Source of the DNA: a virus
Lineage: Duplodnaviria; Heunggongvirae; Uroviricota; Caudoviricetes
IMG/VR virus record: IMGVR_UViG_2585427765_000017
Direction: 5' to 3' (one strand)
DNA length: 36,151 nucleotides
Part shown: in pieces, positions 1 through 36,151 of the stretch
Position numbering within the stretch: position 1 is the stretch's first letter
Layout of the letters: each line of letters opens with the position of its first letter
Made by a program: the position numbers and the translations under genes
Notes under the pieces: generated by a model
What the model was told of the DNA's origin: nothing
Seen by the model: only the letters and a program-made list of their open reading frames with translations
Databases searched by the model: none

Positions 1-1119
1 TCAAATAACCAACTTAACCCATTCCTGACCTCGAGTATCGTTATAGCGATCGGTGGTTGCCTGGACTTTATGCCCCAGTAATGTTTTTGTATCGACACCC
101 TGTGCCCGGTACAGCCGTTCTGACAGGGAACGTTGTTCATGAAATGTTGGTGGTGTTTTTCCTGCTGGTGGAATTATTCCAGCCAGGTCCCGTGCTTTGG
201 CAAAGTAATCGCTCAGGTTGTCTTTACTCATCGGCTTCGGTTGTTTCTGGTGCCGACTATGGATTAGATATGGACTTAATATTCTGTCTCGGCACCCATC
301 AATAACTTCTTTTAACGTTATCCCAATGGCATCACAGCGTAGTGTAAGCGGTAACGCCAGACGCATTCCGGTTTTTCCCTGGGTGATATGCAGGTGTTCG
401 TTCCACACATCTGAAAAACGCATGTGGCAAATGTCATCACGGCGCTGACCAGTAACAATCGCAAGAAGCATTGCGTTACGGATAAAGTGTTTTTCAGGCG
501 TTGCGTTGTAAATTTTTTGCCAGTCTTCCAGGGTGAGCCTGGCTCTGGTTACTTTAGGGATCGGTTTACGGGTAGCCTCCGGAGGATTCCATCCAGGAGG
601 AACTTCCCCTGCATGCTGTGCTTCTTTATAAATATCAACCCATAATCCACGATTTACTCTCGCTGTGCTGACCATGTCTTTATCCAGCCACTCATCCAGT
701 ATTAATGCAAAGTCTCTTACTTCCAGTTCTTTCAATGGGTGGTTTCCCAGACGGGAAACCAGGTATGCAGCCATTCGGGCTTTTTCTTTGTGAGTTGTAG
801 TTGCAATATCCCCATTTTTCAGTCGCGTGTCCTGTATTTTCAGATATCGATCAACCCATGCCTTTAATCTGATACCCCGACGTTTTGTTGCTGACGGACT
901 TTCATCAATTTTGCGCATGAAATATTCAGCTTCTGCTGCAGCTATTCGCTGATTGGCTGTGGAAGCGATTTTTTCTGCTTTGCCTTTGTCTGTTCCGAGA
1001 CCGTGAAATTTTCCAGTCACAGGGTTTTTATACTGGTAGTAAACCCTGCCAGTTCTGCGATCAAACTTTTCGTAAAGACCGGTTACGTCAGTGCTGTTTT
1101 TTCGTGGCCTCGGTGACAT
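1..1119 (-). CDS. int: Phage tyrosine integrase (lambda-like); complete, stop codon at window positions 1-3
   Basis: 372-aa ORF from track. Position at prophage end next to an excisionase-like gene and a C-terminal region (HxxR-like, LLGH, terminal Y context) are typical of tyrosine recombinases. Family assignment by pattern recognition, not search. Confidence 0.85.
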   Translation of the reverse strand: MSPRPRKNSTDVTGLYEKFDRRTGRVYYQYKNPVTGKFHGLGTDKGKAEKIASTANQRIAAAEAEYFMRKIDESPSATKRRGIRLKAWVDRYLKIQDTRLKNGDIATTTHKEKARMAAYLVSRLGNHPLKELEVRDFALILDEWLDKDMVSTARVNRGLWVDIYKEAQHAGEVPPGWNPPEATRKPIPKVTRARLTLEDWQKIYNATPEKHFIRNAMLLAIVTGQRRDDICHMRFSDVWNEHLHITQGKTGMRLALPLTLRCDAIGITLKEVIDGCRDRILSPYLIHSRHQKQPKPMSKDNLSDYFAKARDLAGIIPPAGKTPPTFHEQRSLSERLYRAQGVDTKTLLGHKVQATTDRYNDTRGQEWVKLVI

Positions 1120-1366
1120 GAGTTAAAATCTCCTTCAGTGCATCATCATCGCCAGTATGAATTTCCGGCGCAATTCCCGTTTCACCAGGTCCAACAAATA
1201 CTGCCCGGCGATCTATCAGCCAACGCCCACGAATTTTTTGTGGTCTTGGAACGATGTATCCTAGTTTTCCGTATTTCACCAGGGTAGTGTTTGTTATTGG
1301 GAGACTGAACCGTTTTGGTTTCCACTCATCGAGCGTTATCAGGTACTGTTCGCTCATGGCTATCAC
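1088..1366 (-). CDS. xis: Excisionase-like protein (Xis)
   Basis: Small basic ORF immediately upstream of int and overlapping it by about 30 nt; EW...P...GKLGYIVP...GRWLI pattern resembles lambdoid/HK022-type Xis. True start may be the internal Met (MSEQ...). Confidence 0.6.
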   Translation of the reverse strand: MIAMSEQYLITLDEWKPKRFSLPITNTTLVKYGKLGYIVPRPQKIRGRWLIDRRAVFVGPGETGIAPEIHTGDDDALKEILTHVTEATKKQH

Positions 1367-1418
1367 TCCGGAACGCGCCAGTTGCAGAATACCAACGACA
1401 ACTGGCGACGGTTGAACA

Positions 1419-3890
1419 TTAAAAATCAGCCTGATTCGGAATCAGTTTTTGCCAGATAGCTGAAACGTATTTTGCCTGGTAACGGGCGTCATCAAGTGCA
1501 TTATGGCGCTCACCTTCGAATGGAATAGCCGTTCTGGCATCGAAGTCTATGGCTTTCCCCAGCTCAACGATTGTGCGTACATCGCGATCGTTGTAGTAAC
1601 GCCACGGGCAGGGGATCCCCTGCCGTTCGTATGAACGGCGCAAAATCGTGTTGTCGAAGTTGGCTCCATTTCCCCAGACCTGAACAAAAAATTCACCGGA
1701 GTTTTCGTCGATAAATTCCCGCAATTGTAACAGTGCATCATCTAACGGGATTTCATCGGTCATAATGGCAGATTGCGCTTCGCGTGATTGCTTAAGCCAC
1801 CATTTAATGGTGTCCCGATCAATGACTCCGCCAGCAGTTTCCAGATCGATAGTCTTACTAAATTCCGGTCCCATATCTCCGGTTTGCGGATCGAAAAATA
1901 TTGCACCTATTGAGATAATCGGGGCATCAGGATTTTTTCCCATGGTTTCAAGGTCGATCATTAGATGGTCACACGTCCTACTGGCGGATGTGATTTCGTG
2001 ATGACCGTTCACCTTAATTGAGTGATCTGCCGTCTCGCCAGTTTCATTATCGCTATTGTGATGCTGATTGCCGCCAGTGTTCTTCTTGTTTGGATGTTCA
2101 GCGCCTTCCATTTCCTCCGGATCATCTTCCTGAACTTCAACCTGATACTCTTCATCGAATGTTTCCTGGTATGTTGCGTCGCCCATCACCGCGCCACAAT
2201 CAGGGCAGTTGCCGCCGCCGGTCTGACCGCAGGCGGTGCAGATCTTTTCCGGTTCCTGTTGCACTACTGGTTCAGGTTGTTTCGTTTCTTGCTCGTTTTG
2301 TAACGCATTTGGGCTGTTTTGTTCCGCTTTCTGGCCGTTCTGTTCCGTTTCTTGCTGGTTCTGGTTCACAGAATCGCGGGTTTCCATCCCCTTCACCCAT
2401 TTCGGATCATTCGGATCGCTAATTCCTACAACAAATTCACCACGTGATACTGCAAGCAGTTCATCGGCGTCAGGCTGGCTGATATTGGCTGCCTGCATAA
2501 TGTTGTTTACTTCGTCAGCGGTAACTTTTACCGGCCCTGGTTGTGCGGTCGTGTCAGATGCACCAGTATTTTGTTGTGAACCTGAGTATGTACTGTTTTT
2601 GCGGACGAAATATTCTTCTTTCGTGATTTCAGTAGCCCCGGCAGCCAGTGCCTTATCCAGACCAGAAAGTTTGTTTGCGCGACCGTATTTTTCACCATCC
2701 TTGTCGGTGAAGAGGAAGTAGAACGGCCCCTCACGCTCTACAGATGGTTCGACTTCCACTTTGCATTCGGTTTTTTCGTTGTCCGGAATTGCCGTTTCCA
2801 CTGCATCAGTTTCTGGTACTGGCGACGAGAGAGTATCAGTTGCGATCTGATTTGTTCCTTCATCTTCAAACACGCCCTTTGTAGTCAGGTATTCAGTAAT
2901 GTATTTGTTCAGTGCCACAGGGTCTTTGTGAATGTCGATCGGACGCTCACGGACAAGGCCAAAAATAGTCTGGCGGTCGTAGCGAAGGGCATCAGGCTGT
3001 TTGCGCATTGATGCTGAGATACGCTTCCAGTCTTCGCGGTCGTTGTTGATAACTTCATTTTTTGCCCAGCGATGGATGCTGCCGTCAATGTTTCCGGCAT
3101 CAATGTCACCAGGCCACAGAGCGTAGGCCAGTTCATCATCCAGTGTTTTCCATGTCTGCTTATATTCGCGACGAATGACTGCAGTGACAGGGGGGATATT
3201 TTCTGCTGAGTTTTCAGTGTGCTGTCGGTTGACTCTGGCGCGGGCGAGATCAACAGCAGACGTGTATTTTCCGGTTTCCTTGCGTTCACCTTCGCGACGT
3301 TTTTTCCAGATGCGCATCTCTGCCTGAATTTCGGGCCATTTAGCTCCAGGCTTACATTTATGCTTAACCCACCCGATGGCATGCAACTTAAGTTCTGGAT
3401 ACATGGCGTTAACTTCTGGCATTTTCATCAACGCTTCAACGATATGTCCGTCGAATGTTGCCATGTCTTCCTGCAACAGTTCCTGTGCACTAATCACCAT
3501 ATCAACGGTGATGTTTTCACATGTGTCGAACTTAACCATGACAGCGTTCTGTACTTCAGGGGCCAGCTTGTCAAAAGTGACGTTCATCGGATCTGATTCA
3601 GTCTCAACCGGGACAAAGGAAGCTGACTCCTCATCCCAGCGGTTTTCCTGCATATATTCAGCATCCCAAGAATCGAGGGCAGGGCGGGGTATACCGGGTT
3701 TATCCTCGCAAACAAGAAATTTATAAGCGCAGTCCTGAGCAGCCGGATATTGCTCCAGGAATTGCCAGGTAAATTTGGCACGGGCGCGGCGTTCGTCGCC
3801 AGCTTCAATGGCAGTGGCTACAGCGACTGCACCTTCTTCCTTTATTGCCTGTTCGTCCGGAATAGCGGCGCAAATAAAGACTTTACTCAT
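1419..3890 (-). CDS. Large putative exonuclease (823 aa) with C-terminal DnaQ-like DEDDh 3'-5' exonuclease domain and a central Cys4 zinc ribbon
   Basis: C-terminal motifs read in translation: LMIDLETMG (Exo I), VWGNGANFD (Exo II), HNALDDARY (Exo III); CTACGQ...CPDCG zinc ribbon mid-protein; occupies the exo/recombination position of the early-left operon. Confidence 0.65.
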   Translation of the reverse strand: MSKVFICAAIPDEQAIKEEGAVAVATAIEAGDERRARAKFTWQFLEQYPAAQDCAYKFLVCEDKPGIPRPALDSWDAEYMQENRWDEESASFVPVETESDPMNVTFDKLAPEVQNAVMVKFDTCENITVDMVISAQELLQEDMATFDGHIVEALMKMPEVNAMYPELKLHAIGWVKHKCKPGAKWPEIQAEMRIWKKRREGERKETGKYTSAVDLARARVNRQHTENSAENIPPVTAVIRREYKQTWKTLDDELAYALWPGDIDAGNIDGSIHRWAKNEVINNDREDWKRISASMRKQPDALRYDRQTIFGLVRERPIDIHKDPVALNKYITEYLTTKGVFEDEGTNQIATDTLSSPVPETDAVETAIPDNEKTECKVEVEPSVEREGPFYFLFTDKDGEKYGRANKLSGLDKALAAGATEITKEEYFVRKNSTYSGSQQNTGASDTTAQPGPVKVTADEVNNIMQAANISQPDADELLAVSRGEFVVGISDPNDPKWVKGMETRDSVNQNQQETEQNGQKAEQNSPNALQNEQETKQPEPVVQQEPEKICTACGQTGGGNCPDCGAVMGDATYQETFDEEYQVEVQEDDPEEMEGAEHPNKKNTGGNQHHNSDNETGETADHSIKVNGHHEITSASRTCDHLMIDLETMGKNPDAPIISIGAIFFDPQTGDMGPEFSKTIDLETAGGVIDRDTIKWWLKQSREAQSAIMTDEIPLDDALLQLREFIDENSGEFFVQVWGNGANFDNTILRRSYERQGIPCPWRYYNDRDVRTIVELGKAIDFDARTAIPFEGERHNALDDARYQAKYVSAIWQKLIPNQADF

Positions 3891-3969
3891 GTTGTTTTAA
3901 CCTCATTACAGATTTAAGGGTGAACAAATCCCTGCCATTGCTGGCATATAAAATGAAACCGGATATTAA

Positions 3970-4173
3970 TTACGGCGCTGTTTTAAGTCCTGCCGGGATT
4001 TCGTTATTATCCATGTGAATAACTTTATCGACCGGATAGCAGTTACCGGGAATTTTTTGTTCTGCTGCGGCAGCTATGCATTCTTTCATTGAACCGTAAA
4101 TGTTAATAACCATGTCAACAGGCTCGCCAGTATTAAGAAAAACAGTCAGAGTGAGGGCAATAGCAGTATTCAT
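3970..4173 (-). CDS. ydfD: YdfD-like small membrane protein (internal Met start of the 85-aa track ORF)
   Basis: Translation MNTAIALTLTVFLNTGEPVD... has a hydrophobic N-terminus; start codon overlaps dicB stop (ATGA), as in the Qin dicB-ydfD arrangement. Homology from memory. Confidence 0.5.
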   Translation of the reverse strand: MNTAIALTLTVFLNTGEPVDMVINIYGSMKECIAAAAEQKIPGNCYPVDKVIHMDNNEIPAGLKTAP

Positions 4174-4358
4174 TGCCAGTATCCTTTTTGCATCGGGCGT
4201 AAACGGGCCAGCATTGAAAGAATGCATATTTTATTTAATAGCTCCCGTTCGTATTTTCTCTTATTAATGGCATCTTCAGTAAATACAGGGTTACTGATTC
4301 TGACACCAATTTCAAAACAACCTTCAGACGTATTGACGTTTGGTAATAACGTTTCCAT
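4170..4358 (-). CDS. dicB: Cell division inhibitor DicB (62 aa)
   Basis: Internal-Met product METLLPNVNTSEGCFEIGVRISNPVFTEDAINKRKYERELLNKICILSMLARLRPMQKGYWQ is near-identical in length and sequence to E. coli Qin DicB as I recall it; the track ORF 4170..4454 extends upstream of the true start. Confidence 0.8.
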   Translation of the reverse strand: METLLPNVNTSEGCFEIGVRISNPVFTEDAINKRKYERELLNKICILSMLARLRPMQKGYWQ

Positions 4359-4540
4359 TATCGCGTCCTCAACAATGAATTTTGTGATGCGGCGCCTGGT
4401 GCCTCCAGGTGACGTTAACCAGTTAACAATTAACGCCGGATACAGAGAACCCACCCATAAGAACCAATACGGAAGTCAACTGGTCTTTTTAACTGTTCCG
4501 CGTGCGCTGAGCCGCATTCACCGCATCACAAAATTCACTT

Positions 4541-4605
4541 TAAAAAGGGCGGGTATCACAAGGGAAAACAAAAAACGGATACCCGCCAAAAGGTAATCAG
4601 CATGG
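4541..4605 (-). ncRNA. dicF: DicF-like small RNA candidate ending in an intrinsic terminator (approximate coordinates)
   Basis: Minus-strand reads ...CAUGCUGAUUACCUUUUGGCGGGUAUCCG...GUGAUACCCGCCCUUUUUAAAGUG: GGCGGGUAUC/GAUACCCGCC stem followed by a U-run, directly upstream of dicB where dicF lies in Qin. Resemblance to DicF (UUUGGCGGUAUC...GCCGCCC) is from memory. Confidence 0.4.
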
Positions 4606-4927
4606 GTTGTTGCAGCGGAGTTGTCACTTAAGCGTATGGTCAACCTGACAACCCGGTGCTCCACAGGGGAGGGAGAATAGTCCCCCTGCCATACTTACCG
4701 CCGCGCCATTTCGCGGATTGCCACAACCGGAAGCGTACGGTCGAATTAAATTTAACGACAAGCCTCATAGGTGAAGGCCTTCGCCGTACGCTTTCGTGTT
4801 ATGCCCTGACTTTTCAGGGATATATCCTTTCAGTAAACTGTCAGTGCCGGATGCTCACCCGTGTCCGGCGCACGCACTCCACCTCACCCGTGGAGAACTC
4901 CTTAATTACCAACCCTCAGGAGGGTGA

Positions 4928-5161
4928 ATGTTAAAATCAACTCTTATTGCTAAATGCCTTTATCAAAATCGCATGGTAAGCAGCATTTCAATAGGCGAGT
5001 CTGCAGTTAAAAGTATTTTCGAAGAGTACTTTTCCGGGCATGATTTTAATAAATGGAATACTAAATTACCGCCAGCAGTTTCAACGCGTATTCTGAAAGC
5101 AACTGAAAGAGCAAGTACAATTCGCGTTAACTATTTCATTAAAGATTTGTGGGATCTTTGA
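4928..5161 (+). CDS. Hypothetical 77-aa protein, opposite in orientation to the surrounding leftward operon
   Basis: Strong RBS (CTCAGGAGGGTGA) directly before the ATG; AT-rich coding; 3' end overlaps the convergent 135-aa gene by about 23 nt. No family recognised. Confidence 0.35.
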   Translation: MLKSTLIAKCLYQNRMVSSISIGESAVKSIFEEYFSGHDFNKWNTKLPPAVSTRILKATERASTIRVNYFIKDLWDL

Positions 5162-5546
5162 TATCCACAGAGCCTAAAGTATGTGCATATGGATGTGCTA
5201 TTGTGCGCCCCTGTAAATTTGCATCGTTTTCTAAATCTTTTGATTTCAACAGAACATCAGCAAGACTCTGAATCATGCAGAGATAATCAAAAGCAGTTGC
5301 CGTTTCTGTTCTGATTGCTGAAATAACATGACCATTCAGGCAAACAGAAATTACCCGTTCATCAATATCGTTTTCCTGTTTTTGATTATCAGAACCATAT
5401 AGCCCTGAAAAAGCATTGCGCACATTACGAACCATATTATCGATGGTTTCTTTTTTGGTGTATGCCGGGTCAATTTTCACCAGACTATCACCGAGTGTCG
5501 TTGCAGCAATTATCTGGATTTCTTTTGGTAAATCTTTAAATTCCAT
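5139..5546 (-). CDS. Hypothetical 135-aa protein between ydfC-like gene and the DicF-like region
   Basis: Clean ORF with ATG start in the leftward early operon; no recognisable motif; absent from the Qin dicB operon as I remember it. Confidence 0.45.
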   Translation of the reverse strand: MEFKDLPKEIQIIAATTLGDSLVKIDPAYTKKETIDNMVRNVRNAFSGLYGSDNQKQENDIDERVISVCLNGHVISAIRTETATAFDYLCMIQSLADVLLKSKDLENDANLQGRTIAHPYAHTLGSVDIKDPTNL

Positions 5547-5568
5547 TATTAGCCTCGTTGGTTAGCCA

Positions 5569-5787
5569 TTAACGTGGGTATGTAATCATTCTGGCAATGC
5601 TTAATGCCGCTGCTTTTTCCAGATTGGTGATATCCTGCTCCAGAGCGGACAGATTTTCAGCTTGCTTAGCCCTGGCTTCATTGGCCCATTTCAGGTCCTG
5701 CGCAGCCTTAATTTTCTGGTGCATCCACTCATAAAGTTCATCATCGGTATAGTCTGGCGCGATGATGACGGGTTCTCGTTTCTGCAT
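5569..5787 (-). CDS. ydfC: YdfC-like protein (72 aa)
   Basis: 72-aa coiled-coil-like ORF (MQKREPVIIAPDYTDDELYEW...) with GAGGAA RBS, in the ydfA-ydfB-ydfC synteny of the Qin dicB operon. Confidence 0.55.
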   Translation of the reverse strand: MQKREPVIIAPDYTDDELYEWMHQKIKAAQDLKWANEARAKQAENLSALEQDITNLEKAAALSIARMITYPR

Positions 5788-5816
5788 ACTGATTCCTCGC
5801 GGTGCTGCTTCGCTTA

Positions 5817-5945
5817 TCAGCCGTTAGATTTTGCCGAGCTGGAAAGCGCCTGTATAAACTCACTGAAGCTGAGAGCTTCTTCGCCTTTGGCAAGGCCTTC
5901 GAAGTATTCTTCGTAAGCCTTTTCCATGATTGTGTCGAAATCCAT
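5817..5945 (-). CDS. ydfB: YdfB-like small protein (42 aa; below track threshold, hand-translated)
   Basis: Minus-strand ORF translating to MDFDTIMEKAYEEYFEGLAKGEEALSFSEFIQALSSSAKSNG; sits between ydfA-like stop and ydfC-like start with 1-nt spacing to the ydfA stop. Confidence 0.45.
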   Translation of the reverse strand: MDFDTIMEKAYEEYFEGLAKGEEALSFSEFIQALSSSAKSNG

Positions 5946-5946
5946 A

Positions 5947-6102
5947 TCACTCACCTGAGTTTCTTTCCAGCCAGCGACGGGCACCATTTTCGGTTTTAAA
6001 CGTTTTGCTTTTGGTATACGTCATCGCGGTGAACGTACCGTCCTGGTTGGGGAACACGCCACATACCAGAGATTCGTTGTTGCCAAGATCGATAGTATCC
6101 AT
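5947..6102 (-). CDS. ydfA: YdfA-like protein (51 aa, internal Met of the 78-aa track ORF)
   Basis: MDTIDLGNNESLVCGVFPNQDGTFTAMTYTKSKTFKTENGARRWLERNSGE matches my recollection of Qin YdfA; GAGGT RBS upstream; first gene downstream of the leftward promoter. Confidence 0.7.
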   Translation of the reverse strand: MDTIDLGNNESLVCGVFPNQDGTFTAMTYTKSKTFKTENGARRWLERNSGE

Positions 6103-6283
6103 GTTGACCTCATTTCCCCTTAACGCCGGGGTAGCGGAACAAAAACCTGCTGCATAGTTATTAAAGTTGAACCCTGCCGTCATGTTCTTACGCCTCGGGC
6201 TGGCTACTTAACCCCTGACCACTGCCTGGTAACTCGAGGTATTGCCCTGTATTGTGTGGGACGGGATGGGTTGGTATGGGAAA

Positions 6284-6350
6284 ACTATAGGAAATGCCTA
6301 ATTACTTGTCAATAGGCTATGCCTAATAATTTGGGCGCAACCTAATAGGT
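6284..6350 (-). promoter_or_regulatory. Leftward early promoter/operator region (PL/OL-like)
   Basis: Minus strand carries TTGACA (about 6307-6312), 17-bp spacer, TATAGT (about 6284-6289). Overlaps the 17-bp operator ATTAGGCATAGCCTATT (inverted, 6311-6327) plus extra GCCTAAT/CCTAATAGG half-sites at about 6296-6302 and 6341-6349. Confidence 0.5.
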
Positions 6351-6420
6351 GATGGTTTGTGGAAGAGGTAGTAGGAGTTAACTAACGGGAACTAGGAATT
6401 TCCCGTCGGACCATATAAGT

Positions 6421-6897
6421 TTAAGTTCCTGTCTTGGTGATGTTCTGGCTTTTCCGTTTTGATTCTTGATTTTTCAGATAGTTAGCTACCTTCATTTCCA
6501 TTGCGGCAATGTAGGCGCGAACGTCATGATCAACCCAACTAGGCTCCGTAGCATTTCCAGATAAGATGAAAGCCACAATTGCTCTTTTTTCATCAGAGGC
6601 GGCTTGATAAAGGCTGTTTATGTCTAAAAGTTCACTTTTTGTATCTGAAGTGGATGGGGTTGGTATGGGGTATTCGTTAAGCCCCCAATGCTCTGGACCA
6701 ACCACATCAGAAAAGAAACGCCATAGTTCTGGAAGTTTGTCTTTACTTATCGAACCTTTCTTAATCCAGTCATGGATTGATGGTGGTTGGACTTTGAAAT
6801 GACGTGCGATTTCCGCCTTTGATTTGACGGCTCCTGATGCAATTTTTTTGTTAATGGCCTGCTCTATCGCTCGGCCTAAGTCTTTACCACTAAGCAT
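6421..6897 (-). CDS. Prophage CI-like repressor (HTH), no recognisable LexA/S24 autocleavage domain
   Basis: N-terminal HTH region (GKDLGRAIEQAINKKIASGAVKSKAEIARHFKVQPPSIHDWIKKG) resembles the phage CI-repressor HTH family; divergent from the cro-like gene; flanked by matching operator repeats. No Ala-Gly/Ser...Lys S24 signature seen in the 158-aa product. Confidence 0.75.
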   Translation of the reverse strand: MLSGKDLGRAIEQAINKKIASGAVKSKAEIARHFKVQPPSIHDWIKKGSISKDKLPELWRFFSDVVGPEHWGLNEYPIPTPSTSDTKSELLDINSLYQAASDEKRAIVAFILSGNATEPSWVDHDVRAYIAAMEMKVANYLKNQESKRKSQNITKTGT

Positions 6898-6944
6898 TGC
6901 TTAATAGTCTCCTATGCGCATCGCGTTAGGCAATCCCTACTCTC

Positions 6945-6997
6945 GATGTATTAGGCATAGCCTATTGACAATTTCATTAGGCTAAGCCTAATATTGT
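6945..6997 (+). promoter_or_regulatory. Rightward early promoter/operator region (PR/OR-like)
   Basis: TTGACA (about 6965-6970), 18-bp spacer, TAATAT (about 6989-6994). Operator ATTAGGCATAGCCTATT at 6950-6966 and near-palindrome ATTAGGCTAAGCCTAAT at 6977-6993 overlapping the -10. The 22-bp TTGTCAATAGGCTATGCCTAAT is repeated inverted at 6306-6327. Confidence 0.55.
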
Positions 6998-7021
6998 TGC
7001 GTGTTTTTTGGAGTTCATTCG

Positions 7022-7345
7022 ATGAAAAAAGATAACTATTCATTCAAACGAGCTTGTGCTGTTGTCGGTGGGCAATCAGCAATGGCTAGGCTTTTAGGTG
7101 TATCTCCTCCAAGCGTAAATCAATGGATCAAAGGTGTACGTCAGTTACCTGCTGAGAGATGTCCTGCGATTGAACGAGCAACAAAAGGTGGTGTCCTGTG
7201 TGAAGAACTTCGTCCTGATGTTGATTGGACATACTTACGACGCTCGTCATGTTATTCGCAGAATATGTCGATGAAGCAACCAAATGACGAAAACGATCAT
7301 ACCCGAAGCATCAAGAGGCAAATGATTCATGAAAATCAAACATGA
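7022..7345 (+). CDS. Cro/YdaS-like HTH regulator
   Basis: MKKDNYSFKRACAVVGGQSAMARLLGVSPPSVNQWIKGVRQLPAERCPAIE is a Cro/C1-type HTH resembling Rac YdaS. ATG at 7022 with GGAG RBS is preferred over the track GTG at 7001, which would lie at the predicted transcription start. Confidence 0.7.
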   Translation: MKKDNYSFKRACAVVGGQSAMARLLGVSPPSVNQWIKGVRQLPAERCPAIERATKGGVLCEELRPDVDWTYLRRSSCYSQNMSMKQPNDENDHTRSIKRQMIHENQT

Positions 7346-7754
7346 GCACATCCGCATGGCGATGAATGCCTGGGCATACCCTGATGGTGAGAAAGTTCCT
7401 GCAGCTGAAATAGCCCGGACTTATTTCGAACTGGGGATGACGTTCCCTGAACTGTATGACGACAGCCATCCGGAAGCCCTGGCTCGCAATACCCAGAAAA
7501 TTTTCCGCTGGGTAGAGAAAGACACCCCTGATGCAGTTGAAAAAATTCAGGCGTTGTTACCAGCGATCGAAAAGGCAATGCCACCTTTGCTGGTGGCCAG
7601 AATGCGCAGCCACAGTTCAGCTTATTTTCGGGAGCTGGTGGAGACGCGGGAGCGACTGGTGAGAGACGCTGATGATTTTGTCGCAGTGGCAATCGCCGGT
7701 TTCAATCAGATGAACCGTGGTGGCCCGGCAGGAAATGCTGTGGCAGTACATTGA
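7329..7754 (+). CDS. YdaT-like (CII-like) regulator
   Basis: MKIKHEHIRMAMNAWAYPDGEKVP... matches my recollection of the Rac YdaT N-terminus; immediately follows and overlaps the Cro/YdaS-like gene. Confidence 0.6.
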   Translation: MKIKHEHIRMAMNAWAYPDGEKVPAAEIARTYFELGMTFPELYDDSHPEALARNTQKIFRWVEKDTPDAVEKIQALLPAIEKAMPPLLVARMRSHSSAYFRELVETRERLVRDADDFVAVAIAGFNQMNRGGPAGNAVAVH

Positions 7755-7825
7755 CTGACAATAGCCATATCGAATCGCTTCCGGCAACTCGTGAGTAAAA
7801 AGATTCGGTATCAGAAGAGGTGAGT

Positions 7826-8896
7826 ATGGCTAACGCCTGGCTCAGATTATGGCATGACATGCCAAATGACCCTAAGTGGCGAACAATTGCCAGGGTGTCA
7901 GGGCAGCCAATTGCAACAGTGATGGCAGTGTATATCCACCTCCTGGTGAGCGCGTCACGAAATGTCACGCGAGGTCACATTGATGTCACGACAGAAGATT
8001 TGGCAAGTGCGCTCGACGTGACAGAAGAGGTAATTGATTCAATTTTGCAGACGATGCAGGGGCGGGTACTTGATGGTGATTTAATCACTGGATGGGAAAA
8101 ACGCCAGGTGCTGAAAGAGGACAACGGCAATATTTCGCAAACCGCAAAATCTCCGGCAGAGCGCAAGAGGGCGCAGCGAGAGAGGGAAAGAAAGCGGGAA
8201 CAAAATGGCGATTGTCACGGCGAGTCACGAAATGTCACGCACATGTCACGACGAGTCACGACAGATAAAGATACAGATAAAGATACAGATCAAGAAGATC
8301 AAAACACTATGGTCCATGGCGTAAAAAACGCCACGAACCAGGCAGGGGATGTTCAGACCGTCACTCCTGGCCAGCCCGCAGGCACGACACCGGAAGCCGA
8401 TTCAGCGTATGCGCTGAAAGCCGATTCGGGCGCTGTGCAGCAGGTGATGACCGCAAGGCAGGAGCAATCACACCAACTTCAGCAGCCTGAAGCCGATTCC
8501 GCCATTCAGCGGGAAGCCGATCGGGTAGTCCCGGAAAACACCGGGCAGCCTGTGGGACGAGTGGATTATCCTGATGTGTTCGAACAGGTCTGGCGGGAAT
8601 ACCCGTTGCGTGCTGGGGCAAACCCGAAGAAATCCGCTTTCAGTGCCTGGAAGGCCAGATTACGCGAGGGGGTGTCACCAGAGGCCATGCTGGATGGCGT
8701 GAGGCGTTACGCAAGATACCTTGCGGCTACCGGGAAAACGGGAACGGAATTTGTTCAGCGAGCGACGACGTTTTTTGGACCGGACCGGAATTTTGAAAAC
8801 CCCTGGCTGCTCCCGGTAAGCGGCACGAACAACCAGCGTTGTGTGAATCATATTTCTGAACCGGATACCGAAATTCCACCGGGCTTCAGGGGGTAA
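7826..8896 (+). CDS. Replication initiation / replisome-organiser protein (O-like, YdaU/DnaT-like C-terminus), contains the putative origin
   Basis: Position after cro/cII-like genes; N-terminal MANAWLRLWHDMPNDPKWRTIARV and C-terminal WREYPLRAGANPKKSAFSAWKARLREG...FFGPDRNFENPW pattern typical of phage replication proteins; iteron clusters lie inside the ORF. ATG at 7826 with GAGGTG RBS preferred over track GTG at 7820. Confidence 0.6.
   Translation: MANAWLRLWHDMPNDPKWRTIARVSGQPIATVMAVYIHLLVSASRNVTRGHIDVTTEDLASALDVTEEVIDSILQTMQGRVLDGDLITGWEKRQVLKEDNGNISQTAKSPAERKRAQRERERKREQNGDCHGESRNVTHMSRRVTTDKDTDKDTDQEDQNTMVHGVKNATNQAGDVQTVTPGQPAGTTPEADSAYALKADSGAVQQVMTARQEQSHQLQQPEADSAIQREADRVVPENTGQPVGRVDYPDVFEQVWREYPLRAGANPKKSAFSAWKARLREGVSPEAMLDGVRRYARYLAATGKTGTEFVQRATTFFGPDRNFENPWLLPVSGTNNQRCVNHISEPDTEIPPGFRG
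7950..8290. repeat. Iteron clusters (putative ori) inside the replication gene
   Basis: Four T/GTCAC(G/A) copies at about 7954-7990 plus inverted CGTGAC at about 8026-8031; five GTCACG copies at about 8212-8262 spaced about 10-11 bp; then tandem GATAAAGATACA x2 and an A-rich stretch. Resembles lambda ori lying within O. Confidence 0.5.
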
Positions 8897-8936
8897 GTGT
8901 TGATTTCTGGTCATGAGGTAATTTTCAGGAGGACTT

Positions 8937-9359
8937 GTGGCAAAAGTTTTTACACAAGAAGAGCGAGAAAAAATTAAAGGGCAGGTTGTTGAACTCGTAC
9001 GCCAGAGTGGGCGTGAGACGTTACGGCAACTGGAAGTCAAGACAGGTGCGACAAGATATCTGATGAGCGTTCTCGCAAGAGAGCTGGTTGCCAGCGGCGA
9101 TGTATACAACTCTGGTTACGGGTTATTCCCGTCTGAACAGGCGCGTAAGGACTGGCAAAATGCCCGTAAAAAGCTCTCAAGGGCAAAGCTGAAGAAACCA
9201 TCTGCGGTTGATCCGGACCTTATCTGGTCATTACCTGACGGAGAAATACGTCGCTACGACAGGCGTCAGAACATAATCTGTCGCGAGTGCCGGAAGAGTG
9301 AGGTTATGCAGCGAGTGCTGGCGTTTTATCAGGGTAATTTTCAGGAGGTGATGGCGTGA
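8937..9359 (+). CDS. Hypothetical protein (140 aa)
   Basis: ORF with GTG start preceded by CAGGAGG; no family recognised. Confidence 0.45.
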   Translation: MAKVFTQEEREKIKGQVVELVRQSGRETLRQLEVKTGATRYLMSVLARELVASGDVYNSGYGLFPSEQARKDWQNARKKLSRAKLKKPSAVDPDLIWSLPDGEIRRYDRRQNIICRECRKSEVMQRVLAFYQGNFQEVMA

Positions 9360-9652
9360 GAGTGAGAGTCTATATCGCCGGTCCAATGACCGGGTATAAA
9401 AATTTCAACCGTGAGGCGTTTCACAATGCGGAAGAGGAACTGAAACGGGAAGGGCATACCGTCTTAAACCCGGCAGTACTTCCGGACGGGCTGACACAGC
9501 CGCAGTACATGGATATCTGCATGGCGATGATTCGTTGCGTGGATGCGATTTACATGCTGCAAGGCTGGCAGCGGTCAGCAGGCGCTAAGGCGGAACTGGC
9601 GCTGGCGGAGAAGCTGGGGCATGCAGTTATTTTCCAGGAGGAGGTACAGTGA
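9356..9652 (+). CDS. Nucleoside 2-deoxyribosyltransferase-like small protein (DUF4406-like)
   Basis: VYIAGPMTGYKNFNREAF...GHTVLNP...YMLQGWQRSAGAKAELALAEKLGHAV pattern typical of this phage-encoded family; GTG start after CAGGAGG. Confidence 0.55.
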   Translation: MRVRVYIAGPMTGYKNFNREAFHNAEEELKREGHTVLNPAVLPDGLTQPQYMDICMAMIRCVDAIYMLQGWQRSAGAKAELALAEKLGHAVIFQEEVQ

Positions 9653-9924
9653 ATATCGACGCAACAATGACGATTGGTACGGCCCTCAATACGGGGCTGG
9701 CGCTTCTTGGTTGGTGCTACATCATGTTCTGCTCATGGCGGTGGCTGTCACTGATGTTACTGAAAGAATGGAATAAACGCTGTAAACAGACGCAGCGGCA
9801 GAAGGCAATGAATGCGTTTTTTGAGACCTTCGATATTGACAGTATAGAACCAGGAGAGCCAGCTCGCGTGATTAGCAGAGGTGACGTTGTAATTCTTGTA
9901 TACCGGAGTGAAGAGAAAGCATAA
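9649..9924 (+). CDS. Hypothetical small membrane protein
   Basis: 91-aa ORF with one hydrophobic segment (LALLGWCYIMFCSWRWLSLMLL); start overlaps upstream stop. Confidence 0.4.
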   Translation: MNIDATMTIGTALNTGLALLGWCYIMFCSWRWLSLMLLKEWNKRCKQTQRQKAMNAFFETFDIDSIEPGEPARVISRGDVVILVYRSEEKA

Positions 9925-10038
9925 TCCAAATCTGAATAATTAAATCCAGCACTGTAAATAAAATTTAATCCTTAACCGGAGGGATTTCTGCCCCCTCAGA
10001 ACATCAGGAGGCCGCCCGAAAGGGCGGTGGAGATAATA

Positions 10039-10545
10039 ATGGAAATAACTAAAGAACGATTATTGGAAATAGCAAATCTTAGTGAAAGGGCATTAAGTGA
10101 TGGGAGGATTATTTCTCCTGATGCTTATGAATCAGTTACAAGTATAGAAATAATAACGATGGCCAGGATGCTTCTTGCCCGCTTCAAAAAAGAATATAAA
10201 AAACAGGTAGATAGCAATGCTAATATATATGATATTTTGGACTGTTGGGGAGCTTGGGCTGTAGCTGGAAATAGTTCTATCAACTGGCAGCAAGTGGCTG
10301 ATAAATATAAAGATGTTGTGCCTCATGGTAAAAAATTGCGTCGCCAGAGCAGCGATGATGAAGGGCGAGTGATTGATGAGTGGATATTGAGACTCAGACA
10401 ATATAAAATAGATGAATATGAGTTAATTGTTGCCCACTTTGTAATAGGCGTTTCTTTGAGAAAGATCGCAAAAAGAAAGAAATGTGCGGATGGGACTATT
10501 AGAAAAAAATACAAGCAGCGATGGGAGTATTGGAGGGAGTATTAA
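10039..10545 (+). CDS. Q-like antiterminator homologue (QuuD/PF06530-like), AT-rich, second Q-type gene in the window
   Basis: Motifs ILDCWGAWAVAGNSSINWQ, DDEGRVIDEWILRL, YELIVAHFVIGVSLRKIAKRKKCADGTIRK resemble (from memory) the ERWGAWA...DDD...YVVG... pattern of QuuD-type Q proteins. ATG at 10039 with GGAGA RBS; visibly AT-rich compared with flanks. Confidence 0.5.
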   Translation: MEITKERLLEIANLSERALSDGRIISPDAYESVTSIEIITMARMLLARFKKEYKKQVDSNANIYDILDCWGAWAVAGNSSINWQQVADKYKDVVPHGKKLRRQSSDDEGRVIDEWILRLRQYKIDEYELIVAHFVIGVSLRKIAKRKKCADGTIRKKYKQRWEYWREY

Positions 10546-10566
10546 TGCTCTAACTGTTAGAGCTAA
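10546..10566. terminator. Hairpin between convergent genes (possible bidirectional terminator)
   Basis: Perfect inverted repeat GCTCTAAC-tg-TTAGAGC sits between the stop of the Q-like gene and the stop of the minus-strand membrane-protein gene. Confidence 0.35.
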
Positions 10567-11783
10567 ATAAAAATCTTCGCAAGAAATATTCCTGCTGCAA
10601 TAGAACTTGGTAGCCAAGCCAAATACATAAATAACTTTATTGTATTATCACATTTGGTTTGGCTCTTTGATAGTTCATATAGAGCCTCATTAATGTCCTT
10701 CTTAAGGTCTTCTGGATAATTTTCATTGTTTTTTAGAAAAGGCATAAATGCTATATCTTTAGCATGGTAAATATGTTTTAATTGTTTATCCTGATTGAGT
10801 AATACCATATATAAAATAAGTGAGCTTAACAATACACCTAATAAAACGAGTAACATTTCAGATCTTGATGTTAGTTTTATAATCCCGAAGGATGCCAGTA
10901 AAGACACAGGGATTGATAATACTTTTGTCGTCAAATCAGTAATAAGTTTTGAGATTTTTTCAGCAAACTCTGCTTCAGACTTCGCAATTTCTTTTCGTGC
11001 CTTATGGAATGAAAAACCACTCATATACGTGGATAAATTATTTTCAAATAGCTTTACAAATTTATCCCAATGGCAAATTAGGTTTTCAAAATCATATTTG
11101 TTATCGAGAATAAACTCCACTATGGTATTCCTGAAAATACCTGTTTTTTCTGCTTGATGGGGGATTTGGGCGTTTTTTACATCTAAAAGACTCTTGATGA
11201 TAGCATCATCAATGTCATTTATATTGAGCATCTTAGGTGTAATGCACGTTTCTAAAATAATAGATGTTGATTTTGCGTCAGAATCTTTCACGAAAACTAA
11301 ACGATAATTTGAAGATTCCGATTTTGTATCGTGAAAGTGCGCAATCTCAGCCAGGGAAGAAATAATTGCACAAATTTTCTCGATTTTTATAATTTCGTCC
11401 GGTTTACTTGAATCAGACGGATGAAAATCCTCATCGATTATGTAATACTCTTTAGGAATTACACCTTTCTTGAGTGAGTTTATACAAAGGAACTCTTGAA
11501 TTGAGTTATAGAAACGTTCTGCTCCATTTTTAGGGGATATGTAAGTGTATGAGAATTTATCTCCAATTTTAATTGGGTGTGATTTTAAATCGTCTTCGTC
11601 AATGAACTCATTATTAATATCAACATCTTCAAAATAACCGTAGGCTTTATGTGAATTTACTAACAAGTTTACCAAACGTTGATTGTTATTATTTATTTCA
11701 ACAGTTGCAGAAAAAGAACGTCCGTCGAATTGGGGCTTCGATGATGCTCTATAAAAATCTACAACCGTTGATAAATTAGCCAT
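10563..11783 (-). CDS. Protein with about 280-aa soluble N-terminal region and three predicted C-terminal transmembrane helices; second gene of AT-rich operon
   Basis: Hydrophobic segments VLSIPVSLLASFGIIKL, MLLVLLGVLLSSLILYMVLL and IKLFMYLAWLPSSIAAGIFLAKIFI near the C-terminus. ATG (MANLSTVV) overlaps the upstream gene stop as ATGGCTAA; the track GTG start at 11795 is less likely. K/N/I/D-rich composition. Confidence 0.7.
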   Translation of the reverse strand: MANLSTVVDFYRASSKPQFDGRSFSATVEINNNNQRLVNLLVNSHKAYGYFEDVDINNEFIDEDDLKSHPIKIGDKFSYTYISPKNGAERFYNSIQEFLCINSLKKGVIPKEYYIIDEDFHPSDSSKPDEIIKIEKICAIISSLAEIAHFHDTKSESSNYRLVFVKDSDAKSTSIILETCITPKMLNINDIDDAIIKSLLDVKNAQIPHQAEKTGIFRNTIVEFILDNKYDFENLICHWDKFVKLFENNLSTYMSGFSFHKARKEIAKSEAEFAEKISKLITDLTTKVLSIPVSLLASFGIIKLTSRSEMLLVLLGVLLSSLILYMVLLNQDKQLKHIYHAKDIAFMPFLKNNENYPEDLKKDINEALYELSKSQTKCDNTIKLFMYLAWLPSSIAAGIFLAKIFI

Positions 11784-12918
11784 TTTCTTTTCCACTATCC
11801 CTTATTTTTAAATTTTCTTTTACCACAGCGCTTAGTTTAGCCTTAAATTCAGCTGGTAAGTTTGTAAATGATAATCTTCCAGTTGTTTCATCGTACCACA
11901 CATCATCATCAGCTGTCACTCCAAGGAGAGACTTGTCAAAATTAAATCCAATCTCATCAGTCTTAAAGGTGATGTTTTTAATGTCTTTCAACGCCCGTTT
12001 ACTGATAACAAATTCAGTTGGAATTCTCACATTTTCACTATTTAAAAAAAGAATTAATTCGTGAGTGTAAGATTCTTTGGTAGACTCATCTAAATTTGTC
12101 ATGTGACGTGCTGCAATTACTTCAATATCACTCAATCGGGCTGACAAATTTTTAGCTGCTTGTGTGTCTAAATATGCAATAACGTCATGTTTAAATCTAT
12201 TGGCACATGCTTTAAGTTCTGGTTTTTGGTTAAAAAATTGTTTTGCGACAGTTGGTAGTTTTTTTGTGGCTTTTGCTGCTGCAAGTGATTTGTCGCATCC
12301 TATTGCTGCAATAAAATATGCTGATGTGGATTGACCCACTCCTTTACTTACGAAACTTAGATAACTTAAGTCAATTTTTTCAGACTCATCAGCAGTTTTA
12401 TATTGTTGGTAGAGATTGAAATTTATTCTTGCTGCTTGGTGTATTTTGGATAGATCCAAATGGATCATTTCTTCAGGTTCGAGTTTGTTGCTGATAGTAA
12501 CACCATTTTTCTTTTTAATCATTGCAATTAAAAAGAATTTATTGTTATTTACAATATAGTCACAAAACACAATAAAACCACCAGATGACCAAGGTTCTTC
12601 TTTGGCTTTTTTTACAAGTTGCTTCATCACTTCAATAGAAAAAGGCACAAACTTTTCATTAATGTTATCCTCTGACTGAGAATACTCTTCAAATATTGAT
12701 GGCACAGGCCCTTGTTCTGTTTTTTCCTCTTTAAAAACGCCATAATGTGCAGAATTGCCTTTGGTTCCATATAAAGATGAAATGTCTTGAATAAGTTTTA
12801 TAACAATTGGATTGGTTTTATCGAGAGGAGTGGATCTAAGCTGATACGGCTTAGAAAAATCAAAATCCTTTTTTGCTTCTTTAATTAGTTCATGAACGAT
12901 AACTTGCTTAATTTCCAT
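11776..12918 (-). CDS. NdpA/YejK-like (NA37 nucleoid-associated protein family) homologue; first gene of AT-rich operon
   Basis: VIVHELIKEAK near the N-terminus, GGFIVFCDY and YLSFVSKGVGQSTSAYFIAAIG motifs parallel YejK IALHQLIK, GGFVLFCHY, YLTFLKGRVGRKVADFF as I recall them; AGGTGA RBS 8 nt upstream of ATG. Needs HMM confirmation. Confidence 0.65.
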   Translation of the reverse strand: MEIKQVIVHELIKEAKKDFDFSKPYQLRSTPLDKTNPIVIKLIQDISSLYGTKGNSAHYGVFKEEKTEQGPVPSIFEEYSQSEDNINEKFVPFSIEVMKQLVKKAKEEPWSSGGFIVFCDYIVNNNKFFLIAMIKKKNGVTISNKLEPEEMIHLDLSKIHQAARINFNLYQQYKTADESEKIDLSYLSFVSKGVGQSTSAYFIAAIGCDKSLAAAKATKKLPTVAKQFFNQKPELKACANRFKHDVIAYLDTQAAKNLSARLSDIEVIAARHMTNLDESTKESYTHELILFLNSENVRIPTEFVISKRALKDIKNITFKTDEIGFNFDKSLLGVTADDDVWYDETTGRLSFTNLPAEFKAKLSAVVKENLKIRDSGKENG

Positions 12919-13192
12919 ATTGAAAATATCACCTATGTTATTGTTAGATCGTTTGTGATTTTTTTACCATCACAACAACGACACAAAATCATTAATGCGT
13001 ACGCAAAAATTTTGAATAATGAGTTAATCAATGTCAATAGTTAAACACACTACCGCTGTAGAGTTGTTGTCATTAAATTGCGTCATAAGTAGAATTGCTG
13101 CGGGTGCTTGAGGCTATCTGTCTCAGGCATGAACACCAAAAGGCAGATAGATAAAAGCCCCACCCGACTATAAATCGAAGTGAGGCCCCTAT

Positions 13193-13405
13193 ATGCTCGT
13201 CACATATAGATTGCCTCTTACGGACCGAAAGGTCAAGGAGAAGCAGGCTATGAAGCAGCAAAAGGCGATGTTAATCGCCCTGATCGTCATCTGTTTAACC
13301 GTCATAGTGACGGCACTGGTAACGAGGAAAGACCTCTGCGAGGTACGAATCCGAACCGGCCAGACGGAGGTTGCTGTTTTCGTAGACTACGAATCTAGAG
13401 AGTAA
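13193..13405 (+). CDS. mok: Mok-like overlapping reading frame of the hok locus
   Basis: 70-aa frame that starts upstream of, and terminates with, the hok coding sequence, as in hok/mok/sok loci. Confidence 0.5.
   Translation: MLVTYRLPLTDRKVKEKQAMKQQKAMLIALIVICLTVIVTALVTRKDLCEVRIRTGQTEVAVFVDYESRE
13250..13405 (+). CDS. hok: Hok/Gef-family type I toxin (51 aa)
   Basis: MKQQKAMLIALIVICLTVIVTALVTRKDLCEVRIRTGQTEVAVFVDYESRE is a near-exact Hok-family toxin sequence (HokD/RelF-like from memory). Confidence 0.85.
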   Translation: MKQQKAMLIALIVICLTVIVTALVTRKDLCEVRIRTGQTEVAVFVDYESRE

Positions 13406-13414
13406 GAGTGACCT

Positions 13415-13501
13415 GGCGGGAGAGTAATCTCCCGCCACCTCTGATGTGTCGGCATCCTCAACGCACCCGCACTTAACCCGCTTCGGCGGGTTTTGTTTTT
13501 T
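13415..13501 (+). terminator. hok mRNA 3' structures: 9-bp perfect hairpin (fbi-like) plus intrinsic terminator
   Basis: GGCGGGAGA-gtaa-TCTCCCGCC at about 13415-13436 immediately after the hok stop; then AACCCGC-ttcg-GCGGGTT with a T-run at about 13475-13501. Confidence 0.5.
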
Positions 13502-13573
13502 CTGGTCGTTCTGGTTTACAATCCATCCGTCAGCCTGAACAACTGGCACCTGCTGCGCCAGCAGAGAAAACAG

Positions 13574-13852
13574 ATGGCGCACGATACCAAATTTTACAAT
13601 TCGGATAACTCTGCCGCCCCTGCCAGCAGGCACGGGCGGCGTTCTCATGCATTCAAATCTGACTGGTATCAGCACGACCCCTGCACCGAAGAACAGGCTG
13701 AATGGCTGATTCAGCGCTACCGCAGACACGGATACGAGATTAAGAAAGCCCTCAGCCTCGATTATCGTCACTGGATAATCTTCGTCAGGCTCCCTTATTC
13801 CGAACGCCCACCGCGTCCGTCCCGCACATTCCAGCAACGCATCTGGAGGTAA
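13574..13852 (+). CDS. Hypothetical nin-region protein (internal Met of track ORF 13493..13852)
   Basis: ORF MAHDTKFYNSDNSAAPASRHGRRSHAFKSDWYQHDPCTEEQAEW...; stop 1 nt before the next gene start. No family recognised. Confidence 0.4.
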   Translation: MAHDTKFYNSDNSAAPASRHGRRSHAFKSDWYQHDPCTEEQAEWLIQRYRRHGYEIKKALSLDYRHWIIFVRLPYSERPPRPSRTFQQRIWR

Positions 13853-13853
13853 C

Positions 13854-14912
13854 GTGCGGGTATTACTTCGACCTGTTCCGGTACCGGAACTTGGGCTGGT
13901 GGTGCTAAAACCGGGCCGTGAATCCATGCAGGTATTTCATAATCCTCGAGTTCTGGTGGAGCCGGAACCGAAAAGCATGCGCGGTCTGCCGTCCGGAGTC
14001 GTTCCTGCCGTTCGCCAGCCATTGGCGGAGGATAAATCATTACTGCCATTTTTCAGCGATGAGCGGGTGATTCGTGCTGCTGGTGGTGCTGGTGCACTGT
14101 CTGACTGGCTGTTACGCCACATTAAATCCTGCCAGTGGCCTCATGGTGACTACCATCACAGCGAAACCGTCATACATCGTTACGGTACCGGTGCAATGGT
14201 GTTGTGCTGGCACTGCGACAACCAGCTGCGTGACCAGACTTCCGAATCACTCGGGCAGCTTGCTCACCAAAATTTGTCAGCATGGATGATTGACGTCATA
14301 CGCCATGCAATGAATGGCACGCAGGAGCGGGAATTATCGCTGGCTGAATTATCCTGGTGGGCAACCATAAATAACGTAGCGGACGCACTACCGGAGACGG
14401 TATTACGTCGTTCTCTGGGGTTACGTGCGGAAAAAATCCGCTCGGTGTACCGCGAAAGCGACATCATACCGGGAGAGCAGACAGCCACCAGCATCCTGAA
14501 ACAGCGCACAAAAAATCTTGCGCCGTTGCCTCACGCCCACCAGCAACAGAATCCACCACAGGAAAAGATGGTGGTCAGCATTGCCGTTGATCCGGAGTCA
14601 CCGGCTCAGTATCTCCAGCGCCAGAAACCACAACGGGAAGATATGCCTGTATACACGCGTTGGGTAAAAACGCAGAAATGCATGACGTGTGGCAATCAGG
14701 CAGATGATCCGCATCACATCATTGGTCATGGACTGGGAGGGATGGGAACAAAGGCTGATGATTTGTTTGTTATTCCGCTGTGCCGTAAATGCCATAGCGA
14801 ACTACACGCCGGGGTAAAAGATTTTGAAGAAAAACACGGCAGCCAGCTGTTGTTGCTGATTCGTTTTTTAATGCACGCGAGAAATTCGGGTGTCCTGAAG
14901 TGGAAAGCATGA
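13854..14912 (+). CDS. DUF968-family protein (YdfU-like) with C-terminal Cys/His cluster
   Basis: C-terminal CMTCGNQADDPHHIIGHGLGG...LCRKCHSELH pattern; GTG start 5 nt after GGAGG; immediately upstream of rusA as in lambdoid nin regions. Confidence 0.6.
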   Translation: MRVLLRPVPVPELGLVVLKPGRESMQVFHNPRVLVEPEPKSMRGLPSGVVPAVRQPLAEDKSLLPFFSDERVIRAAGGAGALSDWLLRHIKSCQWPHGDYHHSETVIHRYGTGAMVLCWHCDNQLRDQTSESLGQLAHQNLSAWMIDVIRHAMNGTQERELSLAELSWWATINNVADALPETVLRRSLGLRAEKIRSVYRESDIIPGEQTATSILKQRTKNLAPLPHAHQQQNPPQEKMVVSIAVDPESPAQYLQRQKPQREDMPVYTRWVKTQKCMTCGNQADDPHHIIGHGLGGMGTKADDLFVIPLCRKCHSELHAGVKDFEEKHGSQLLLLIRFLMHARNSGVLKWKA

Positions 14913-15278
14913 ATGACTGAACGCATAGAATTTGTTTTGCCTTACCCGCCAACGGTGAACACTTACTGGCGACGTCGTGGCAGCACATATTTTGTATCAA
15001 AAGCCGGTGAGCGTTATCGCCGTGATGTGGCGCTTATTGTTCGCCAGCAGCGGCTGAAATTAAACCTGTCCGGAAGGCTGGCGATAAAGATTATTGCAGA
15101 GCCACCGGATAAACGTCGTCGTGACCTGGACAATATCCTGAAAGCACCACTGGATGCGCTGACGCATGCCGGACTTCTCATAGACGACGAGCAGTTTGAT
15201 GAAATTAATATTGTGCGCGGTCAGCTCGTTCCTGGGGGGCGGCTGGGCGTGAAGATTTACAAAATTGAGAGTGAGTGA
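14913..15278 (+). CDS. rusA: Holliday junction resolvase RusA
   Basis: LPYPPTVNTYWRRRG...RRRDLDNILKAPLDALTHAGLLIDDEQ parallels the RusA PWPPSNNRYY...RRRDLDN...DAL pattern; 121 aa. Confidence 0.85.
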   Translation: MTERIEFVLPYPPTVNTYWRRRGSTYFVSKAGERYRRDVALIVRQQRLKLNLSGRLAIKIIAEPPDKRRRDLDNILKAPLDALTHAGLLIDDEQFDEINIVRGQLVPGGRLGVKIYKIESE

Positions 15279-15829
15279 TCGTAAATATGATATATCCGGA
15301 AATTACAGGCAAAAGCGGCGAGCATTTACGTCTAAAAACGCTGGAAGCCGTCTGGATCCAGGGGAAATTACGGATGTGGGGGCGTTGGTCGTATATAGGT
15401 GGTGGCAAACCAGGAAATATGTTCAATCAGTTGCTGGCATCCAAAAAACTGACAAAAACCGCGGTCAATGAAGCCCTGCGTAGAATCAGGGAGTCAGGGA
15501 TTGATAAACCAGAGCTGGAAGCATTCTTGCGAGAGATGATCGCTGGCAGACAGAAGAGCTGGTTGTCTCACTGTACTGATGCAGAGGCGTTACGCATTGA
15601 TGGGGTGATAAGTAAAGCGCTTGCACGTTATCCTGGATTGATTGATATCCTGCGGCAAAGGTACGAAGGGCGGGGGATGAGTAAACGCAAAATGGCTGAA
15701 TTGTTGAATGAGGTTCACCCTGAGTGGTGCTATGCAACATGCCGCAATCGTATAGATATGTGGCTGAGAATAGCTGAGTTTATTCTGTATCCACTGATGC
15801 GAGATGCATTTTCTTTTACTGACGCTTAG
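15275..15829 (+). CDS. Late antiterminator Q candidate (canonical position)
   Basis: About 180-aa ORF directly after rusA and directly upstream of a short non-coding stretch ending in a strong intrinsic terminator (tR'-like), the standard Q-PR'-tR' arrangement. Sequence family not confirmed. Confidence 0.5.
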   Translation: MIVNMIYPEITGKSGEHLRLKTLEAVWIQGKLRMWGRWSYIGGGKPGNMFNQLLASKKLTKTAVNEALRRIRESGIDKPELEAFLREMIAGRQKSWLSHCTDAEALRIDGVISKALARYPGLIDILRQRYEGRGMSKRKMAELLNEVHPEWCYATCRNRIDMWLRIAEFILYPLMRDAFSFTDA

Positions 15830-15996
15830 AATCTGGAGGGCGTTTGTTGTTGCACGAAGAGGATTTTTGGCTGGTAGTAAGGTTTGTGCAGTTTTAGAAA
15901 AAAAGCTTGTATTTTTAGCCATAAACTGTTTCAATCCAGCTACGCTTCGCAAAGCTGTACCGCGAGGCGAATAGCAGACATGGACACCTGAAAGAA

Positions 15997-16019
15997 CCCG
16001 CTTTATGCGGGTTTTTTTA
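15997..16019 (+). terminator. Intrinsic terminator (tR'-like) downstream of Q
   Basis: CCCGC-tttat-GCGGG followed by TTTTTTT at about 15997-16019. Confidence 0.6.
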
Positions 16020-16141
16020 TGCCTGAAAAACGGCACAGAACATTAAACGCGCTGGTAGTTGTGAATACTGGTCTTTCAGCTTGCTGGCTTTTTCGACAAG
16101 AGGTATTGGTATGTCACGTTAACCAGAAAAGGGAAAAAGGC

Positions 16142-16339
16142 ATGCTAAAACAGCAGGATATGACCGAAACCGCCAGAGTGGTGTTTAATGAATTAAGCGT
16201 CACCGAACCGGCGACCGTCGGGGAAATTGCGCAGAATACTTACCTTTCACGCGAACGCTGCCAGTTAATACTGACTCAGCTTGTTATGGCGGGTCTGGCA
16301 GATTATCAGTTCGGTTGTTACAGACGCCTTCCGCAGTGA
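16142..16339 (+). CDS. Small hypothetical protein (65 aa), possibly winged-helix DNA-binding
   Basis: Internal Met of track ORF 16019..16339; MLKQQDMTETARVVFNELSVTEPATVGEIAQNTYLSRERCQLILTQLVMAGL; sits between tR' and the methyltransferase. Confidence 0.35.
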   Translation: MLKQQDMTETARVVFNELSVTEPATVGEIAQNTYLSRERCQLILTQLVMAGLADYQFGCYRRLPQ

Positions 16340-16489
16340 AGGCTTTTTAATTTGTGGTAATGGGCGGCTGGTGGGTGTTAGCGGCACCTGCCAGCCATCT
16401 GCTCATGCGTTGGGGTCACAAGCAAACCTCAGGCCCATCTGCTTTGCGCAAAAGCGGTATGAGCCTATCAGAGAAGTGCTTATTGATCT

Positions 16490-17539
16490 ATGATTAATAC
16501 TGTAAAAATATCCAGTTGTGAGTTAATCAACGCTGATTGCCTGGAGTTTATCCAGACCTTACCGGAAAACTCTGTCGATCTGATAGTCACAGACCCGCCA
16601 TATTTTAAAGTGAAGCCCGAGGGCTGGGATAACCAGTGGGAGGGCGACGATGATTACCTGAAATGGCTGGACCAGTGTCTGGCGCAGTTCTGGCGGGTAC
16701 TGAAGCCTGCCGGAAGTCTTTACCTGTTCTGTGGTCATCGCCTGGCATCTGACACCGAAATCATGATGCGTGAGCGCTTTAATGTGCTGAACCACATTAT
16801 CTGGGCGAAGCCGTCCGGACGCTGGAACGGGTGCAATAAGGAAAGTCTGCGGGCGTATTTTCCGGCAACAGAGCGCATTCTGTTTGCAGAACATTATCAG
16901 GGACCGTATCGCCCGAAAGATGATGGCTATGTGGAGCAGGGGCGCGAGCTAAAACAGCACGTCATGGCCCCGCTGATTTCTTACTTTCGTGATGCGCGTA
17001 AATCACTGGGAATAACGTCAAAACAGATAGCGGAAGCCACCGGAAAGAAAAACATGGCTTCGCACTGGTTTGGTGCCAGTCAGTGGCAGTTACCGAACGA
17101 GGGTGATTACAATAAATTGCAGGCGTTGTTTGCGCGTGTTGCGGCAGAAAAACATCAGCGCGGGGAACTGGAAAAGCCACACCACCAGCTGGTCAGCACA
17201 TACAGTGAGCTGAACCGGCAGTATACGGAACTGCTGAGTGAATATAAAAATTTGCGGCGGTATTTCGGTGTGACGGCGCAGGTTCCGTACACCGATGTCT
17301 GGACGCATAAACCGGTGCAGTACTATCCAGGGAAACATCCGTGCGAAAAACCGGCAGAAATGCTGCAGCAGATAATCAACGCGAGCAGTCGTCCGGGAGA
17401 CCTGGTTGCAGATTTTTTTATGGGTTCAGGTTCAACGGTAAAAGCGGCGATGGCACTGGGGCGTTGTGCGATTGGTGTTGAGCTGGAGACCGGACGTTTT
17501 GAACAGACAGTCAGGGAAGTTCAGGATTTAATCGTTTGA
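16490..17539 (+). CDS. DNA methyltransferase (N6-adenine/N4-cytosine class, DPPY motif), apparently orphan
   Basis: Motif IV DPPY near the N-terminus (LIVTDPPYF) and motif I FxGxG near the C-terminus (DFFMGSGST). No restriction endonuclease gene identifiable adjacent. Confidence 0.85.
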   Translation: MINTVKISSCELINADCLEFIQTLPENSVDLIVTDPPYFKVKPEGWDNQWEGDDDYLKWLDQCLAQFWRVLKPAGSLYLFCGHRLASDTEIMMRERFNVLNHIIWAKPSGRWNGCNKESLRAYFPATERILFAEHYQGPYRPKDDGYVEQGRELKQHVMAPLISYFRDARKSLGITSKQIAEATGKKNMASHWFGASQWQLPNEGDYNKLQALFARVAAEKHQRGELEKPHHQLVSTYSELNRQYTELLSEYKNLRRYFGVTAQVPYTDVWTHKPVQYYPGKHPCEKPAEMLQQIINASSRPGDLVADFFMGSGSTVKAAMALGRCAIGVELETGRFEQTVREVQDLIV

Positions 17540-17588
17540 AACGGATGAGATTGCAGAATTAATTACGCACCATTATTATTCTGCTCCC

Positions 17589-17664
17589 GGCCCTTTAGCT
17601 CAGTGGTGAGAGCGAGCGACTCATAATCGCCAGGTCGCTGGTTCAAATCCAGCAAGGGCCACCA
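17589..17664 (+). tRNA. ileZ: tRNA-Ile (anticodon CAU, lysidine type; ileX/ileZ-like)
   Basis: GGCCCTTTAGCTCAGTGG...ACTCATAATCG...GGTTCAAATCCAGCAAGGGCCACCA: acceptor GGCCCTT/AAGGGCC, anticodon loop CUCAUAA, encoded CCA; close to E. coli ileX as recalled. Confidence 0.8.
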
Positions 17665-17671
17665 TCACATA

Positions 17672-17748
17672 CCGCCATTAGCTCATCAGGATAGAGCGCC
17701 AGCCTTCGAAGCTGGTTGCGCGGGGTTCGAGTCCTCGATGGCGGTCCA
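17672..17748 (+). tRNA. argN: tRNA-Arg (anticodon UCG)
   Basis: Cloverleaf folded by hand: acceptor CCGCCAT/ATGGCGG, anticodon stem CCAGC/GCTGG with loop CTTCGAA, T-loop TTCGAGT, encoded CCA. C1-G72 start is unusual. Confidence 0.7.
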
Positions 17749-17761
17749 TTATCTGTACCCT

Positions 17762-17838
17762 GCGTTGTTAGCTCAGCCGGACAGAGCAATTGCCTTCTAA
17801 GCAATCGGTCACTGGTTCGAATCCAGTACAACGCGCCA
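17762..17838 (+). tRNA. argO: tRNA-Arg (anticodon UCU)
   Basis: Acceptor GCGTTGT/ACAACGC, anticodon stem ATTGC/GCAAT with loop CTTCTAA, T-loop TTCGAAT, encoded CCA. Confidence 0.8.
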
Positions 17839-17852
17839 CGCTTATTTTTCCA

Positions 17853-17882
17853 GGCTCGCTTCGGCGGGCCTTTTTCATATCC
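17853..17882 (+). terminator. Hairpin plus T-run directly after the tRNA cluster
   Basis: GGCTCGC-ttcg-GCGGGCC followed by TTTTT at about 17853-17882. Confidence 0.4.
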
Positions 17883-18013
17883 GCGCCACGCCCGGCGCAC
17901 ATCAAAAAACCACAGAGCCTTTCAGGGGTGAGCTTACGGGATGGTCAGTGTGACTTTCTCTGTGGGCTGGTCACCCCCGGGCGCAGGCTCACCCACTAAA
18001 AGGAAAAGTCACG

Positions 18014-18439
18014 ATGTTTGGTATTTTCAAAAAGAAAACCCGCAAGGCCATTACCGAGGTGAAGAAGATGGAGAACCGTGACGCAGTGGAGGCGACCGTC
18101 TGGGGCGCGTACTCCATTGCATACGCTGACGGCACCTGTGACGCGAAAGAAATCGCGGTACTGGAAAAAACCATTGCAGCACTTCCTGTCTTTGCGCCGT
18201 TCTCCGGTGAGATTGCACAAATGAGTGCAAATATCCGCGCCCGTTATGAAGCGTCGCCGCGTTCTGCCAATGCCGAAGCTCTTCGTCAGCTGGCTGATGT
18301 TGCCGGTACTGATGATGCAGTTAATGTGCTGTGCCTGTGTCTGGATATCGCTGACCAGGACGGTATCGGTCAGGAAGAAGAAGCGCAACTGAAGAAAATT
18401 GCGCAGGCGCTGCAGTTGCCGCTGGAGCAGTACCTGTGA
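18014..18439 (+). CDS. TerB-domain-like protein (moron at the position occupied by stx in Stx phages)
   Basis: Two ADG/ADQDG...E...L repeats (IAYADGTCDAKEIAVLEKTI and LDIADQDGIGQEEEAQLKKIAQALQL) characteristic of TerB-like domains; RBS AAGGAAAAG before ATG. Confidence 0.55.
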   Translation: MFGIFKKKTRKAITEVKKMENRDAVEATVWGAYSIAYADGTCDAKEIAVLEKTIAALPVFAPFSGEIAQMSANIRARYEASPRSANAEALRQLADVAGTDDAVNVLCLCLDIADQDGIGQEEEAQLKKIAQALQLPLEQYL

Positions 18440-18588
18440 AAAGTGCGCGCCTTGTGCTGGCTGTCATCCTGTTGTTTCTGGTAGTGGTGGTTGATTTCAC
18501 CGGACGACTGATGTCGGTGCTGGCAGATGGTGTGCTGGTGGCGATGGCGCTGGTCGTGCTCCGGCCTTTACTGCGTAAATCTGAATAA
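18436..18588 (+). CDS. Small hydrophobic protein (50 aa, GTG start overlapping the TerB-like stop; below track threshold)
   Basis: Hand translation VKSARLVLAVILLFLVVVVDFTGRLMSVLADGVLVAMALVVLRPLLRKSE; two hydrophobic segments; start overlaps the upstream stop (GTGA). Confidence 0.3.
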   Translation: MKSARLVLAVILLFLVVVVDFTGRLMSVLADGVLVAMALVVLRPLLRKSE

Positions 18589-18674
18589 CATCACACAAAA
18601 GGCATCTGCGGATGCCTTTGACGGGGTGTTTTTTACGGGTCGCTGGTGGCCCTTTTTTATTTTCAGGAGGAAGT

Positions 18675-19067
18675 ATGTCTGAACCCTTATCCGGTTCCGG
18701 CACGGCTGCGGCGCTGGGTGGCGCGACGGTATTCGGGCTGTTTACCGGGATGGATTTCGGGATTGTGTTTGGCGCGTTCGCCGGGGCGTTATTTGTGGCA
18801 ACGATGCCGCAGTCACTTTCAGTCTGGCGCGTGGTGGCACATTTTCTGGTGTCGTTTATTGTCGGCGTGCTGGGAGCGCGTGTGCTGTCAGCCTGGATTG
18901 CATCAAAAACAGGGTATGACGGTACATCAGCAGATGCGCTTTGCGCGGTGCTGGTCTCGGTGGTGTCGGTGAAGATTCTCTCGTTCATCCACCAGCAGGA
19001 TATTGCATCGCTGGTGTCCGGTGTGTTCTCCCGCCTGCGGGGTGGAGGAGGCGGCAATGTTAAGTAA
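18675..19067 (+). CDS. Holin candidate (multi-TM; internal Met of track ORF 18612..19067)
   Basis: MSEPLSGSG... with three hydrophobic segments and a Gly-rich charged C-terminus; AGGAGGAAGT RBS; immediately upstream of endolysin. Confidence 0.55.
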   Translation: MSEPLSGSGTAAALGGATVFGLFTGMDFGIVFGAFAGALFVATMPQSLSVWRVVAHFLVSFIVGVLGARVLSAWIASKTGYDGTSADALCAVLVSVVSVKILSFIHQQDIASLVSGVFSRLRGGGGGNVK

Positions 19068-19332
19068 CCTTCCCGAATTGCTGAATGTGGCGTTATGCAT
19101 GGTTATCGTGCTGACGCTCTTTTTTTATCGTCGCCGTGATTCCAGACATAAACCGCTGGTGTCATGGCTGGCCTGGCTGCTGATGCTGCTGTATGCCTTT
19201 GCGCCCCTCAGCTATCTGTGTGGTCGCCCGTTAGCAACGGGCTGGCTGGAAGTGTTTTTTAATCTGCTGTTCTGCGTGCTGGTGATACGCGCACGCGGGA
19301 ACGTCACAAAAATCTTTCCATTGTTGAGGTGA
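19057..19332 (+). CDS. Second small membrane protein of the lysis cassette (holin/antiholin-like)
   Basis: MLSNLPELLNVALCMVIVLTLFFYRRRD...WLAWLLMLLYAFAPL...; GGAGG RBS; overlaps holin stop and endolysin start. Confidence 0.45.
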   Translation: MLSNLPELLNVALCMVIVLTLFFYRRRDSRHKPLVSWLAWLLMLLYAFAPLSYLCGRPLATGWLEVFFNLLFCVLVIRARGNVTKIFPLLR

Positions 19333-19334
19333 AT

Positions 19335-19712
19335 ATGCCGGGTAAATTCAGATTCAGCCGTCGCAGTGAAAAAAATCTGGAGGGTGTCAAACCACAGCTG
19401 GTTGCTGTAGTTCGCCGTGCGCTGGAGCTGACGGAGGTTGATTTCGGTATTACGGAAGGCCTGCGCAGTAAGTATCGCCAGAAACAGCTGGTTGCGGAAG
19501 GGAAAAGCCAGACCATGAACAGCCGTCACCTGACCGGTGATGCGGTGGATGTTGTGGCCTACATCGGCAGTCAGGTGTCATGGGAGTGGCCTCTGTACGA
19601 GAAAATCGCACAGGCATTTAAGCAGGCTGCCGCAGAGCTGGGGATCGCTATCGAATGGGGCGGGGACTGGAAAACGCTGAAAGACGGACCTCACTTTCAG
19701 CTGAAGCGATAA
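19335..19712 (+). CDS. Endolysin, peptidase M15 family (L-alanyl-D-glutamate / D-Ala-D-Ala peptidase fold)
   Basis: Zn-binding pattern SRHLTGDAVDV...DGPHF typical of M15 peptidases; ATG at 19335 with GAGGTG RBS preferred over track GTG at 19329. Confidence 0.75.
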   Translation: MPGKFRFSRRSEKNLEGVKPQLVAVVRRALELTEVDFGITEGLRSKYRQKQLVAEGKSQTMNSRHLTGDAVDVVAYIGSQVSWEWPLYEKIAQAFKQAAAELGIAIEWGGDWKTLKDGPHFQLKR

Positions 19713-19723
19713 GTAAAACAAAA

Positions 19724-19753
19724 CCCCGGCTGGGGGAACAGTCCGGGGTTTTT
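19724..19753 (+). terminator. Intrinsic terminator after endolysin
   Basis: CCCCGG-ctgggggaacagt-CCGGGG followed by TTTTT. Confidence 0.5.
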
Positions 19754-19844
19754 AGTTTTCACGTCAAAGGGGAAATTGTGATTAGTGAGTAGGGAGAAAA
19801 TCCTCGTGGGAAAGTATAAAAGATTCTTTTTGAGGTTGTCCATT

Positions 19845-19958
19845 ATGAAAGGTATTGAAATGGAAACTCCCGCGAGCCTTGATTTGACAAGGGCTGCGGC
19901 CTTTGCAATTCGCCTTGTGGCGGTCGCTGTTCTGATTTGGGCTGTGCGTTGGTGGTGA
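19845..19958 (+). CDS. Small membrane ORF (37 aa), possible spanin-like component (approximate coordinates)
   Basis: Hand translation MKGIEMETPASLDLTRAAAFAIRLVAVAVLIWAVRWW; ends 1 nt before the lipoprotein gene. My hand count differed by 1 nt from the ORF track in this stretch. Confidence 0.25.
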   Translation: MKGIEMETPASLDLTRAAAFAIRLVAVAVLIWAVRWW

Positions 19959-19959
19959 T

Positions 19960-20142
19960 ATGGCGCGAAAACACTGGACACACAGAATGCCGCGAACGGC
20001 GGTGAAACGGGCACTGGTAGCGATACTGGTGCCTTTTTTATTGGTGGGGTGCGTCAGCCTGGATAAGGCGCGCCAGCTTTTCGATACCGCGTCTCAGGTC
20101 TGTGAAATTGTCGACGGTGTTCGGCAGTGTCTGCAGAACTGA
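19960..20142 (+). CDS. Small lipoprotein (lipobox LLVGC), possible outer-membrane spanin or moron
   Basis: MARKHWTHRMPRTAVKRALVAILVPFLLVGCVSL...: signal peptide plus lipobox Cys; located after the lysis genes. Confidence 0.45.
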   Translation: MARKHWTHRMPRTAVKRALVAILVPFLLVGCVSLDKARQLFDTASQVCEIVDGVRQCLQN

Positions 20143-20484
20143 TCGCCTGTAAGAGCAGAATATTTTGCTGAAAAATGAAGGGTGCGTCAGCGTCCGGAAA
20201 GCATGAAATTCTGCTGCGTGTGCCAATTTTATCTTATTCATTCTAAATCTTGCCGAATCAAGATGAATTTTGATCAACTGCCCGGCGGCAAGGGGCATTA
20301 AAACAGGAGAAAATTATGTGGAAACCTACAGGTGATAAGTTAATCACCGCGTTGATTGACGGCAAGCCACAATACTTACGCATTGAAATGAGCGGTCAAC
20401 ATGCTCGATTGATTCGTGAGTAACAGGCATTACAGCAGCCCTTCAGTGAGGGGCTGCGATAATGTCGGTATTAAGGAGATTCCA

Positions 20485-20835
20485 ATGCCATCACGAATAC
20501 CCCGCGCCTGTCGTAAGCGTGGATGTGCAGGCACAACAACAGACAGTTCGGGTTACTGCGATAAGCATCGCGGTGAAGGCTGGGTGCAGCACCAGCGCGG
20601 ACTGAGCCGCCACCAGCGTGGCTATGGCTCAAAATGGACGGTGATTCGTGCCCGTATTCTGAAGCGCGATAAAGGTCTGTGTCAGTTGTGTCTGCGTGCC
20701 GGTGTGGTGAGCGAGGCGAAAACCGTCGACCACATCATCCCGAAAGCGCATGGCGGAACAGACGCAGACAGCAACCTGCAGAGTCTGTGCTGGCCCTGCC
20801 ATAAAGCGAAAACAGCGCGCGAACGAATCAGGTGA
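20485..20835 (+). CDS. HNH endonuclease (terminase-associated)
   Basis: HNH motif region VDHIIPKAHGGTDADSNLQSLCWPCHKAKT; located immediately upstream of terS as in HK97-like cos phages; internal ATG with AAGGAGA RBS. Confidence 0.8.
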   Translation: MPSRIPRACRKRGCAGTTTDSSGYCDKHRGEGWVQHQRGLSRHQRGYGSKWTVIRARILKRDKGLCQLCLRAGVVSEAKTVDHIIPKAHGGTDADSNLQSLCWPCHKAKTARERIR

Positions 20836-20950
20836 TAATTATTCTCACTTGTAGGGAGGGGCGGGGCAAATCCCTGCAGCCCTGGCTGTCCGGGACCGCC
20901 CGCCTCGTCAAATTTTTACACCCGCGAAATTAAAAATTTCAGGATTTGAC

Positions 20951-21421
20951 ATGTCAGAAAAATCTGTTGCGCCCGGAAGAGGGAGAAAGCCGAAGCCGAC
21001 TACCCGTAAGGAACTGGCAGGCAATCCCGGCAAGCGGGCATTAAATAAGTTTGAACCAAAATTCACGCCGATCACCCATGCTGAGCCTCCCGAGTGGTTT
21101 GATGAAACCGCTCGTCATATGTGGGACACCATTATTCGTGAGCTCTGTGCCCAGCGAGTTCTTTATGTTACTGATTTGCACAACGTCGTTGCATTCTGCA
21201 CTGCTTTTCGCAACTGGCATGAGTCGCAGCAGGAGGTTATGCGCGTTGGGATTACGGTAGAGAGTGAGGCGGGGCCAAAGAAAAACCCGGCACTCACGGC
21301 GGCAAATGAGGCCGCCAGACAAATGGTGACATTCGGTAGTTTATTAGGACTCGATCCTGCCAGTCGGCAGCGGCTTATCACGCCGAAGCAGGGGAGCGAT
21401 AATCCATTTAAAAACCTATGA
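20951..21421 (+). CDS. terS: Terminase small subunit (P27-family-like)
   Basis: 156-aa basic protein directly upstream of and overlapping the large terminase gene; N-terminal [21 protein letters not shown] typical of P27-type TerS. Confidence 0.7.
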
Positions 21422-23148
21422 CACGAAAAAATTACGTGAACGTTAATGCCGCAAATCAGTATGCACGTGATGTGGTTCGCGGAAAAATTCAGGTTTGCCG
21501 TTATGTCGTTCTGGCCTGCCAGCGTCACCTTGATGACCTGGAAAATTCAGTTAAAAAAAACTATCCGTTTAAATTTGATAAAGATAAAGCTGAGCGGGTG
21601 GCGAAATTTATCCAGCTTTTGCCACACACCAAAGGGGAGTGGGCATTTAAGCGGATGCCCATTACGCTTGAACCCTGGCAGTTGTTCTGTATCTGTGTTG
21701 TGTTTGGGTGGGTGAGAAAAAAGAGCGGTCTGCGTCGATTTCGCGAGGCTTACAACGAAATACCCCGTAAAAACGGGAAATCAGCAATGTCTGCTGGCGT
21801 TGGTCTGTATATGTTTGCCTGCGATGATGAATTTGGCGCTGAAGTGTATTCCGGGGCCACAACAGAGAAACAGGCGTGGGAAGTTTTTCGTCCAGCCAGA
21901 CTGATGGCGCAACGCACGGAGCCATTGCGTGAAGCATTTGGTATTGAAGTACATGCTCAAAGCATGAGCCGTCCGGAGGACGGTGCCCGTTTTGAACCGT
22001 TGATTGGAGATCCCGGAGACGGCGCGTCGCCGAGTTGCGCTCTCATTGATGAATATCACGAGCATCAGACCGATGCACTTTACCAGACGATGCAAACCGG
22101 GATGGGGGCGCGTCGTCAGCCGCTGATTTTTGGTATCACCACTGCGGGCTATAACATTGAAGGGCCATGCTACGACAAACGTCGTGAAGTGATCGAAATG
22201 CTTGAAGGGATTGTGCCCAATGATGAACTGTTCGGGATTATTTATACCATTGACGACGGGGATGACTGGACAGATCCGGCGGTATTGCGTAAAGCGAACC
22301 CCAATATGGGGATTTCTGTCTACAGTGATTACCTGTTATCTCAACAGCGCGCGGCAATTAACAACCCACGAAAAGTGGGCGTGTTCAAAACGAAACATCT
22401 GAATATCTGGGTGGCAGCAAAAGACGCCTTCTTCAATCTTGTGAACTGGCAGAAATGTGAGGACAGGAGTCTGACGCTGGAGCGTTTTGAGGGGCATACC
22501 TGCATTCTGGCGTTTGACCTTGCGCGAAAGCTGGATTTGAACGCAATGGTACGGCTTTTTACCCGAGAGATTGACGGTAAAACGCATTATTATTGTGTCG
22601 CACCCAAGTTTTTTGTTCCCTACGACACAATCTATAGCGCTGATGTGACAGACAGTCGCACAGCAGAACGTTATCAGAAGTGGGTTGAAGGGGGATTTAT
22701 TACCGTTACCGATGGTGCGGAAATTGATTACCGGGAGATCCTTGAGTCTGCGAAAGAAGCAAATCGCTTAAACGCAGTGGAGGAGTCACCTATAGATCCC
22801 CACGGAGCCACAAACCTTTCTCACCACCTTGCTGATGAAAACTTAAACCCTATTACCATCATTCAGAACTACACCAATATGTCGGATCCCATGAAGGAAC
22901 TTGAGGCGGCTATCGAGGCCGGGCGTTTTCATCATGATGGTAATCCTGTGATGACATGGTGTGTCAGCAACGTGATTGGAAAGCACATTCCCGGCGACGA
23001 TGATGTTGTTCGTCCGATCAAACAAGGTAACGAAAACAAAATCGATGGTGCTGTGGCGCTGATTATGGCGATTGGTCGTTGCATGCTATTTGAGAAAGAA
23101 GACACGCTGTCTGATCACATTGAGTCCTACGGGATCCGCTCGCTGTAA
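21418..23148 (+). CDS. terL: Terminase large subunit
   Basis: 576 aa; position after terS and before portal; ATPase/nuclease-sized protein typical of HK97-type TerL. Confidence 0.85.
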
Positions 23149-23159
23149 CTGAGGTAATT

Positions 23160-23342
23160 ATGATCATGCTGATTCTCGCGCCTCTGGTGGGCGTGCTGGG
23201 TGCGATTTTGCTGGCGTATGGTGCCTGGCTGATTTATCCCCCGGCGGGGTTTGTTGTTGCCGGGGCGTTGTGCCTGTTCTGGTCGTGGCTGGTGGCGCGA
23301 TATCTCGACCGTACACAGTCGTCTGTCGGCGGAGGTAAATAG
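23160..23342 (+). CDS. Small membrane protein (60 aa)
   Basis: [49 protein letters not shown]: two hydrophobic helices; GAGG RBS; between terL and portal. Confidence 0.4.
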
Positions 23343-24583
23343 TGTTCTTTTCGGGATTATTTCAAAGAAAAAGTAACGCACCGGTGACCACGCCAGCAGA
23401 GCTGGCAGATGCTATCGGGCTGTCCTACGACACCTATACCGGAAAGCAGATCAGCAGCCAGCGGGCCATGCGACTGACGGCGGTTTTTTCCTGCGTCAGG
23501 GTGCTGGCAGAGTCGGTCGGGATGTTGCCCTGCAATCTGTATCACCTGAACGGCAGCCTGAAACAGAGAGCCACCGGCGAACGTCTGCATAAGCTGATCT
23601 CCACGCATCCTAATGGCTATATGACGCCGCAGGAGTTCTGGGAGCTGGTGGTCACCTGTCTGTGTCTGCGGGGAAACTTTTACGCCTACAAAGTGAAAGC
23701 ATTTGGCGAAGTGGCTGAACTGCTGCCCGTCGATCCCGGTTGTGTGGTACCGAAGCTTAACAGTAGCTGGGAGCCGGTCTATCAGGTCACATTCCCGGAC
23801 GGCTCCACGGATGTGCTGACCCAGGAGGATATCTGGCATGTGCGCACGCTGACGCTGGACGGACTGGTGGGGCTGAATCCCGTCGCCTATGCCCGCGAGG
23901 CAATATCGCTGGCGGCAGCGACCGAAGAGCACGGGGCCAGACTGTTCAGCAATGGTGCGGTGACGTCGGGTGTGTTGCGTACAGAGCAAACGCTGTCAGA
24001 TCAGGCTTACGAGCGCCTGAAGAAAGATTTTGAGGAGCGTCACACCGGGCTTGGCAATGCTCACCGCCCGATGATCCTTGAGATGGGGCTGGACTGGAAG
24101 TCGATGGCGCTGAACGCCGAGGACAGCCAGTTCCTGGAAACCCGCAAGTTTCAGCTTGAAGAAATCTGTCGTCTGTTCCGGGTGCCGTTGCACATGGTGC
24201 AGAACACCGATCGCGCCACCTTCAACAATATCGAAGAGCTGGGGCTGGGATTTATCAATTATTCACTGGTGCCGTATCTGACCCGCATCGAACAGCGGAT
24301 CAACACCGGACTGGTACGAAAAAGTAAGCAGGGCGTTTATTACGCCAAATTTAACGCCGGGGCGTTACTGCGCGGAGATATGAAGTCCCGTTTTGAAGCC
24401 TACGCCACCGGGATCAACTGGGGAATTTACTCTCCCAATGACTGCCGTGACCTGGAAGATATGAATCCGCGTCCCGGTGGTGATGTCTATCTCACACCGA
24501 TGAACATGACCACGAAACCCTCCGATGGCAGTAAAGCCGGTAAGCAGAAGGATAACGCCAATGCAGACGAAACAACGTCTTGA
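23342..24583 (+). CDS. Portal protein (HK97 family)
   Basis: 413 aa directly after terminase; portal-sized protein with acidic C-terminus; GGAGGT RBS before GTG start. Confidence 0.8.
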   Translation: MFFSGLFQRKSNAPVTTPAELADAIGLSYDTYTGKQISSQRAMRLTAVFSCVRVLAESVGMLPCNLYHLNGSLKQRATGERLHKLISTHPNGYMTPQEFWELVVTCLCLRGNFYAYKVKAFGEVAELLPVDPGCVVPKLNSSWEPVYQVTFPDGSTDVLTQEDIWHVRTLTLDGLVGLNPVAYAREAISLAAATEEHGARLFSNGAVTSGVLRTEQTLSDQAYERLKKDFEERHTGLGNAHRPMILEMGLDWKSMALNAEDSQFLETRKFQLEEICRLFRVPLHMVQNTDRATFNNIEELGLGFINYSLVPYLTRIEQRINTGLVRKSKQGVYYAKFNAGALLRGDMKSRFEAYATGINWGIYSPNDCRDLEDMNPRPGGDVYLTPMNMTTKPSDGSKAGKQKDNANADETTS

Positions 24584-25211
24584 TGTACCGCTGAGTCTGA
24601 AATCTGTCAGTGACTCCGGTGAGTTTGAAGGGTATGGCTCCGTCTTTGGTGTAAAGGACAGCCACGATGATGTGGTGATGTCCGGGGCATTTGCTGCTTC
24701 CCTGCGGGCGTGGAGTGACAGAAAAGCGTTACCTGCGCTGCTCTGGCAGCACCGCATGGATGAACCCATCGGTGTTTACACCGAAATGAAGGAAGACGAT
24801 GTCGGGCTTTACGTCAGGGGACGGTTGCTTATTGATGATGATCCCCTCGCAAAACGCGCACATGCACACATGAAGGCCGGTTCGTTAACCGGCCTTTCTA
24901 TTGGGTACGCCCTGAAAGACTGGGAATACGACCGGAGCAAAGAAGCCTTTCTGCTGAAAGAAATCGACCTCTGGGAAGTCAGCCTGGTGACGTTCCCGTC
25001 TAACGACGAGGCGCGGATCAGCGACGTCAAGAACGCACTGGCCCGCGGGGAAATCCCCGAACAGAAAAAAATCGAAAGAGTCCTGCGTGATGTCGGACTC
25101 TCCCGTACCCAGGCCAAAGCATTCATGGCCGGGGGCTATGGCGCACTGTCCCTGCGCGACGCTGAGGATGTGGGCTCTGCATTGAATGCACTGAAAAATC
25201 TGAACTTCTAA
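24561..25211 (+). CDS. Prohead maturation protease (HK97 family)
   Basis: Between portal and major capsid; FEGYGSVFGVKDSHDDVVMSGAF... pattern typical of HK97-type prohead proteases; internal Met start overlapping the portal end. Confidence 0.75.
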   Translation: MQTKQRLDVPLSLKSVSDSGEFEGYGSVFGVKDSHDDVVMSGAFAASLRAWSDRKALPALLWQHRMDEPIGVYTEMKEDDVGLYVRGRLLIDDDPLAKRAHAHMKAGSLTGLSIGYALKDWEYDRSKEAFLLKEIDLWEVSLVTFPSNDEARISDVKNALARGEIPEQKKIERVLRDVGLSRTQAKAFMAGGYGALSLRDAEDVGSALNALKNLNF

Positions 25212-25225
25212 TCAGGAGAAATACG

Positions 25226-26431
25226 ATGGCGGTTGATATTAAAGATGTCGAACAGGTCGCGCAGGAGCTGCAGCAGAAGTTTGACGACTTCAAAGCAAAG
25301 AACGACAAGCGCGTTGAGGCGATTGAGCAGGAAAAAGGCAAACTTGCCGGGCAGGTGGAAACCCTGAACGGAAAACTCAGCGAGCTGGAAAACCTCAAAA
25401 GCGACCTTGAAAAAGAGCTGCTTGAGCTGAAACGTCCGGCAGGTGGTGCGCAAAATAAACTGGCCACCGAGCACAAAGAGGCGTTTGTGGGCTTTCTGCG
25501 TAAAGGCCGTGAAGACGGTCTGCGCGATCTGGAGCGCAAGGCATTGCAGGTGGGCACCGATGAAGACGGCGGCTATGCCGTGCCGGAAGCACTGGATCGC
25601 AACATTCTCACCCTGCTGAAAGATGAAGTGGTGATGCGCCAGGAAGCCACGGTGATCACCGTTGGTGGTTCCGACTACAAAAAACTGGTGAATCTGGGCG
25701 GCACGGCTTCCGGATGGGTTGGCGAGACTGACGCGCGCTCCCAGACTGCCACCTCAAAACTGGGCCTGATTGAACCTTTCATGGGGGAAATCTACGGTAA
25801 CCCGCAGGCTACCCAGAAAATGCTGGATGATGCCTTTTTCAACGTGGAAGCCTGGATCAACAGCGAGCTGGCAACCGAATTTGCCGAACAGGAAGAAATT
25901 GCCTTTACCACCGGCGATGGCACCAAGAAGCCAAAAGGGTTCCTGGCGTATGAATCCACGGATGAAACCGATAAGGTTCGTGCGTTCGGTAAACTTCAAC
26001 ATATTGTATCCGGTGAAGCGACGACGGTGACCGCAGACGCCATTATCAAACTGATTTACACGCTGCGTAAGGCACACCGCACCGGCGCGAAGTTCATGAT
26101 GAACAACAACAGCCTGTTTGCCATCCGTCTGCTGAAAGACAGCGAGGGTAACTATCTGTGGCGTCCGGGGCTGGAGCTGGGGCAGCCGTCCTCTCTGGCG
26201 GGTTACGGTATCGCTGAAAACGAACAGATGCCGGATATCGCCGCTGATGCGAAAGCCATTGCATTTGGTAACTTCAAACGGGGTTACACCATCGTTGACC
26301 GTATCGGCACCCGCATTCTGCGTGACCCGTACACCAATAAACCGTTTGTCGGTTTTTATACCACCAAGCGCACCGGCGGGATGCTGGTCGATTCGCAGGC
26401 CATCAAACTGCTGAAGATTGCAGCGGCGTAA
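25226..26431 (+). CDS. Major capsid protein (HK97 fold) with N-terminal coiled-coil delta domain
   Basis: 401 aa; N-terminal about 100 aa is strongly coiled-coil (EQEKGKLAGQVETLNGKLSELENLKSDLEKELLELK), followed by a capsid-domain-sized region; position after protease. Confidence 0.85.
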   Translation: MAVDIKDVEQVAQELQQKFDDFKAKNDKRVEAIEQEKGKLAGQVETLNGKLSELENLKSDLEKELLELKRPAGGAQNKLATEHKEAFVGFLRKGREDGLRDLERKALQVGTDEDGGYAVPEALDRNILTLLKDEVVMRQEATVITVGGSDYKKLVNLGGTASGWVGETDARSQTATSKLGLIEPFMGEIYGNPQATQKMLDDAFFNVEAWINSELATEFAEQEEIAFTTGDGTKKPKGFLAYESTDETDKVRAFGKLQHIVSGEATTVTADAIIKLIYTLRKAHRTGAKFMMNNNSLFAIRLLKDSEGNYLWRPGLELGQPSSLAGYGIAENEQMPDIAADAKAIAFGNFKRGYTIVDRIGTRILRDPYTNKPFVGFYTTKRTGGMLVDSQAIKLLKIAAA

Positions 26432-26480
26432 TCATTCAGGGGCGCGGAACCGCGCCCCCTGTTCTGACGGGTGAAGAATC

Positions 26481-26681
26481 ATGATCCTGAAACAAGATCT
26501 GAAATGGTCACCGGACGGTATGCGTGTTGAGGTCATTCGGGCCGGTGAGTATGACGACGGGGCGCTTCCTGCCCGGGTGCAGGAGATTGCACTTCAGGCC
26601 GGGTTAGCAGAGCGCGGAACCAGTGCAAAAAGCAGTAAAGCGGCAAAAGAGAAAAAAGCCACGGCCAGTAAAGAGGGCTGA
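26481..26681 (+). CDS. Hypothetical head-module protein (66 aa)
   Basis: Short ORF between capsid and connector genes; Lys/Ala-rich C-terminus. Confidence 0.4.
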   Translation: MILKQDLKWSPDGMRVEVIRAGEYDDGALPARVQEIALQAGLAERGTSAKSSKAAKEKKATASKEG

Positions 26682-26683
26682 GT

Positions 26684-27007
26684 ATGCTTCTGACAATGGA
26701 AGAGATTAAAGCCCAACTCCGGCTGGATGAGGATTTCGATGCTGATAACCGCCATCTGCAACTGCTGGCCTGTGCGGCGCAAAAGCGGACGGAAACGTAT
26801 CTGAACCGGAAGCTCTATGCTCCGGATGAAACCATTCCGGACAGCGATCCGGACGGGCTGCACCTGCCGGATGATATTCGTCTGGGGATGCTGATGCTTA
26901 TCAGCCATTTTTACGAAAATCGCTCGTCGGTTACAGACGTTGAGAAAATGGAGTTGCCAATGAGCTTTAACTGGCTTGTCGGCCCGTACAGGTATTTCCC
27001 GCAATGA
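26684..27007 (+). CDS. Head-tail connector protein (gp6-like)
   Basis: MLLTMEEIKAQLRLDEDFDADNRHLQLL... matches the typical N-terminus of gp6-like connector/DNA-packaging proteins. Confidence 0.6.
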   Translation: MLLTMEEIKAQLRLDEDFDADNRHLQLLACAAQKRTETYLNRKLYAPDETIPDSDPDGLHLPDDIRLGMLMLISHFYENRSSVTDVEKMELPMSFNWLVGPYRYFPQ

Positions 27008-27414
27008 AAATTCGTCAGGCGCAGACCAGCGCAACCTACATTCTGCCGGACCCCGGTGAACTGAATAAACGCGTCCTGATCCGCCAGCGGGTGGATATGC
27101 CCGCGGATAACTTTGGCGTGGAGCCTCAATACCCGGTTACGTTCCGGACATGGGCGAAGGTTATCCAGACCAGTGCCACCACCTGGCAGGAAACCGCGCA
27201 GACCGGGGACGCCATCACCCATTACATCACCATTCGTTACCGCCGGGGGATCACCGCTGATTATGAGGTGGTCTGCGGTGACAGTGTGTACCGGGTGAAA
27301 CGTCAGCGCGATCTGAACGGAGCGCGGCGCTTTCTGCTGCTGGAGTGTACGGAGCTGGGCGAATTTACGCAGAGTCACGGAGGCAACAATGGCGACTTCC
27401 TTTTTGCACGTTGA
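27004..27414 (+). CDS. Head closure / head-tail adaptor protein candidate
   Basis: 136-aa ORF in the conserved position between connector and gp10-like genes; overlapping starts and stops on both sides. Confidence 0.5.
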   Translation: MKIRQAQTSATYILPDPGELNKRVLIRQRVDMPADNFGVEPQYPVTFRTWAKVIQTSATTWQETAQTGDAITHYITIRYRRGITADYEVVCGDSVYRVKRQRDLNGARRFLLLECTELGEFTQSHGGNNGDFLFAR

Positions 27415-27895
27415 TGTTCAGCAGCCCGCGGAGATGCGCTTTAACCGCGCCCGTGTCCGGCGGGCGTTTGTCACGATTGGTCAGCGTCATATGCGTGATG
27501 CCCGACGGCTGGTGATGCGCCGTGCGCGGTCGGCACCGGGTGAAAACCCCGGTTATCAGACCGGACGCCTGGCTCGTTCGATTGGTTACATGGTACCCAG
27601 AGCCAGTAAAAAGCGAGCCGGTTTTATGACACGCATTGCCCCTAACCAGCGCAACGGGAAGGGGAACCGGATGATCTCTGGTGACTTCTATCCGGCGTTT
27701 CTGTTTTTTGGTGTCCGGGGAGGAGCAAAACGTCGTCGTAGTCATCATCGTGGTGCATCTGGTGGCAGCGGCTGGCGGCTGGCTCCACGTAATAACTTTA
27801 TGGTGGAAACGCTTGAAAAGAACCGCAGCTGGACACGCTATTTTCTGGCGCGGGAATTACGTAAATCACTGAAGCCGGAGCGACGACGCAGATGA
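27389..27895 (+). CDS. HK97 gp10-family tail-component protein
   Basis: Contains the ...SAPGENPGYQTGRLARSI... region typical of the HK97 gp10 family; very basic C-terminus. Confidence 0.6.
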   Translation: MATSFLHVDVQQPAEMRFNRARVRRAFVTIGQRHMRDARRLVMRRARSAPGENPGYQTGRLARSIGYMVPRASKKRAGFMTRIAPNQRNGKGNRMISGDFYPAFLFFGVRGGAKRRRSHHRGASGGSGWRLAPRNNFMVETLEKNRSWTRYFLARELRKSLKPERRRR

Positions 27896-28452
27896 AACTG
27901 ACGCCTGTTATTGCTGCGCTGCGTGCCCGCTGCCCGTATTTTGAAAACCGGGTGGCAGGCGCGGCCCAGTTCAAAAATCTGCCGGAGGTCGGAAAGCTGA
28001 GACTCCCGGCGGCGTATGTGGTACCGGGGGATGACTCTCCGGGAGAAAACAAAAGCCAGACCGACTACTGGCAGGAGCTGAAAGAGGGCTTCTCCGTGGT
28101 TGTCATACTGAGTAACGGGCGTGATGAGCGCGGTCAGTTTGCCTCGTATGATGTGGTGGACGATGTCCGGCAGATGCTCTTTAAGGCCCTGCTGGGCTGG
28201 AACCCGGAAGCGTGCGGTAACCCGATTACCTATGACGGCGGCACGCTGCTGGATCTGAATCGTCATGAGCTGATTTATCAGTTCGATTTTTCGGTCATCA
28301 GTGAGCTGACCGAAGACGATACCCGCCAGCAGGATGACCTGAACAGTCTGGATGAACTGCAAACGCTGGCGATTGATGTTGATTATCTCGAGCCCGGTAA
28401 CGGACCTGACGGCGATATCGAACATCACACCGAAATAACCCTTCCTTCCTGA
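27892..28452 (+). CDS. Mu gp37-like protein (putative tail terminator/completion)
   Basis: Position immediately upstream of the small DUF2635-like ORF and tail sheath, as in Mu-like tail modules; acidic C-terminus. Confidence 0.45.
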   Translation: MKLTPVIAALRARCPYFENRVAGAAQFKNLPEVGKLRLPAAYVVPGDDSPGENKSQTDYWQELKEGFSVVVILSNGRDERGQFASYDVVDDVRQMLFKALLGWNPEACGNPITYDGGTLLDLNRHELIYQFDFSVISELTEDDTRQQDDLNSLDELQTLAIDVDYLEPGNGPDGDIEHHTEITLPS

Positions 28453-28460
28453 GGATCCTC

Positions 28461-28631
28461 ATGTTTGTCAAACCTGTTAAAGGGCGGTCAGTTCCTGATC
28501 CTGCCCGCGGCGACCTTTTGCCCGCCGAAGGGCGAAATGTTGATGAGAACAACTACTGGCTGCGCCGTGAAGCAGCGGGTGATATCCGGCGCGTGAATAA
28601 AAAGGTGAATACCGATGACGATAAGCTTTAA
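28461..28631 (+). CDS. Small DUF2635-like protein preceding the sheath (56 aa; below track threshold)
   Basis: Hand translation MFVKPVKGRSVPDPARGDLLPAEGRNVDENNYWLRREAAGDIRRVNKKVNTDDDKL; overlaps sheath start. Confidence 0.4.
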   Translation: MFVKPVKGRSVPDPARGDLLPAEGRNVDENNYWLRREAAGDIRRVNKKVNTDDDKL

Positions 28632-30111
28632 CACCATTCCGTCGAATACGCTGGTTCCGTTGTTTTATGCGGAAATGGATAACCAGGCGGCGAATACTGC
28701 ACAGGACAGCGGAGCATCGCTGCTGATTGGTCATGCCAATAACGGTGCAGAGATTGTTGCCAACAGTCTGGTGCTGATGCCGTCGGCAGACTATGCACGC
28801 CAGATTTGTGGTGTGGGAAGTCAGCTGGCGCGTATGGTCGAGGCTTATCGCCAGACCGACCCGTTTGGTGAGCTGTATGTGATTGCCGTTCCTGAATCCA
28901 CGGGCGCGGCGGCAACGGTTACGCTGACGGTGACCGGGGCGGCAACCGAAACCGGCACGGTGAATGTGTATGTGGGACGTACCCGCGTGCAGGCACCGGT
29001 GACCAATGGCGATAACGTCACGATGATTGCCAGCAGTATCCAGGATGCCATCAATGCCGTTCCGACTCTGCCGTTTACAGCTTCATCTTCGGCTGGTGTT
29101 GTCACGCTGACCGCGCGTCATAAGGGGCTTTGCGGGAATGAAATTCCTGTCAGCCTCAATTACTACGGCTTCGGTGGGGGCGAAGTGCTGCCAGCGGGCG
29201 TACAGATTGCCGTGGCGACGGGGACCGCCGGAACGGGCGCTCCGGTTCTCACCGGCGCGGTGGCTGCAATGGCGGATGAGCCGTTTGATTATATCGGTCT
29301 GCCGTTCAACGACACGGCCTCCGTTAACACGCTGGTGACCGAGATGAACGATACCAGCGGTCGCTGGAGCTATGCGCGTCAGCTGTATGGTCATGTGTAT
29401 ACGGCAAAGACCGGCACACTGTCAGAACTGGTGAACGCAGGTGACCAGTTTAACCAGCAGCACATCACCCTGGCGGGGTACGAAAAAGAAACCCAGACGC
29501 CTGCCGACGAGCTGGCAGCCAGCCGTACCGCCCGCGCGGCAGTGTTTATCCGCAACGATCCGGCACGTCCCACGCAGACCGGTGAGCTGGTGGGTATGCT
29601 GCCTGCGCCGAAGGGGAAACGGTTCACGATGACCGAGCAGCAGACCCTGCTGTCTCATGGCGTGGCAACGGCGTATGTCGAAAGCGGGGTGCTGCGCATT
29701 CAGCGTGATGTCACCACGTACAGGAAAAACGCTTACGGGGTTGCGGATAACAGCTACCTCGACAGCGAGACGCTGCATACCAGCGCGTATGTACTGCGCA
29801 AACTGAAATCCGTCATTACCAGTAAGTACGGGCGTCACAAGCTTGCCAGTGACGGTACCCGCTTTGGTCCCGGTCAGGCGATTGTCACCCCGGCGGTGAT
29901 CAAAGGGGAACTGCTGGCAACCTACCGTCAGCTCGAGCGTGCGGGGATCGTGGAAAACTACGAACTGTTTAAGCAGTACCTGGTTGTGGAGCGTGATGCC
30001 AGCGATCCGAACCGCCTGAACACGCTGTTCCCGCCTGACTATGTTAACCAGTTGCGTGTCTTTGCCGTGGTTAACCAGTTCCGTCTTCAGTATTCAGAGG
30101 AGTCTGCATAA
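28615..30111 (+). CDS. Contractile tail sheath protein (Mu gpL-like)
   Basis: 498 aa, followed immediately by the tube gene and the frameshifted chaperone pair; N-terminal TISFNTIPSNTLVPLFYAE is typical of Mu-like sheath proteins. Confidence 0.8.
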   Translation: MTISFNTIPSNTLVPLFYAEMDNQAANTAQDSGASLLIGHANNGAEIVANSLVLMPSADYARQICGVGSQLARMVEAYRQTDPFGELYVIAVPESTGAAATVTLTVTGAATETGTVNVYVGRTRVQAPVTNGDNVTMIASSIQDAINAVPTLPFTASSSAGVVTLTARHKGLCGNEIPVSLNYYGFGGGEVLPAGVQIAVATGTAGTGAPVLTGAVAAMADEPFDYIGLPFNDTASVNTLVTEMNDTSGRWSYARQLYGHVYTAKTGTLSELVNAGDQFNQQHITLAGYEKETQTPADELAASRTARAAVFIRNDPARPTQTGELVGMLPAPKGKRFTMTEQQTLLSHGVATAYVESGVLRIQRDVTTYRKNAYGVADNSYLDSETLHTSAYVLRKLKSVITSKYGRHKLASDGTRFGPGQAIVTPAVIKGELLATYRQLERAGIVENYELFKQYLVVERDASDPNRLNTLFPPDYVNQLRVFAVVNQFRLQYSEESA

Positions 30112-30467
30112 TGGCCCGTATCGGGGGAACCTGTTATTTCAAAATTGACGGTCAGCAGCTATCGCTGACCGGCGGCATTGAGGTGCCCATGAACAGGACG
30201 GTCAATGATGACATCATCGGCCTGGACGGTTCAGTGGACCGCAAGGAAACTCACCGTGCGCCTTATGTCAAAGGGACCTTCAAGGTGCCGAAGAATTTTC
30301 CGGTGAGCAAAATCACCTCGTCTGATGAGATGACCATCACTGCCGAGTTGGCGAACGGTCAGGTCTATGTACTGTCGTCTGCCTGGCTGCACGGCGAAGC
30401 GAACCATAATGCCGAAGAAGGCACGGTTGATCTTGAGTTCCACGGTGAAGAAGGGGATTACCAGTAA
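30111..30467 (+). CDS. Tail tube protein (Mu gpM-like)
   Basis: 118-aa ORF directly after the sheath with overlapping stop/start (TAATG). Confidence 0.75.
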   Translation: MARIGGTCYFKIDGQQLSLTGGIEVPMNRTVNDDIIGLDGSVDRKETHRAPYVKGTFKVPKNFPVSKITSSDEMTITAELANGQVYVLSSAWLHGEANHNAEEGTVDLEFHGEEGDYQ

Positions 30468-30736
30468 TGAAAGAGCTTGAGTTAAAGAAACCGATTACTG
30501 CTCATGGCGAGACACTCTCCGTACTGGAGTTTGATGAGCCCACCGGGAAGGATGTCCGCGAGCTGGGGTATCCCTACCAGATGAATCAGGATGAGTCCGT
30601 CAGACTTCTGGCGCATGTGGTGTCGAAATACATTGTGCGGCTGGCGAAAGTGCCGCAAAGCTCTGTCGACCAGATGTCTCCGGCAGACCTGAATGCAGCG
30701 GCGTGGCTTGTGGCTGGTTTTTTCCTCCAGGCCTGA
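30467..30736 (+). CDS. Tail assembly chaperone (short form)
   Basis: 89-aa ORF directly upstream of the tape measure gene, carrying a slippery heptamer near its 3' end. Confidence 0.7.
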   Translation: MKELELKKPITAHGETLSVLEFDEPTGKDVRELGYPYQMNQDESVRLLAHVVSKYIVRLAKVPQSSVDQMSPADLNAAAWLVAGFFLQA

Positions 30737-30885
30737 CGGCTGAATACCTCACTGATCGCTTCTTTGACTGCGCCAGCTACTGGCGCATTAATCCCTTCGA
30801 ATTGCTGAATATGTCGATCAGTGAAATTCCCTTGCTGGTCAGTCAGGCAAACAGGATAGAGCAGGAGAAACGCACACATGGCTGA
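30703..30885 (+). CDS. -1 frame extension of the tail assembly chaperone (programmed frameshift product)
   Basis: Slippery T TTT TTC at about 30718-30724 in the zero frame of the chaperone; the -1 frame stays open to 30885, overlapping the tape measure start. Confidence 0.55.
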   Translation: MACGWFFPPGLTAEYLTDRFFDCASYWRINPFELLNMSISEIPLLVSQANRIEQEKRTHG

Positions 30886-32713
30886 ATTTGAGCTTAAGGC
30901 GTTGATCACCGGTGTCGACAGGCTTTCTCCCGCGCTGTCGAAAATGCAAAAGAAAATCCGGGGATTTAAACGCCAGGCGGAAGAAGCGTCACAGGGTGGG
31001 CTGGCGCTTGGTGGCGGACTGGCAGCGGGTCTGACGCTTTCCCTGAAATCTTATGCCGATCAGGAAAACGCCGCCACCGGGCTGAAAGTCGCCATGATGG
31101 ATGCGAACGGCGAGATTGGAAAGCGCTTTCAGGACATCAATAAACTGGCTATTGGCCTGGGTAACCAGCTACCCGGTACAACGGCTGATTTCCAGAACAT
31201 GATGCAGATGCTGGTGCGTCAGGGGATCCCGGCAGAAAACATTCTTGGCGGTGTGGGTAAAGCGACAGCTTATCTTGCGGTACAACTGAAAAAAACACCG
31301 GAAGCGGCTGCCGAGTTTGCCGCAAAGATGCAGGATGCTACCGGAACGGCGTCAGAAGACATGATGGGGCTGTTCGACACTATCCAGAAGGCGTTTTATC
31401 TGGGCGTTGACGATACCAACATGTTGTCCTTCTTCACTAAAACCAGCTCTGTTCTGAAGATGGTGAACAAGGACGGTCTTCAGGCTGCACAGAGCCTTGC
31501 CCCCATCAGCGTCATGATGGATCAGATGGGGATGAACGGGGAGTCGGCAGGTAACGCCCTGCGAAAAGTTATCCAGTCCGGATTAAGCGTTAAGAAAATC
31601 AGGGACGTCAATAAAGTCATGGCCCGCCAGAAACTCGGAGTGCAGCTCGATTTTACTGACGGCAAAGGGAGTTTTGGCGGTCTTGATAACATGTTCAGGC
31701 AACTGGCAAAGCTGCGAAAACTGACCGACGTTAAGCGAACAGGTGTACTTAAGGCAATATTTGGTGATGATGCCGAAACCCTTCAGGTGGTCAATGCCCT
31801 GATCGATAAAGGAAAGGATGGTTACGATCAGATCCAGCAGAAGATGAATAAACAGGCCAGCCTGAATAAACGTGTTCAGGCACAGCTTGGTACGCTGTCC
31901 AACCTGTGGGAGGCAATGACAGGGACCGCAACTAACGGCCTTGCGGCTATTGGCGGCGCATTTTCTGGTGACGCCAAAAATATCACGCAATGGCTGGGGG
32001 AGTTGGGGGAAAAATTCACGAAGTTTGCGGATCAAAATCCCCGGGTTATTCGCGGCGTCGTCGGGCTTGCTGCCGGTCTTGCGATTCTGAAACTGGGATT
32101 GATGGGCGTGGGCAGTGCCATCAGTATCGTCAGCAGGATCATGTCGATGACGCCGATTGGCATGATTGCGACGGCGATTGCTCTGGCTGCGGGATTAATT
32201 ATCACTAACTGGGATGTTGTCGGACCTTATTTTAAGAAGCTCTGGGAAACCATTGGTCCTTATTTTGAGGCTGGCTGGGAACTTCTGAAGAAAGTTTTTG
32301 CCTGGTCGCCGCTGGGAATGGTGATCAATAACTGGGGACCGGTTGTTAAGTGGTTTCAGGATATGTGGGACAAGCTGAAGCCCATTATTGAGTGGTTTAC
32401 CGACAGTTCCGGTGACACGGTCGATGCCATTAACTCTGCGCAGTGGGGCGTGGGTGCTTATGATGCTTATGGGACGGGAATACCGGCGCGGGGATACACA
32501 CCTTATCCGGCGGTAGATCCGGCTCAGTCAAACAACGCCTCCGGTGCCACAGGCCCGAATCCCTTCATGATTAACAAAGCTTCTGCGCCAAAAGTTGATG
32601 GTGAGATCAAGGTCTCTTTTGTGAACTCGCCTCCGGGTATGCGGGTTATGGAAACGCGATCCAGCGGTTTTGATGTCAGCCATGATGTTGGTTATACGCG
32701 CTTTTGCAGGTAA
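30878..32713 (+). CDS. Tail tape measure protein
   Basis: 611 aa, alpha-helical/Gly-Ala-rich with a C-terminal hydrophobic/aromatic region; follows the frameshifted chaperone pair. Confidence 0.8.
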   Translation: MAEFELKALITGVDRLSPALSKMQKKIRGFKRQAEEASQGGLALGGGLAAGLTLSLKSYADQENAATGLKVAMMDANGEIGKRFQDINKLAIGLGNQLPGTTADFQNMMQMLVRQGIPAENILGGVGKATAYLAVQLKKTPEAAAEFAAKMQDATGTASEDMMGLFDTIQKAFYLGVDDTNMLSFFTKTSSVLKMVNKDGLQAAQSLAPISVMMDQMGMNGESAGNALRKVIQSGLSVKKIRDVNKVMARQKLGVQLDFTDGKGSFGGLDNMFRQLAKLRKLTDVKRTGVLKAIFGDDAETLQVVNALIDKGKDGYDQIQQKMNKQASLNKRVQAQLGTLSNLWEAMTGTATNGLAAIGGAFSGDAKNITQWLGELGEKFTKFADQNPRVIRGVVGLAAGLAILKLGLMGVGSAISIVSRIMSMTPIGMIATAIALAAGLIITNWDVVGPYFKKLWETIGPYFEAGWELLKKVFAWSPLGMVINNWGPVVKWFQDMWDKLKPIIEWFTDSSGDTVDAINSAQWGVGAYDAYGTGIPARGYTPYPAVDPAQSNNASGATGPNPFMINKASAPKVDGEIKVSFVNSPPGMRVMETRSSGFDVSHDVGYTRFCR

Positions 32714-32736
32714 TGAAAAATTAATCTGTTAATGAG

Positions 32737-32759
32737 TCCCACTCCGGTGGGATTTTTTA
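32737..32759 (+). terminator. Hairpin plus T-run between tape measure and the next tail gene
   Basis: TCCCAC-tccg-GTGGGA followed by TTTTTT, about 15 nt upstream of the ATG at 32774. Confidence 0.35.
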
Positions 32760-32773
32760 TGTACGGAGTTTAT

Positions 32774-34102
32774 ATGACGTGGAAAGACAGGCTTCAGGAT
32801 GCGTCATTTCGCGGCGTACCGTTTAAGGTTGAAGAAGAAAGTGCGGGAACCGGTCGCCGTGTGGAAACGCACGAATACCCGAACCGCGACAAACCCTATA
32901 CCGAAGATCTGGGAAAAGTCACTTTCCGCCCGTCCATCACGGCTTATGTGGTGGGAGATGACTGCTTTGACCAGCGCGATCGCCTGATTGACGCGCTGAA
33001 TAAACCCGGTCCCGGCACGCTTGTCCATCCGACATACGGTGAGCTGAAAGTCTGTGTTGACGGGGAGGTTCGGGTCAGCACATCGAAGAGTGAAGGGCGT
33101 ATTGTCCGCTTTGACCTGAAGTTTGTCGAAGCGGGAGAACTCTCTTACCCCACATCAGGTGCGGCGACGGCGCAGACGCTGATGTCATCCTGTTCTGCAC
33201 TGGATGACTGCATCAGTGACAGTTTCAGTGGTTTCAGTGTCGATGGCGTGGCAGATTTTGTACAGAACGACGTCGTCGGTAATGCCAGCACAATGCTTGG
33301 GTATGTTTCTGATGCGATGAAAGTGGTGGATTCTGCCGTATCGGATGCTGCCAGGCTGTTGCAGGGGGATATCTCGGTACTTCTGCCGCCACCATCGTCA
33401 GGCAAAAATTTCGTTGAGCAGGTGCAGAAAATGTGGCGTACCGGGAAACGCCTTTATGGTAACGCCAGCGACCTTGTCACCATGATCAAAACGCTTTCCG
33501 GTGTCAGCCTCGGCAGCGATCTGCAACCGCGCGGCATCTGGAAAACGGACAGTAAAACCACCGCCACGGCGACGCAGCAGCGTAACGTGGTTGCCAGCAC
33601 CCTTCGTACGACCGCAATCAGCGAAGCGGCGTATGCCGTCACCCGATTGCCTGCGCCAACAACTTCCGCGGTGATGCAGAATGCCACAGTGGGGCAGGCA
33701 ACAACACCTGCGCAGAGCACTGGCTGGCCTTCCGTCACGCATCCGGCACTGAACAATGCACCGGCGGTGAAAAACACGGTTGACCTGCCAACGTGGGAAG
33801 AACTGACCGACATTCGCGACACACTGAATACGGCAATTGATAAGGAGTTGTCCCGTACAACCAGTGATGCGTTGTTTCTGGCGCTGCGCCGGGTGAAAGC
33901 AGATCTGAATGCGGATATCAACACGCGCCTTGAACAGTCTGCACGGATCATTCAGCGCACACCGGATGAGGTTTTACCCGCGCTGGTGCTGGCGGCGACC
34001 TGGTTTGATAACGCGGCGCGTGACGAGGACATTATCCGGCGTAATGCCATTACGCATCCCGGCTTTGTGCCGGTGATCCCTCTGAAGGTGCCAGTGCAAT
34101 GA
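32774..34102 (+). CDS. Mu gpN-like DNA circularisation protein (tail/baseplate hub-associated)
   Basis: MTWKDRLQDASFRGVPFKVEEESAGTGRRVETHEYPNRDKPYTEDLG matches the typical N-terminus of the DNA-circulation family; ATG at 32774 with GGAG RBS preferred over the track start 32732. Confidence 0.7.
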   Translation: MTWKDRLQDASFRGVPFKVEEESAGTGRRVETHEYPNRDKPYTEDLGKVTFRPSITAYVVGDDCFDQRDRLIDALNKPGPGTLVHPTYGELKVCVDGEVRVSTSKSEGRIVRFDLKFVEAGELSYPTSGAATAQTLMSSCSALDDCISDSFSGFSVDGVADFVQNDVVGNASTMLGYVSDAMKVVDSAVSDAARLLQGDISVLLPPPSSGKNFVEQVQKMWRTGKRLYGNASDLVTMIKTLSGVSLGSDLQPRGIWKTDSKTTATATQQRNVVASTLRTTAISEAAYAVTRLPAPTTSAVMQNATVGQATTPAQSTGWPSVTHPALNNAPAVKNTVDLPTWEELTDIRDTLNTAIDKELSRTTSDALFLALRRVKADLNADINTRLEQSARIIQRTPDEVLPALVLAATWFDNAARDEDIIRRNAITHPGFVPVIPLKVPVQ

Positions 34103-35178
34103 ACGGCAATGTCACGCTACGGGTAAATGGCCGGGAGTGGAATGGCTGGACATCGGTGCGCATCGGTGCCGGTATTGAACGGCTGGCACGGGATTTCAGT
34201 GTGGAGATCCCCCGCCAGTGGCCGGGGGGGGAGGGTATCACCACGCTTCAGCCGCGCATTAAAAACGGTTCAAAAGTGGAGGTGCTGATTGGTGATGAAC
34301 TGGTGATCACCGGCTGGGTGGAGGCGACCCCCGTTCGTTACGATGCCCGTTCGGTCAGCACCGGTATTGCCGGACGTAGTCTGACTGCTGACCTGATTGA
34401 CTGTGCAGCCGAACCGACACAGTTTAACGGACGATCGCTGGTACAGATTGCGCAGGCGCTTGCTGCGCCCTTCGGCATTGAGGTGGTGAACAGCGGTGCG
34501 CCGTCGGGTGTTATTCCTGACGTCCAGCCCGATCATGGTGAAACGGTGATTGAGGTAATCAACAAAATACTCGGTCAGCAGCAGGCACTGGCTTACGACG
34601 ACCCGCACGGCAGGCTGGTGATTGGCGGTATTGGCTCAACGCGGGCGCATACTGCGCTGGTGCTCGGGGAAAACATCCTTTCCTGCGATACGGAGAAGAG
34701 TATCCGGGAGCGGTTTTCTGTTTACCAGGTGGCGGGGCAGCGTGCCGGAAACGACGATGATTTCGGTGAGGCCACCACCACCGCGCTGAGGGCCCGCACA
34801 GAGGACGCATTTATTGCCCGTTACCGTCCGATGTATATCAGGCAGACAGGGCAGGCTACGGGGGCAGGTTGTATTGCCCGTGCTGACTTTGAAGCCCGAC
34901 AACGGGCGGCGCGGACGGATGAAACCACCTATGTGGTGCAGGGCTGGCGACAGGGTAACGGTACGCTGTGGCAGCCCAACCAGCGGGTGATTGTCTTTGA
35001 TCCGGTCTGTGGTTTCGACAATACCGAACTGCTTGTCTCGGAAGTCACGTTTACTCAGGACCAGAACGGCACCCTGACGGAAATCCGTGTCGGCCCGCCT
35101 GATGCTTATCTGCCTGAACCCGAGGCTCCCGGCGCGCGGAAAAAGAAAAAAGCCAGAGTACAGGAGGACCCGTTCTGA
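34099..35178 (+). CDS. Mu gpP-like tail protein (baseplate hub / late control D family)
   Basis: 359 aa following the gpN-like gene with overlapping stop/start; conserved Mu-like order N-P-gp45-gp46. Confidence 0.7.
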   Translation: MNGNVTLRVNGREWNGWTSVRIGAGIERLARDFSVEIPRQWPGGEGITTLQPRIKNGSKVEVLIGDELVITGWVEATPVRYDARSVSTGIAGRSLTADLIDCAAEPTQFNGRSLVQIAQALAAPFGIEVVNSGAPSGVIPDVQPDHGETVIEVINKILGQQQALAYDDPHGRLVIGGIGSTRAHTALVLGENILSCDTEKSIRERFSVYQVAGQRAGNDDDFGEATTTALRARTEDAFIARYRPMYIRQTGQATGAGCIARADFEARQRAARTDETTYVVQGWRQGNGTLWQPNQRVIVFDPVCGFDNTELLVSEVTFTQDQNGTLTEIRVGPPDAYLPEPEAPGARKKKKARVQEDPF

Positions 35179-35726
35179 TGAGGACGATTGAAACCATACA
35201 GCGACAACTCCTCGGCCTGATTGGGCGGGCCGTGGTGAAAAGCATCAGTGCCGCCACGAAATGTCAGACCGTGGATGTGTCCCTGATTGCAGGTGAACCC
35301 AAAGCCGGGGTTGAACATCTTGAACCCTACGGTTTTACCGCAAGCGCAAACAGCGGTGCGGAAGCGGTGGTGTTGTTTCCGGATGGCGACCGTTCTCATG
35401 CGGTGGTTGTTACGGTGTCGGATCGGCGCTACCGCCTGAAAGGGCTGAAGACGGGTGAGGTGGCTGTCTATGACGATCAGGGGCAGTCCGTGACGCTGAC
35501 CCGGGAGGGGATCGTGGTGGACGGTGCAGGGAAAACGATCACGTTTCGCAATGCACCTAAAGCACGTTTTGAAATGGACCTGGAAGTGACAGGACAGGTG
35601 AAAGACCTGTGCGACTCCAGCGGCACCACCATGTCAGCGATGAGGCTTGCCTATAACGGGCATCGTCACAGAGAGAACGGTCAGGGCAGTAACACCGACA
35701 AACCTGATAAAGCGATGGAGGCATGA
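35178..35726 (+). CDS. Baseplate assembly protein V / spike (Mu gp45-like)
   Basis: 182 aa; GEPKAGVEHLEPYGFTASANSGAEAVVLFPDGDRSHAVVV resembles the OB-fold N-terminus of gpV-type spike proteins. Confidence 0.65.
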   Translation: MRTIETIQRQLLGLIGRAVVKSISAATKCQTVDVSLIAGEPKAGVEHLEPYGFTASANSGAEAVVLFPDGDRSHAVVVTVSDRRYRLKGLKTGEVAVYDDQGQSVTLTREGIVVDGAGKTITFRNAPKARFEMDLEVTGQVKDLCDSSGTTMSAMRLAYNGHRHRENGQGSNTDKPDKAMEA

Positions 35727-36151
35727 TGGAACTGTGGCTGACGGTGAACGGCAAACGCACCAGCGCCAGCGCACCGCTGGACCCGCTGACCCGCGCCGTG
35801 GTGATTTCCCTGTTCACCTGGCGGCGGGCGGAACCTGATGACAACGCCGACGTCCCGATGGGATGGTGGGGGGATACCTGGCCTGCGGTACAGAATGACC
35901 GTTACGGCTCCCGACTGTGGCTGCTTCAGCGCAGCAAACTGACCAATCAGCTGGTGCAGACGGTAAGGGGGTATATCCGCGAATGCCTGCAATGGATGAT
36001 TGATGACGGCGTGGTGTCCCGTATTGATCTGGATATCCGCCGCACCGGGATTAATGAACTGGGTAACAGTATCACTCTCTGGCGACGTGACGGACCGGTA
36101 ATGATTTCTTTTGATAATCTGTGGAGTGCGATAACGCATGGCGGACAGTGA
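35723..36151 (+). CDS. Mu gp46-like baseplate protein
   Basis: 142 aa directly after the gp45-like gene; stop codon at the last three bases of the window. Confidence 0.6.
   Translation: MMELWLTVNGKRTSASAPLDPLTRAVVISLFTWRRAEPDDNADVPMGWWGDTWPAVQNDRYGSRLWLLQRSKLTNQLVQTVRGYIRECLQWMIDDGVVSRIDLDIRRTGINELGNSITLWRRDGPVMISFDNLWSAITHGGQ

Follow-up and report, generated by a model that had tools for sequence, protein, structure and literature searches.

A candidate third allele of the DicF/KilS small RNA cassette at the dicF site of a lambdoid prophage dicB operon

Gene Content of the dicB Operon

The DNA analysed here, referred to as the window, is the whole 36,151-nucleotide stretch of IMG/VR record IMGVR_UViG_2585427765_000017. 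The prophage, a lambdoid one of E. coli, looks complete within the window and not cryptic, and the region under study is its early-left operon. E. coli E203449 has a 2.5-kb stretch that is 100% identical, and gene coordinates were mapped back onto the window from the PGAP annotation there; protein identities for the operon genes refer to K-12 Qin. The initial annotation had proposed ydfA, ydfB, ydfC, dicB and ydfD-like genes on the minus strand in the order of the Qin operon, and all of these frames were found, on that one strand and in that order. The 51-aa product of ydfA (5947..6102, minus strand, with an open frame that could reach 6183) is a DUF1391 protein (Pfam, 8.6e-29; also called by PGAP) identical to K-12 YdfA at 50/51 positions. 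The 42-aa frame previously described as ydfB-like lies at 5817..5945 (minus strand), is named ydfB by PGAP, matches phrog_2061 and is identical to K-12 YdfB at 40/42 positions; ydfC (5569..5787, minus strand, 72 aa, phrog_1744) shares 70/72 residues with its K-12 counterpart. The cell-division inhibitor gene dicB (4170..4358, minus strand) encodes 62 aa, 54 of them identical in K-12 DicB, and was recognized by Pfam DicB (3.1e-37) and by NCBIfam CellDivInhibDicB (130 bits vs a cut-off of 100). The ydfD-like gene (3970..4173, minus strand; Pfam DUF1482, 9.8e-19; PGAP) overlaps the dicB stop codon, and its 67-aa product has 43 identities to the 63-aa K-12 YdfD. The dicB operon itself is ordinary: of 5426 complete E. 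coli genomes, 4767 match parts of the 2.5-kb region.

Two further open reading frames, which the initial annotation did not mention, lie between ydfC and the RNA element described below. The first (5139..5546, minus strand) encodes a 135-aa protein of unknown function that matches phrog_1363 (3.5e-42) and has no Pfam, NCBIfam or PADLOC match; it is absent from K-12 Qin, and many loci, of the DicF type as well as of the S2 type, have it 5' of the RNA cassette. The second (4928..5161, plus strand; 77 aa; phrog_10348, 2.7e-46) is a PGAP call in the identical genome and is convergent with the 135-aa gene on the opposite strand, overlapping its end.

Repressor and Promoter

A gene for an immunity repressor of the RacR type (6421..6897, minus strand) is located 5' of the operon on the same strand (NCBIfam TransRepsrRacR equivalog, 246.3 bits with a cut-off of 200; annotated racR by PGAP in the identical genome). 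The repressor adjacent to this Qin-type operon is therefore a RacR equivalog and not DicA, a point absent from the initial annotation; across the loci surveyed, the RNA cassette co-occurs with either repressor. The proposed leftward transcription from a PL-like promoter agrees with the arrangement found, in which the operon stands behind a near-consensus sigma-70 site, TTGACA-17-TATAGT (6284..6312, minus strand; 11/12 consensus matches). Direct reading of the sequence places this site amid repeated ATTAGGC motifs, and we infer that it acts as the operator-controlled promoter of the operon. Compared with the Qin dicB operon (ydfABC-dicF-dicB-ydfDE under DicA/DicC), the gene order is alike and protein identity is 65-98%, whereas the window has a RacR/YdaS/YdaT module in place of DicA/DicC immunity, two additional genes after ydfC, and an 823-aa exonuclease where Qin has ydfE after ydfD. 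The operon is thus a mosaic in which a RacR-type repressor and a PL-like promoter are joined to a Qin-type dicB operon.

The RNA Element Upstream of dicB

The DicF-like layout that had been noticed upstream of dicB is indeed present at exactly the dicF position, within the conserved leader between ydfC and dicB as defined by alignment with K-12 Qin and its annotations. The candidate sRNA, of a type denoted S2+H2, occupies 4542..4612 on the minus strand and consists of a 5' tail, CAACAACCCAUGCUGAUUACCUUUU (4612-4588), a terminator hairpin (4587-4548) and a U-run (4546-4542). In the stem, GGCGGGTATC (4587-4578) pairs with GATACCCGCC (4557-4548) over 10 bp, enclosing a 20-nt U-rich loop; the 5' part is unpaired in the fold. 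Only a 56-nt core, made up of the new tail CAACAACCCAUGCUGAUUACCUUUU, the GGCGGGUAUC/GAUACCCGCC 10-bp hairpin and the U-run, is swapped relative to K-12, and the non-coding DNA on either side is ~95% identical to K-12 Qin. The predicted fold has an energy of -18.5 kcal/mol, and none of 200 shuffled sequences was as stable (z of -3.6 for 72 nt and -6.2 for 56 nt). Across 16 distinct S2-type variants, pairing in the stem is kept in 100% of cells, with one compensatory U-A/C-G pair. The hairpin and the U-run have the form of a Rho-independent terminator at the 3' end.

The element is embedded in two conserved non-coding leaders. The upstream leader (4613..4916, minus strand), which shares ~95% identity with K-12 Qin and is highly conserved over 73 distinct S2-type loci, is homologous to the K-12 region that yields the 190-nt DicF precursor. 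Processing of the DicF precursor by RNase III as well as by RNase E has been demonstrated in K-12 only (PMC10448788), and the leader bearing the K-12 processing sites is conserved in the window. By alignment, the equivalent of the K-12 RNase III site would lie at ~4733, and cleavage at an RNase E-like site, UGA|UUA, would leave an RNA of 55 nt (4596-4542). A long-range RNase III stem enclosing the RNA was considered and rejected, as single-sequence folding gave disagreeing results for the window and for K-12 and the K-12 fold is not significant (z = -0.65). The downstream leader of dicB (4359..4541, minus strand) was delimited by alignment with K-12 Qin and phage pPE4 and by direct reading of the Rac sequence; in Rac this block stands before kilR, and in phage pPE4 before kil. 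A sub-threshold match to Rfam STnc100 falls within it at 4381-4535 (29.1 bits, with a gathering score of 47; E 2e-4).

The S2 tail is nearly invariant whether it is attached to hairpin H2 or to hairpin H3. This invariance is no greater than that of its flanks, as the whole leader region is highly conserved, and recent spread, as opposed to selection on a seed, may account for it. Additionally, the tail pairs with an upstream leader segment in a 321-nt fold; for this reason the tail might, on the modeled structure, serve the structure of the precursor rather than target recognition.

Relationship to DicF and KilS

Few prophage sRNAs have been proven to affect host division, metabolism and, in EHEC, virulence; DicF is one of them. 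The window RNA resembles DicF (Qin, RF00039) in its overall layout, in its 5' arm UUUGGCGG(G)UAUC and in its 3' end CCGCCCUUUUU. While the leaders that flank the two RNAs are ~95% identical, the RNAs themselves are identical at 43/67 aligned columns, and where DicF has an interrupted stem, the window RNA has a perfect helix of 10 bp and a loop of 20 nt; its hairpin is the more stable of the two (-18.5 vs -15.9 kcal/mol). The Rfam DicF model RF00039 gave no match over the whole window at its gathering score (48 bits), and none even at E≤10 on 4300-5000 or on the 116 nt of 4525-4640; K-12 DicF, used as a positive control, scored 76.7 bits. The covariance search that the initial annotation had recommended for the minus strand of about 4500-4650 therefore came back empty even at E≤10. 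Its description of a diverged DicF-like sRNA holds as far as relatedness is concerned, at 43/67 columns; Rfam does not assign the RNA to DicF, from which it is as distant as KilS is.

DicF pairs with xylR through its 5' end and with ftsZ through its 3' (hairpin-loop) region (PMC5069750). The xylR seed of DicF, UUUCUGGUGACG, is missing from the window and CCAUGCUGAUUACCUUUU is found in its place; the loop motif ACUCCG, complementary to ftsZ CGGAG, has become UUUCCC. Since both target-pairing regions of DicF have been replaced or changed, the window RNA most likely acts in trans on other targets, and it probably regulates genes other than those of DicF. The earlier suggestion that its targets may differ from those of DicF is thus reasonable.

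KilS (b4833), encoded by the Rac prophage, was detected with Hfq RIL-seq by Bar et al. (2021, PMC8175672), and a northern blot verified it. Its operon, like that of the window, is under a RacR repressor. KilS and the window RNA both have a GGCGG...CCGCCCUUUUU terminator, followed by a downstream block, AAAGUGAAUUUUGUGAUGCGGUGAAUGCGG, that is identical in the two, and both have the same conserved leader before a division-inhibitor gene. The 5' part of KilS, GACAUUGCUGUGUGUAGUCCU, is unrelated to CCAUGCUGAUUACCUUUU of the window; its hairpin is H3c as opposed to H2; and it lacks the ~115-nt inner leader that the window has. Alignment with the 98-nt K-12 KilS gave 42/63 identical columns, and the common part is limited to the terminator base and the U-run. 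DicF, KilS and the window RNA are therefore roughly equidistant (42-43 identities in 63-67 columns). As KilS is a northern-verified Hfq sRNA, a non-DicF allele at the dicF site does yield a real Hfq sRNA.

We define the DicF/KilS cassette as a GGCGG...CCGCCCUUUUU hairpin, then AAAGUGAAUUUUGUGAUG, then a conserved leader of a division inhibitor; the window RNA has all three. In a survey of ~240 loci, the 5' modules and hairpins were found to recombine, giving S1+H1 (DicF), S1+H3b, S2+H2, S2+H3, S2b+H3 and S3+H3c, the last being the sequence of the annotated K-12 sRNA KilS. All alleles have in common the GGCGG...CCGCC hairpin base, the U-run and the downstream leader; what varies is the 5' tail and the interior of the hairpin. 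Every type precedes a division inhibitor, either dicB or kil. In loci with enough sequence, S2+H2 is followed by dicB in 48 and by kil in 6, so the type found in the window, like KilS, sometimes stands before kil. From these alignments, "third allele of the DicF/KilS cassette" is a better description of the window RNA than "copy of DicF".

A comparable evolutionary logic is known from the AgvB/AsxR anti-sRNAs of EHEC lambdoid prophages, a family of short prophage sRNAs at a fixed site (Tree et al. 2014, PMC4104026). In these the 3' part is conserved and the 5' recognition parts are exchanged, the 5' part mimicking the target site of a core sRNA (GcvB R1, FnrS), but their site is the moron site, 3' of PR', and they show no sequence similarity to the window RNA. 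The window RNA does not belong to that family, as it lies at another site and shows no mimicry of GcvB R1 beyond that of shuffled sequences.

Distribution

Among the 5426 complete E. coli genomes, 132 have the window core and about 206 the S2 tail; a KilS query matched 1485 genomes, at places distinct from the 132 of the window core. Carriers of the S2 type include O55:H7, O121:H19 and several ETEC strains; E203449, ATCC 43886, O55:H7 CB9615 and ETEC B7A are individual carrier strains. The core is near-identical over the 132 genomes and dozens of IMG/VR contigs, and one deposited phage genome record has two tandem copies of this third type upstream of kil. In the literature covered, there was no paper with the sequence strings of the variant or with alternative dicF alleles. 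Canonical DicF also has no annotated feature in the RefSeq records listed, and the missing annotation under the variant is uninformative for that reason.

Search for Targets

Targets were sought among 45 K-12 translation-initiation regions, ftsZ included. Plain duplex energies were dominated by unrealistically long hybrids, and in the accessibility-weighted screen the positive control, DicF-ftsZ, ranked only 16/45. The hybrid of the window RNA with ftsZ (-6.7 kcal/mol) ranked 35/45 in that same screen, and this rank supports no conclusion because the screen failed its control. Within the prophage, the best candidate was a 10-bp perfect match at 21073-21093 (minus strand), antisense to the terminase small-subunit gene; it was rejected, as ~1.2 such matches are expected by chance by our estimate. 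A sensitive blastn search (E≤10) for long antisense partners in E. coli genomes returned the locus and its relatives only, and the exact complement of the S2 tail in IMG/VR gave chance matches only, in unrelated environmental contigs. Sponging of GcvB by the CA-rich S2 tail (CAACAAC/CACAACAC) was also rejected, since the pairing was no better than that of shuffles (fraction at least as good, 0.10-0.33). A target that is paired with CCAUGUUGAUU/UACCUUU and common to all S2 alleles would be the prime candidate, if one exists.

Function of the Element

We favor the interpretation, likely in our judgment if well short of certain, that the cassette is present at 4542-4612 (minus strand) in a third allelic form, which is a terminator-derived Hfq sRNA with targets other than those of DicF. 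By analogy with DicF, lifting of RacR repression would give a polycistronic transcript, part of which would stop at the hairpin. RNase III and RNase E would trim the leader to an RNA of ~55-70 nt, perhaps with a form of ~190 nt, which would bind Hfq via its U-tail and the U-rich stretch immediately 5' of the stem. Read-through transcripts would allow the expression of DicB and YdfD.

The element may instead be nothing but a cis-acting intrinsic terminator, a tL-like attenuator that limits transcription of the toxic dicB and ydfD and releases an RNA with no role in trans. This reading is unlikely, although it deserves serious weight: a strong hairpin with a U-run lies directly 5' of a toxic gene, cassettes of all types precede dicB or kil, no part of the region varies more than the hairpin loop, and neither the 45 K-12 regions nor the prophage yielded a target. 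It has to contend with the fact that DicF and KilS, at the same site, are both Hfq-associated, DicF having proven base-pairing targets and KilS a northern blot, and it leaves unexplained why discrete, internally conserved 5' modules recombine with different hairpins and why the whole unit is duplicated in tandem in a phage.

That the RNA is a functional orthologue of DicF, still repressing ftsZ and blocking division through another pairing register, is improbable. The locus and the partner gene dicB are unchanged, the hairpin is related to that of DicF (43/67 columns), and by inspection the loop sequence GUUUU could pair with GAAAC just 5' of the ftsZ start codon. Against this stand the replacement of ACUCCG, complementary to ftsZ CGGAG, by UUUCCC, the absence of a match to the Rfam DicF model and the weak ftsZ hybrid (-6.7 kcal/mol, rank 35/45), the last taken from an unreliable screen.

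More improbable still is translation-coupled attenuation, in which a 15-codon leader peptide (MLITFWRVSVFCFPL, 4603-4556, minus strand) would be translated from the AUG in the tail and ribosome passage through the hairpin would control read-through into dicB. The AUG is present in all S2 loci, a frame of 14-15 codons ending at a UGA in the 3' arm is kept in 54 of 56 S2+H2 loci, the loop is nearly always 20 or 17 nt, and the C/U polymorphism of the window is synonymous (CUG vs UUG). The AUG has no upstream Shine-Dalgarno sequence, however, the UGA is an automatic consequence of AUCA in the 5' arm, and the U-rich loop by itself produces a composition rich in Phe and Leu; moreover, S2+H3 would give a 26-aa product running past the terminator and S2b shifts the frame. 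A decayed, non-functional remnant of dicF, suggested by the failure of the DicF covariance model and the lack of the DicF seed, is hardly tenable given an intact hairpin more stable than that of DicF (-18.5 vs -15.9 kcal/mol), a near-identical sequence in 132 genomes and dozens of IMG/VR contigs, a clean cassette replacement rather than scattered mutation, a duplication in a phage genome record, and no random disruptive stem mutations in a search among the S2-type variants.

Significance

What is new here is a rarer, unnamed relative of DicF with a different target-recognition part at the dicF site of a known dicB operon. Beyond the reading of this element as a third allele, we tentatively propose that lambdoid early-left operons have a swappable sRNA cassette just 5' of the gene for an FtsZ inhibitor, such that DicF, KilS and S2 are alleles of one polymorphic locus and S2 has host or phage targets of its own. 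By recombination, a common processing leader and terminator scaffold would then take up 5' seed modules and hairpin interiors that are interchangeable. Should the dicF site be such a polymorphic cassette, strains in which Rfam-based annotation recognizes no DicF may have another regulator there, and this alternative regulator would be co-expressed with DicB upon prophage derepression, including in O55:H7, O121:H19 and several ETEC strains. The window RNA is a concrete and easily tested candidate sRNA, and the S2 cassette would represent a natural experiment in the re-targeting of a conserved sRNA scaffold by phages.

A candidate small RNA in an ordinary dicB operon

An alignment with K-12 Qin showed that, in the ydfC-dicB spacer, the flanking non-coding DNA is ~95% identical on both sides and the DicF core is swapped over 56 nt (4608-4553). 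At this position the minus strand carries a candidate sRNA (4542-4612) with a 5' tail that is unpaired in the fold (CAACAACCCAUGCUGAUUACCUUUU), a perfect 10-bp stem (GGCGGGUAUC, 4587-4578, and GAUACCCGCC, 4557-4548) closing a 20-nt U-rich loop, and a U-run (4546-4542). The fold has an energy of -18.5 kcal/mol and was matched in stability by 0 of 200 shuffled sequences. The initial annotation therefore described the DicF-like layout of tail, stem and U-run upstream of dicB correctly, and chance does not account for it. Within a conserved leader segment, CCGUGCGCUUCCGG, the window has A at 4736 (minus strand) and K-12 and most loci have G; this difference lies close to the counterpart of the K-12 RNase III site.

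The reading frames listed in the same annotation on the minus strand of 3970-6183 are all present. A 2.5-kb stretch of the window matches E. coli E203449 with 100% identity, and the PGAP annotation there gives racR, a DUF1391 gene, ydfB, ydfC, two hypothetical genes, dicB, a DUF1482 gene and an exonuclease. These calls were mapped onto the window to obtain gene coordinates, and identities were counted against K-12 Qin: ydfA (5947-6102, 50/51 identical), ydfB (5817-5945, 42 aa, 40/42), ydfC (5569-5787, 70/72), dicB (4170-4358, 54/62) and a ydfD-like gene (3970-4173, 43 identities, 67 versus 63 aa), all on the minus strand. The DicB, DUF1391 and DUF1482 assignments are backed by Pfam and NCBIfam. 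A promoter-like site, TTGACA-17-TATAGT, is found at 6312..6284 (minus strand), and the repressor gene directly upstream (6421-6897) is a RacR equivalog rather than DicA. The dicB operon itself is ordinary. Unlike K-12 Qin, the window has two extra genes between ydfC and the RNA: a 135-aa gene (phrog_1363, 5139-5546, minus strand) between ydfC and the sRNA leader, and a convergent, overlapping 77-aa gene (phrog_10348, 4928-5161, plus strand). Searches of PADLOC, Pfam and NCBIfam matched neither gene; the 135-aa one is found again upstream of DicF-type and S2-type cassettes alike.

A modular cassette upstream of division-inhibitor genes

Loci with conserved flanks were collected from IMG/VR and the GTDB species representatives, and their cores were tabulated. 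The site upstream of dicB or kil is modular. The 5' modules are S1 (the seed of DicF), S2 (the type in the window, which carries an uncommon C in place of the usual U), S2b and S3, and the hairpin interiors are H1, H2, H3, H3b, H3c and a short form in E. albertii. The pairings observed are S1+H1, S1+H3b, S2+H2 (the window RNA), S2+H3, S2b+H3 and S3+H3c. All alleles fold into a 10-13-bp terminator ahead of a U-run, and the S2-type stem is paired in 100% of cells over 16 distinct sequences, with one compensatory pair. The neighbours vary as well, with DicA or RacR as the repressor and dicB+ydfD or kil downstream, and the cassette is mosaic relative to these genes.

S3+H3c is identical to KilS, an annotated K-12 sRNA upstream of kilR in Rac; Hfq RIL-seq data led to the prediction of KilS, and a northern blot verified it (PMC8175672). 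Both alleles that have been characterised at this site, DicF and KilS, are thus genuine Hfq-associated sRNAs. DicF, KilS and the window RNA are about equidistant from one another in alignments. The window RNA hints that a single modular locus has dicF and kilS as two of its alleles.

The main rival explanation is that the element is a terminator only, and it is favored by conservation of the S2 tail and the whole leader to about the same degree. What the sequence shows directly is a promoter-like site, the operon, a conserved leader, a stable terminator and membership in the DicF/KilS cassette.

Several further loci were observed in the survey. Two S2+H2 copies lie in tandem upstream of kil in a deposited phage genome, PP818812 (L286, about 3400-3590). 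This record is listed as the complete genome of Actinobacillus phage vB_Apl-pPE4 and has a DicA-type repressor; its cassette and adjacent genes match E. coli lambdoid prophages, making the stated host surprising. In E. albertii NBRC 107761 (L220, about 6860-6935) a short allele combines the DicF 5' seed UUUCUGGUGA with a different minimal hairpin, GGCGGAAACGGAUAUCCGCC, and has no Rfam DicF match at the gathering score. In some loci (L039:4732-4920, minus strand; L229:3236-3424, plus strand) an S2b+H3 or KilS-like cassette is followed by IsrK and a C4 antisense RNA (Rfam scores of 60-77 bits) in place of the dicB leader, so the cassette also occurs in P1/Gifsy-like immunity contexts.

Relationship to DicF

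The Rfam DicF search proposed in the initial annotation, run at the gathering score (48 bits), found no match in the window, and at E≤10 it found none on 701 nt or 116 nt; K-12 DicF, the positive control, scored 76.7 bits on the same model. In a gapped alignment, 43/67 columns are identical between the window RNA and DicF, mostly in the hairpin arms and U-run. The window RNA is therefore akin to DicF but falls outside the curated family. An orthologue of DicF that still represses ftsZ is unlikely. The 5' end of DicF pairs with xylR and its loop/3' region with the ftsZ ribosome-binding site (PMC5069750); in the window RNA the former is missing and the latter is changed.

Among 5426 complete E. 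coli genomes, the DicF core was found in 3954, the KilS query in 1485, the window core (S2+H2) in 132 and any S2 tail in about 206. The window core is carried by O55:H7, O121:H19 and ETEC strains, among others.

A leader peptide has a low standing as an explanation. A 15-codon ORF (MLITFWRVSVFCFPL, 4556-4603, minus strand) runs from a conserved AUG through the terminator hairpin to a UGA in the 3' arm, its 14-15-codon frame is preserved in 54/56 S2+H2 loci, and the C/U difference of the window is synonymous; it is rated low because it has no Shine-Dalgarno sequence and the pattern is broken in S2+H3 and S2b loci. Decay to a remnant is contradicted by a cassette that is intact, widely conserved and duplicated.

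Other features of the leader and prophage

The dicB 5' leader (4381-4535, minus strand) has a sub-threshold Rfam STnc100 match (29.1 bits, gathering score 47, E 2e-4). The same block, CCGGCGUUAAUUGUUAACUGGUUAACGUCACCUGGAGGCACCAGGC, lies ahead of dicB in Qin, of kilR in Rac and of kil in phage pPE4; it was noted at L287:3750-3900 (minus strand) and, in pPE4, at L286:3600-3740. The block has the appearance of a conserved, structured leader that different division-inhibitor genes have in common.

The window spans integrase to tail genes, and the prophage therefore looks complete within it. A sok antisense RNA (13102-13252, plus strand, Rfam 109.2 bits) implies that the prophage contains a toxin-antitoxin locus of the hok/sok type. 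Three consecutive tRNA genes (17589-17835, plus strand) follow a DNA methylase gene (16490-17539), and the late region begins after them. A reverse-oriented gene pair within the rightward early region (10563-12918, minus strand) encodes 410 aa, with no Pfam match, and 380 aa, of the NA37 nucleoid-associated family (2e-51), and may be a moron or defence-type insertion.

Proposed working and targets

By analogy with K-12, the transcript would start at the RacR-controlled promoter and partly terminate at the hairpin, and RNase III and RNase E would trim the leader (PMC10448788). The counterpart of the K-12 RNase III cleavage position would lie at about 4733, and an RNase E-like site, UGA|UUA, would yield a 55-nt RNA. 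Hfq would bind via the U-tail and the UUUU adjoining the stem, and DicB and YdfD would come from read-through.

The replaced pairing regions suggest targets that differ from those of DicF. The positive control of our target pairing screen failed; within the prophage the RNA has only a match at chance level, and a role as a GcvB sponge was not significant. No description of the window RNA was found in Rfam 15 or in the literature searched. By its likeness to DicF and KilS, it is probably an uncharacterised, terminator-derived Hfq sRNA of the prophage early-left region, and it provides a concrete new sRNA candidate.

Follow-up and report, generated by a model that had tools for sequence, protein, structure and literature searches.

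Two convergent genes in an inserted cassette

The window (the whole stretch of 36,151 nt analysed here) belongs to a Qin-like lambdoid prophage of E. coli. In it, a plus-strand gene encoding 77 amino acids and a minus-strand gene encoding 135 amino acids face each other tail to tail (Table 1). Both are genuine genes, and both ORFs are annotated as RefSeq coding sequences for hypothetical proteins (WP_001735122 and WP_001735123) in a 99.9% identical E. coli chromosome. A preliminary description of this DNA had put the 3' overlap at about 23 nt and had credited the 77-aa gene with a strong AGGAGGG ribosome-binding site; according to the ORF listing the overlap is exactly 23 nt, and the AGGAGGG motif is followed, 3 nt further on, by the ATG.

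The same description had placed the pair between ydfC-like and DicF-like elements and outside the Qin dicB operon, and both statements were borne out. ydfC is the upstream neighbour. The downstream neighbour aligns with the annotated DicF of phage Tritos and includes a terminator-like site (4587-4574); a search of Rfam did not detect DicF at this diverged element and returned no family across the region. The pair is absent from Tritos and from Sakai Sp12, both of which show the canonical order ydfA-ydfB-ydfC-dicF-dicB. Tritos has the same flanks without positions 4917-5550 of the window: homology ends at 4916 and restarts at 5551. Among IMG/VR contigs, the gap downstream of ydfC measures 695 nt where the cassette is present versus 61 nt at empty sites.

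As in morons, the cassette is a discrete insert separating two genes that are immediate neighbours in related phages (Tritos junctions 4916/4917 and 5550/5551), and its composition differs from that of its neighbours (GC 36.5-39.5% versus 47-55% in the flanks). The site was empty in 38 of 72 closely related ydfC loci, as it is in Sakai Sp12. DNA matching the cassette was present in 650 of 5426 complete E. coli genomes (about 12%), O157:H7 included, at 95-100% identity.

Table 1. Features at and around the convergent gene pair (positions in the window)
Feature	Position	Strand	Basis or remark
dicB	4170..4358	-	Pfam DicB, E 3e-37; RefSeq annotation
Diverged DicF-like element with terminator hairpin, downstream neighbour	4545..4600	-	Alignment to annotated Tritos DicF
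Conserved ydfC-dicF spacer	4600..4916		Alignment; kept in cassette-less phages too
Inserted cassette, 634 bp (both genes and the ribosome-binding site of the 77-aa gene)	4917..5550		Alignment versus Tritos; spacing; GC
Shine-Dalgarno AGGAGGG of 77-aa gene	4918..4924	+	Sequence
77-aa gene	4928..5161	+	ATG-start ORF in ORF listing; RefSeq CDS
3' overlap, coding both ways (C-terminal ends ...FIKDLWDL and ...IKDPTNL)	5139..5161	both	Sequence and ORF listing
135-aa gene	5139..5546	-	ATG-start ORF in ORF listing; RefSeq CDS; homologues
Core domain, residues 58-135 of 135-aa protein	5139..5375	-	Homologous to stand-alone ~78-aa partner (phrog_23433) of other genera
N-terminal ~55-aa 'MEFKDLP' domain	5379..5546	-	Common to alternative long genes at the site (124, 179, 201, 208/212 aa)
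Shine-Dalgarno GAGG of 135-aa gene	5553..5556	-	In flank just beyond insert; GAAG there in Tritos
ydfC, upstream neighbour	5569..5787	-	ORF listing; RefSeq annotation; homology
Promoter-like TTGACA-17-TATAGT (11/12 matches)	6284..6312	-	Between repressor gene and ydfA-like gene

Conservation of the pair across genera

Homology and structure searches with both proteins, as proposed in the preliminary description, recovered wide families for both genes and no function from any library. Searches of Pfam, NCBIfam, PADLOC and PHROGs gave only families of 'unknown function' (phrog_10348 for the 77-aa gene and phrog_1363 for the 135-aa gene), those of the PDB by sequence and by profile gave nothing informative, and the sole Foldseek match in BFVD was an uncharacterised member of the same family. 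Literature searches on the gene names, the protein accessions and the concept found nothing about these proteins and turned up neither transcriptome nor phenotype data. Neither protein has a membrane segment (maximal Kyte-Doolittle 19-residue means 0.59 and 1.18) or a DNA- or RNA-binding signature, and no DNA-binding antitoxin fold was found.

Homologues of the 77-aa protein formed 33 clusters from many Enterobacterales genera, nearly all about 77 aa long after allowing for misplaced starts, and a profile search extended the family to 163 clusters at 50% identity. The gene showed dN/dS values of 0.15-0.38; the E. coli copies differ by few substitutions, mostly synonymous, with dN/dS of 0.13-0.8 calculated from very few changes. 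According to its AF2 model (pLDDT 96.5), the product is a soluble five-helix protein.

The 135-aa protein was modelled with a pLDDT of 68.6 overall. Its core shares 36-41% identity with partner genes of Serratia, Klebsiella and Dickeya, belongs to a family of 74 clusters by profile search, and is predicted by AF2 to fold into a beta-hairpin and two helices (pLDDT 74-87). Judged from these alignments, the 135-aa gene is a fusion of the N-terminal domain to the ~78-aa core, a feature that had escaped the preliminary description.

Among the loci fetched with the 77-aa gene, 92 of 96 also had a convergent homologue of the minus-strand gene, far more than expected by chance, and in 91 of these 92, from several genera, the overlap was 23 nt (26 nt in the exception, L091). 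In Serratia, Klebsiella, Dickeya, Proteus, Photorhabdus and one GC-rich phage, the small gene faces a ~78-aa gene homologous to the core. Orientation and pairing persist down to about 35-40% identity, and in the GC-rich phage the overlap is 38 nt. In the loci sampled, the partner core was always accompanied by an opposing small gene; homologues of the 77-aa protein also occur singly, including next to terminase genes. The pair is an old conserved unit across genera, which had likewise gone unnoticed.

As deduced from sequence, the repressor-controlled early-left promoter (PL) of Klebsiella and Serratia prophages has the partner as its first gene. In one Klebsiella locus, the interval from cI to the partner contains OL operators (14-mers identical to those of OR) and a TTGACC-18-TATTAT promoter, and a terminator-like site follows shortly past the small gene's start; one Serratia locus has a PL-like site as well. 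At a further locus (L134), the pair is located behind a Cro-like gene. We considered that the partner, as first PL gene, could be an N-like antiterminator and rejected this: the protein has an acidic to neutral character, a predicted fold and no arginine-rich motif, and the cassette is optional.

Alternative cassettes and expression signals

In E. coli the site is polymorphic and accommodates several alternative long-gene/small-gene cassettes, which the preliminary description had not recorded. The long-gene alleles have the ~55-aa N-terminal domain in common and differ in their C-termini. The combinations found were 135/77, 201/63, 179/80 and 208/69 aa, plus a 124-aa allele without a small gene, so that four of the five long-gene alleles had a distinct opposing small gene. 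A constant N-terminus with alternative C-termini, each with its own small neighbour, is the arrangement expected of polymorphic toxin-immunity loci; a recognisable toxin or delivery/secretion domain was absent, with zero Pfam or PADLOC domains in any allele.

The 201-aa allele retains the core domain and lacks the 77-aa gene; thus, the core does not strictly depend on that gene. The ribosome-binding region of the 201/63 allele is the same as that of the 77-aa gene. We also asked whether the 77-aa frame could be a shadow ORF opposite the longer, 201-aa version of the minus-strand gene; this was rejected, since the 201-aa allele has unrelated DNA there and its own 63-aa gene, and since the 77-aa ORF is conserved in its own right, with dN/dS well under 1.

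The 63-aa gene and its partner domain constitute a second, unrelated pair, which shows the same architecture beside cI in phages EPP-1 and SfII. A similar location beside cI in named phages was considered for the 80-aa and 69-aa small genes and discarded after tblastn against the phage collection returned zero matches.

The 135-aa gene is the fourth gene of the leftward early operon. From its sequence and position, the promoter-like element upstream of the ydfA-like gene should be the equivalent of PL/PdicB and should drive ydfA-ydfB-ydfC-135aa-DicF-like-dicB. The preliminary description had noted that the plus-strand gene runs against the leftward transcript and had predicted antisense interference. 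The gene does oppose the repressor-controlled operon and no terminator separates the two, so that interference may reasonably be expected and the leftward transcript would also be antisense to the small gene. Within 5100-5200, the stretch examined around the overlap, we found no terminator-like site and no stable RNA structure, and a role of the overlap as a bidirectional terminator is not supported.

In E. coli, a promoter for the 77-aa gene could lie only in the ydfC-dicF spacer upstream, and the plus-strand promoter candidates there are all weak. In the versions outside E. coli, an extended -10-like element, TGGTATCTT, is conserved upstream of the small gene; the E. coli insert is without this native element, its junction lying about 10 nt upstream of the ATG. 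In the predicted minimum free energy fold of the plus strand (4830-4940), AGGAGGG is base-paired with the ACCCU of the insertion junction (4912-4916), and the Shine-Dalgarno sequence may be sequestered in this hairpin. The spacer hairpins at 4843-4895 are strong on the plus strand only. RefSeq annotates a plus-strand ORF within this spacer in Sakai.

The 77-aa gene was frameshifted in 3 of 20 E. coli copies, the 135-aa gene being intact in all, and a Photorhabdus locus likewise had a frameshifted small gene next to an intact partner. Intact copies were present in 64 of the 66 E. coli-type loci fetched.

Proposed role and comparison with known systems

We propose, at a probability of roughly 0.45, that temperate enterobacterial phages acquired the region by horizontal transfer as an accessory cassette of two genes, that its ancestral form comprised two convergent ~77-aa genes with a 23-nt overlap, and that the two are cognate and antagonistic, the small gene being expressed in lysogens and the partner in the early lytic phase. 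The partner would belong to a repressor-controlled early lytic operon, and the small gene, with a promoter-like element of its own, would point against that operon; in the Qin-like version of E. coli, the partner would have been fused to the ~55-aa N-terminal domain to give the 135-aa protein. In a lysogen, the repressor would silence the partner and the small gene would be expressed. Upon induction or infection, strong leftward transcription would produce the partner protein, and the transcript, running antisense across the entire small gene, would switch the latter off. The early protein would neutralise the lysogen protein, or vice versa.

Most likely the role is a phage-phage or phage-host conflict function, with superinfection exclusion, defence with a built-in escape and an allele-specific second immunity layer as candidates; a housekeeping role is unlikely. 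In favour of the proposal are the discrete insertion of foreign composition, the coding and conserved nature of both genes, their strict pairing and orientation across genera, the place of the partner as first gene of PL, the TGGTATCTT element conserved outside E. coli, the overlap free of a terminator, the co-varying alleles of E. coli, the second unrelated pair, and the solitary small-gene homologues as opposed to a core always seen with a small gene in the loci sampled. Counting against the antagonistic pair are the frameshifts in the 77-aa gene, the 201-aa allele with the core and no 77-aa gene, the missing TGGTATCTT element, the weak promoter candidates of the spacer, the possibly sequestered Shine-Dalgarno sequence, and the absence of similarity to any defence, exclusion or toxin family, with zero matches of the window pair to PADLOC at E up to 10.

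A broader version of the proposal, to which we give little credence, makes the cassette one allele of an undescribed polymorphic 'head-of-PL' module class in temperate enterobacterial phages. Small soluble proteins made by the prophage would bind and block the cognate early protein of a superinfecting relative through its variable C-terminal domain, providing a repressor-independent, allele-specific second immunity layer; the antisense PL transcript of the prophage itself would shut the system off on induction, and escape from exclusion would maintain the diversity (77-, 63-, 80- and 69-aa partners; two unrelated families sharing one layout).

The preliminary description had suggested a toxin-antitoxin or superinfection-exclusion function. 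For the latter, no similarity to known exclusion or defence families emerged, the described systems SieA/SieB, Rex, Cor, BstA and those in PADLOC showing no sequence or profile similarity; among the proteins of the other alleles, searched against PADLOC at E up to 1, only the 63-aa protein gave a match, non-significant, to Csn2 (E 0.014, 12.5 bits). A toxin-antitoxin or abortive-infection module, in which one of the two products would be a toxin, with the early partner, for instance, in the role of a kil-like host-takeover factor, and the opposite strand would encode a constitutive antidote, as in pore-forming colicin operons, seems to us improbable. The genes are small, tightly linked and co-varying, an inducible gene faces one with a promoter-like element of its own, polymorphic C-termini accompany different small genes, and the neighbouring DicB and DicF are early functions toxic to the host. 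However, the genes are convergent with a 3' overlap in all homologous loci instead of forming an operon, and neither a type II toxin or antitoxin family or fold (RelE/ParE, MazF, VapC, HipA; RHH, HTH or AbrB antitoxin) nor a PADLOC match was found. A type I (hok/sok-like) system does not fit either, as there is no hydrophobic segment, conserved proteins are encoded on both strands and Rfam gave no hit. The frameshifts of the 77-aa gene leave the 135-aa gene unharmed, which argues against strict dependence on an antidote. The frameshifted Photorhabdus copy with its intact partner, the 201-aa allele and the solitary small genes beside terminase genes likewise count against such a module.

Co-occurrence of the two genes could stem merely from their physical overlap, since overlapping genes are necessarily inherited together. 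That they are two functionally independent accessory genes, packed compactly and linked with no cognate interaction, is unlikely in our view, even though the pairing is broken in the 201-aa allele and small-gene homologues occur singly: orientation and pairing have outlasted divergence to ~35-40% identity, even with the 38-nt overlap of the GC-rich phage, a second unrelated pair has the same layout in the same genomic niche, and nearly every E. coli long-gene allele found (4/5) has its own opposing small gene. We are similarly doubtful that the plus-strand gene is a silent, decaying passenger in E. coli, where only the 135-aa fusion protein would matter. The native promoter-like element lost at the junction, the weak promoter candidates, the Shine-Dalgarno sequence paired in a predicted hairpin and the frameshifted copies would all be accounted for; the abundance of matching DNA in complete E. 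coli genomes at 95-100% identity, the intact copies in 64/66 loci, the mostly synonymous E. coli substitutions (few as they are) and the upstream spacer, which folds significantly on the plus strand only and has the RefSeq ORF of Sakai on that strand, speak against decay.

The position immediately after OL/PL in Klebsiella, Serratia, EPP-1 and SfII, and after a Cro-like gene in L134, together with convergent promoters without an intervening terminator, would suit a lysis-lysogeny regulatory element. In such an element, the first early-left protein would promote the lytic programme, and the opposing gene, through its protein and/or a transcript interfering with PL, would buffer leaky PL and stabilise lysogeny; antisense transcripts of lambdoid phages do act at decision points (oop/cII, PRE/cro). 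Nevertheless, we judge this improbable. The cassette is optional, more than half of the closely related ydfC loci and Sakai Sp12 being without it, and unrelated alleles take its place elsewhere, as would be expected of an accessory function more than of a core regulator, and neither protein has a nucleic acid-binding signature.

The cassette defines a compact module of about 12% of complete E. coli genomes and of Klebsiella, Serratia, Dickeya and Proteus prophages, among others, all of whose proteins are annotated only as hypothetical. The tail-to-tail overlap, the opposed wiring and the swapped cognate alleles lead to clear and cheaply testable predictions. If the pair acts as effector and anti-effector or as allele-specific immunity, it would represent a new class of prophage conflict module and account for a hypervariable spot of Qin/Rac-like and Stx-associated prophages as well; should the pair be inert, the site still illustrates how phage genes are rebuilt via in-frame domain fusion.

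Pore-forming colicin operons consist of an inducible colicin gene and a convergent, constitutive immunity gene. They resemble the locus in combining a long gene under repressor control with a small gene beyond it that is read from the other strand and has a promoter (here putative) of its own, in cognate alleles; however, their immunity proteins are membrane-bound and colicins are exported toxins, whereas nothing is secreted here. The polymorphic toxin-immunity loci CdiA-CT/CdiI and Rhs-CT/RhsI also combine a constant N-terminal part with variable C-terminal parts and a different small neighbour per variant. Compared to these, the proteins here are only 124-212 aa long, without secretion/delivery or a recognisable toxin domain, and the small gene is convergent and overlapping instead of downstream on the same strand. 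In P22 sieB/esc, an exclusion protein expressed in the lysogen is coupled with the phage's own escape product. The logic would be similar: a prophage function harmful to lytic growth of the phage itself is paired with an early phage-encoded antidote. esc lies in frame inside sieB, without a change of strand, and SieB resides in the membrane, whereas the present locus has two unrelated proteins on opposite strands. Type II toxin-antitoxin systems share with it two small neighbouring genes on a mobile element; the pair here is convergent and separable, with no family match and no DNA-binding antitoxin.

With lambda oop/cII and BTP1 STnc6030 the locus would share convergent transcription over the 3' end of a lytic or decision gene, here predicted from the ends of the ORFs, which overlap by 23 nt with no terminator between; the antisense partner differs in being a conserved protein-coding gene under purifying selection. 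STnc6030 is an antisense RNA expressed by the prophage that excludes the same phage type (PMC7067206). Exclusion/defence genes such as rexAB and bstA come from the repressor-adjacent interval of temperate phages. Morons are known to occupy the cI-N interval, and genes antisense to lytic genes are usually expressed in lysogens (PMC7067206). The moron loci lambda rexAB, BTP1 bstA and lambda/P22 sieB resemble the present one in being optional, discrete insertions of foreign composition in the mosaic interval heading the early-left region, with one gene oriented or wired for possible prophage expression (PMC7067206). They share no sequence or fold similarity with the proteins described here, which are small and soluble and not membrane proteins, and the unit here is a convergent overlapping pair with one member in the lytic operon.

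The convergent pair and its coding potential

The window matches the E. coli ATCC 43886 chromosome at 99.9% identity; this lambdoid prophage is integrated there beside potC. RefSeq gives the minus-strand order as HTH repressor, DUF1391 (ydfA-like), ydfB, ydfC, a hypothetical gene (the 135-aa gene), a gap, dicB, DUF1482, exonuclease, excisionase and integrase, with the 77-aa ORF (the small gene) as a hypothetical CDS on the opposite strand; Pfam confirmed DicB, DUF1391 and DUF1482. The preliminary description of the 77-aa/135-aa pair proved accurate in coordinates and content: each stop codon lies inside the opposite gene, and GAGG stands 6 nt ahead of the 135-aa gene ATG on the minus strand. 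Because of this gene order and a strong promoter-like site behind the repressor gene, the 135-aa gene would by its position rank fourth in the leftward early operon next to the repressor.

DicF was not detected in the window by Rfam, even at E up to 10. The annotated DicF of Tritos, a phage with the same flanks, aligned to an element that retains the terminator hairpin but differs in its 5' part, so that the earlier label "DicF-like" is fair for a diverged element. It may act on targets other than those of DicF.

Features of the window and of compared loci (L-numbers)
Feature	Position	Strand	Basis or remark
77-codon ORF, ATG start	4928-5161	+	ORF listing
135-codon ORF, ATG start	5139-5546	-	ORF listing
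Overlap, 135/77 pair	5139-5161		ORF listing; 23 nt
Overlap, 201/63 pair	L016 4584-4606		exactly 23 nt; sequence unrelated to that of 135/77
AGGAGGG, 3 nt ahead of 77-aa gene ATG	4918-4924	+	sequence
TTGACA-17-TATAGT, between repressor gene and ydfA-like gene	6312-6284	-	consensus match
CTGAAA/CTGAGA-17-TACAAT, 3' part of 77-aa gene	5093-5121; Serratia L005 5166-5194	+	promoter-like match, equivalent place
DicF-like element	~4545-4600	-	alignment with Tritos DicF
Match to Salmonella sRNA STnc100, just upstream of dicB	4381-4535	-	weak, sub-threshold Rfam match; 29 bits, E 3e-4
54-aa ORF ECs_5735 in spacer, Sakai Sp12	L127 10469-10633	+	RefSeq
Window equivalent of ECs_5735	4656-4934	+	TAA overlaps 77-aa gene ATG region
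sok antitoxin RNA (109 bits) and three tRNA genes, elsewhere in prophage	13102-13252; 17589-17835	+	
68-aa ORF between SfII_36 and cI, unannotated	L289 (SfII, KC736978) 2154-2360	-	convergence and C-terminal motif

Both ORFs are genes. For the 77-aa protein, 33 clusters of homologues were found, almost all about 77 aa long after allowing for misplaced starts; they come from Klebsiella, Raoultella, Serratia, Dickeya, Xenorhabdus, Yersinia, Morganella and Salmonella, at 53-71% identity. Against 1.8 billion representatives, a profile search returned 163 clusters, nearly all of 74-80 aa. Outside the overlap, dN/dS against other genera was 0.15-0.38, with synonymous sites near saturation, and AlphaFold2 gave a five-helix model (mean pLDDT 96.5). 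The 135-aa protein matched phrog_1363 and has 51 homologue clusters; its model is confident at residues 62-130 only (a beta-hairpin and two helices, pLDDT 74-87). No membrane segment was found in either sequence.

Since the relatives of the 135-aa protein are mostly 201 aa in length, the 77-aa ORF could be suspected of being the shadow of a longer minus-strand gene. DNA alignment with the 201-aa allele excluded this: the allele is identical to the window to codon ~128, continues as unrelated DNA that carries a 63-aa opposing gene of its own, and rejoins the window exactly at the common ribosome-binding site CCTCAGGAGGGTGAA. One public source calls the 77-aa protein of O157:H7 (P0292) a "dGTP triphosphohydrolase", an unsupported name that looks like an annotation error. 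The promoter-like match inside the small gene may be only a by-product of conserved TIRV codons.

The pair across genera

Prophages of Serratia, Klebsiella and Dickeya carry the 77-aa gene convergent with a 77-79-aa gene, with the identical 23-nt overlap; this partner is 36-41% identical to residues 58-135 of the 135-aa protein (the core). Proteus likewise has a convergent, core-homologous partner. A convergent partner-family gene was present in 92 of the 96 fetched loci carrying the small gene, and the overlap was 23 nt in 91 and 26 nt in one. Of the four exceptions, three were loci with frameshifted copies and the fourth was a distant homologue standing alone; one further match was truncated by a contig end. 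Of three Photorhabdus loci, one has a frameshifted small gene and two have it intact. Loci fetched via the partner had overlaps of 23 or 26 nt and lacked the 77-aa gene only in the 201-aa allele. Among the loci sampled the partner was never seen without an opposing small gene. In a GC-rich phage (L134), a homologue of the small gene shares 41% identity with the distant-family query and converges, with a 38-nt overlap, on a partner-family gene (E 7e-11) just downstream of a Cro-like HTH gene. Distant homologues of the 77-aa protein stand alone, with no partner, in a Psychrosphaera chromosome (L015) and in two GC-rich IMG/VR phages (L129, L132), where they adjoin genes for HNH endonuclease and small terminase (Terminase_4). 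The convergent pair is an old unit.

In a Klebsiella locus (L007), three 14-mers of the ACAG-N6-CTGT type lie between cI and cro; two more (ACAGATAAAACTGT, ACAGTAAAAACTGT) and a leftward promoter match, TTGACC-18-TATTAT, are located in the interval from the cI end to the partner gene. A Serratia locus (L005) shows the equivalent of this promoter-like match, again leftward, as well as a terminator-like site past cI. By these elements, the partner is the first gene behind OL/PL. As L007 also has a minus-strand terminator-like site just past the small-gene start, its shortest leftward transcript would comprise the partner ORF and the complete antisense of the small gene. Small genes outside E. 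coli have in common an upstream GGTGGTATCTTGG (extended -10-like TGnTATCTT) and a CTTGG...CCAAG hairpin ahead of the Shine-Dalgarno sequence. These elements are consensus matches and conserved sequences, not proof of activity.

Insertion and alleles in E. coli

Homology between Tritos and the window ends at 4916 and restarts at 5551, ydfC in Tritos being followed directly by the spacer, and the ydfC-dicF site of Sakai prophage Sp12 is empty. The GC content of the insert is 36.5-39.5%, versus 47-55% in the flanks. The pair had been described as inserted, and these comparisons bear this out as a discrete foreign insertion. Among 72 usable IMG/VR contigs picked by their YdfC protein, and hence unbiased as to the cassette, the site was empty in 38, occupied by the 124-aa gene in 12, by the 135/77 pair in 20 and by the 201/63 pair in two. 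Small-gene DNA was found in 650 of 5426 complete E. coli genomes, O157:H7 among them, as well as in 12 phage entries on deposit, namely phage Evi and the PPompW prophages from Stx strains.

Long-gene alleles and their small genes
Long gene	Small gene	Overlap
135 aa	77 aa (phrog_10348)	23 nt
201 aa	63 aa (phrog_2605)	23 nt
179 aa	80 aa (phrog_10133)	20 nt
208 aa (212 in a relative)	69 aa (phrog_4274)	abutting
124 aa	none	n/a

In E. coli the core is fused in frame to an N-terminal domain of ~55 aa (MEFKDLP...), which is common to all five long-gene alleles and also heads other proteins at the ydfC-dicF site and in Stx phages. Elsewhere the core is joined to a C4 zinc finger of the ClpX type (PF06689, E 6e-9; Citrobacter P0139-P0141, P0116) or, in one E. 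coli variant (P0034), to the N-terminal part of YdfC; it is a module tolerating various N-terminal fusions. The equal overlaps of 135/77 and 201/63 may reflect chance or constraint.

The left junction lies ~10 nt upstream of the 77-aa ATG, so the native promoter-like element is gone in E. coli, and in the conserved spacer upstream the plus-strand promoter candidates are all weak. The predicted fold of 4830-4940 as plus-strand RNA is unusually stable (-37.1 kcal/mol, z -3.76, versus z +0.37 for the minus strand) and pairs the Shine-Dalgarno sequence of the small gene. In the unbiased sample the small gene was frameshifted in 3 of 20 copies, whereas the 135-aa gene was intact in all 20. In E. 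coli the small gene may therefore be either expressed or silent. The plus-strand fold and the spacer ORF annotated on that strand in Sakai Sp12 hint at an undescribed transcript opposing the dicB operon, in prophages without the cassette as well.

Homologues of the 63-aa protein occur in two phages, EPP-1 of Edwardsiella and SfII of Shigella. In EPP-1 the gene is convergent with a 121-aa gene adjoining a LexA-like repressor and overlaps it by 33 nt; in SfII (SfII_36) it is convergent with the 68-aa ORF beside cI, and the overlap is 39 nt. Since the C-terminus of the EPP-1 121-aa protein shares 45% identity (E 2e-12) with residues 147-201 of the 201-aa protein, the latter reads as the N-terminal domain, the core (partner of the 77-aa gene) and an extension (partner of the 63-aa gene), and this allele retains only the second small gene. 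The SfII ORF is probably a missed gene, because by eye it has the same C-terminal motif. The two unrelated pairs share one niche and one architecture and are swapped as cassettes.

Proposed function and alternatives

The cassette is a conserved, mobile, convergent two-gene unit with cognate allelic variation. Its partner belongs to a repressor-controlled early operon, first behind PL in the native context; the small gene, with its conserved promoter-like element, opposes that operon, no terminator lies between the two, and the layout evolved in parallel in an unrelated pair. We favor, at a probability of roughly 45%, an antagonistic pair. In the lysogen the small gene would be expressed and the partner produced only upon derepression; the leftward transcript would then silence the small gene via collision or antisense pairing, and the two proteins would be mutually antagonistic. 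Precedents make this plausible: accessory genes are known to occupy the cI-N interval, genes that lie antisense to lytic ones are expressed from the prophage, and prophage antisense RNA can exclude phage of its own type (PMC7067206). Because the small protein occurs alone and the partner was never seen without an opposing small gene, we favor the former as effector and the latter as its modulator, although orphan immunity genes would yield an identical pattern.

Two independent genes that are simply neighbors, with solitary copies on one side and the near-constant pairing on the other, are an unlikely account. It is similarly doubtful that the plus-strand gene is silent in E. coli, a reading compatible with the others. 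A toxin-antitoxin-like module, as guessed at the outset, seems quite improbable: for type II, neither gene organization nor family fits and, indirectly, disruption of the small gene leaves the partner intact. Type I was rejected, there being no hydrophobic peptide and both strands encoding conserved proteins. A lysis-lysogeny regulator, for which the place beside the repressor might speak, is just as improbable. The other early suggestion, superinfection exclusion, finds no match among known exclusion proteins, which are membrane proteins or have PADLOC models; neither is true of the pair.

Both genes were already annotated, only as hypothetical proteins or "unknown function" PHROGs. The literature searched yielded no paper on the 77-aa, 135-aa or allele proteins, and the sources searched hold no description of the pair's conserved convergence, of the fusion by which the 135-aa gene arose, of the ydfC-dicF site polymorphism or of the second family with the same architecture. 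The working proposed for the pair, with roles that we infer, is directly testable. Among known systems, the cassette is best filed with the phage accessory (moron) cassettes at the head of the early-left operon.

Follow-up and report, generated by a model that had tools for sequence, protein, structure and literature searches.

Putative operators and promoters on both sides of the racR repressor gene in a Rac-type prophage of Escherichia coli

Introduction

In a 36,151-nucleotide stretch of prophage DNA (hereafter, the window), a gene for a small repressor is bounded by two inverted copies of the same short sequence. What are these copies, which protein acts on them, and how could such a repressor be removed upon induction? 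We propose that the region very probably serves a lambdoid prophage, apparently complete and with immunity of the Rac type, as its immunity (lysis-lysogeny) switch. The RacR/YdaS/YdaT switch of Rac-type E. coli prophages is real, well studied and already known: more than half of the complete E. coli genomes carry this prophage type, its biochemistry has been studied since 2017, and it represents a textbook-style immunity switch. The left operator pair and the PL promoter, conserved across genera, are absent from the discussion in recent RacR papers. We suggest that models of how the RacR octamer functions, and of how xis/int are controlled, should take them into account.

The repressor and its gene neighborhood

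The 158-aa repressor is RacR, the repressor of the Rac prophage. It matches the NCBIfam equivalog model NF049929 over residues 1–145 (246.3 bits, cutoff 200) and is 91% identical to RacR of E. coli K-12, which is also 158 aa long. RefSeq labels the identical protein WP_000948452.1 as RacR, and DNA that is 100% identical and annotated as racR is found in many E. coli genomes; a match is present in 3047 of the 5426 complete genomes of this species. The gene has the divergent partners of the RacR family, a Cro-like ydaS and a CII-like ydaT (Table 1). The YdaT-box exactly matches the box footprinted in K-12, which is the site of a PRE-like reverse promoter (PMC11879457). According to the RefSeq annotation, the host prophage occupies roughly 43 kb between potC and potB of E. 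coli, is apparently complete, and includes replication, Q, lysis, head and tail genes. The record ON470595 is a predicted prophage with host flanks.

The Pfam names of the partner families, YdaS_toxin and YdaT_toxin, point to another function, a toxin-antitoxin-like addiction module in which the repeats would merely silence the "toxins" YdaS and YdaT. Indeed, racR is essential in K-12, and expression of ydaS/ydaT is lethal (PMC5700373, PMC5700377). However, the module here is part of a prophage with the gene content listed above, and the isolated phage KpF5 has the same module. YdaS and YdaT are analogues of Cro and CII (Jobling letter; PMC11879457), consistent with the CII-like PHROG assignment. 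In addition, the left operators described below would serve a separate operon ending in xis-int, for which an addiction module would have no need. An addiction module is thus very improbable, and the locus is treated below as an immunity switch.

Table 1. Predicted features of the racR region (window coordinates)
Feature	Coordinates	Strand	Description
DUF1391, ydaF/ydaG-like	5947..6102	-	first gene of the leftward operon; Pfam DUF1391 9e-29; RefSeq coordinates
PL-like promoter	6284..6312	-	TTGACA (6312-6307), 17-bp spacer, TATAGT (6289-6284); 11/12 matches
OL1, predicted operator	6286..6302	.	TATAGGAAATGCCTAAT; 1 core mismatch; overlaps PL -10
Left repeat arm	6306..6328	.	OL2 and PL -35
OL2, predicted operator	6311..6327	.	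AATAGGCTATGCCTAAT; perfect core; overlaps PL -35
OL3, possible, weak	6330..6346	.	one good half-site ACCTAAT; 2 core mismatches; uncertain
racR	6421..6897	-	158-aa prophage repressor
OR4 (published "O3")	6889..6905	.	ACTAAGCATTGCTTAAT; over racR start codon; autoregulatory site
OR3	6925..6941	.	GTTAGGCAATCCCTACT; within racR promoter region
Right repeat arm	6949..6971	.	OR2 and PR -35
OR2	6950..6966	.	ATTAGGCATAGCCTATT; overlaps PR -35; sequence same as OL2
PR-like promoter (PydaST)	6965..6994	+	TTGACA, 18-bp spacer, TAATAT; 10/12 matches
OR1	6976..6992	.	ATTAGGCTAAGCCTAAT; half-sites perfectly palindromic; overlaps PR -10
ydaS-like (Cro analogue, HTH)	7022..7345	+	Pfam YdaS_toxin 4e-30, P22_Cro 1e-8; phrog_35 transcriptional repressor; RefSeq start
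YdaT-box	7322..7339	.	ATGATT-N6-AATCAA; across ydaT ATG; read from sequence
ydaT-like (CII analogue)	7329..7754	+	Pfam YdaT_toxin 7e-10; phrog_163 CII-like activator 1e-44

The inverted repeat flanking racR

The original prediction described a 22-bp sequence repeated in inverted orientation on both sides of the repressor gene. We confirmed both copies of TTGTCAATAGGCTATGCCTAAT as exact 22-mers, at 6306–6327 on the plus strand and at 6950–6971 on the minus strand, and extended the exact inverted repeat to 23 bp (6306–6328/6949–6971, 100% complementary). No further match to TTGTCAATAGGCTATGCCTAAT with up to three mismatches was found in the whole 36-kb window. None of 100 shuffled windows gave any match, none being expected by chance.

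The repeat is long and perfect because OL2 and OR2 share both the operator sequence and an identical overlapping consensus -35 box. The length of the exact repeat depends on the lineage (23 bp here, 21 bp in E. ruysiae, 14 bp in K-12, and 8–16 bp elsewhere), while the operator layout is still kept. In K-12 the perfect repeat comprises just 14 bp because OR2 differs there from OL2 by one spacer base; K-12 OR2 deviates from the present OR2 in the spacer only.

A single gene bounded by perfect 23-bp inverted repeats might also suggest an invertible or mobile 0.66-kb racR segment, with the repeats as its ends (a DNA-inversion switch or a MITE/IS remnant). The probability of this is negligible, since the 17-bp operator and the overlapping -35 box explain the whole repeat, and it is the operator layout rather than the exactness of the repeat that is conserved among lineages. 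Moreover, neither an invertase nor a transposase adjoins the repeats in the RefSeq annotation, and racR and ydaS keep one relative orientation in all loci inspected. With no recombinase beside the repeats and one orientation only in these loci, membership in the class of invertible switches was rejected. The 23-bp repeat is not a recombination site.

Operators and promoters of the immunity region

The operator core TAGGC-N3-GCCTA with at most one mismatch occurs five times in the 36 kb, compared with 0.64 sites expected (0 of 100 shuffles reach five), and all five sites fall in two clusters on either side of the repressor gene. When up to two core mismatches are allowed, the clusters gain two extra sites, 6332–6344 and 6891–6903, the latter over the racR ATG. 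The bare heptamer ATTAGGC is not enriched in the window (five occurrences vs 3.7 expected); all five lie inside the two clusters. A scan of positions 5900–7400 for sigma-70-like promoters yielded two sites only, the PL-like and the PR-like promoters.

The right cluster corresponds to a well characterized regulatory region. In K-12, the DNase I footprints of RacR, the half-site ATTAGGC, the operators and the PydaS start site have been published, RacR represses PydaS and its own gene, and the PydaS region is protected at the lowest RacR concentration (PMC9638921). All four OR sites in Table 1 match footprinted K-12 sites. The K-12 counterpart of OR3 lies inside the RacR-protected region, and the site over the racR start codon has been described for K-12 as "O3" (PMC9638921); a counterpart of OR4 is found at -6 in nearly all related loci. 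The PR-like promoter has exactly the hexamers and spacing of K-12 PydaS, TTGACA-18-TAATAT, a promoter mapped by experiment (PMC11879457, PMC9638921).

The PL-like promoter points leftward into DUF1391-ydfB-ydfC...dicB...exonuclease-xis-int (RefSeq gene order). RacR depletion in K-12 turns on both rightward and leftward genes as well as excision: the leftward genes ydaG...xisR/intR are derepressed, with leftward genes up 40–70-fold or more, and a derepression of about 100-fold was reported for xisR/intR in a study that also described RacR octamer formation (PMC11014345). The half-site of the possible OL3, ACCTAAT, is retained in K-12; its conservation in other genera is not clear.

The predicted elements of each repeat copy, a TTGACA box and a 17-bp near-palindromic operator with ATTAGGC half-sites, are present on both sides. 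The further half-sites proposed over the -10 elements belong to the operators OL1 and OR1, and the proposed divergent PL- and PR-like promoters with a common operator type are supported as a lambda-like switch. On the right, the support comes from the match to K-12, where the RacR footprint (DNase I) and the PydaS transcription start have been mapped (PMC9638921); on the left, it comes from the conservation of the operator/-35/-10 layout across genera and by the leftward derepression in K-12 on RacR depletion. RacR almost certainly occupies OL1 and OL2 in this prophage, given that OL2 is identical to OR2.

We also considered a put/nut-like RNA element in the PL leader. At gathering thresholds, Rfam models matched only sok and three tRNAs in the whole window, and a permissive scan of 5800–7100 gave nothing. 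Neither the switch nor the PL leader contains a known RNA element. Folding z-scores were +1.26 for the leader (6103–6277, minus strand) and +0.15 for its conserved block, and the idea was dropped since folding gave no structural signal.

Conservation of the left operators

The OL-type operator pair, 25 bp apart and 60–135 bp past the stop codon, was found in seven lineages of Enterobacterales and in Achromobacter, in diverged flanks. The second operator, over the -10 box and 25 bp from OL2, is present in E. coli, E. ruysiae, Mixta, Morganella, Proteus, Erwinia and Achromobacter. In 18 of the 32 loci, among them the isolated Klebsiella phage KpF5 and loci with S24-type repressors, a composite of operator and TTGACA, TAGGCNNNGCCTATTGACA, follows the repressor gene and in every case is directed away from it. 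The N-terminal domain and the operator hardly vary within the family, which leaves too little difference to read covariation of the operator with the recognition helix. The OL–OR spacing among relatives is 591–641 bp, and helical phase is not conserved across genera.

A PL/OL equivalent has been published for the sister prophage CP-933P (PMC8630535). We found no description of OL for RacR in the literature covered; pre-2000 papers on sbcA/kil of Rac may contain one.

Domain architecture of RacR and the induction signal

RacR was predicted to have no autocleavage domain of the S24/LexA type, and this was borne out by Pfam, structure modeling and Foldseek. Pfam Peptidase_S24 (PF00717) had no match in RacR even at E<=1, and the sequence contains neither an AG or CG dipeptide nor a GDSM-type serine motif. 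The AlphaFold2 model (mean pLDDT 82) is all-alpha with no beta-strands and suggests a five-helix HTH N-terminal domain (about residues 1–73), a disordered linker and a three-helix C-terminal domain. A Foldseek search of the PDB with this model returned only generic HTH proteins (XRE/Cro/CI; best E = 0.09) and no S24 structure; by sequence, nothing in the PDB was significant. The absence of the S24 domain is unambiguous on alignment, because relatives that share the N-terminal domain do carry it. Two of them, P0101 and P0102, have SAGNG, GDSM and VKRL in a part of the alignment that RacR fills with an unrelated helical segment. Of the traits of lambda CI/LexA-type repressors, RacR thus has the HTH N-terminal domain and operator clusters on both sides of its gene, while the S24 domain and the cleavage motifs are lacking. 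Therefore RecA-stimulated self-cleavage cannot inactivate RacR. The C-terminal domain alone had 10 matches among 1.8 billion representatives, apparently mostly RacR proteins or short fragments, and is thus an orphan that offers no functional clue.

For a repressor that is small and non-cleavable, inactivation by a small LexA-controlled antirepressor, as in Gifsy-1/-3, 186 (Tum), N15 (AntC) and SPC32H (Ant), is a candidate, and the original prediction favored it. Lemire et al. (2011) listed RacR and DicA among the small repressors that may be under antirepressor control, and noted that antirepressors may act in trans from other prophages (PMC3121763). The RacR HTH also weakly resembles the SPC32H repressor in Foldseek (E 0.17, not significant). 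Nothing found here supports this route: RacR shares the non-cleavable repressor with the antirepressor-controlled class, but the antirepressor gene and the LexA box of that class were not found. No antirepressor, KilA, Bro or DinI-type gene is annotated by RefSeq anywhere in the 43-kb prophage, and there is no anti-repressor PHROG among the 16 early proteins. The box CTGT-N8-ACAG is absent from the window, and the LexA consensus 20-mer has no match with at most three mismatches. A looser scan of the whole prophage found a sole LexA-like box (16498–16517, 16/20); it falls within the ORF of a methyltransferase, and no promoter was called in its vicinity. Excision of K-12 Rac and of O157 Sp10 was reported not to be inducible by mitomycin C (PMC4632033), nor is the PaaR2 analogue responsive to it (PMC8630535), and a tblastn search of a phage collection with RacR gave no Gifsy match. 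A LexA-controlled antirepressor is thus unlikely, although one encoded in trans by another prophage, or a novel unannotated one, is conceivable.

Proposed switch mechanism

We propose that RacR dimers would bind 17-bp operators (A/T)TTAGGC-N3-GCCTAA(T/A) in the two clusters flanking racR. At OR1 and OR2, bound RacR would cover the -10 and -35 boxes of PR, the promoter presumed to drive ydaS (Cro-like), ydaT (CII-like) and the replication genes. Two more sites, OR3 and OR4, overlie the racR promoters and start codon and would provide autoregulation. The analogy of YdaS to Cro is imperfect, because K-12 YdaS did not repress racR (PMC9638921). On the left, OL would consist of the strong sites OL1 and OL2, over the -10 and -35 boxes of PL, and possibly of a third, weak one. 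PL is predicted to drive the leftward early operon with DUF1391, ydfB/C, dicB, the RecE-like exonuclease, xis and int. Derepression would most likely follow a fall in RacR level or occupancy, or an accumulation of YdaS in a bistable switch, rather than the SOS pathway.

By analogy with lambda CI, we infer that RacR octamers may link OL to OR over the racR gene, a distance of roughly 640 bp. Against this speak the OL–OR spacings of relatives, which keep no common helical phase, and the K-12 work, whose authors ascribe the RacR octamer to the four OR sites alone (PMC11014345). We speculate instead on a linked pair of ideas, to which we give somewhat less than an even chance: that RacR has a full lambda-style OL with octamer looping, and that it is an S24-less branch of a broad repressor family giving SOS-blind immunity. 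In the first, the octamer would be the looping complex that joins OL1/OL2 to OR1/OR2, which would revise the model of four dimers on four OR sites. In the second, a single DNA-binding domain and a single operator code would have been retained throughout the family. RacR prophages, the cryptic Rac among them, would then protect against homoimmune S24-type phages through an immunity blind to SOS, and a signal other than SOS would induce the RacR prophages themselves. Neither reading was found in the literature covered.

Comparison with known systems

The closest system is the K-12 Rac prophage (racR-ydaS-ydaT; b1356–b1358). It has the same repressor family, half-site ATTAGGC, PydaS hexamers with 18-bp spacing, four OR sites (one over the racR ATG), YdaT-box, and OL2/OL1/PL sequence downstream of racR. 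In contrast to the prophage described here, roughly 43 kb long, complete-looking and integrated at potB/potC, K-12 Rac is defective, a remnant of 23 kb located at ttcA. The leftward genes are dicB and ydfB/C here and kilR and sieB in K-12 Rac, and the present prophage, unlike K-12 Rac, has a Mu-like contractile tail.

CP-933P of O157:H7 (PaaR2-YdaS-YdaT) likewise has a small, non-cleavable, octamerising repressor and divergent YdaS/YdaT. Alongside PR/PRM it has a PL promoter (PL933P) with -35/-10 boxes identical to those of PR and with OL1–3, and it shows bistable switching (PMC8630535). However, its operators are 18-bp palindromes of the GTTTAGTAA type, and its repressor is co-transcribed with the ParE2/PaaA2 toxin-antitoxin pair. 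Set beside PaaR2, the C-terminal domain of RacR has no detectable similarity to other proteins.

The Gifsy-1/-2/-3 repressors (GfoR/GtgR/GfhR) are also lambdoid-prophage repressors of about 136–150 aa without a cleavage motif, and RacR has been named within this loose group (PMC3121763). In contrast to Gifsy, the prophage described here has no detected LexA-controlled dinI-antirepressor operon or LexA box, and RacR has no tblastn match to Gifsy phages.

The layout of the region follows lambda CI/Cro/CII. The repressor gene lies between OL/PL and OR/PR, and 17-bp pseudo-palindromic operators cover the -35 and -10 boxes; the repressor is autoregulated, octamerising and has a leaderless mRNA; Cro- and CII-like genes are rightward, and recombination genes, xis and int leftward. 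In contrast to lambda, RacR has a short helical C-terminal domain in place of the S24 autocleavage domain, OR comprises four sites, OL and OR are separated by only some 640 bp without rexAB, and the leftward operon has no recognisable N gene. Rac is also not SOS-inducible in K-12 (PMC4632033).

The S24-type CI relatives include P0101/P0102 (Pectobacterium-like genomes) and the Achromobacter, Herbaspirillum and Aeromonas loci L014–L030. Their N-terminal 73 residues are 50–86% identical to those of RacR, with a nearly invariant recognition-helix region, and they share TAGGC-N3-GCCTA operators at -66/-41/-6 and an OL pair with TTGACA. They differ in having Pfam Peptidase_S24 with Ala-Gly, Ser and Lys motifs, where RacR has its orphan three-helix domain, and often one or two extra genes between the repressor gene and OL. 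One DNA-binding domain and operator code, with or without the S24 domain, thus constitutes a natural experiment on how a swap of the C-terminal domain affects the signal for prophage induction.

Identity of the repressor and its prophage

The 158-aa ORF at the center of the region is identified as RacR by a score of 246 bits against the NCBIfam equivalog NF049929 (cutoff 200) and by 91% identity to the K-12 protein. The segment 6200–7100 occurs as 100% identical DNA, annotated as racR, in several RefSeq genomes, and a match is present in 3047 of 5426 complete E. coli genomes. The ydaS and ydaT genes lie to the right, with a YdaT box unchanged from the one footprinted in K-12, while the first gene to the left encodes a DUF1391 protein.

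A prophage that sits between potC and potB in strain E203449 matches the window at all but 15 of its 36,151 positions. The gene order of that prophage is int, xis, a RecE-like exonuclease, dicB, ydfB/C, racR, ydaS, ydaT and replication genes, followed by two Q-like genes, hok/sok, lysis genes, terminase, head genes and a Mu-like contractile tail. Unlike the K-12 remnant, it looks like a complete element of the Rac immunity type.

The lambdoid early region is joined to a Mu-like tail module (28615–36151, continuing into locus L003) with genes for sheath, tube, DNA circularization protein and baseplate V/J/gp46/gp47; several pseudogene fragments occupy the tail-fibre end of the prophage. Two different late antiterminator-type genes (10039–10545 and 15287–15829) encode a Q-like protein (phrog_79) and a DUF1133 protein, taken to be putatively Q-like; the late-control region may thus be mosaic or duplicated. 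Between the first Q-like gene and the hok/sok type I toxin-antitoxin locus (13102–13405), an opposite-strand two-gene cassette (10563–12918, minus strand) encodes a roughly 406-aa hypothetical protein and a 'nucleoid-associated protein' of 380 aa. The cassette has the look of a moron, or possibly of defence cargo.

Features of the racR region and the hok/sok locus in the window
Feature	Position	Strand	Remark
Left arm, 22-mer TTGTCAATAGGCTATGCCTAAT	6306–6327		exact 23-bp repeat, 6306–6328
Right arm, reverse complement	6950–6971		exact 23-bp repeat, 6949–6971
racR ORF	6421–6897	−	between repeat arms
PL	6312 to 6284	−	TTGACA-17-TATAGT; sigma-70-like promoter scan
PR	6965–6994	+	TTGACA-18-TAATAT; sigma-70-like promoter scan
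Operator cores, TAGGC-N3-GCCTA	6288, 6313, 6927, 6952, 6978		≤1 mismatch
Weaker operators	6332; 6891		two mismatches; latter overlaps racR ATG
YdaS/Cro-like gene	7022–7345		right of racR
YdaT/CII-like gene	7329–7754		right of racR
YdaT box	7322–7339		ATGATT-N6-AATCAA
sok RNA	13102–13252		Rfam RF01794, 109 bits
Hok/Gef gene	13250–13405		overlapped by sok

Operators and promoters flanking racR

The original prediction of a 22-bp sequence inverted on both sides of the repressor gene was confirmed, and the exact repeat is even one base pair longer. The 22-mer has no further match at up to three mismatches in the window, and none was found in 100 shuffles. The interpretation of the region as a switch with divergent promoters and shared operators also proved right. 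Only two sigma-70-like promoters, PL and PR, were called within 5900–7400, both with a TTGACA −35 hexamer that overlaps the end of one repeat arm. The 36-kb window holds five sites with the operator core, where 0.64 would be expected, and all five flank racR. The layout is mirror-symmetric, with operators OL2 and OR2 over the −35 elements and OL1 and OR1 over the −10 elements; the right side has two extra operators, OR3 toward and OR4 over the repressor start. OL2 and OR2 are identical base for base, so a protein that binds OR2 must also bind OL2.

Conservation of the left operators

For comparison, one genome per species was scanned with an alignment of the RacR family, which yielded 27 loci. 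Two operators 25 bp apart were found 60–135 bp past the stop codon in E. coli, E. ruysiae, Mixta, Morganella, Proteus, Erwinia and an unclassified MAG, and Achromobacter has the same pair downstream of an S24-type repressor gene. The conserved order is ATTAGGCnnnGCCTATTGACA, 6–7 nt, and ATTAGGCnnn(n)CCTAaTAT, that is, an operator over the −35 followed by an operator over the −10, in DNA that is otherwise unalignable between genera. The composite TAGGCNNNGCCTATTGACA lies downstream of the repressor gene, directed away from it, in 18 of 32 loci, including the isolated Klebsiella phage KpF5 and S24-type loci with one or two genes between repressor and OL, like rexAB in lambda.

The perfect repeat is 23 bp long here, 21 bp in E. 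ruysiae, 14 bp in K-12 and 8–16 bp elsewhere. On sequence comparison, the long perfect repeat is lineage-specific and the operator/promoter layout is the conserved feature. An invertible segment bounded by the repeats is excluded, as the repeat is composed of an operator and a −35 element, no recombinase adjoins it and the orientation of the segment is invariant across the loci inspected. [quoted passage not shown] Given this precedent, the cross-genus layout and the identity of OL2 and OR2, we conclude that the left copy represents the putative OL/PL of the Rac switch. The RacR octamer may plausibly bridge OL and OR. The Pfam family names imply a toxin-antitoxin reading of racR-ydaS-ydaT, but this is at odds with a prophage that is apparently intact and has a second operon under RacR control.

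Between the OL pair and the repressor gene, KpF5 (L031, 7115–9030) has a gene for a DUF450 protein, and the S24-type locus of protein P0102 (L033, 4001–5520) has two small ORFs. This slot, the rexAB position in lambda, is likely a site for lysogen-expressed cargo.

The PL leader contains a block of about 57 nt, GGGCAATACYTCGAGTTACCAGGCAGTGGTMAGGGGTTAAGTAGCCAGCCCGAGGCG (within 6185–6250, minus strand), that is almost invariant among the window prophage, K-12 Rac, E. ruysiae and 683R6; the neighbouring leader varies. Rfam gave no match to the block and its folding showed no signal (z = 0.15); the block may be a nut/put-like or protein-binding site. A mechanical 78-aa ORF (6183–5947, minus strand) fuses a short upstream frame to the DUF1391 gene. 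Since the same frame stops after 18 codons in K-12, the RefSeq start at 6102, which makes the gene shorter, is probably the true one, with the upstream part belonging to the leader.

Domain architecture of RacR and its relatives

The absence of an autocleavage domain, also predicted originally, was borne out on alignment: Peptidase_S24 has no Pfam match in RacR even at E ≤ 1. The AlphaFold2 model (pLDDT 82) is all-helical, with five helices at residues 4–71, a disordered linker at about 75–92 and three helices at 93–152. A Foldseek search against the PDB retrieved only XRE/Cro/CI HTH domains (best E = 0.09). Residues 1–73 are nearly invariant in the family and are joined to several different C-terminal domains. 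For the C-terminal domain of RacR itself, only 10 relatives could be detected in 1.8 billion representatives. The S24 domain is present in the Pectobacterium-type proteins P0101 and P0102, which show the Ala-Gly, Ser and Lys motifs, in P0114, and in nine of ten longer homologues from Beta- and Gammaproteobacteria (E-values 1e-12 to 1e-24), and the same operators appear to be used at loci of these relatives. As far as can be judged from sequence, RacR is thus the branch that lacks S24 in what otherwise appears to be a LexA-like family.

At position −6 relative to the ATG in the compared loci L008–L030, the autoregulatory half-site GCTTA(G/A) is embedded within codons 1–3 (ATG CTT AGY), so that the DNA site, and not the protein alone, probably constrains the invariant Met-Leu-Ser/Asn N-terminus. 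Eight separate stretches of the 594-aa protein P0124 show roughly 30% identity to the RacR C-terminal domain, which may point to a repeat protein or to a compositional artefact.

Induction

The suggestion that RacR is controlled by a cis-encoded, LexA-controlled antirepressor is unsupported. No antirepressor gene was found in the annotation of the entire prophage or among 16 early proteins scanned against PHROGs, and no CTGT-N8-ACAG box was detected. The sole LexA-like site in the prophage, the 20-mer TACTGTAAAAATATCCAGTT (16498–16517), agrees with the consensus at 16 of 20 positions and carries the CTGT...CCAG pattern of the uvrB box. It falls within the opening codons of a DNA methyltransferase gene (16490–17539, plus strand), and no sigma-70 promoter was called nearby. 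Excision of Rac and Sp10 is reported not to be induced by mitomycin C and to respond to RpoS and H-NS instead (PMC4632033), and the analogous CP-933P repressor PaaR2 is not mitomycin-responsive and shows bistable switching (PMC8630535). In K-12, excision is triggered by ydaS overexpression or RacR shortage. The antirepressor idea is not new, as Lemire et al. listed RacR among small non-cleavable repressors possibly targeted by antirepressors (PMC3121763); an antirepressor acting in trans from another prophage is possible.

Comparison with the known Rac system

The system is already known. DNase I footprinting in K-12 established the RacR half-site ATTAGGC and racR-ydaS intergenic operators with inverted repeats (T/A)TAGGC-N3-GCCTA(T/A), one over the racR ATG (PMC9638921), and primer extension mapped PydaS as TTGACA, 18 bp, TAATAT (PMC9638921; PMC11879457). 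RacR is an octamer in solution, with an N-terminal HTH domain and a C-terminal domain "entirely different" from that of lambda CI; when the RacR level is lowered, xisR/intR expression goes up about 100-fold and excision follows (PMC11014345). In RNA-seq after RacR depletion, the leftward genes ydaG, ydaF, kilR, ydaE, racC, recET, xisR and intR rise. Jobling (2018) argued that racR-ydaS-ydaT is equivalent to cI-cro-cII. The right half of our finding and the domain statement were thus already published. Binding sites 3' of racR were not described in the RacR literature searched; older work on sbcA/kil of Rac may already have OL. Our additions are modest: explicit evidence for a conserved OL/PL in RacR-type switches, and a DNA-binding module and operator code common to RacR and S24-bearing repressors.

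Follow-up and report, generated by a model that had tools for sequence, protein, structure and literature searches.

Introduction

That an initiator gene can contain the replication origin on which its product acts is textbook knowledge. The replisome organizers ORF13 of phage TP901-1 and Rep2009 of phage Tuc2009 bind direct repeats located within their own genes, and these repeats act as the origin (PMC8965321). In phage SPP1, gp38 binds the oriL repeats in gene 38, adjoining an AT-rich unwinding element (PMC6316719).

Here we analyzed a 36,151-nucleotide stretch of viral DNA, called the window, and conclude from its sequence and that of its relatives that the segment 7954-8310 is most probably the replication origin of a Rac-like lambdoid E. 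coli prophage, placed inside its own initiator gene. The advance over what was already known is one of detail and breadth; what sets the locus apart from the known relatives is a second, upstream array of repeats that co-varies with the first, together with an inverted copy. The literature searched contained nothing relevant that connects GTCACG with a phage origin and only a passing mention of Rac oriJ, and a paper on the 'Eru' replication regions of Stx phages mentions neither iterons, nor DnaT, nor origins.

Results

An intact initiator gene in the early rightward operon

The gene and its neighbors are arranged as follows.

6421-6897, minus strand: RacR-type repressor, upstream of the initiator gene
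7001-7345: YdaS/Cro-like gene, upstream of the initiator gene
7329-7754: YdaT/CII-like gene, upstream of the initiator gene
7826-8896, plus strand: replication initiator gene of the replisome-organizer type, 356 amino acids, intact open reading frame
Next four genes downstream of the initiator gene: DUF977, DUF4406, DUF4752 and antiterminator Q (Pfam)

The initiator gene sits in the early rightward operon of the window. A near-identical prophage is carried by another E. coli genome between potC and potB, with 96-99% identity over the shared regions; it lacks head genes, contains pseudogenes and IS fragments, and the window is about 12 kb longer than this locus. The same gene is found at 96-99% identity in phage records deposited as complete genomes, in which the iteron region is 100% identical to the window and the wider segment 96-99% identical. 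Furthermore, at least 80% of the segment is kept in 1647 of the 5426 complete E. coli genomes (~30%). The RefSeq annotation of the E. coli copies often reads 'hypothetical protein'.

Two helically phased arrays of a hexamer iteron

Three elements built from the same hexamer lie within the gene.

7954-7990, plus strand: iteron array 1, GTCACG, GTCACG, GTCACA and GTCACG, starting at 7954, 7964, 7974 and 7985
8017-8022, minus strand: inverted iteron, single copy (CGTGAC on the plus strand), codons 64-66, in the turn of the helix-turn-helix
8214-8260, plus strand: iteron array 2, five GTCACG, starting at 8214, 8224, 8234, 8245 and 8255

A first-pass annotation, made from the letters alone, had reported GTCACG clusters at about 7954-7990 and about 8212-8262 together with an inverted copy, and all of them were recovered at nearly these coordinates. 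The copies follow each other at 10, 10 and 11 bp in array 1 and at 10, 10, 11 and 10 bp in array 2, which corresponds in both arrays to one copy per helical turn; Tandem Repeats Finder reported a 10-nt period repeated 4.9 times at 8214-8263. Array 1 occupies codons 43-55, which specify the last part of helix 29-45 and the loop preceding the helix-turn-helix, and array 2 occupies codons 130-145 in a disordered linker, about 260 bp away. The whole window contains 26 matches to GTCACG, nine of them inside 307 bp, while shuffled sequences contain 15.9 matches in 36 kb, which amounts to about 0.14 in a stretch of 307 bp; the Poisson estimate for nine matches in 307 bp is P ~1e-13. We also considered whether the two arrays are in strict helical phase with each other and set this aside: the first-to-last distances are mostly near whole turns, which tells little because the loci share ancestry and their indels are of unit size.

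The near-identical prophage looks defective, and the window copy may thus never fire. The segment would then be an origin by descent that is inactive in the window copy, in line with the loss of head genes, the pseudogenes and the IS fragments at that locus and with the third iteron of array 1 (GTCACA at 7974), which is off consensus. We consider this unlikely, given that the open reading frame is intact, that the region is fully identical to deposited phage genomes, that GTCACA is seen in other members of the family too, and that so many E. coli genomes retain the segment.

A conserved A+T-rich tract adjoins the last iteron

Two further elements follow array 2; like the iterons, the A-rich tract is entirely contained in the open reading frame 7826-8896.

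8261-8310, plus strand: A+T-rich tract, candidate DNA-unwinding element, adjoining the last iteron
8310-8340, no strand assigned: imperfect palindrome with 13-nt arms and a 5-nt loop, 85% complementary, just after the A-rich tract

The tandem duplication and the A-rich stretch that had been noticed after array 2 are borne out by Tandem Repeats Finder, which reported 2.9 copies of ACAGATAAAGAT at 8261-8295. On its coding strand the tract 8261-8310 carries purines, AGA recurring at 6-nt intervals (starts at 8263, 8269, 8275, 8281, 8287 and 8293), and it includes two GATC sites (8288 and 8297). It is only moderately A+T-rich (~30% GC) and is the least stable 30-50-mer of the region 7701-8950, ranking in the top 0.6% of the whole window.

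The composition of the tract was compared across 25 loci with a local GC content of 34% to 69%. In the 42 nt that follow the last iteron, GC averages 29%, versus 55% in the N-domain coding region, and the GC3 of the first 12 codons of the tract is 12% versus 57% (Wilcoxon p = 1e-5). The low GC content persists in hosts of 66-69% GC, where the D-K codons have a GC3 of 8-17%; in Castellaniella and Pseudothauera (66-69% GC) the tract reads CTAGATA(C/A)AGATA(A/C)AGATA... The consensus AGATAAAGATA(A/C)AGA is found in Firmicutes phages too, and the tract is maintained from Enterococcus phages to Pseudomonas phages, unchanged where the iteron motif or the partner in helicase recruitment changes. These comparisons indicate that selection at the DNA level has shaped the A+T-rich tract. 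Its codons also specify an acidic D-x repeat, which could have a role in the protein.

Tentatively, the AGAT-periodic tract might go beyond a generic A+T-rich melting region and be a sequence-specific element, read in single-stranded form by the replisome organizer or by a conserved host factor. Such a role would be comparable to that of the DnaA-trio, which adjoins the DnaA boxes in bacterial chromosomal origins. If this were true, the tract and the two co-varying arrays would constitute a portable bipartite origin cassette written in the initiator's own codons. Whether the palindrome is part of the origin is uncertain; it is missing in one relative (L004), whose sequence diverges past the A-rich tract.

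Iteron-type initiators commonly autoregulate through extra repeats, as known from iteron plasmids. The arrays could by the same logic be operator or roadblock sites, by which the initiator or another regulator controls the initiator gene while replication starts elsewhere, and array 1 with the inverted copy, which has no counterpart in the Gram-positive relatives, could be regulatory. As an account of the whole segment this is quite improbable: array 2 and the A+T-rich tract match the layout of proven origins in the relatives, the DNA-level selection on the tract would be needless for a pure operator, and the replication region showed neither a further repeat cluster nor another A+T-rich candidate. 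Alongside an origin function, the repeats, and array 1 especially, may have an autoregulatory role.

The two arrays keep their positions and switch their motif together

About 25 diverged loci, whose proteins are 56-75% identical to the window protein, show the same two-array layout. GTCAC occurs at gene positions 129, 139, 149 and 160 in array 1 and at positions ~387-430 in array 2, and GTGAC is present at position 193 in most loci of the GTCACG clade. The hosts are Gamma- and Betaproteobacteria (Escherichia, Serratia, Rahnella, Aquitalea, Bordetella, Acidovorax, Castellaniella, Chromobacterium, Gilvimarinus and others), and the layout is also found in Pseudomonas phage Marin and Aeromonas phage pAEv1818. 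The number of copies in an array varies from 3 to 6 by single repeats, and the changes come in units of 10-11 or 21 bp. In an E. coli/E. albertii variant, two extra repeats in array 1 correspond to a 21-bp insertion, adding seven codons. A scan of viral contigs with the N-domain alignment returned only copies that are 99-100% identical, useless for tests of divergence.

More distant relatives carry another word than GTCACG, and this word is always identical in both arrays. GTAACG is found in both arrays in Pantoea, Enterobacter, Marinobacter and Sphingomonas, and CGAACGC in both arrays of four further loci. Concomitantly, in one locus of the GTAACG type (L027) the inverted copy has switched to GTTAC. 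The concerted switch was recovered de novo when the top 6-mer of each zone was taken independently. Because two sites 260 bp apart switch together, the change is best explained by one protein reading both arrays. A comparison of the iterons across related prophages had been proposed as a check on the origin, and it gave the same gene positions and arrays that change their word together. Since the arrays lie in the gene, they are necessarily inherited with the N-domain, and this does not by itself identify the binder, and an alignment of the recognition helix and wing grouped by iteron type gave no clear group-specific residue differences.

Phased short repeats are also known in pac and par sites. 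The repeats could accordingly be a cis site for packaging, partition or recombination, or for the neighboring CII-like or RacR regulators, all the more as co-occurrence cannot decide which protein binds. This is very improbable. The layout is constant in phages that differ in repressor, Cro and downstream genes, the N-domain being the only constant partner, and there is no ParA/ParB or terminase gene nearby. RNA structure was likewise tried as a reason for the repeats and found unsupported, the fold of 7940-8035 being no better than shuffles (z -0.48).

Synonymous sites are frozen inside the iterons

Relative to the start codon, the hexamers lie in frames 2, 0, 1 and 0 in array 1 and in frames 1, 2, 0, 2 and 0 in array 2, and they are translated as S-R, V-T or G/C-H depending on the frame. 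Codon usage was analyzed in 22 non-redundant genes, taken from annotated phages and from one genome per species, over the first 125 codons, which are gap-free (mean pairwise nucleotide identity 67.7%). Codon entropy was scored wherever at least 90% of the sequences share the residue. Codons with their third base inside an iteron (n = 8) had a mean entropy of 0.13 bits and a major-codon fraction of 0.98, versus 1.56 bits and 0.50 for all other conserved codons (n = 46; Mann-Whitney p = 4e-6, 22 homologues). V47 is encoded by GTC in 22/22 genes, T48 by ACG in 22/22, G50 by GGT in 22/22 and H51 by CAC in 21/21, whereas all synonyms are used for Val, Thr and Gly elsewhere in the same gene. At R49, whose third base falls in the spacer, four codons are used. 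In the same test the inverted copy was less conserved than the direct copies.

The freezing of synonymous sites inside the iterons implies selection on the DNA word and not on the peptide. These data are direct sequence evidence that purifying selection targets the iteron DNA word itself. The reading frames and the synonymous-site test together rule out that the repeats are merely constrained by coding, a doubt that the first-pass annotation had itself raised; the peptide repeats it had listed (SRNVT and TDKDTDKDTD) do appear in the encoded protein and are a by-product of the DNA repeats, with no standing as a separate feature. That the DNA repeats are instead the shadow of a needed peptide repeat (SRNVT, VT, DKDT) is hardly credible, even though S44, V47, T48, R49, G50 and H51 do not vary across the aligned proteins and the D-x repeat is similar to acidic linkers, for instance the one in DnaT (PMC13377028), because three different frames are used to read the hexamer, with frozen synonymous positions, while the same amino acids vary in codon elsewhere, because spacing and copy-number changes follow the DNA helix (10-11 bp, or 21 bp) and not the codons, and because the D-K codons keep their low GC3 in GC-rich hosts.

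The initiator appears to be a remote relative of Gram-positive replisome organizers

The whole protein matched no Pfam family at E<=0.01. It belongs to phrog_3729 ('replication initiation protein'), also matched the PHROG 'replisome organizer' families 4880 and 5968, and its E. coli homologues are named 'phage replisome organizer' by NCBI. In BLASTP, the N-terminal 165 residues gave a collinear alignment (residues 4-157) with the replisome organizer of Enterococcus phage phiEf11 (24% identity, E 2e-9), itself a clear member of PF09681 (E 1.3e-31). The window protein scored 15.6 bits against PF09681, below the cut-off of 23.3, though it spanned profile positions 1-119 of 121; it scored 15.5 bits against TIGR01714 (cut-off 49.8), and only one of 60 homologues reached E<=1 with PF09681. 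These alignments indicate that the protein is a remote relative of the Gram-positive phage replisome organizers, below the curated family thresholds.

An AlphaFold model based on 60 homologues has pLDDT >89 over most of residues 11-100 and predicts an N-terminal winged helix (residues 1-100) resembling the N-terminal domain of DnaD. It comprises three helices, the loop 46-55, a helix-turn-helix at 56-77 and a beta hairpin at 78-87, and is followed by a basic helix (110-127) and, from residue 129, by a disordered linker (residues ~129-245) whose codons include array 2 and the A-rich tract. The first-pass annotation had called the protein O-like. This did not hold: PF04492 was not matched, and what was found is a protein of the replisome-organizer type with a DnaD-NTD-like winged helix. 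Membership in the lambda O family was rejected, neither the whole protein nor the N-domain giving a profile match, and Phage_rep_O was not among the weak profile matches of the N-domain. The loop encoded by array 1 accepts insertions of 7 to 23 amino acids; because its length varies so freely, it is improbable that this loop itself reads the iteron.

The C-terminal domain is predicted to be a small helical bundle (core pLDDT ~90). A Foldseek search of this domain against the PDB gave no match (best E 0.86), and the PHROG label 'DnaD-like helicase loader' was not confirmed by it. A word-indexed search with the C-terminal 132 residues returned 46 matches, many of them frameshifted fragments.

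A DnaT-like tail and variable helicase-recruitment partners

The protein ends in a short motif of host type.

8843-8893, plus strand: last 17 residues VNHISEPDTEIPPGFRG, copy of the C-terminal tail of host DnaT, VNTVSEPDSQIPPGFRG

A phmmer search against the PDB matched residues 332-356 to the last residues of the DnaT chains 6aep, 2ru8 and 9zbt_D, and residues 333-356 matched positions 156-179 of the 179 positions of NF002770; the tail pattern of DnaT, ...SEPDxxIPPGFRG, is present in the window protein. PF17948, the DNA-binding domain of DnaT, was not matched by the C-terminal 132 residues and is carried by the sister protein L004 (6e-18). The DnaT-like tail recurs on relatives whose C-terminal regions are unrelated.

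No helicase, loader or primase was found by Pfam in the next four downstream genes or in the RefSeq annotation of the near-identical prophage over the shared regions, and tblastn with lambda-P-like, DnaC-like, DnaB and primase-helicase queries gave no match in the window. The earlier observation that no loader gene follows is therefore upheld. In the relatives, the module made of N-domain and iterons is followed by different partners.

L004 and L007: lambda-P-like gene
Aeromonas phage, L020 and L027: DnaC/IstB-like ATPase
L035: DnaB
Marin and L016: primase-helicase

One N-domain-plus-iteron module with such varied partners behaves as a portable unit of origin and origin binder. The proposal that loading relies on the host through a DnaT-like C-terminus stands in so far as the tail is real. 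It does not stand in its simplest form, as L027 carries a DnaT-like tail and yet has a DnaC-like loader gene next to it, which shows that the tail is no simple substitute for a loader. More likely, the tail is a short docking motif for a host factor. A 2026 paper on preprimosome structure does not state the function of the DnaT C-terminal tail. Use of host DnaB-DnaC by the prophage is a reasonable inference.

Discussion

A model for initiation

The view that the arrays and the A-rich tract form an origin is backed by DNA-level selection on iterons and tract, by their fixed positions and by their co-variation, and further by the relatedness of the protein to replisome organizers with proven in-gene origins. 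The origin is probably bipartite, with two co-varying and helically phased arrays. By analogy with TP901-1 ORF13, Tuc2009 Rep2009 and SPP1 gp38, the initiator gene's own product would bind the iterons, its N-terminal winged helix contacting the hexamers of both arrays (four and five copies, and the inverted one). A multi-protein complex, in which the DNA between the arrays is possibly looped or wrapped, would then open the A+T-rich tract. Unwinding is expected to start at 8261-8310, since the tract adjoins the last iteron, where an unwinding element should be placed. Finally, the C-terminal part of the protein, including the tail copied from DnaT, would recruit the helicase-loading machinery of the host.

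Implications

The analysis provides a very widespread prophage family, which includes the deposited phages Tritos and Evi, with an origin that can be put to the test. It also predicts a case of overlapping codes, in which the synonymous sites of a coding sequence are fixed by a DNA-binding function; such frozen sites can mislead codon-based selection analyses as well as recoding and synthetic-genome projects. The natural specificity variants GTCACG, GTAACG and CGAACGC offer material to study how an origin changes along with its initiator. By mimicking the DnaT tail, loader-less phages might gain a route to the helicase-loading machinery of the host. The conservation of the tract across phyla and the concerted switches of the iteron word are likewise testable details.

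Comparison with known systems

Rep proteins of iteron plasmids (RepA or pi type) have two tandem winged-helix domains and act on iterons of 17-22 bp, and the window element falls outside this type. DnaD, a host replication initiation and restart protein of Bacillus that remodels DNA, has an N-terminal domain with about 10% identity to the window N-domain; DnaD is not known to read phased hexamers within its own gene. The C-terminus of host DnaT is nearly identical to the tail of the window protein, which differs from DnaT by the absence of PF17948.

Lambda O resembles the window protein in several respects. Both genes belong to an early rightward operon, downstream of cro and cII or their analogues, both origins are in-gene and followed by an A+T-rich tract with strand asymmetry, and both proteins combine an N-terminal origin-binding module with a C-terminal recruitment module, some relatives of the window gene being followed by a P-like gene. 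However, ori-lambda consists of four palindromic iterons of about 19 bp in one cluster, whereas the window has two arrays of 6-bp cores spaced 10-11 bp apart, and no long palindromic iterons were found in the segment. A P-type helicase loader is encoded downstream of O in lambda, unlike in the window, which is without a P gene. In function the window protein is analogous to lambda O, but it stands outside the lambda O family. SPP1 is similar in layout, with an in-gene origin, direct repeats beside an AT-rich element and an initiator called a 'replisome organizer', and differs by a second origin 13 kb away and by its own loader (gp39) and helicase (gp40).

The closest likeness in the N-terminal domain is with the Gram-positive replisome organizers (TP901-1 ORF13, Tuc2009 Rep2009 and r1t ORF11; PF09681 / TIGR01714), which are collinear with the window protein there and differ from it in the C-terminal region. 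In the Firmicutes set examined, phiEf11 and 17 other non-redundant relatives, the same design occupies the equivalent position: 3-6 copies of a hexamer (GTAACG, GTCACG, GTGACG or CTAACG), spaced 10-11 bp apart, lie in a low-complexity linker after the N-domain, like array 2, and are followed by ACAGATA(A/T)AGA repeats, like the tract of the window. These Firmicutes loci contain no array in the zone of array 1 and no inverted copy. The proteobacterial subfamily is distinguished from them by both, namely by an upstream array within the coding region of the winged helix and by the inverted copy.

Iteron arrays in related replication genes

Every iteron word observed (GTCACG, GTAACG, GTGACG, CTAACG and CGAACG) shares the core ACG. 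The hexamer GTCACG, identical to that of the E. coli prophage, was also found in some replisome organizer genes of the Firmicutes type (L141, L144 and L191, which are IMG/VR contigs related to the Enterococcus phage phiEf11). In two relatives of the GTAACG type (L027 and L025), the arrays, at gene positions of around 120-200 and 400-470, are rearranged, with a spacing of 21 bp and palindromic GTAACGTTAC units. Read in frame 2, GTAACG yields the stop codon TAA, and the reading frame therefore limits its possible placements. The architecture of the arrays may be shaped by this conflict between the coding and the iteron codes.

Array 1, which corresponds to the GTCACG iterons 7954-7990 of the prophage, was not recognisable in the Ventosimonas and Entomomonas loci L031, L033 and L039, where only one or two AACG-containing words precede the GATAAAGA repeats. 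The origin may be reduced in these loci, or their iteron may be another one, which escaped detection. The genes starting at 3001 in L040 (a Serratia MAG) and L042 (Pantoea) encode the same N-terminal domain (around 60% identity) fused to a different C-terminal region (396 and 434 aa, respectively). Neither the iteron arrays nor the A-rich tract is present in these two genes, so the N-terminal domain occurs here without an in-gene origin.

Linker repeats and C-terminal tail

The coding region of the linker contains a second repeat family, RAAGCCGATYS, present in four copies within 8393-8523 (0.18 expected by chance):

8393, first copy
8417, second copy
8489, third copy
8513, fourth copy

The spacings of 24, 72 and 24 bp keep every copy in frame, and the encoded peptides are PEADS, KADS, PEADS and EADR. 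The repeats may function as a site in the DNA, or they may reflect duplication at the peptide level.

The gene ends with a DnaT-like tail, (I/K)P(P/A/D)GFRG (8843-8893), also found in L017, L024, L027, P0043, P0047 and P0104. All carriers are replisome organizers with the tail at the C-terminus, the rest of their C-terminal regions being unrelated, and one of them is followed by a DnaC-like loader gene. The tail looks like a short docking motif taken from the host protein.

Early operon and surroundings of the A-rich tract

Two genes upstream, at 7001-7754, bear the Pfam names 'toxin YdaS' (first gene) and 'toxin YdaT' (second gene). The YdaS gene, however, has further matches to P22 Cro and HTH_3, and the YdaT gene has one to 'CII-like transcriptional activator' of PHROG (E 1e-44). 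In this lambdoid early operon, the two genes take the places of cro and cII.

Further elements were located at the A-rich tract, the candidate unwinding element:

8288-8291, GATC (Dam methylation) site within the tract
8297-8300, second GATC site within the tract
8310-8340, imperfect palindrome with 13-nt arms and a 5-nt loop, immediately 3' of the tract

The two GATC sites are probably incidental, because the L004-type E. coli variant has none at the corresponding position of its sequence. The palindrome is likewise missing from L004, whose sequence diverges at that point. In ori-lambda, a palindrome lies to the right of the A+T-rich region, and the placement of the 8310-8340 palindrome recalls this arrangement.

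Follow-up and report, generated by a model that had tools for sequence, protein, structure and literature searches.

Composition and borders of the island

The window analysed here, a stretch of 36,151 nucleotides, contains an island at positions 10029-13085 that holds an extra Q-family gene, a convergent two-gene operon (genes A and B) and a diverged copy of a late-promoter-like motif (Table 1). Over the island the GC content is 0.332, as compared to 0.518 ± 0.034 for the rest of the window, where it does not drop below 0.44 (3-kb windows), and it stays between 0.31 and 0.40 in each 500-bp window from ~9750 to ~13250. The third codon positions follow the same pattern, with a GC3 of 0.24-0.32 for the three island genes vs 0.49-0.63 for neighbouring genes, and lysine, asparagine and isoleucine together account for 23-27% of the island proteins vs 12-18% of their neighbours. 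Windowed GC, GC3 and amino-acid content thus bore out the original prediction that an AT-rich island lies here in GC-balanced surroundings.

Table 1. Features of the island and its flanks, with positions counted along the window.
Feature	Position	Strand	Basis or remark
Conserved lambdoid intergenic linker, ~97 bp	9932-10028	+	Alignment; left flank, outside the variable DNA
Linker hairpin 1	GAGGG 9979-9983 / CCCTC 9993-9997 (spans 9979-9997)	+	Folding
Linker strong GC hairpin, GAAA loop	GCCGCCC 10011-10017 / GGGCGGT 10022-10028	+	Folding
Extra Q-family antiterminator gene	10039-10545	+	PF06530, 3.6e-25, residues 66-163
Palindrome GCTCTAAC-t-GTTAGAGC	10547-10563	both	17-bp gap between the convergent stop codons
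Gene B, 406 aa	10563-11783	-	Candidate Pag2B-like effector
Gene A, YejK/NdpA-type 37-kDa nucleoid-associated protein, 380 aa	11776-12918	-	Candidate Pag2A-like sensor
Inverted repeat TTGTGAT-N9-ATCACAA	12953-12975	both	Operon leader
Diverged Q-associated motif copy	12992-13020; core TAATGCGTACGCAAAA 12993-13008	+	Single mismatch vs the motif
Candidate target sequence for the Q-like protein, GCGTACGCAAAA			
Candidate A-B operon promoter	TTGACA 13037-13032, 17 nt, CAAAAT 13014-13009	-	Best match in the region, 10/12
hok/sok (mok) type I toxin-antitoxin locus	13086-13405	+	Right flank; homology with other prophages restarts at ~13086

Alignment with related prophages resolved exact junctions, the left one directly after 10028 and the right one at ~13085/13086. 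Related prophages have the flanks in common and carry different DNA between them, as expected for the foreign segment with precise junctions that had been proposed. The idea of an insertion survived only with respect to these junctions. The Q-like gene is also common to prophages with other cargo, with a swap point at ~10527 in the alignment, and judged from these comparisons the island is a nested mosaic rather than a single insertion.

On the left, homology to other phages stops at 10028, the last position of the linker. Both stem-loops that had been taken for a structured edge of the island are present, but they are part of this linker, which precedes many unrelated lambdoid-phage genes. 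The linker element was found in 120 viral contigs in 49 sequence variants, and the DNA downstream of it comprised 34 distinct 30-nt sequences, representing at least nine unrelated gene starts. The folding energy of the stem-loops is not unusual (z = -1.2). Nearly all linker variants are single C-to-T changes giving G.U pairs, with no two-sided pair change; as there is no covarying pair among them, RNA structure in the linker is neither backed nor ruled out. On the right, sok gave an Rfam match of 109 bits (13102-13252) and the toxin a Hok/Gef match (PF01848, 1e-22). At the gathering threshold, Rfam detected only sok and three tRNAs in the whole window, and a relaxed search of both borders (E <= 10) returned nothing at the stem-loops or the operon leader.

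Genes of the island

The extra Q-like gene is itself AT-rich (GC 0.37) and encodes a product of 168 aa when read from the RefSeq ATG, with a GTG at 10027 as an alternative start. Compared to the 113-119-aa Q proteins of its relatives, the protein carries an N-terminal extension of ~60 aa. An identical E. coli record labels the gene 'antiterminator Q family protein'; 60 of the 5426 E. coli genomes contain it, and its dN/dS is 0.19-0.30. It is the second Q-type gene of the window, the other, a DUF1133-type Q, occupying 15275-15829 ahead of the late genes. At 13 loci, the same A-B operon is adjoined by homologues of the extra Q gene (43-82% identity).

As had been predicted, both minus-strand genes belong to a single operon: they lie on the same strand, and the start of B overlaps the stop of A by 8 nt (ATGGCTAA). 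Gene A matched the NA37 family over its full length (PF04245, 2e-51, profile positions 1-324 of 325) and is related to the E. coli YejK structure 9be2 (3.2e-14). For gene B, there was no match in Pfam or PADLOC and no sequence match in the PDB. Residues 1-285 of B are moderately acidic (net charge -10, pI 5.3), the N-terminal net charge ranging from -7 to -18 among 28 family members, and hydropathy places hydrophobic helices at ~288-306, 313-333 and 388-406. The AF2 model of B (pLDDT 86) likewise displays long C-terminal helices. Structure comparison retrieved no significant solved relative of this fold, so that the effector chemistry is unreadable from it. Both genes are under purifying selection (dN/dS 0.09 in A, 0.16 in B). 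Scanning Q, A and B with PADLOC v2.0.0 (2023) yielded no match, which says little because this library is older than PANGU, the defence class considered below.

Relatives of B were numerous, with 45 homologue clusters in a word-based search and 1107 representatives in a profile search; among phage proteins in GenBank, the only full-length match came from Klebsiella phage P7641 (37% identity). Inspecting 28 homologous loci, drawn from Enterobacterales, Morganellaceae, Pseudomonas, Vibrio and one uncultured bacterium, we found gene A directly upstream of gene B in every case. The two genes overlap or abut, and the Pseudomonas loci include non-prophage contexts. Of 5426 complete E. coli genomes, just 4 contain the exact operon. 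The prophage UPEC85 of uropathogenic E. coli harbours a homologue of the pair (54% and 37% identity), and the commoner E. coli variant is 37%/54% identical to the A-B pair of the window.

Elements around the operon

Upstream of the operon, a motif copy with a single mismatch reads, on the plus strand, TTAATG (12992-12997), 17 nt and AATAAT (13015-13020). The same block also precedes stx1, the stx2 late region and the SfII lysis genes. Among the relatives, a forward intrinsic terminator follows ~74 nt past the motif in 80 of 114 loci, and a reverse one in 15, whereas the window has no terminator downstream of its motif. We interpret 12992-13020 as the remnant of a Q-dependent late promoter together with a putative Q-binding region. 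The short leader past the motif was also considered as IsrK, an element found downstream of AntQ in Gifsy-1; this reading was rejected because the isrK matches in relatives sit elsewhere, beside C4 RNA.

The smaller elements fared less well. The bidirectional hairpin proposed for the meeting point of the convergent genes exists as a palindrome with a 7-bp stem, a 3-nt loop and 3 GC pairs (-7.5 kcal/mol with z = -2.1 on one strand, -7.8 kcal/mol with z = -2.9 on the other). As neither strand has a T-run behind the stem, the palindrome does not qualify as a canonical bidirectional terminator, and the terminator scan does not list it. Moreover, the hairpin is absent in relatives whose Q and B genes abut or overlap, and the Salmonella copy has one pair altered on both sides and one pair broken. 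The proposed minus-strand promoter, from which a leader of ~80 nt is predicted, is the best candidate, and both hexamers are kept in Salmonella L017, but promoter-like matches in the region are no commoner than chance (12 found vs 12.2 expected). Comparison across genera gave no consensus for the A-B promoter, TTGACA/CAAAAT being common to E. coli and Salmonella only. Finally, the inverted repeat in the leader, suggested as a regulator site, is present, but the same 400 bp hold twelve repeats of like size, and it is not kept in the 94%-identical Salmonella operon (L017), where it carries three changes, none of them compensating. It is probably a chance feature. A CRP-like reading of its TGTGA...TCACA core was rejected, since the repeat is unconserved and its spacing is 11 nt, whereas the half-sites of the CRP consensus are 6 nt apart.

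A cargo slot between Q and a putative late-promoter motif

The arrangement of Q gene, cargo and motif recurs in other phages. A Q homologue precedes the motif in 95 of the 120 motif-bearing viral contigs, and in all 95 the two are separated by 670-3065 bp of variable cargo, nearly always in antisense orientation. This cargo includes Kiwa, NsnA-like, PDC-S42 and type I PANGU-like systems, with matches to KwaB (2.3e-150), NsnA/GmrSD plus HEPN, PDC-S42, and toxSAS plus NA37. Kiwa, represented by KwaB and a small membrane protein, fills the slot in eight contigs, and several further cargo pairs likewise combine a small membrane protein with a soluble one. Across the sampled contigs, ~50 uncharacterised protein families occur in the slot in alternation with known defence systems; among the commonest uncharacterised pairs are one of 182 plus 308 aa, one of 161 plus 273 aa and the DUF6731 pair. 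In other E. coli, the slot of the window is filled by a DUF6731 pair instead. Our searches of a literature library returned nothing relevant for DUF6731 and no description of this slot as a defence hotspot beside the lambdoid Q.

We conclude that the AT-rich stretch represents a slot for exchangeable cargo in a lambda-like prophage, occupied here by a probable two-gene anti-phage operon. The copy in the window appears to be a Q-cargo-promoter block that recombined between the replication genes and hok/sok. The cassette would have originated from the arrangement of its relatives, which carry cargo on the opposite strand between Q and its late-promoter motif. With considerably more reserve, we suggest that a large family of lambdoid phages, which includes SfII-like Shigella phages and many Stx1- and Stx2-converting phages, may keep this Q-to-late-promoter slot for exchanging defence systems, among them Kiwa, both PANGU types, NsnA-like and PDC-S42 systems and many uncharacterised pairs of membrane and soluble proteins. 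In this tentative scenario, the whole block would have moved to a second site in the window, where the extra Q and the motif, overlapping the start of the operon transcript, may be kept because, once the prophage itself turns lytic, Q silences the operon or drives antisense read-through across it.

Probable assignment to type II PANGU and proposed mechanism

PANGU is a defence class first described in a 2026 preprint, which is the sole source for it (bioRxiv 10.64898/2026.04.06.716658). Its type II combines a YejK-like protein with an effector that has a DNA-mimic domain at the N-terminus and a membrane domain at the C-terminus, and fewer than 40 bp separate the two neighbouring genes. The type II representative that was tested came from uropathogenic E. 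coli and protected against T4, with both genes required and an abortive phenotype. Upon T4 infection, its nucleoid protein quits the nucleoid; it binds the N-terminal domain of the effector at 19 nM, and toxicity was seen neither for the single genes nor for the two together (bioRxiv 10.64898/2026.04.06.716658).

The A-B operon displays the same organisation. Its first gene is YejK-like (NA37/NdpA, IPR007358), the pair is bicistronic with an 8-nt overlap in place of a gap, and both hydropathy and the AF2 model give the partner a C-terminal transmembrane region. A linkage to known defence genes is provided by the same slot in related phages. We consider it likely that a Rac-like lambdoid prophage carries the island as a cargo cassette, with a two-gene anti-phage operon of type II PANGU architecture and abortive mechanism as the payload. 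Homology to the experimentally tested Pag2A and Pag2B is inferred from the architecture and from the name given for their source organism. By analogy, the A-B pair should behave like the tested system.

According to this model, the product of gene A would sit on the host chromosome as a YejK-like nucleoid-associated protein and would be set free when an infecting lytic phage degrades the host DNA. Freed A could then bind the cytoplasmic N-terminal domain of B, which is acidic and would mimic DNA. B, anchored in the membrane and now bound, would arrest or kill the infected cell, resulting in abortive infection.

A reversal of these roles, in the manner of Kiwa, is the best of the competing explanations, though an unlikely one. 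Here, B would detect at the envelope that a phage attaches or injects its DNA, and would free or license A, which would coat the incoming phage DNA and block its replication and late transcription, such that the cell survives. Kiwa has a parallel architecture of membrane protein and DNA-binding protein and occupies the very same Q-to-promoter slot in eight contigs, other pairs in the slot also join a small membrane protein to a soluble one, and the preprint leaves the route from Pag2A to Pag2B activation open (bioRxiv 10.64898/2026.04.06.716658). However, type II gave abortive-type growth curves, and its nucleoid protein departs from the nucleoid on T4 infection (bioRxiv 10.64898/2026.04.06.716658). 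In addition, NA37 and KwaB are separate Pfam families, no KwaB model matches A, and the gene order is opposite to that of Kiwa.

A function outside defence is less probable still. Gene A might organise or silence AT-rich prophage DNA or modulate host transcription, with B as a membrane protein unrelated to it, such as a superinfection-exclusion or lysis-timing factor. YejK-family proteins indeed bind DNA generally, the island is by virtue of its AT-richness a likely target of a nucleoid protein, and defence-library models match neither A nor B. Such a division of labour is at odds with the overlapping or abutting adjacency of A and B in all 28 loci, non-prophage Pseudomonas contexts included, with the known defence systems held by the slot elsewhere, and with the direct experimental precedent for the architecture (bioRxiv 10.64898/2026.04.06.716658). 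A toxin-antitoxin module, in which A would restrain B as a membrane toxin and which would stabilise the prophage rather than sense infection, would suit two small overlapping genes, one for a membrane protein, beside the genuine addiction locus hok/sok, but is very improbable in view of the lack of toxicity of the tested type II genes, singly or paired (bioRxiv 10.64898/2026.04.06.716658), and of the size of A, a 380-aa, full-length NA37 protein unlike typical antitoxins.

Although operons of this kind are already known, A-B represents a concrete, clonable candidate for an E. coli variant of a recent defence class that uses a nucleoid protein as a sentinel of genome integrity, and the 28 aligned relatives and the confident model of an unexplored membrane effector are resources for its study. 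The most useful by-product is the Q-to-late-promoter cargo hotspot. This fixed slot occurs in medically relevant phages, among them Stx-converting and Shigella serotype-converting ones. If confirmed, it would offer a cheap guide to the discovery of new defence systems and a reason to ask how cargo beside the stx late promoter affects toxin-phage biology.

Comparison with known systems

The extra Q-like gene of the window, which belongs to PF06530, recalls the lambdoid Q antiterminators with pR'-qut-tR' (lambda, 82, 21 and the Stx phages) and AntQ of Gifsy-1 (PMC4825925). In the relatives, as in these units, Q precedes a conserved promoter-like block, a short leader, an intrinsic terminator and then lysis or stx genes, whereas the window has, as its second Q-type gene, a Q with an extra N-terminus of ~60 aa and a motif without a terminator. 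With type II PANGU systems, A-B shares its bicistronic layout, the YejK/NA37 protein coming first and an acidic/membrane partner of ~400 aa second, and its location on mobile DNA in E. coli, beside or replacing known defence systems. Unlike the usual Q-to-lysis position, the operon lies in a displaced Q-cargo cassette between replication genes and hok/sok.

Kiwa, composed of the membrane protein KwaA and the DNA-binding protein KwaB, resembles A-B as a pair and fills the same slot in related phages. It differs in that A is an NA37 protein and not PF16162/DUF4868, that neither A nor B has a PADLOC match to KwaA or KwaB, and that the gene order is reversed. Kiwa is reported to be non-abortive, in contrast to the abortive phenotype reported for PANGU.

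With respect to orientation, the slot cargo recalls the tai gene of phi80, which is embedded in antisense within the Q-controlled late operon (PMC11364771), as both are transcribed against phage lytic transcription. Unlike tai, the slot lies between Q and the putative late promoter and hence upstream of late transcription, not within it. In its overall design, the slot is like the hotspots of P2 and P4 prophages and satellites, where unrelated defence cargo is swapped at a fixed site between conserved flanks.

A compositional island with precise junctions

As originally predicted, the prophage contains an AT-rich island between GC-balanced genes: sliding-window GC was 0.31–0.40 across ~9750–~13250 as compared to 0.49–0.57 on either side, and the island itself had a GC content of 0.332, against 0.518 ± 0.034 (minimum 0.44) in 3-kb windows over the remaining window. 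Third-codon-position GC was 0.24–0.32 in the three island genes versus 0.49–0.63 in neighbouring genes, and K, N and I made up 23–27% of the island proteins versus 12–18% of proteins outside the island. Alignments with prophages and phages carrying other DNA between the same flanks revealed exact junctions, left homology extending from ~9932 to 10028, where it ends directly after the hairpin GCCGCCC-GAAA-GGGCGGT, and right homology restarting at ~13086, where the hok promoter has its -10 element. These data confirm a compositional island with precise junctions. The window, which exactly matches E. coli chromosome NZ_CM128603, is a Rac-like lambdoid prophage adjoining potC/potD and carrying racR, ydaT, dicB, a DUF968 gene, rusA, a DUF1133-type Q, tRNAs, lysis genes and HK97-type head genes. 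Of 5426 complete E. coli genomes, just 4 have the whole island, but thousands have its flanks.

Further elements were observed around the island. A complete hok/sok/mok type I toxin-antitoxin locus occupies the right junction, which its putative promoter straddles. In the identical E. coli record, the region of a second, smaller AT-rich patch (GC 0.38–0.42) is annotated with two overlapping hypothetical genes, flanked by dicB and ydfC. The late region contains three tRNA genes, annotated there as Ile, Arg and Arg, between a DNA methyltransferase and a TerB-family gene; Stx2 phages have this arrangement upstream of stx2, but the window lacks toxin genes.

Features of the island and its surroundings (window coordinates)
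Feature	Coordinates	Strand	Remarks
AT-rich patch	~4750–5750		
Linker	9932–10028		~97 bp, intergenic
Island	10029–13085		
Island Q-family antiterminator gene	10039–10545	+	PF06530, 3.6e-25
Hairpin	10547–10563		between convergent genes
Gene B	10563–11783	-	406 aa
Gene A	11776–12918	-	380 aa, full-length NA37/YejK nucleoid-associated protein, 2e-51
Motif	12993–13008		single copy, one mismatch
Candidate A-B promoter	13037–13032, 13014–13009	-	TTGACA, CAAAAT
Putative hok/sok/mok promoter	13067–13072, 13090–13095		-35 TTGTCA in island, -10 TAGAAT in conserved flank
hok/sok/mok	13102–13405		Hok/Gef, 1e-22
sok	13102–13252		Rfam, 109 bits
DUF1133-type Q gene	15275–15829		precedes methylase, tRNAs, lysis genes
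DNA methyltransferase gene	16490–17539		
tRNA genes (three)	17589–17835		
TerB-family gene	18014–18439		

Small elements at the island borders and in the operon leader

All small features listed in the original prediction were found, within a base or two of where they had been placed, but their statistical support varies. The stem-loops at the left edge exist but are no more stable than shuffled sequence (z = -1.2), and because homology with other phages ends after the GC hairpin, they belong to the conserved linker and not to the island. Comparing the linker loci (L165 onward), we found this element in at least 120 viral contigs and 49 sequence variants, where it immediately precedes the start codons of no fewer than nine unrelated genes; one Stx phage carries it elsewhere in the genome. 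The linker is nearly invariant, has up to three predicted hairpins, of which GCCGCCC-GAAA-GGGCGGT comes last, and varies mostly by C-to-T changes preserving G.U pairs, with no base pair changed on both sides in the 49 variants. It includes TCCTTAAC, which we take to be boxA-like, and matched no Rfam family.

The hairpin between the convergent genes is likewise present (-7.5 and -7.8 kcal/mol; z = -2.1 and -2.9), but it has no T-run and is thus not a canonical bidirectional terminator. In the Salmonella orthologue, one pair is changed on both sides and one broken, and there is no space for the hairpin in Edwardsiella, Pectobacterium and Xenorhabdus, where Q abuts or overlaps B. At most, it is a weak, local element. 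Promoter-like sites in the region are as numerous as expected by chance, but both hexamers of the proposed minus-strand promoter are conserved in the Salmonella orthologue, making it a reasonable candidate for driving the A-B operon. The 7-bp inverted repeat suggested as a regulator site is one of twelve inverted repeats of at least 6–7 bp within 400 bp and carries three uncompensated changes in the Salmonella orthologue; we therefore regard it as a chance occurrence.

A and B form one unit

Gene A also matched the YejK structure 9be2 (3.2e-14), and no relative of gene B was found in Pfam, PADLOC or PDB. Both genes are under purifying selection relative to their Salmonella orthologues (dN/dS 0.09 for A, 0.16 for B). 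A word-based search recovered 45 clusters of B homologues and a profile search 1107 representatives, with E <= 1e-30 for 213. In 28 of 28 loci examined, B is immediately preceded by an NA37 gene on its own strand; these loci represent E. coli/Shigella, Salmonella, Serratia, Edwardsiella, Pectobacterium, Xenorhabdus, Proteus, Providencia, Ewingella, Pantoea, Pseudomonas, Vibrio and an uncultured bacterium. A and B form one unit. A homologous pair (54% identity for A, 37% for B) resides in a prophage of E. coli UPEC85 and in 37 other genomes. Serratia marcescens (L020, 4866–5999) has what looks like a decaying copy: its B homologue is intact, but the NA37 gene ahead of it is broken into two ORFs (233 and 105 aa), there is no Q gene, and IS-type transposase genes are close by.

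A Q-associated motif and its cargo slot

In 13 loci of Enterobacterales and Morganellaceae, B faces a convergent Q homologue (43–82% identity) that abuts or overlaps it, and exactly these 13 carry the 13-nt motif TTTTTGCGTACGC 77–109 bp upstream of A. Among Q-less loci, Serratia has a motif copy with two mismatches and Pantoea a match with three, and none was found in Pseudomonas and Vibrio. Since E. coli prophages with the same Q gene and other cargo (a DUF6731 protein and a 159-aa protein) also contain the motif, it goes with Q and not with the operon. In forward order, relatives show (C/T)TAACG, an 18-nt spacer with invariant GCGTACGCAAAA, then TAnnGT, a conserved ~40-nt stretch and a GC hairpin with T-run; of 114 viral contigs, 80 have such a terminator pointing forward, its end a median of 74 nt past the motif, and 15 have a reverse one. 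In Shigella phage SfII the same block directly precedes the holin gene, in Stx1a phages stx1AB, and in a Stx2a phage the methylase-tRNA-stx2 late region, each time with two to three antisense genes separating it from Q. A Q-dependent late promoter with a short terminated leader would be expected to look like this, and we infer that the block is one, although those records do not annotate it so.

The gap between Q and motif is a slot for cargo. Across 95 viral contigs carrying both Q and the motif, it spans 670–3065 bp, never less; 52 protein clusters occur in it, in some 30 arrangements and nearly all encoded opposite to Q. In the phages with a PF06530-type Q among the loci compared (L045–L164 and L285–L288), 0.7–3 kb of variable, mostly antisense cargo always separates the Q gene from the promoter-like motif (TAACGCGTACGCAAAA plus leader and terminator). 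Cluster representatives included KwaB (2.3e-150) with a small membrane protein, constituting Kiwa; NsnA/PD-T4-2_A (GmrSD_N) with a HEPN protein and a C5 methylase; PDC-S42; and a RelA/SpoT toxSAS adjoining an NA37 gene, the type I PANGU architecture. The B + NA37 pair fills the slot of eleven contigs. Given these occupants, the slot is a defence-cargo hotspot, and it is the part of the finding most worth following up. Our literature search found no description of it, the nearest published idea being the antisense tai gene within the Q-controlled late operon of phi80 (PMC11364771).

Uncharacterised pairs also recur here. The DUF6731 protein (304 aa) and its partner occupy the slot in other E. 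coli prophages (L002, 4662–6071; L003, 5670–7079); the partner had no Pfam match at E <= 0.001, and DUF6731 was not mentioned in the literature searched. Several other recurrent pairs combine a small membrane and a soluble protein (for example 182 with 308 aa, and 161 with 273 aa), the soluble partners of these two having no PADLOC match.

In the window, this Q-cargo-promoter copy appears to be displaced. The prophage has two Q-type antiterminator genes: the AT-rich island gene, and a DUF1133-type gene that precedes the late region and is probably the true late regulator. Island Q is extended at its N-terminus by ~60 aa and was found in 60 of 5426 E. coli genomes. It is under purifying selection (dN/dS 0.19–0.30), and prophages with different cargo also have it, with the swap point at ~10527, in the last Q codons. 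The motif reads TTAATG, 17 nt, AATAAT on the + strand, and no terminator was found downstream of it, hok/sok coming next. The candidate minus-strand promoter overlaps the motif, which places the motif where the A-B transcript is predicted to begin. Island Q could repress the operon there, or could silence it by antisense read-through during induction.

Relationship to PANGU defence systems

PANGU systems were recently defined as two-gene operons of a YejK-like nucleoid protein and an effector, type II comprising Pag2A and Pag2B (bioRxiv 10.64898/2026.04.06.716658, April 2026). In Pag2B, an acidic N-terminal domain mimics DNA and binds Pag2A at 19 nM, and the C-terminal domain spans the membrane. 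When a type II operon from uropathogenic E. coli was tested, it lowered T4 plaque counts by 3–4 logs and behaved as abortive infection; it required both genes and was non-toxic by itself. GFP-tagged Pag2A departed from the nucleoid upon T4 infection, and the authors state that the activation and action of Pag2B are unknown (bioRxiv 10.64898/2026.04.06.716658). Among rival mechanisms, the leading one swaps the roles in a Kiwa-like manner: the membrane protein would be the sensor and the DNA binder the effector. That the pair is a toxin-antitoxin module, or serves no defence at all, is less likely given the strict A-B pairing, the published non-toxicity and the operon's genomic company.

The island content is not categorically new: it probably belongs to a defence class just described and is carried in an apparently recombined Q-cargo-promoter cassette. 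The A-B operon appears to match the type II architecture in each of its features, the acidic N-terminal domain of B being a candidate DNA mimic, and has a homologous pair in UPEC85, on which grounds we file it under type II PANGU, of which it is quite probably a new member, likened by architecture and not by identity to the tested proteins.

Follow-up and report, generated by a model that had tools for sequence, protein, structure and literature searches.

A second, long-form Q antiterminator homologue flanks an exchangeable cargo slot and an invariant 12-mer in a lambdoid prophage

Results

The window, by which we mean the whole stretch of 36,151 nucleotides analysed here, carries on its plus strand an open reading frame at 10027-10545 that encodes 172 amino acids if read from the GTG at 10027. 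This GTG lies in frame upstream of an ATG at 10039, and the ATG is the likelier start since the homologues all open with MEITKERLL and since PGAP also starts there. Convergent to this gene lie two AT-rich genes, followed by an invariant 12-mer, GCGTACGCAAAA, the hok/sok locus and, after DUF968 and rusA, a separate gene of Q type (Table 1). The AT-richness that a first-pass annotation had ascribed to the reading frame and its neighbours is borne out, with a GC content of 0.373 in the reading frame and 0.325 in the cargo against 0.51-0.52 in the flanking backbone, and so is the physical linkage of the two, whose stop codons are separated by 17 bp.

Table 1. Features of the locus, with coordinates in the window
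Feature	Position	Strand	Basis
Long-form Q21/933W-family antiterminator homologue	10039..10545	+	168 aa from ATG 10039; PF06530, PGAP, Foldseek
N-terminal extension, long form only	10039..10221	+	phrog_3323 match; two helices predicted, low confidence
Q domain	10222..10515	+	WGAW (H1), basic torus-equivalent segment, DDEG, YELIxAHF, C-terminal HTH SLRxIA...CxDGTIRK
A7 run (A8 in intact alleles)	10503..10509	+	DNA alignment, protein tails
Two-gene AT-rich cargo, convergent to Q	10563..12918	-	Pfam NA37; NCBIfam DS1_1/DS1_2
410-aa protein, C-terminal hydrophobic region	10563-11795	-	cargo partner gene
YejK/NA37-type nucleoid-associated protein	11776-12918	-	Pfam NA37 E=2e-51
Weak candidate rightward promoter TTAATG-17-AATAAT, 12-mer in spacer	12992..13020	+	putative, read from the sequence
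12-mer GCGTACGCAAAA, palindromic core GCGTACGC, candidate Q-binding element	12997..13008	+	invariance, Q association
Predicted cargo promoter TTGACA-17-CAAAAT	13009..13037	-	start site would lie within 12-mer
hok/sok locus, right flank of slot	13067..13501	+	promoter/terminator scan, Rfam, locus homology
hok promoter	-35 at 13067, -10 at 13090-13095	+	scan
hok mRNA/sok	13102-13252		Rfam sok RF01794, 109 bits
hok ORF	13250-13405	+	
Strong intrinsic terminator of hok	13475-13501	+	scan; 470 nt past 12-mer
Late Q, DUF1133 type, after DUF968 and rusA	15275..15829	+	DUF1133 E=1.8e-101; PF06530 27.8 bits (weak); PHROG 753 'Q-like'

The reading frame encodes a homologue of the Q21/933W family of antiterminators. 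It had been assigned to the QuuD type on the strength of the motifs WGAWA, DDEG and YELIVAHFVIGVSLRKIA, all of which are present in the translation, and profile searches confirm the assignment: Pfam PF06530 (Phage_antitermQ) matches residues 66-163 over profile positions 3-100 of 118 with 88.6 bits (E=3.6e-25; the gathering cut-off is 26 bits), and PHROG 79 ('Q-like') matches with E=5.6e-25. When the protein is compared with the PDB by phmmer the sole match is Q21 (E=0.004), and the best 11 Foldseek matches are again all Q21, with probabilities of up to 1.0 over about 85 aligned columns, at an E of only 0.07, a TM of 0.35-0.40 and a mean pLDDT of 59.6 for the model. The alignment takes in residues 19-98 of Q21, from H1 (WGAW) through the torus-forming segment to the start of H3 (DDxG), and across this H1-H2-H3 stretch the length and the basic residues are similar. 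The family motifs WGAW, DDEG, YELIxAHF, SLR and C..G..RK are all found, and the Q domain is 59% identical to Q of phage mEp460. RefSeq already gives the product the name 'antiterminator Q family protein'.

Within this Q subfamily, ORF lengths are bimodal. The short Qs have 113-125 aa and no extension, while the long Qs form a discrete class of 168-174 aa with an N-terminal extension of about 58-65 aa, a class that is new here. The extension matches phrog_3323 (E=6e-15), which is without annotation, and has a pLDDT below 50 in the AF2 model; a tblastn search with it against 50,697 phage records returned no useful counterpart, the single match having E=0.04. On these grounds we set aside the idea that the extension is a domain already described or corresponds to a stand-alone phage protein. 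Apparent Qs of intermediate length in other genera were also discarded, as these partial matches came from reading on in frame upstream of MRDMYEV, where the protein really begins. We find the long Q in 68 of the 5,426 complete E. coli genomes, in every case in a Rac/Qin-type prophage.

The long-Q family is under purifying selection, with a dN/dS of 0.25 over 14 alleles that are about 0.5-0.9 apart in dS. The constraint is uniform over the torus, H3-H4 and HTH regions, each at about 0.20, and weaker in the N-terminal extension (0.36); WGAW and DDEG are invariant. In the short Qs the constraint is about fivefold tighter (0.04 vs 0.20). Intact copies number 19 of 23, and two others are split by a poly-G slip. 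The final ~15 codons go together with the type of cargo, and thereby show that recombination has taken place inside the Q gene.

Intact alleles include WP_244578304.1 and those of prophages in strain 602354 and EPEC E2348/69. The allele in the window (WP_077761968.1) has a -1 frameshift, owing to an A7 run where intact alleles have A8, which sets in inside the predicted recognition helix just past GTIRKK and alters the final 14 residues, exchanging the conserved C-terminal ...IQAAMGVLEGVLML for YKQRWEYWREY. The same frameshift is also carried by one other locus, L001. In addition, the near-invariant Cys108 is Ser in the window. This copy of Q may thus be weakened or dead through the frameshift, and the frameshift and the Cys-to-Ser change at C108 together may inactivate the protein. 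Alternatively, the A7 run may be a homopolymer sequencing error rather than a real frameshift.

The cargo scores 101 and 105 bits against the NCBIfam models DS1_1 and DS1_2 (NF053868/NF053869), under their equivalog cut-offs of 330 and 315, and PADLOC, which has no model for the cargo or for Q, returns no match for the window's cargo. The pair is a distant relative of the DS-1 defence system (PMC13092281), with which it shares the YejK/NA37 domain and the two-gene layout only. Its two proteins are 49% and 37% identical to the cargo at the same position in Klebsiella phage P7641. More generally, what lies beside Q is exchangeable: long Qs that are 71-87% identical adjoin at least four unrelated cargos, and short-Q loci hold dozens. 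Genes of this Q subfamily are in every case followed by convergent AT-rich cargo, which is often a defence system already known; Kiwa, PD-Lambda-5, a NACHT protein and ABC-ATPase systems are among those present. Over 93 distinct intervals from the Q stop codon to the 12-mer, coding sequence amounts to 154.6 kb on the minus strand against 4.2 kb on the plus strand, with a median GC of 0.35. On its left side the slot, whose cargo can be swapped, is bounded by the conserved Q gene, which is not tied to the NA37 cassette.

On the other side of the cargo, the first-pass annotation had placed a candidate promoter at about 13000; looking there for a site of the qut type, we found a candidate, the 12-mer. 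The window holds a single copy of it, and also of its 8-bp core, and this copy is not near the late promoter. Each of the first 10 loci compared has one plus-strand 12-mer past the cargo. All 109 exact occurrences in 120 sequences share the strand of Q and lie downstream of it; none occurs in 723 kb upstream or on the opposite strand. Reciprocally, a scan from the motif finds this Q subfamily upstream in 90 of 95 informative loci, and the 12-mer is absent from the Q-less relatives in which we looked for it. When long-Q loci with four unrelated cargos are compared, no other block is invariant, and the surroundings of the 12-mer are unalignable. This association of Q, convergent cargo and invariant 12-mer is new here; the limited literature covered offered nothing relevant on the long form, on two-Q prophages, on QuuD or on a Q-linked defence hotspot, which in itself does not prove novelty.

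We infer that the protein of the Q subfamily is what binds the 12-mer. Co-variation between recognition helix and motif variants is uninformative here, both being essentially invariant. The association of Q and site could partly be simple linkage of neighbouring DNA.

The 12-mer sits among predicted promoters. The predicted cargo promoter ties as the best sigma-70 match over 9600-16500 (10/12; PWM score 10.6), and in most other loci the -35 of the cargo promoter is TTGCGT within the 12-mer. The weak rightward candidate has a geometry like that of short-Q late promoters (e.g. at locus L104), in a register that a PWM scan finds not to be conserved among long-Q loci. Every long-Q locus has the 12-mer and then hok, homology between loci restarting at about 13089, and Rfam finds only sok and three tRNAs in the window. 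The first-pass annotation had placed a tR'-like terminator at about 16000; the closest plus-strand terminator-like site in our scan is at 16326-16343. After the hok terminator, a possible promoter can be read by eye (TTGTTT-18-TACAAT, -10 at ~13518-13523), which could drive the late Q independently.

The short Q is the only Q in more than 100 enterobacterial phages. There, TATYGT lies 2-3 nt past the 12-mer and is followed by a leader stem with compensatory changes, a terminator and the late genes, an arrangement that looks like a qut/late-promoter region. The stem was assessed by a direct pairing test, with the compensatory changes read from the sequences; RNAalifold on the short-Q leader region missed it because of indels, and Rfam holds no known family for the leader. 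In short-Q phages the unit of Q, cargo and 12-mer would thus form the early-to-late switch. The long-Q loci are without the TATYGT -10, the leader hairpin and the adjacent terminator of these phages, and they have no fixed register of rightward -10-like hexamers; in the window no pause element can be assigned beside the 12-mer. Loading of Q normally depends on an exact distance from the site to the pause element.

The usual place of Q, behind rusA, had been described as already taken, which the DUF1133-type protein there corroborates, and the long Q is accordingly a second Q. Its gene is not at the early/late junction: it stands ~5 kb upstream of the late region, with cargo, hok, DUF968, rusA and the late Q itself intervening. 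With its module that far upstream of the real late switch, in a variable slot before hok, the prophage has two Qs. Likewise, all long-Q loci with enough sequence carry hok and a separate downstream late Q of one among three families. Most related prophages have the same hok-DUF968-rusA-late-Q backbone and lack the module, so that the late Q can in general be expressed without it.

Discussion

How could a Q protein act from a gene so far from the late switch? In our judgement the chances are evenly balanced that the long Q is the trans-acting part of a module made up of Q, cargo slot and 12-mer, and that it acts beyond the cargo on transcription or on the cargo promoter. In the mechanism that we infer, the C-terminal helix-turn-helix of the long Q would bind the 12-mer, in the divergent promoter region between cargo and hok. 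Q could then load onto RNA polymerase starting rightward beside the 12-mer, which would carry transcription past the hok terminator into DUF968, rusA and the late Q; this late Q lies outside the module and would be a possible downstream beneficiary. Q could also occlude the cargo promoter that overlaps the 12-mer, which would keep the defence cargo off during lytic growth, and the two effects could both occur. In short-Q phages, Q made from early transcripts would work in trans at the site past the cargo. Since Q would act in trans past the cargo, no transcription through the cargo would be required.

A serious if unlikely alternative is that the long Q has turned into a simple DNA-binding regulator, which represses or tunes the cargo promoter via the 12-mer and neither loads onto polymerase nor antiterminates, its N-terminal extension serving for example dimerisation on the palindromic core. 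Such a protein would suit loci that retain only the 12-mer and the cargo promoter, with -10, leader and terminator gone; the 12-mer overlaps the -35 of that promoter, or in the window its start site, the palindromic core GCGTACGC suits a symmetric dimer, and the related backbone works without the module. However, constraint is not focused on the HTH: the torus-equivalent and H3-H4 segments, which contact RNA polymerase in Q21, are held equally at dN/dS ~0.2, and WGAW and DDEG stay invariant. Might the gene instead be a hitch-hiking relic? The block of Q, cargo and site would then have recombined before hok from another lambdoid phage, with Q kept mainly as a homologous left flank for cargo exchange, without regulatory role, and decaying in the window. 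Many Rac/Qin-type prophages are defective, and decay would be consistent with the frameshift in the window and in L001, with the two copies split by poly-G slips, with a constraint five times looser than in canonical Qs and with the recombination within the gene that its final codons record. Nevertheless, a dN/dS of 0.25 over alleles so far apart is not that of neutral decay, most copies are intact, and the isolated 12-mer is perfect in all long-Q loci despite its unalignable surroundings; as 12 bp is too short for a recombination flank, this argues for a working pair of protein and site. We consider the relic quite unlikely. Among the roles that the first-pass annotation had left open, regulation of the island and redirection of prophage transcription are both compatible with these results, while a plain remnant is disfavoured at the level of the family by the selection, the intact copies and the invariant site.

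Two further readings look outside this pairing of protein and site. The long Q might act away from the module, either at the DUF1133-type late promoter (15830-16140), which it would back up or modulate, or on host transcription, as a broadly acting antiterminator like AntQ; the DUF1133 protein is indeed a distant relative within PF06530, and AntQ of the Salmonella prophage Gifsy-1 is a phage Q able to act broadly when over-expressed (PMC4825925). We find this highly unlikely. The single 12-mer, with its 8-bp core, is far from the late promoter of the window, AntQ is of a different family and serves Gifsy-1 as its own late Q, and the late Qs that accompany long Qs come from three unrelated families, which makes a specific partnership improbable. 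It could also be supposed that the Q-like protein is a third component, for example a sensor or regulator, of the adjacent NA37-type defence pair, given that the genes abut and are both AT-rich. But the same Q stands beside unrelated cargos in long-Q and short-Q loci alike, and P7641 has the same cargo family beside a short canonical Q. Cargo swapping effectively refutes this supposition, to which we attach next to no credence.

Returning to the trans-acting module, we may ask what a Q so placed would be good for. Tentatively, and with some doubt, we suggest that Q is a 'transcriptional bridge' that would make a phage-borne defence slot cost-free, with the cargo promoter off in lysis, and that the long form is a second such device, placed in the early operon of Rac/Qin-type prophages. 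The outcome would be an extra slot and a two-step Q cascade, in which the long Q would act on the nin genes and the late Q, and the late Q on the late genes.

If true, this would explain the accumulation of anti-phage systems at one spot in lambdoid phages, transcription being naturally interrupted between the Q gene and its DNA site. A sequence rule for finding cargo would follow as well, namely this Q subfamily at one end and GCGTACGCAAAA at the opposite end; many of the genes carried in the slot, including those of the window, are without known function and are thus defence candidates. Two Qs in series would be a previously undescribed layout of a textbook switch, and the silencing of a neighbouring defence promoter by Q would be a way for a prophage to escape harm by its own cargo at induction. 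Should the Q gene be a relic instead, an explanation would still be needed for the conservation of the 12-mer.

Comparison with known systems

Lambda N, whose arginine-rich peptide binds RNA at the nut (boxA/boxB) sites, offers an analogy only, for the carrying of early transcription past terminators, the long Q being of the DNA-binding Q-family type. Lambda Q (PF03589) binds its QBE between the -35 and the -10 of PR'. Its geometry is like the one suggested for the short Qs, in which the site immediately precedes the -10, the transcript opens with a -10-like element and a terminator stands before the late genes; however, lambda Q is of an unrelated family and fold, and PR' directly follows its gene, with no cargo between. 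QuuD (YbcQ) of the E. coli K-12 prophage DLP12, the likeness of which the first-pass annotation had remarked on, is a small PF06530-type Q with WGAW, followed by a backward-facing moron, nmpC, before the lysis genes. It is the late Q of DLP12, lacks the N-terminal extension and has a sequence more distant from the long Q.

AntQ of Gifsy-1 resembles the long Q in being a prophage Q-like protein that was studied outside the textbook late switch, with a small structured RNA adjoining its gene at the late promoter (PMC4825925). We had considered it as a precedent for a second Q and rejected it, because AntQ is the own late Q of Gifsy-1, of a different and larger family, and not a second copy.

Q21 of phage 21 (PDB 6P18/6P19/6P1A, 6JNX) shares with the long Q the PF06530 domain and an HTH-type C-terminal DNA-binding region, and is the best match to its predicted fold. 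Identity is just about 23-25%, and the ~58-aa N-terminal extension is absent from Q21. Moreover, Q21 has a long-looped HT[loop]H, whereas the long-Q subfamily has a plain HTH and a C-terminal part ~45 residues shorter; the Q21 site consists of two direct 8-bp repeats, whereas the candidate 12-mer has an 8-bp palindromic core; and the long Q gene does not adjoin the late promoter.

The short Qs, such as those of Escherichia phage mEp460_4F5 (VUD37853.1) and Klebsiella phage P7641, have the same invariant HTH and the same layout of Q, convergent cargo and 12-mer as the window, P7641 even with the same cargo family. Unlike the long Q, a short Q is the sole Q of its phage and occupies the canonical position after DUF968/rusA, without the extension and under the tighter constraint given above.

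The Q gene and its relatives

The first-pass annotation had placed a second Q-type antiterminator gene at 10027-10545 (+), and the frame is indeed open from a GTG at 10027. Judged from its relatives, the likelier gene is 10039-10545, which starts at an ATG and encodes 168 aa, because all homologues start MEITKERLL and RefSeq, where the product is named 'antiterminator Q family protein', begins the gene there. The claim of Q-family membership is borne out by a Pfam profile search, in which residues 66-163 match PF06530 (Phage_antitermQ) with 88.6 bits against a cut-off of 26 (E=3.6e-25), and by a match to PHROG 79, 'Q-like'. PF06530 is the Q21/933W family (bioRxiv 10.1101/651190). Among solved structures the only sequence match is the Q protein of phage 21. 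The AlphaFold model of the long Q is confident at residues ~67-150 only, and its best 11 PDB structure matches are all Q21, with modest scores; in the sequence alignment the matched part corresponds to Q21 residues 19-98, which take in helix 1 (WGAW) and the 'torus' segment of the RNA-exit channel. The C-terminal helix-turn-helix keeps the invariant family residues SLR...C..G..RK. The AT-richness that had been noted for the ORF and the adjacent cassette also holds (GC 0.373 and 0.325, against about 0.52 in the backbone). Directly 5' of the Q start codon, at 10008-10030, a GC-rich hairpin, GGCCGCCC-GAAA-GGGCGGT, overlaps a GGAGG; it is not a terminator, because no T-run follows it, but an effect on translation or on RNA stability is possible.

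By length the homologues form two classes, of 113-125 aa and 168-174 aa, with none in between. The short class is ~59% identical to the long Q across the Q domain. The long class has about 58 further N-terminal residues, an extension that has no counterpart in 50,697 phage records and whose sole match is an unannotated PHROG. The short Q is the only Q in mEp460 and in Klebsiella phage P7641, where it lies in the canonical place after DUF968. In phage mEp460_4F5 (L004) the label 'Phage antitermination protein Q' stands on the gene at 3988-4977, whose product is of the DUF968/HNH type (E=5e-81), probably a mis-annotation; the real Q is the next gene, 4995-5336.

The long class is present in 68 of 5,426 complete E. 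coli genomes and also in Salmonella. Its setting in Rac/Qin-type prophages never varies: replication genes and DUF977 come first, then the long Q, the convergent cargo, hok, nin-type genes and a second, late Q. The late Q is drawn from three families (DUF1133, PF03589 and a 229-aa type). Related prophages without a long Q have the same hok-to-late-Q backbone and carry other, co-directional cargo before hok. On the strength of this constant context and of the shared backbone, we read the long-Q unit as an optional module in a variable slot. The canonical late-Q place in the window is already occupied, as the first-pass annotation had said, by 15275-15829, whose product (in RefSeq only a 'DUF1133 family protein') has a weak PF06530 match of 27.8 bits against a gathering score of 26; because that score is passed, DUF1133 appears to be a remote offshoot of the Q21 family. 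Further on, three tRNA genes lie at 17589-17835, between a DNA methyltransferase and the lysis genes, and are labelled Ile, Arg and Arg in a near-identical RefSeq locus.

The 12-mer and the cargo slot

Just beyond the first cargo gene lies the 12-mer GCGTACGCAAAA. The window and 119 further loci, taken from viral contigs and from genomes of Raoultella, Enterobacter, Klebsiella, Citrobacter, Erwinia, Providencia and others, hold 109 exact copies. Each is on Q's strand, at 0.7-3.8 kb downstream of Q; the opposite strand has none, nor do the 723 kb that lie upstream of Q. Loci lacking an exact copy are mostly truncated, and three carry variants with 1-2 mismatches. The 12-mer is the only invariant block between loci with unrelated cargo. 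A reverse search from the motif finds this Q subfamily upstream in 90 of the 95 informative viral contigs, and both the 12-mer and its palindromic 8-bp core are missing in the Q-less relatives.

Across the 93 distinct intervals drawn from the 119 loci, 154.6 kb between the Q stop and the site is coding on the minus strand versus 4.2 kb on the plus strand, and the median GC is 0.35. Behind the long Q there are at least four unrelated convergent cassettes; homology is lost within the last ~15 Q codons, and the C-terminal tail varies with the type of cargo. Kiwa (KwaB, E=1e-143) and PD-Lambda-5 are among the cargos sampled, as are a NACHT/metallophosphatase protein (PDC-S60) and a Gabija/PARIS-type ABC-ATPase, and many of those sampled have no match at all. 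The gap between Q and the 12-mer has the appearance of a defence hotspot whose flanks are sharp. A general enterobacterial lambdoid layout, consisting of a short PF06530 Q, 0.7-3.8 kb of convergent AT-rich cargo, the 12-mer and late genes, is seen in L004-L005 and L025-L119 (L004 4995-6990; L005 4995-7880; compare window 10039-13008). The window's own cargo pair, whose family also occurs behind the short Q of P7641, is absent from PADLOC and is a distant relative (about 100 bits, far under equivalog cut-offs) of the validated YejK-domain system DS-1 (PMC13092281). The pair is a candidate defence system.

Features of the Q-cargo-site region and of the compared loci (window coordinates unless a locus is named)
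Feature	Coordinates	Strand	Remarks
Long Q gene	10039-10545	+	ATG start, from RefSeq and homologue starts
Window cargo	10563-12918	-	YejK/NA37-type nucleoid-associated protein and 410-aa protein with hydrophobic C-terminus
12-mer GCGTACGCAAAA	12997-13008	+	one window copy
Window cargo promoter (predicted)	13037-13009	-	TTGACA-17-CAAAAT
hok/sok-type locus, complete	13067-13501	+	right flank of variable slot
sok region	13102-13252		Rfam sok, 109 bits
Hok ORF	13250-13405		
Strong hok terminator	13475-13501		terminator scan
Conserved leader, short-Q loci	~15-75 nt 3' of 12-mer (L004 6886-6955; L065 9277-9345)		
Slot cargo of Q-less prophages	L121 4366-5818; L123 4564-5589; L122 2535-4837	co-directional	Paa adhesin (an O157:H7 strain), DUF5677 protein, or IS21 element

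Surroundings of the site

In phages whose only Q is the short Q, the site is followed at 2-3 nt by a -10-like TATYGT, 4 nt past which comes TGTTAAGAGTGG...CCACAcaGCTTAA, then a GC hairpin with a T-run (an intrinsic terminator) and the late genes. Compensatory changes turn the TTAAG/CTTAA stem into ATAAG/CTTAT at six or more distinct loci and into TTAGG/CCTAA at three, and the stem has G·U extensions that can pair on the plus strand only. These features suggest that the leader is transcribed, probably as a small RNA of the late promoter; no Rfam family matches it. From its geometry, the short-Q layout resembles a late promoter equipped with a terminator and a region for Q loading.

Long-Q loci keep the 12-mer alone, preceded by TA[AG]T, with no TATYGT, leader stem or adjacent terminator, and their rightward -10-like hexamers have no fixed register. 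The window has a weak TTAATG-17-AATAAT with the site within the spacer, and its site region retains a likeness to one short-Q late promoter (that of L104) up to GTTAA. Downstream follow the hok promoter, hok/sok, its terminator, DUF968, rusA and the late Q. Of the 5,426 E. coli genomes, 4,943 have a homologous hok region. At ~13490-13523 there is a possible promoter, TTGTTT-18-TACAAT, whose -35 region lies in the T-run of the hok terminator; from it, DUF968, rusA and the late Q could be expressed independently of upstream transcription.

On the opposite strand, the best-scoring sigma-70-type promoter takes TTGCGT, within the 12-mer, for its -35 in 49 of 60 contexts with a short Q and in 5 of 10 with a long Q; its -10 is a varied TAnnnT, 17 nt on, inside cargo-specific DNA. 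Since this -35 sits within the site, the site overlaps a predicted cargo promoter too. The window's cargo promoter is stronger and different from the usual one, and its predicted start falls inside the 12-mer.

Selection and integrity of the alleles

Over 14 distinct alleles, dN/dS of the long Q is 0.25 (extension 0.36; Q domain 0.20, much the same in its torus-equivalent, H3-H4 and HTH parts), and that of the short Q is 0.04. From these figures and the uniformity, the long family is therefore constrained, ~5x more loosely than canonical Qs, and its RNA-polymerase-contacting part is not selectively lost. Intact copies number 19 of 23. Two copies from different lineages are split at the same point (L010 ~7340-7350; L024 ~7220), at or just before WGAW, which leaves an N-terminal peptide and an ORF the size of a short Q, in L010 by a G6-to-G7 slip; sequencing error, decay or a slippery switch could account for the splits. 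At 10503-10509 the window has A7 in place of A8, as does one near-identical genome. From right after GTIRKK this change turns the conserved tail ...IQAAMGVLEGVLML into YKQRWEYWREY, and it could be a homopolymer sequencing error. The window allele's lineage has Ser at the nearly invariant Cys108.

Discussion

How could backward-facing cargo sit between a Q gene and the site? The simplest account of the slot, the site association and the short-Q geometry would be that this Q subfamily recognises the 12-mer. Because Q would act in trans, no transcription would be needed across the gap, and backward-facing cargo would be tolerated there. The window contains a complete copy of the Q-cargo-site unit, moved to the slot ahead of hok, and the best explanation, on which we stand evenly poised between belief and doubt, is that the long Q acts at the window's 12-mer. 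Rightward transcription might then run on through the hok terminator in the direction of the late Q, so that the two Qs would form a two-step cascade, or Q might occlude the cargo promoter during lytic growth; both are possible. The read-through consequence is weakened by the loss of leader and -10 in long-Q loci, and again by the related prophages that manage without the module. The idea that the long Q is a pure repressor is itself weakened by constraint even across the RNA-polymerase-contacting regions. The idea that it is a relic fits the window's frameshifted allele better than it fits the family.

Our literature search found no account of the long Q, of a prophage whose two Qs act in series, or of a defence hotspot bounded by a Q gene and its site. 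AntQ of Gifsy-1, considered as a second-Q precedent, is a late Q of another family. The annotation of the gene is ordinary; its class, placement, candidate site and cargo slot are, as far as we found, undescribed. Judged by geometry, the short-Q 12-mer lies immediately 5' of a -10-like element, much like the site of lambda Q. The long Q departs from the positional hallmark of the Q21/933W family, and its antiterminator activity is putative. Its profile match is that of a family member, and its predicted fold resembles Q21.
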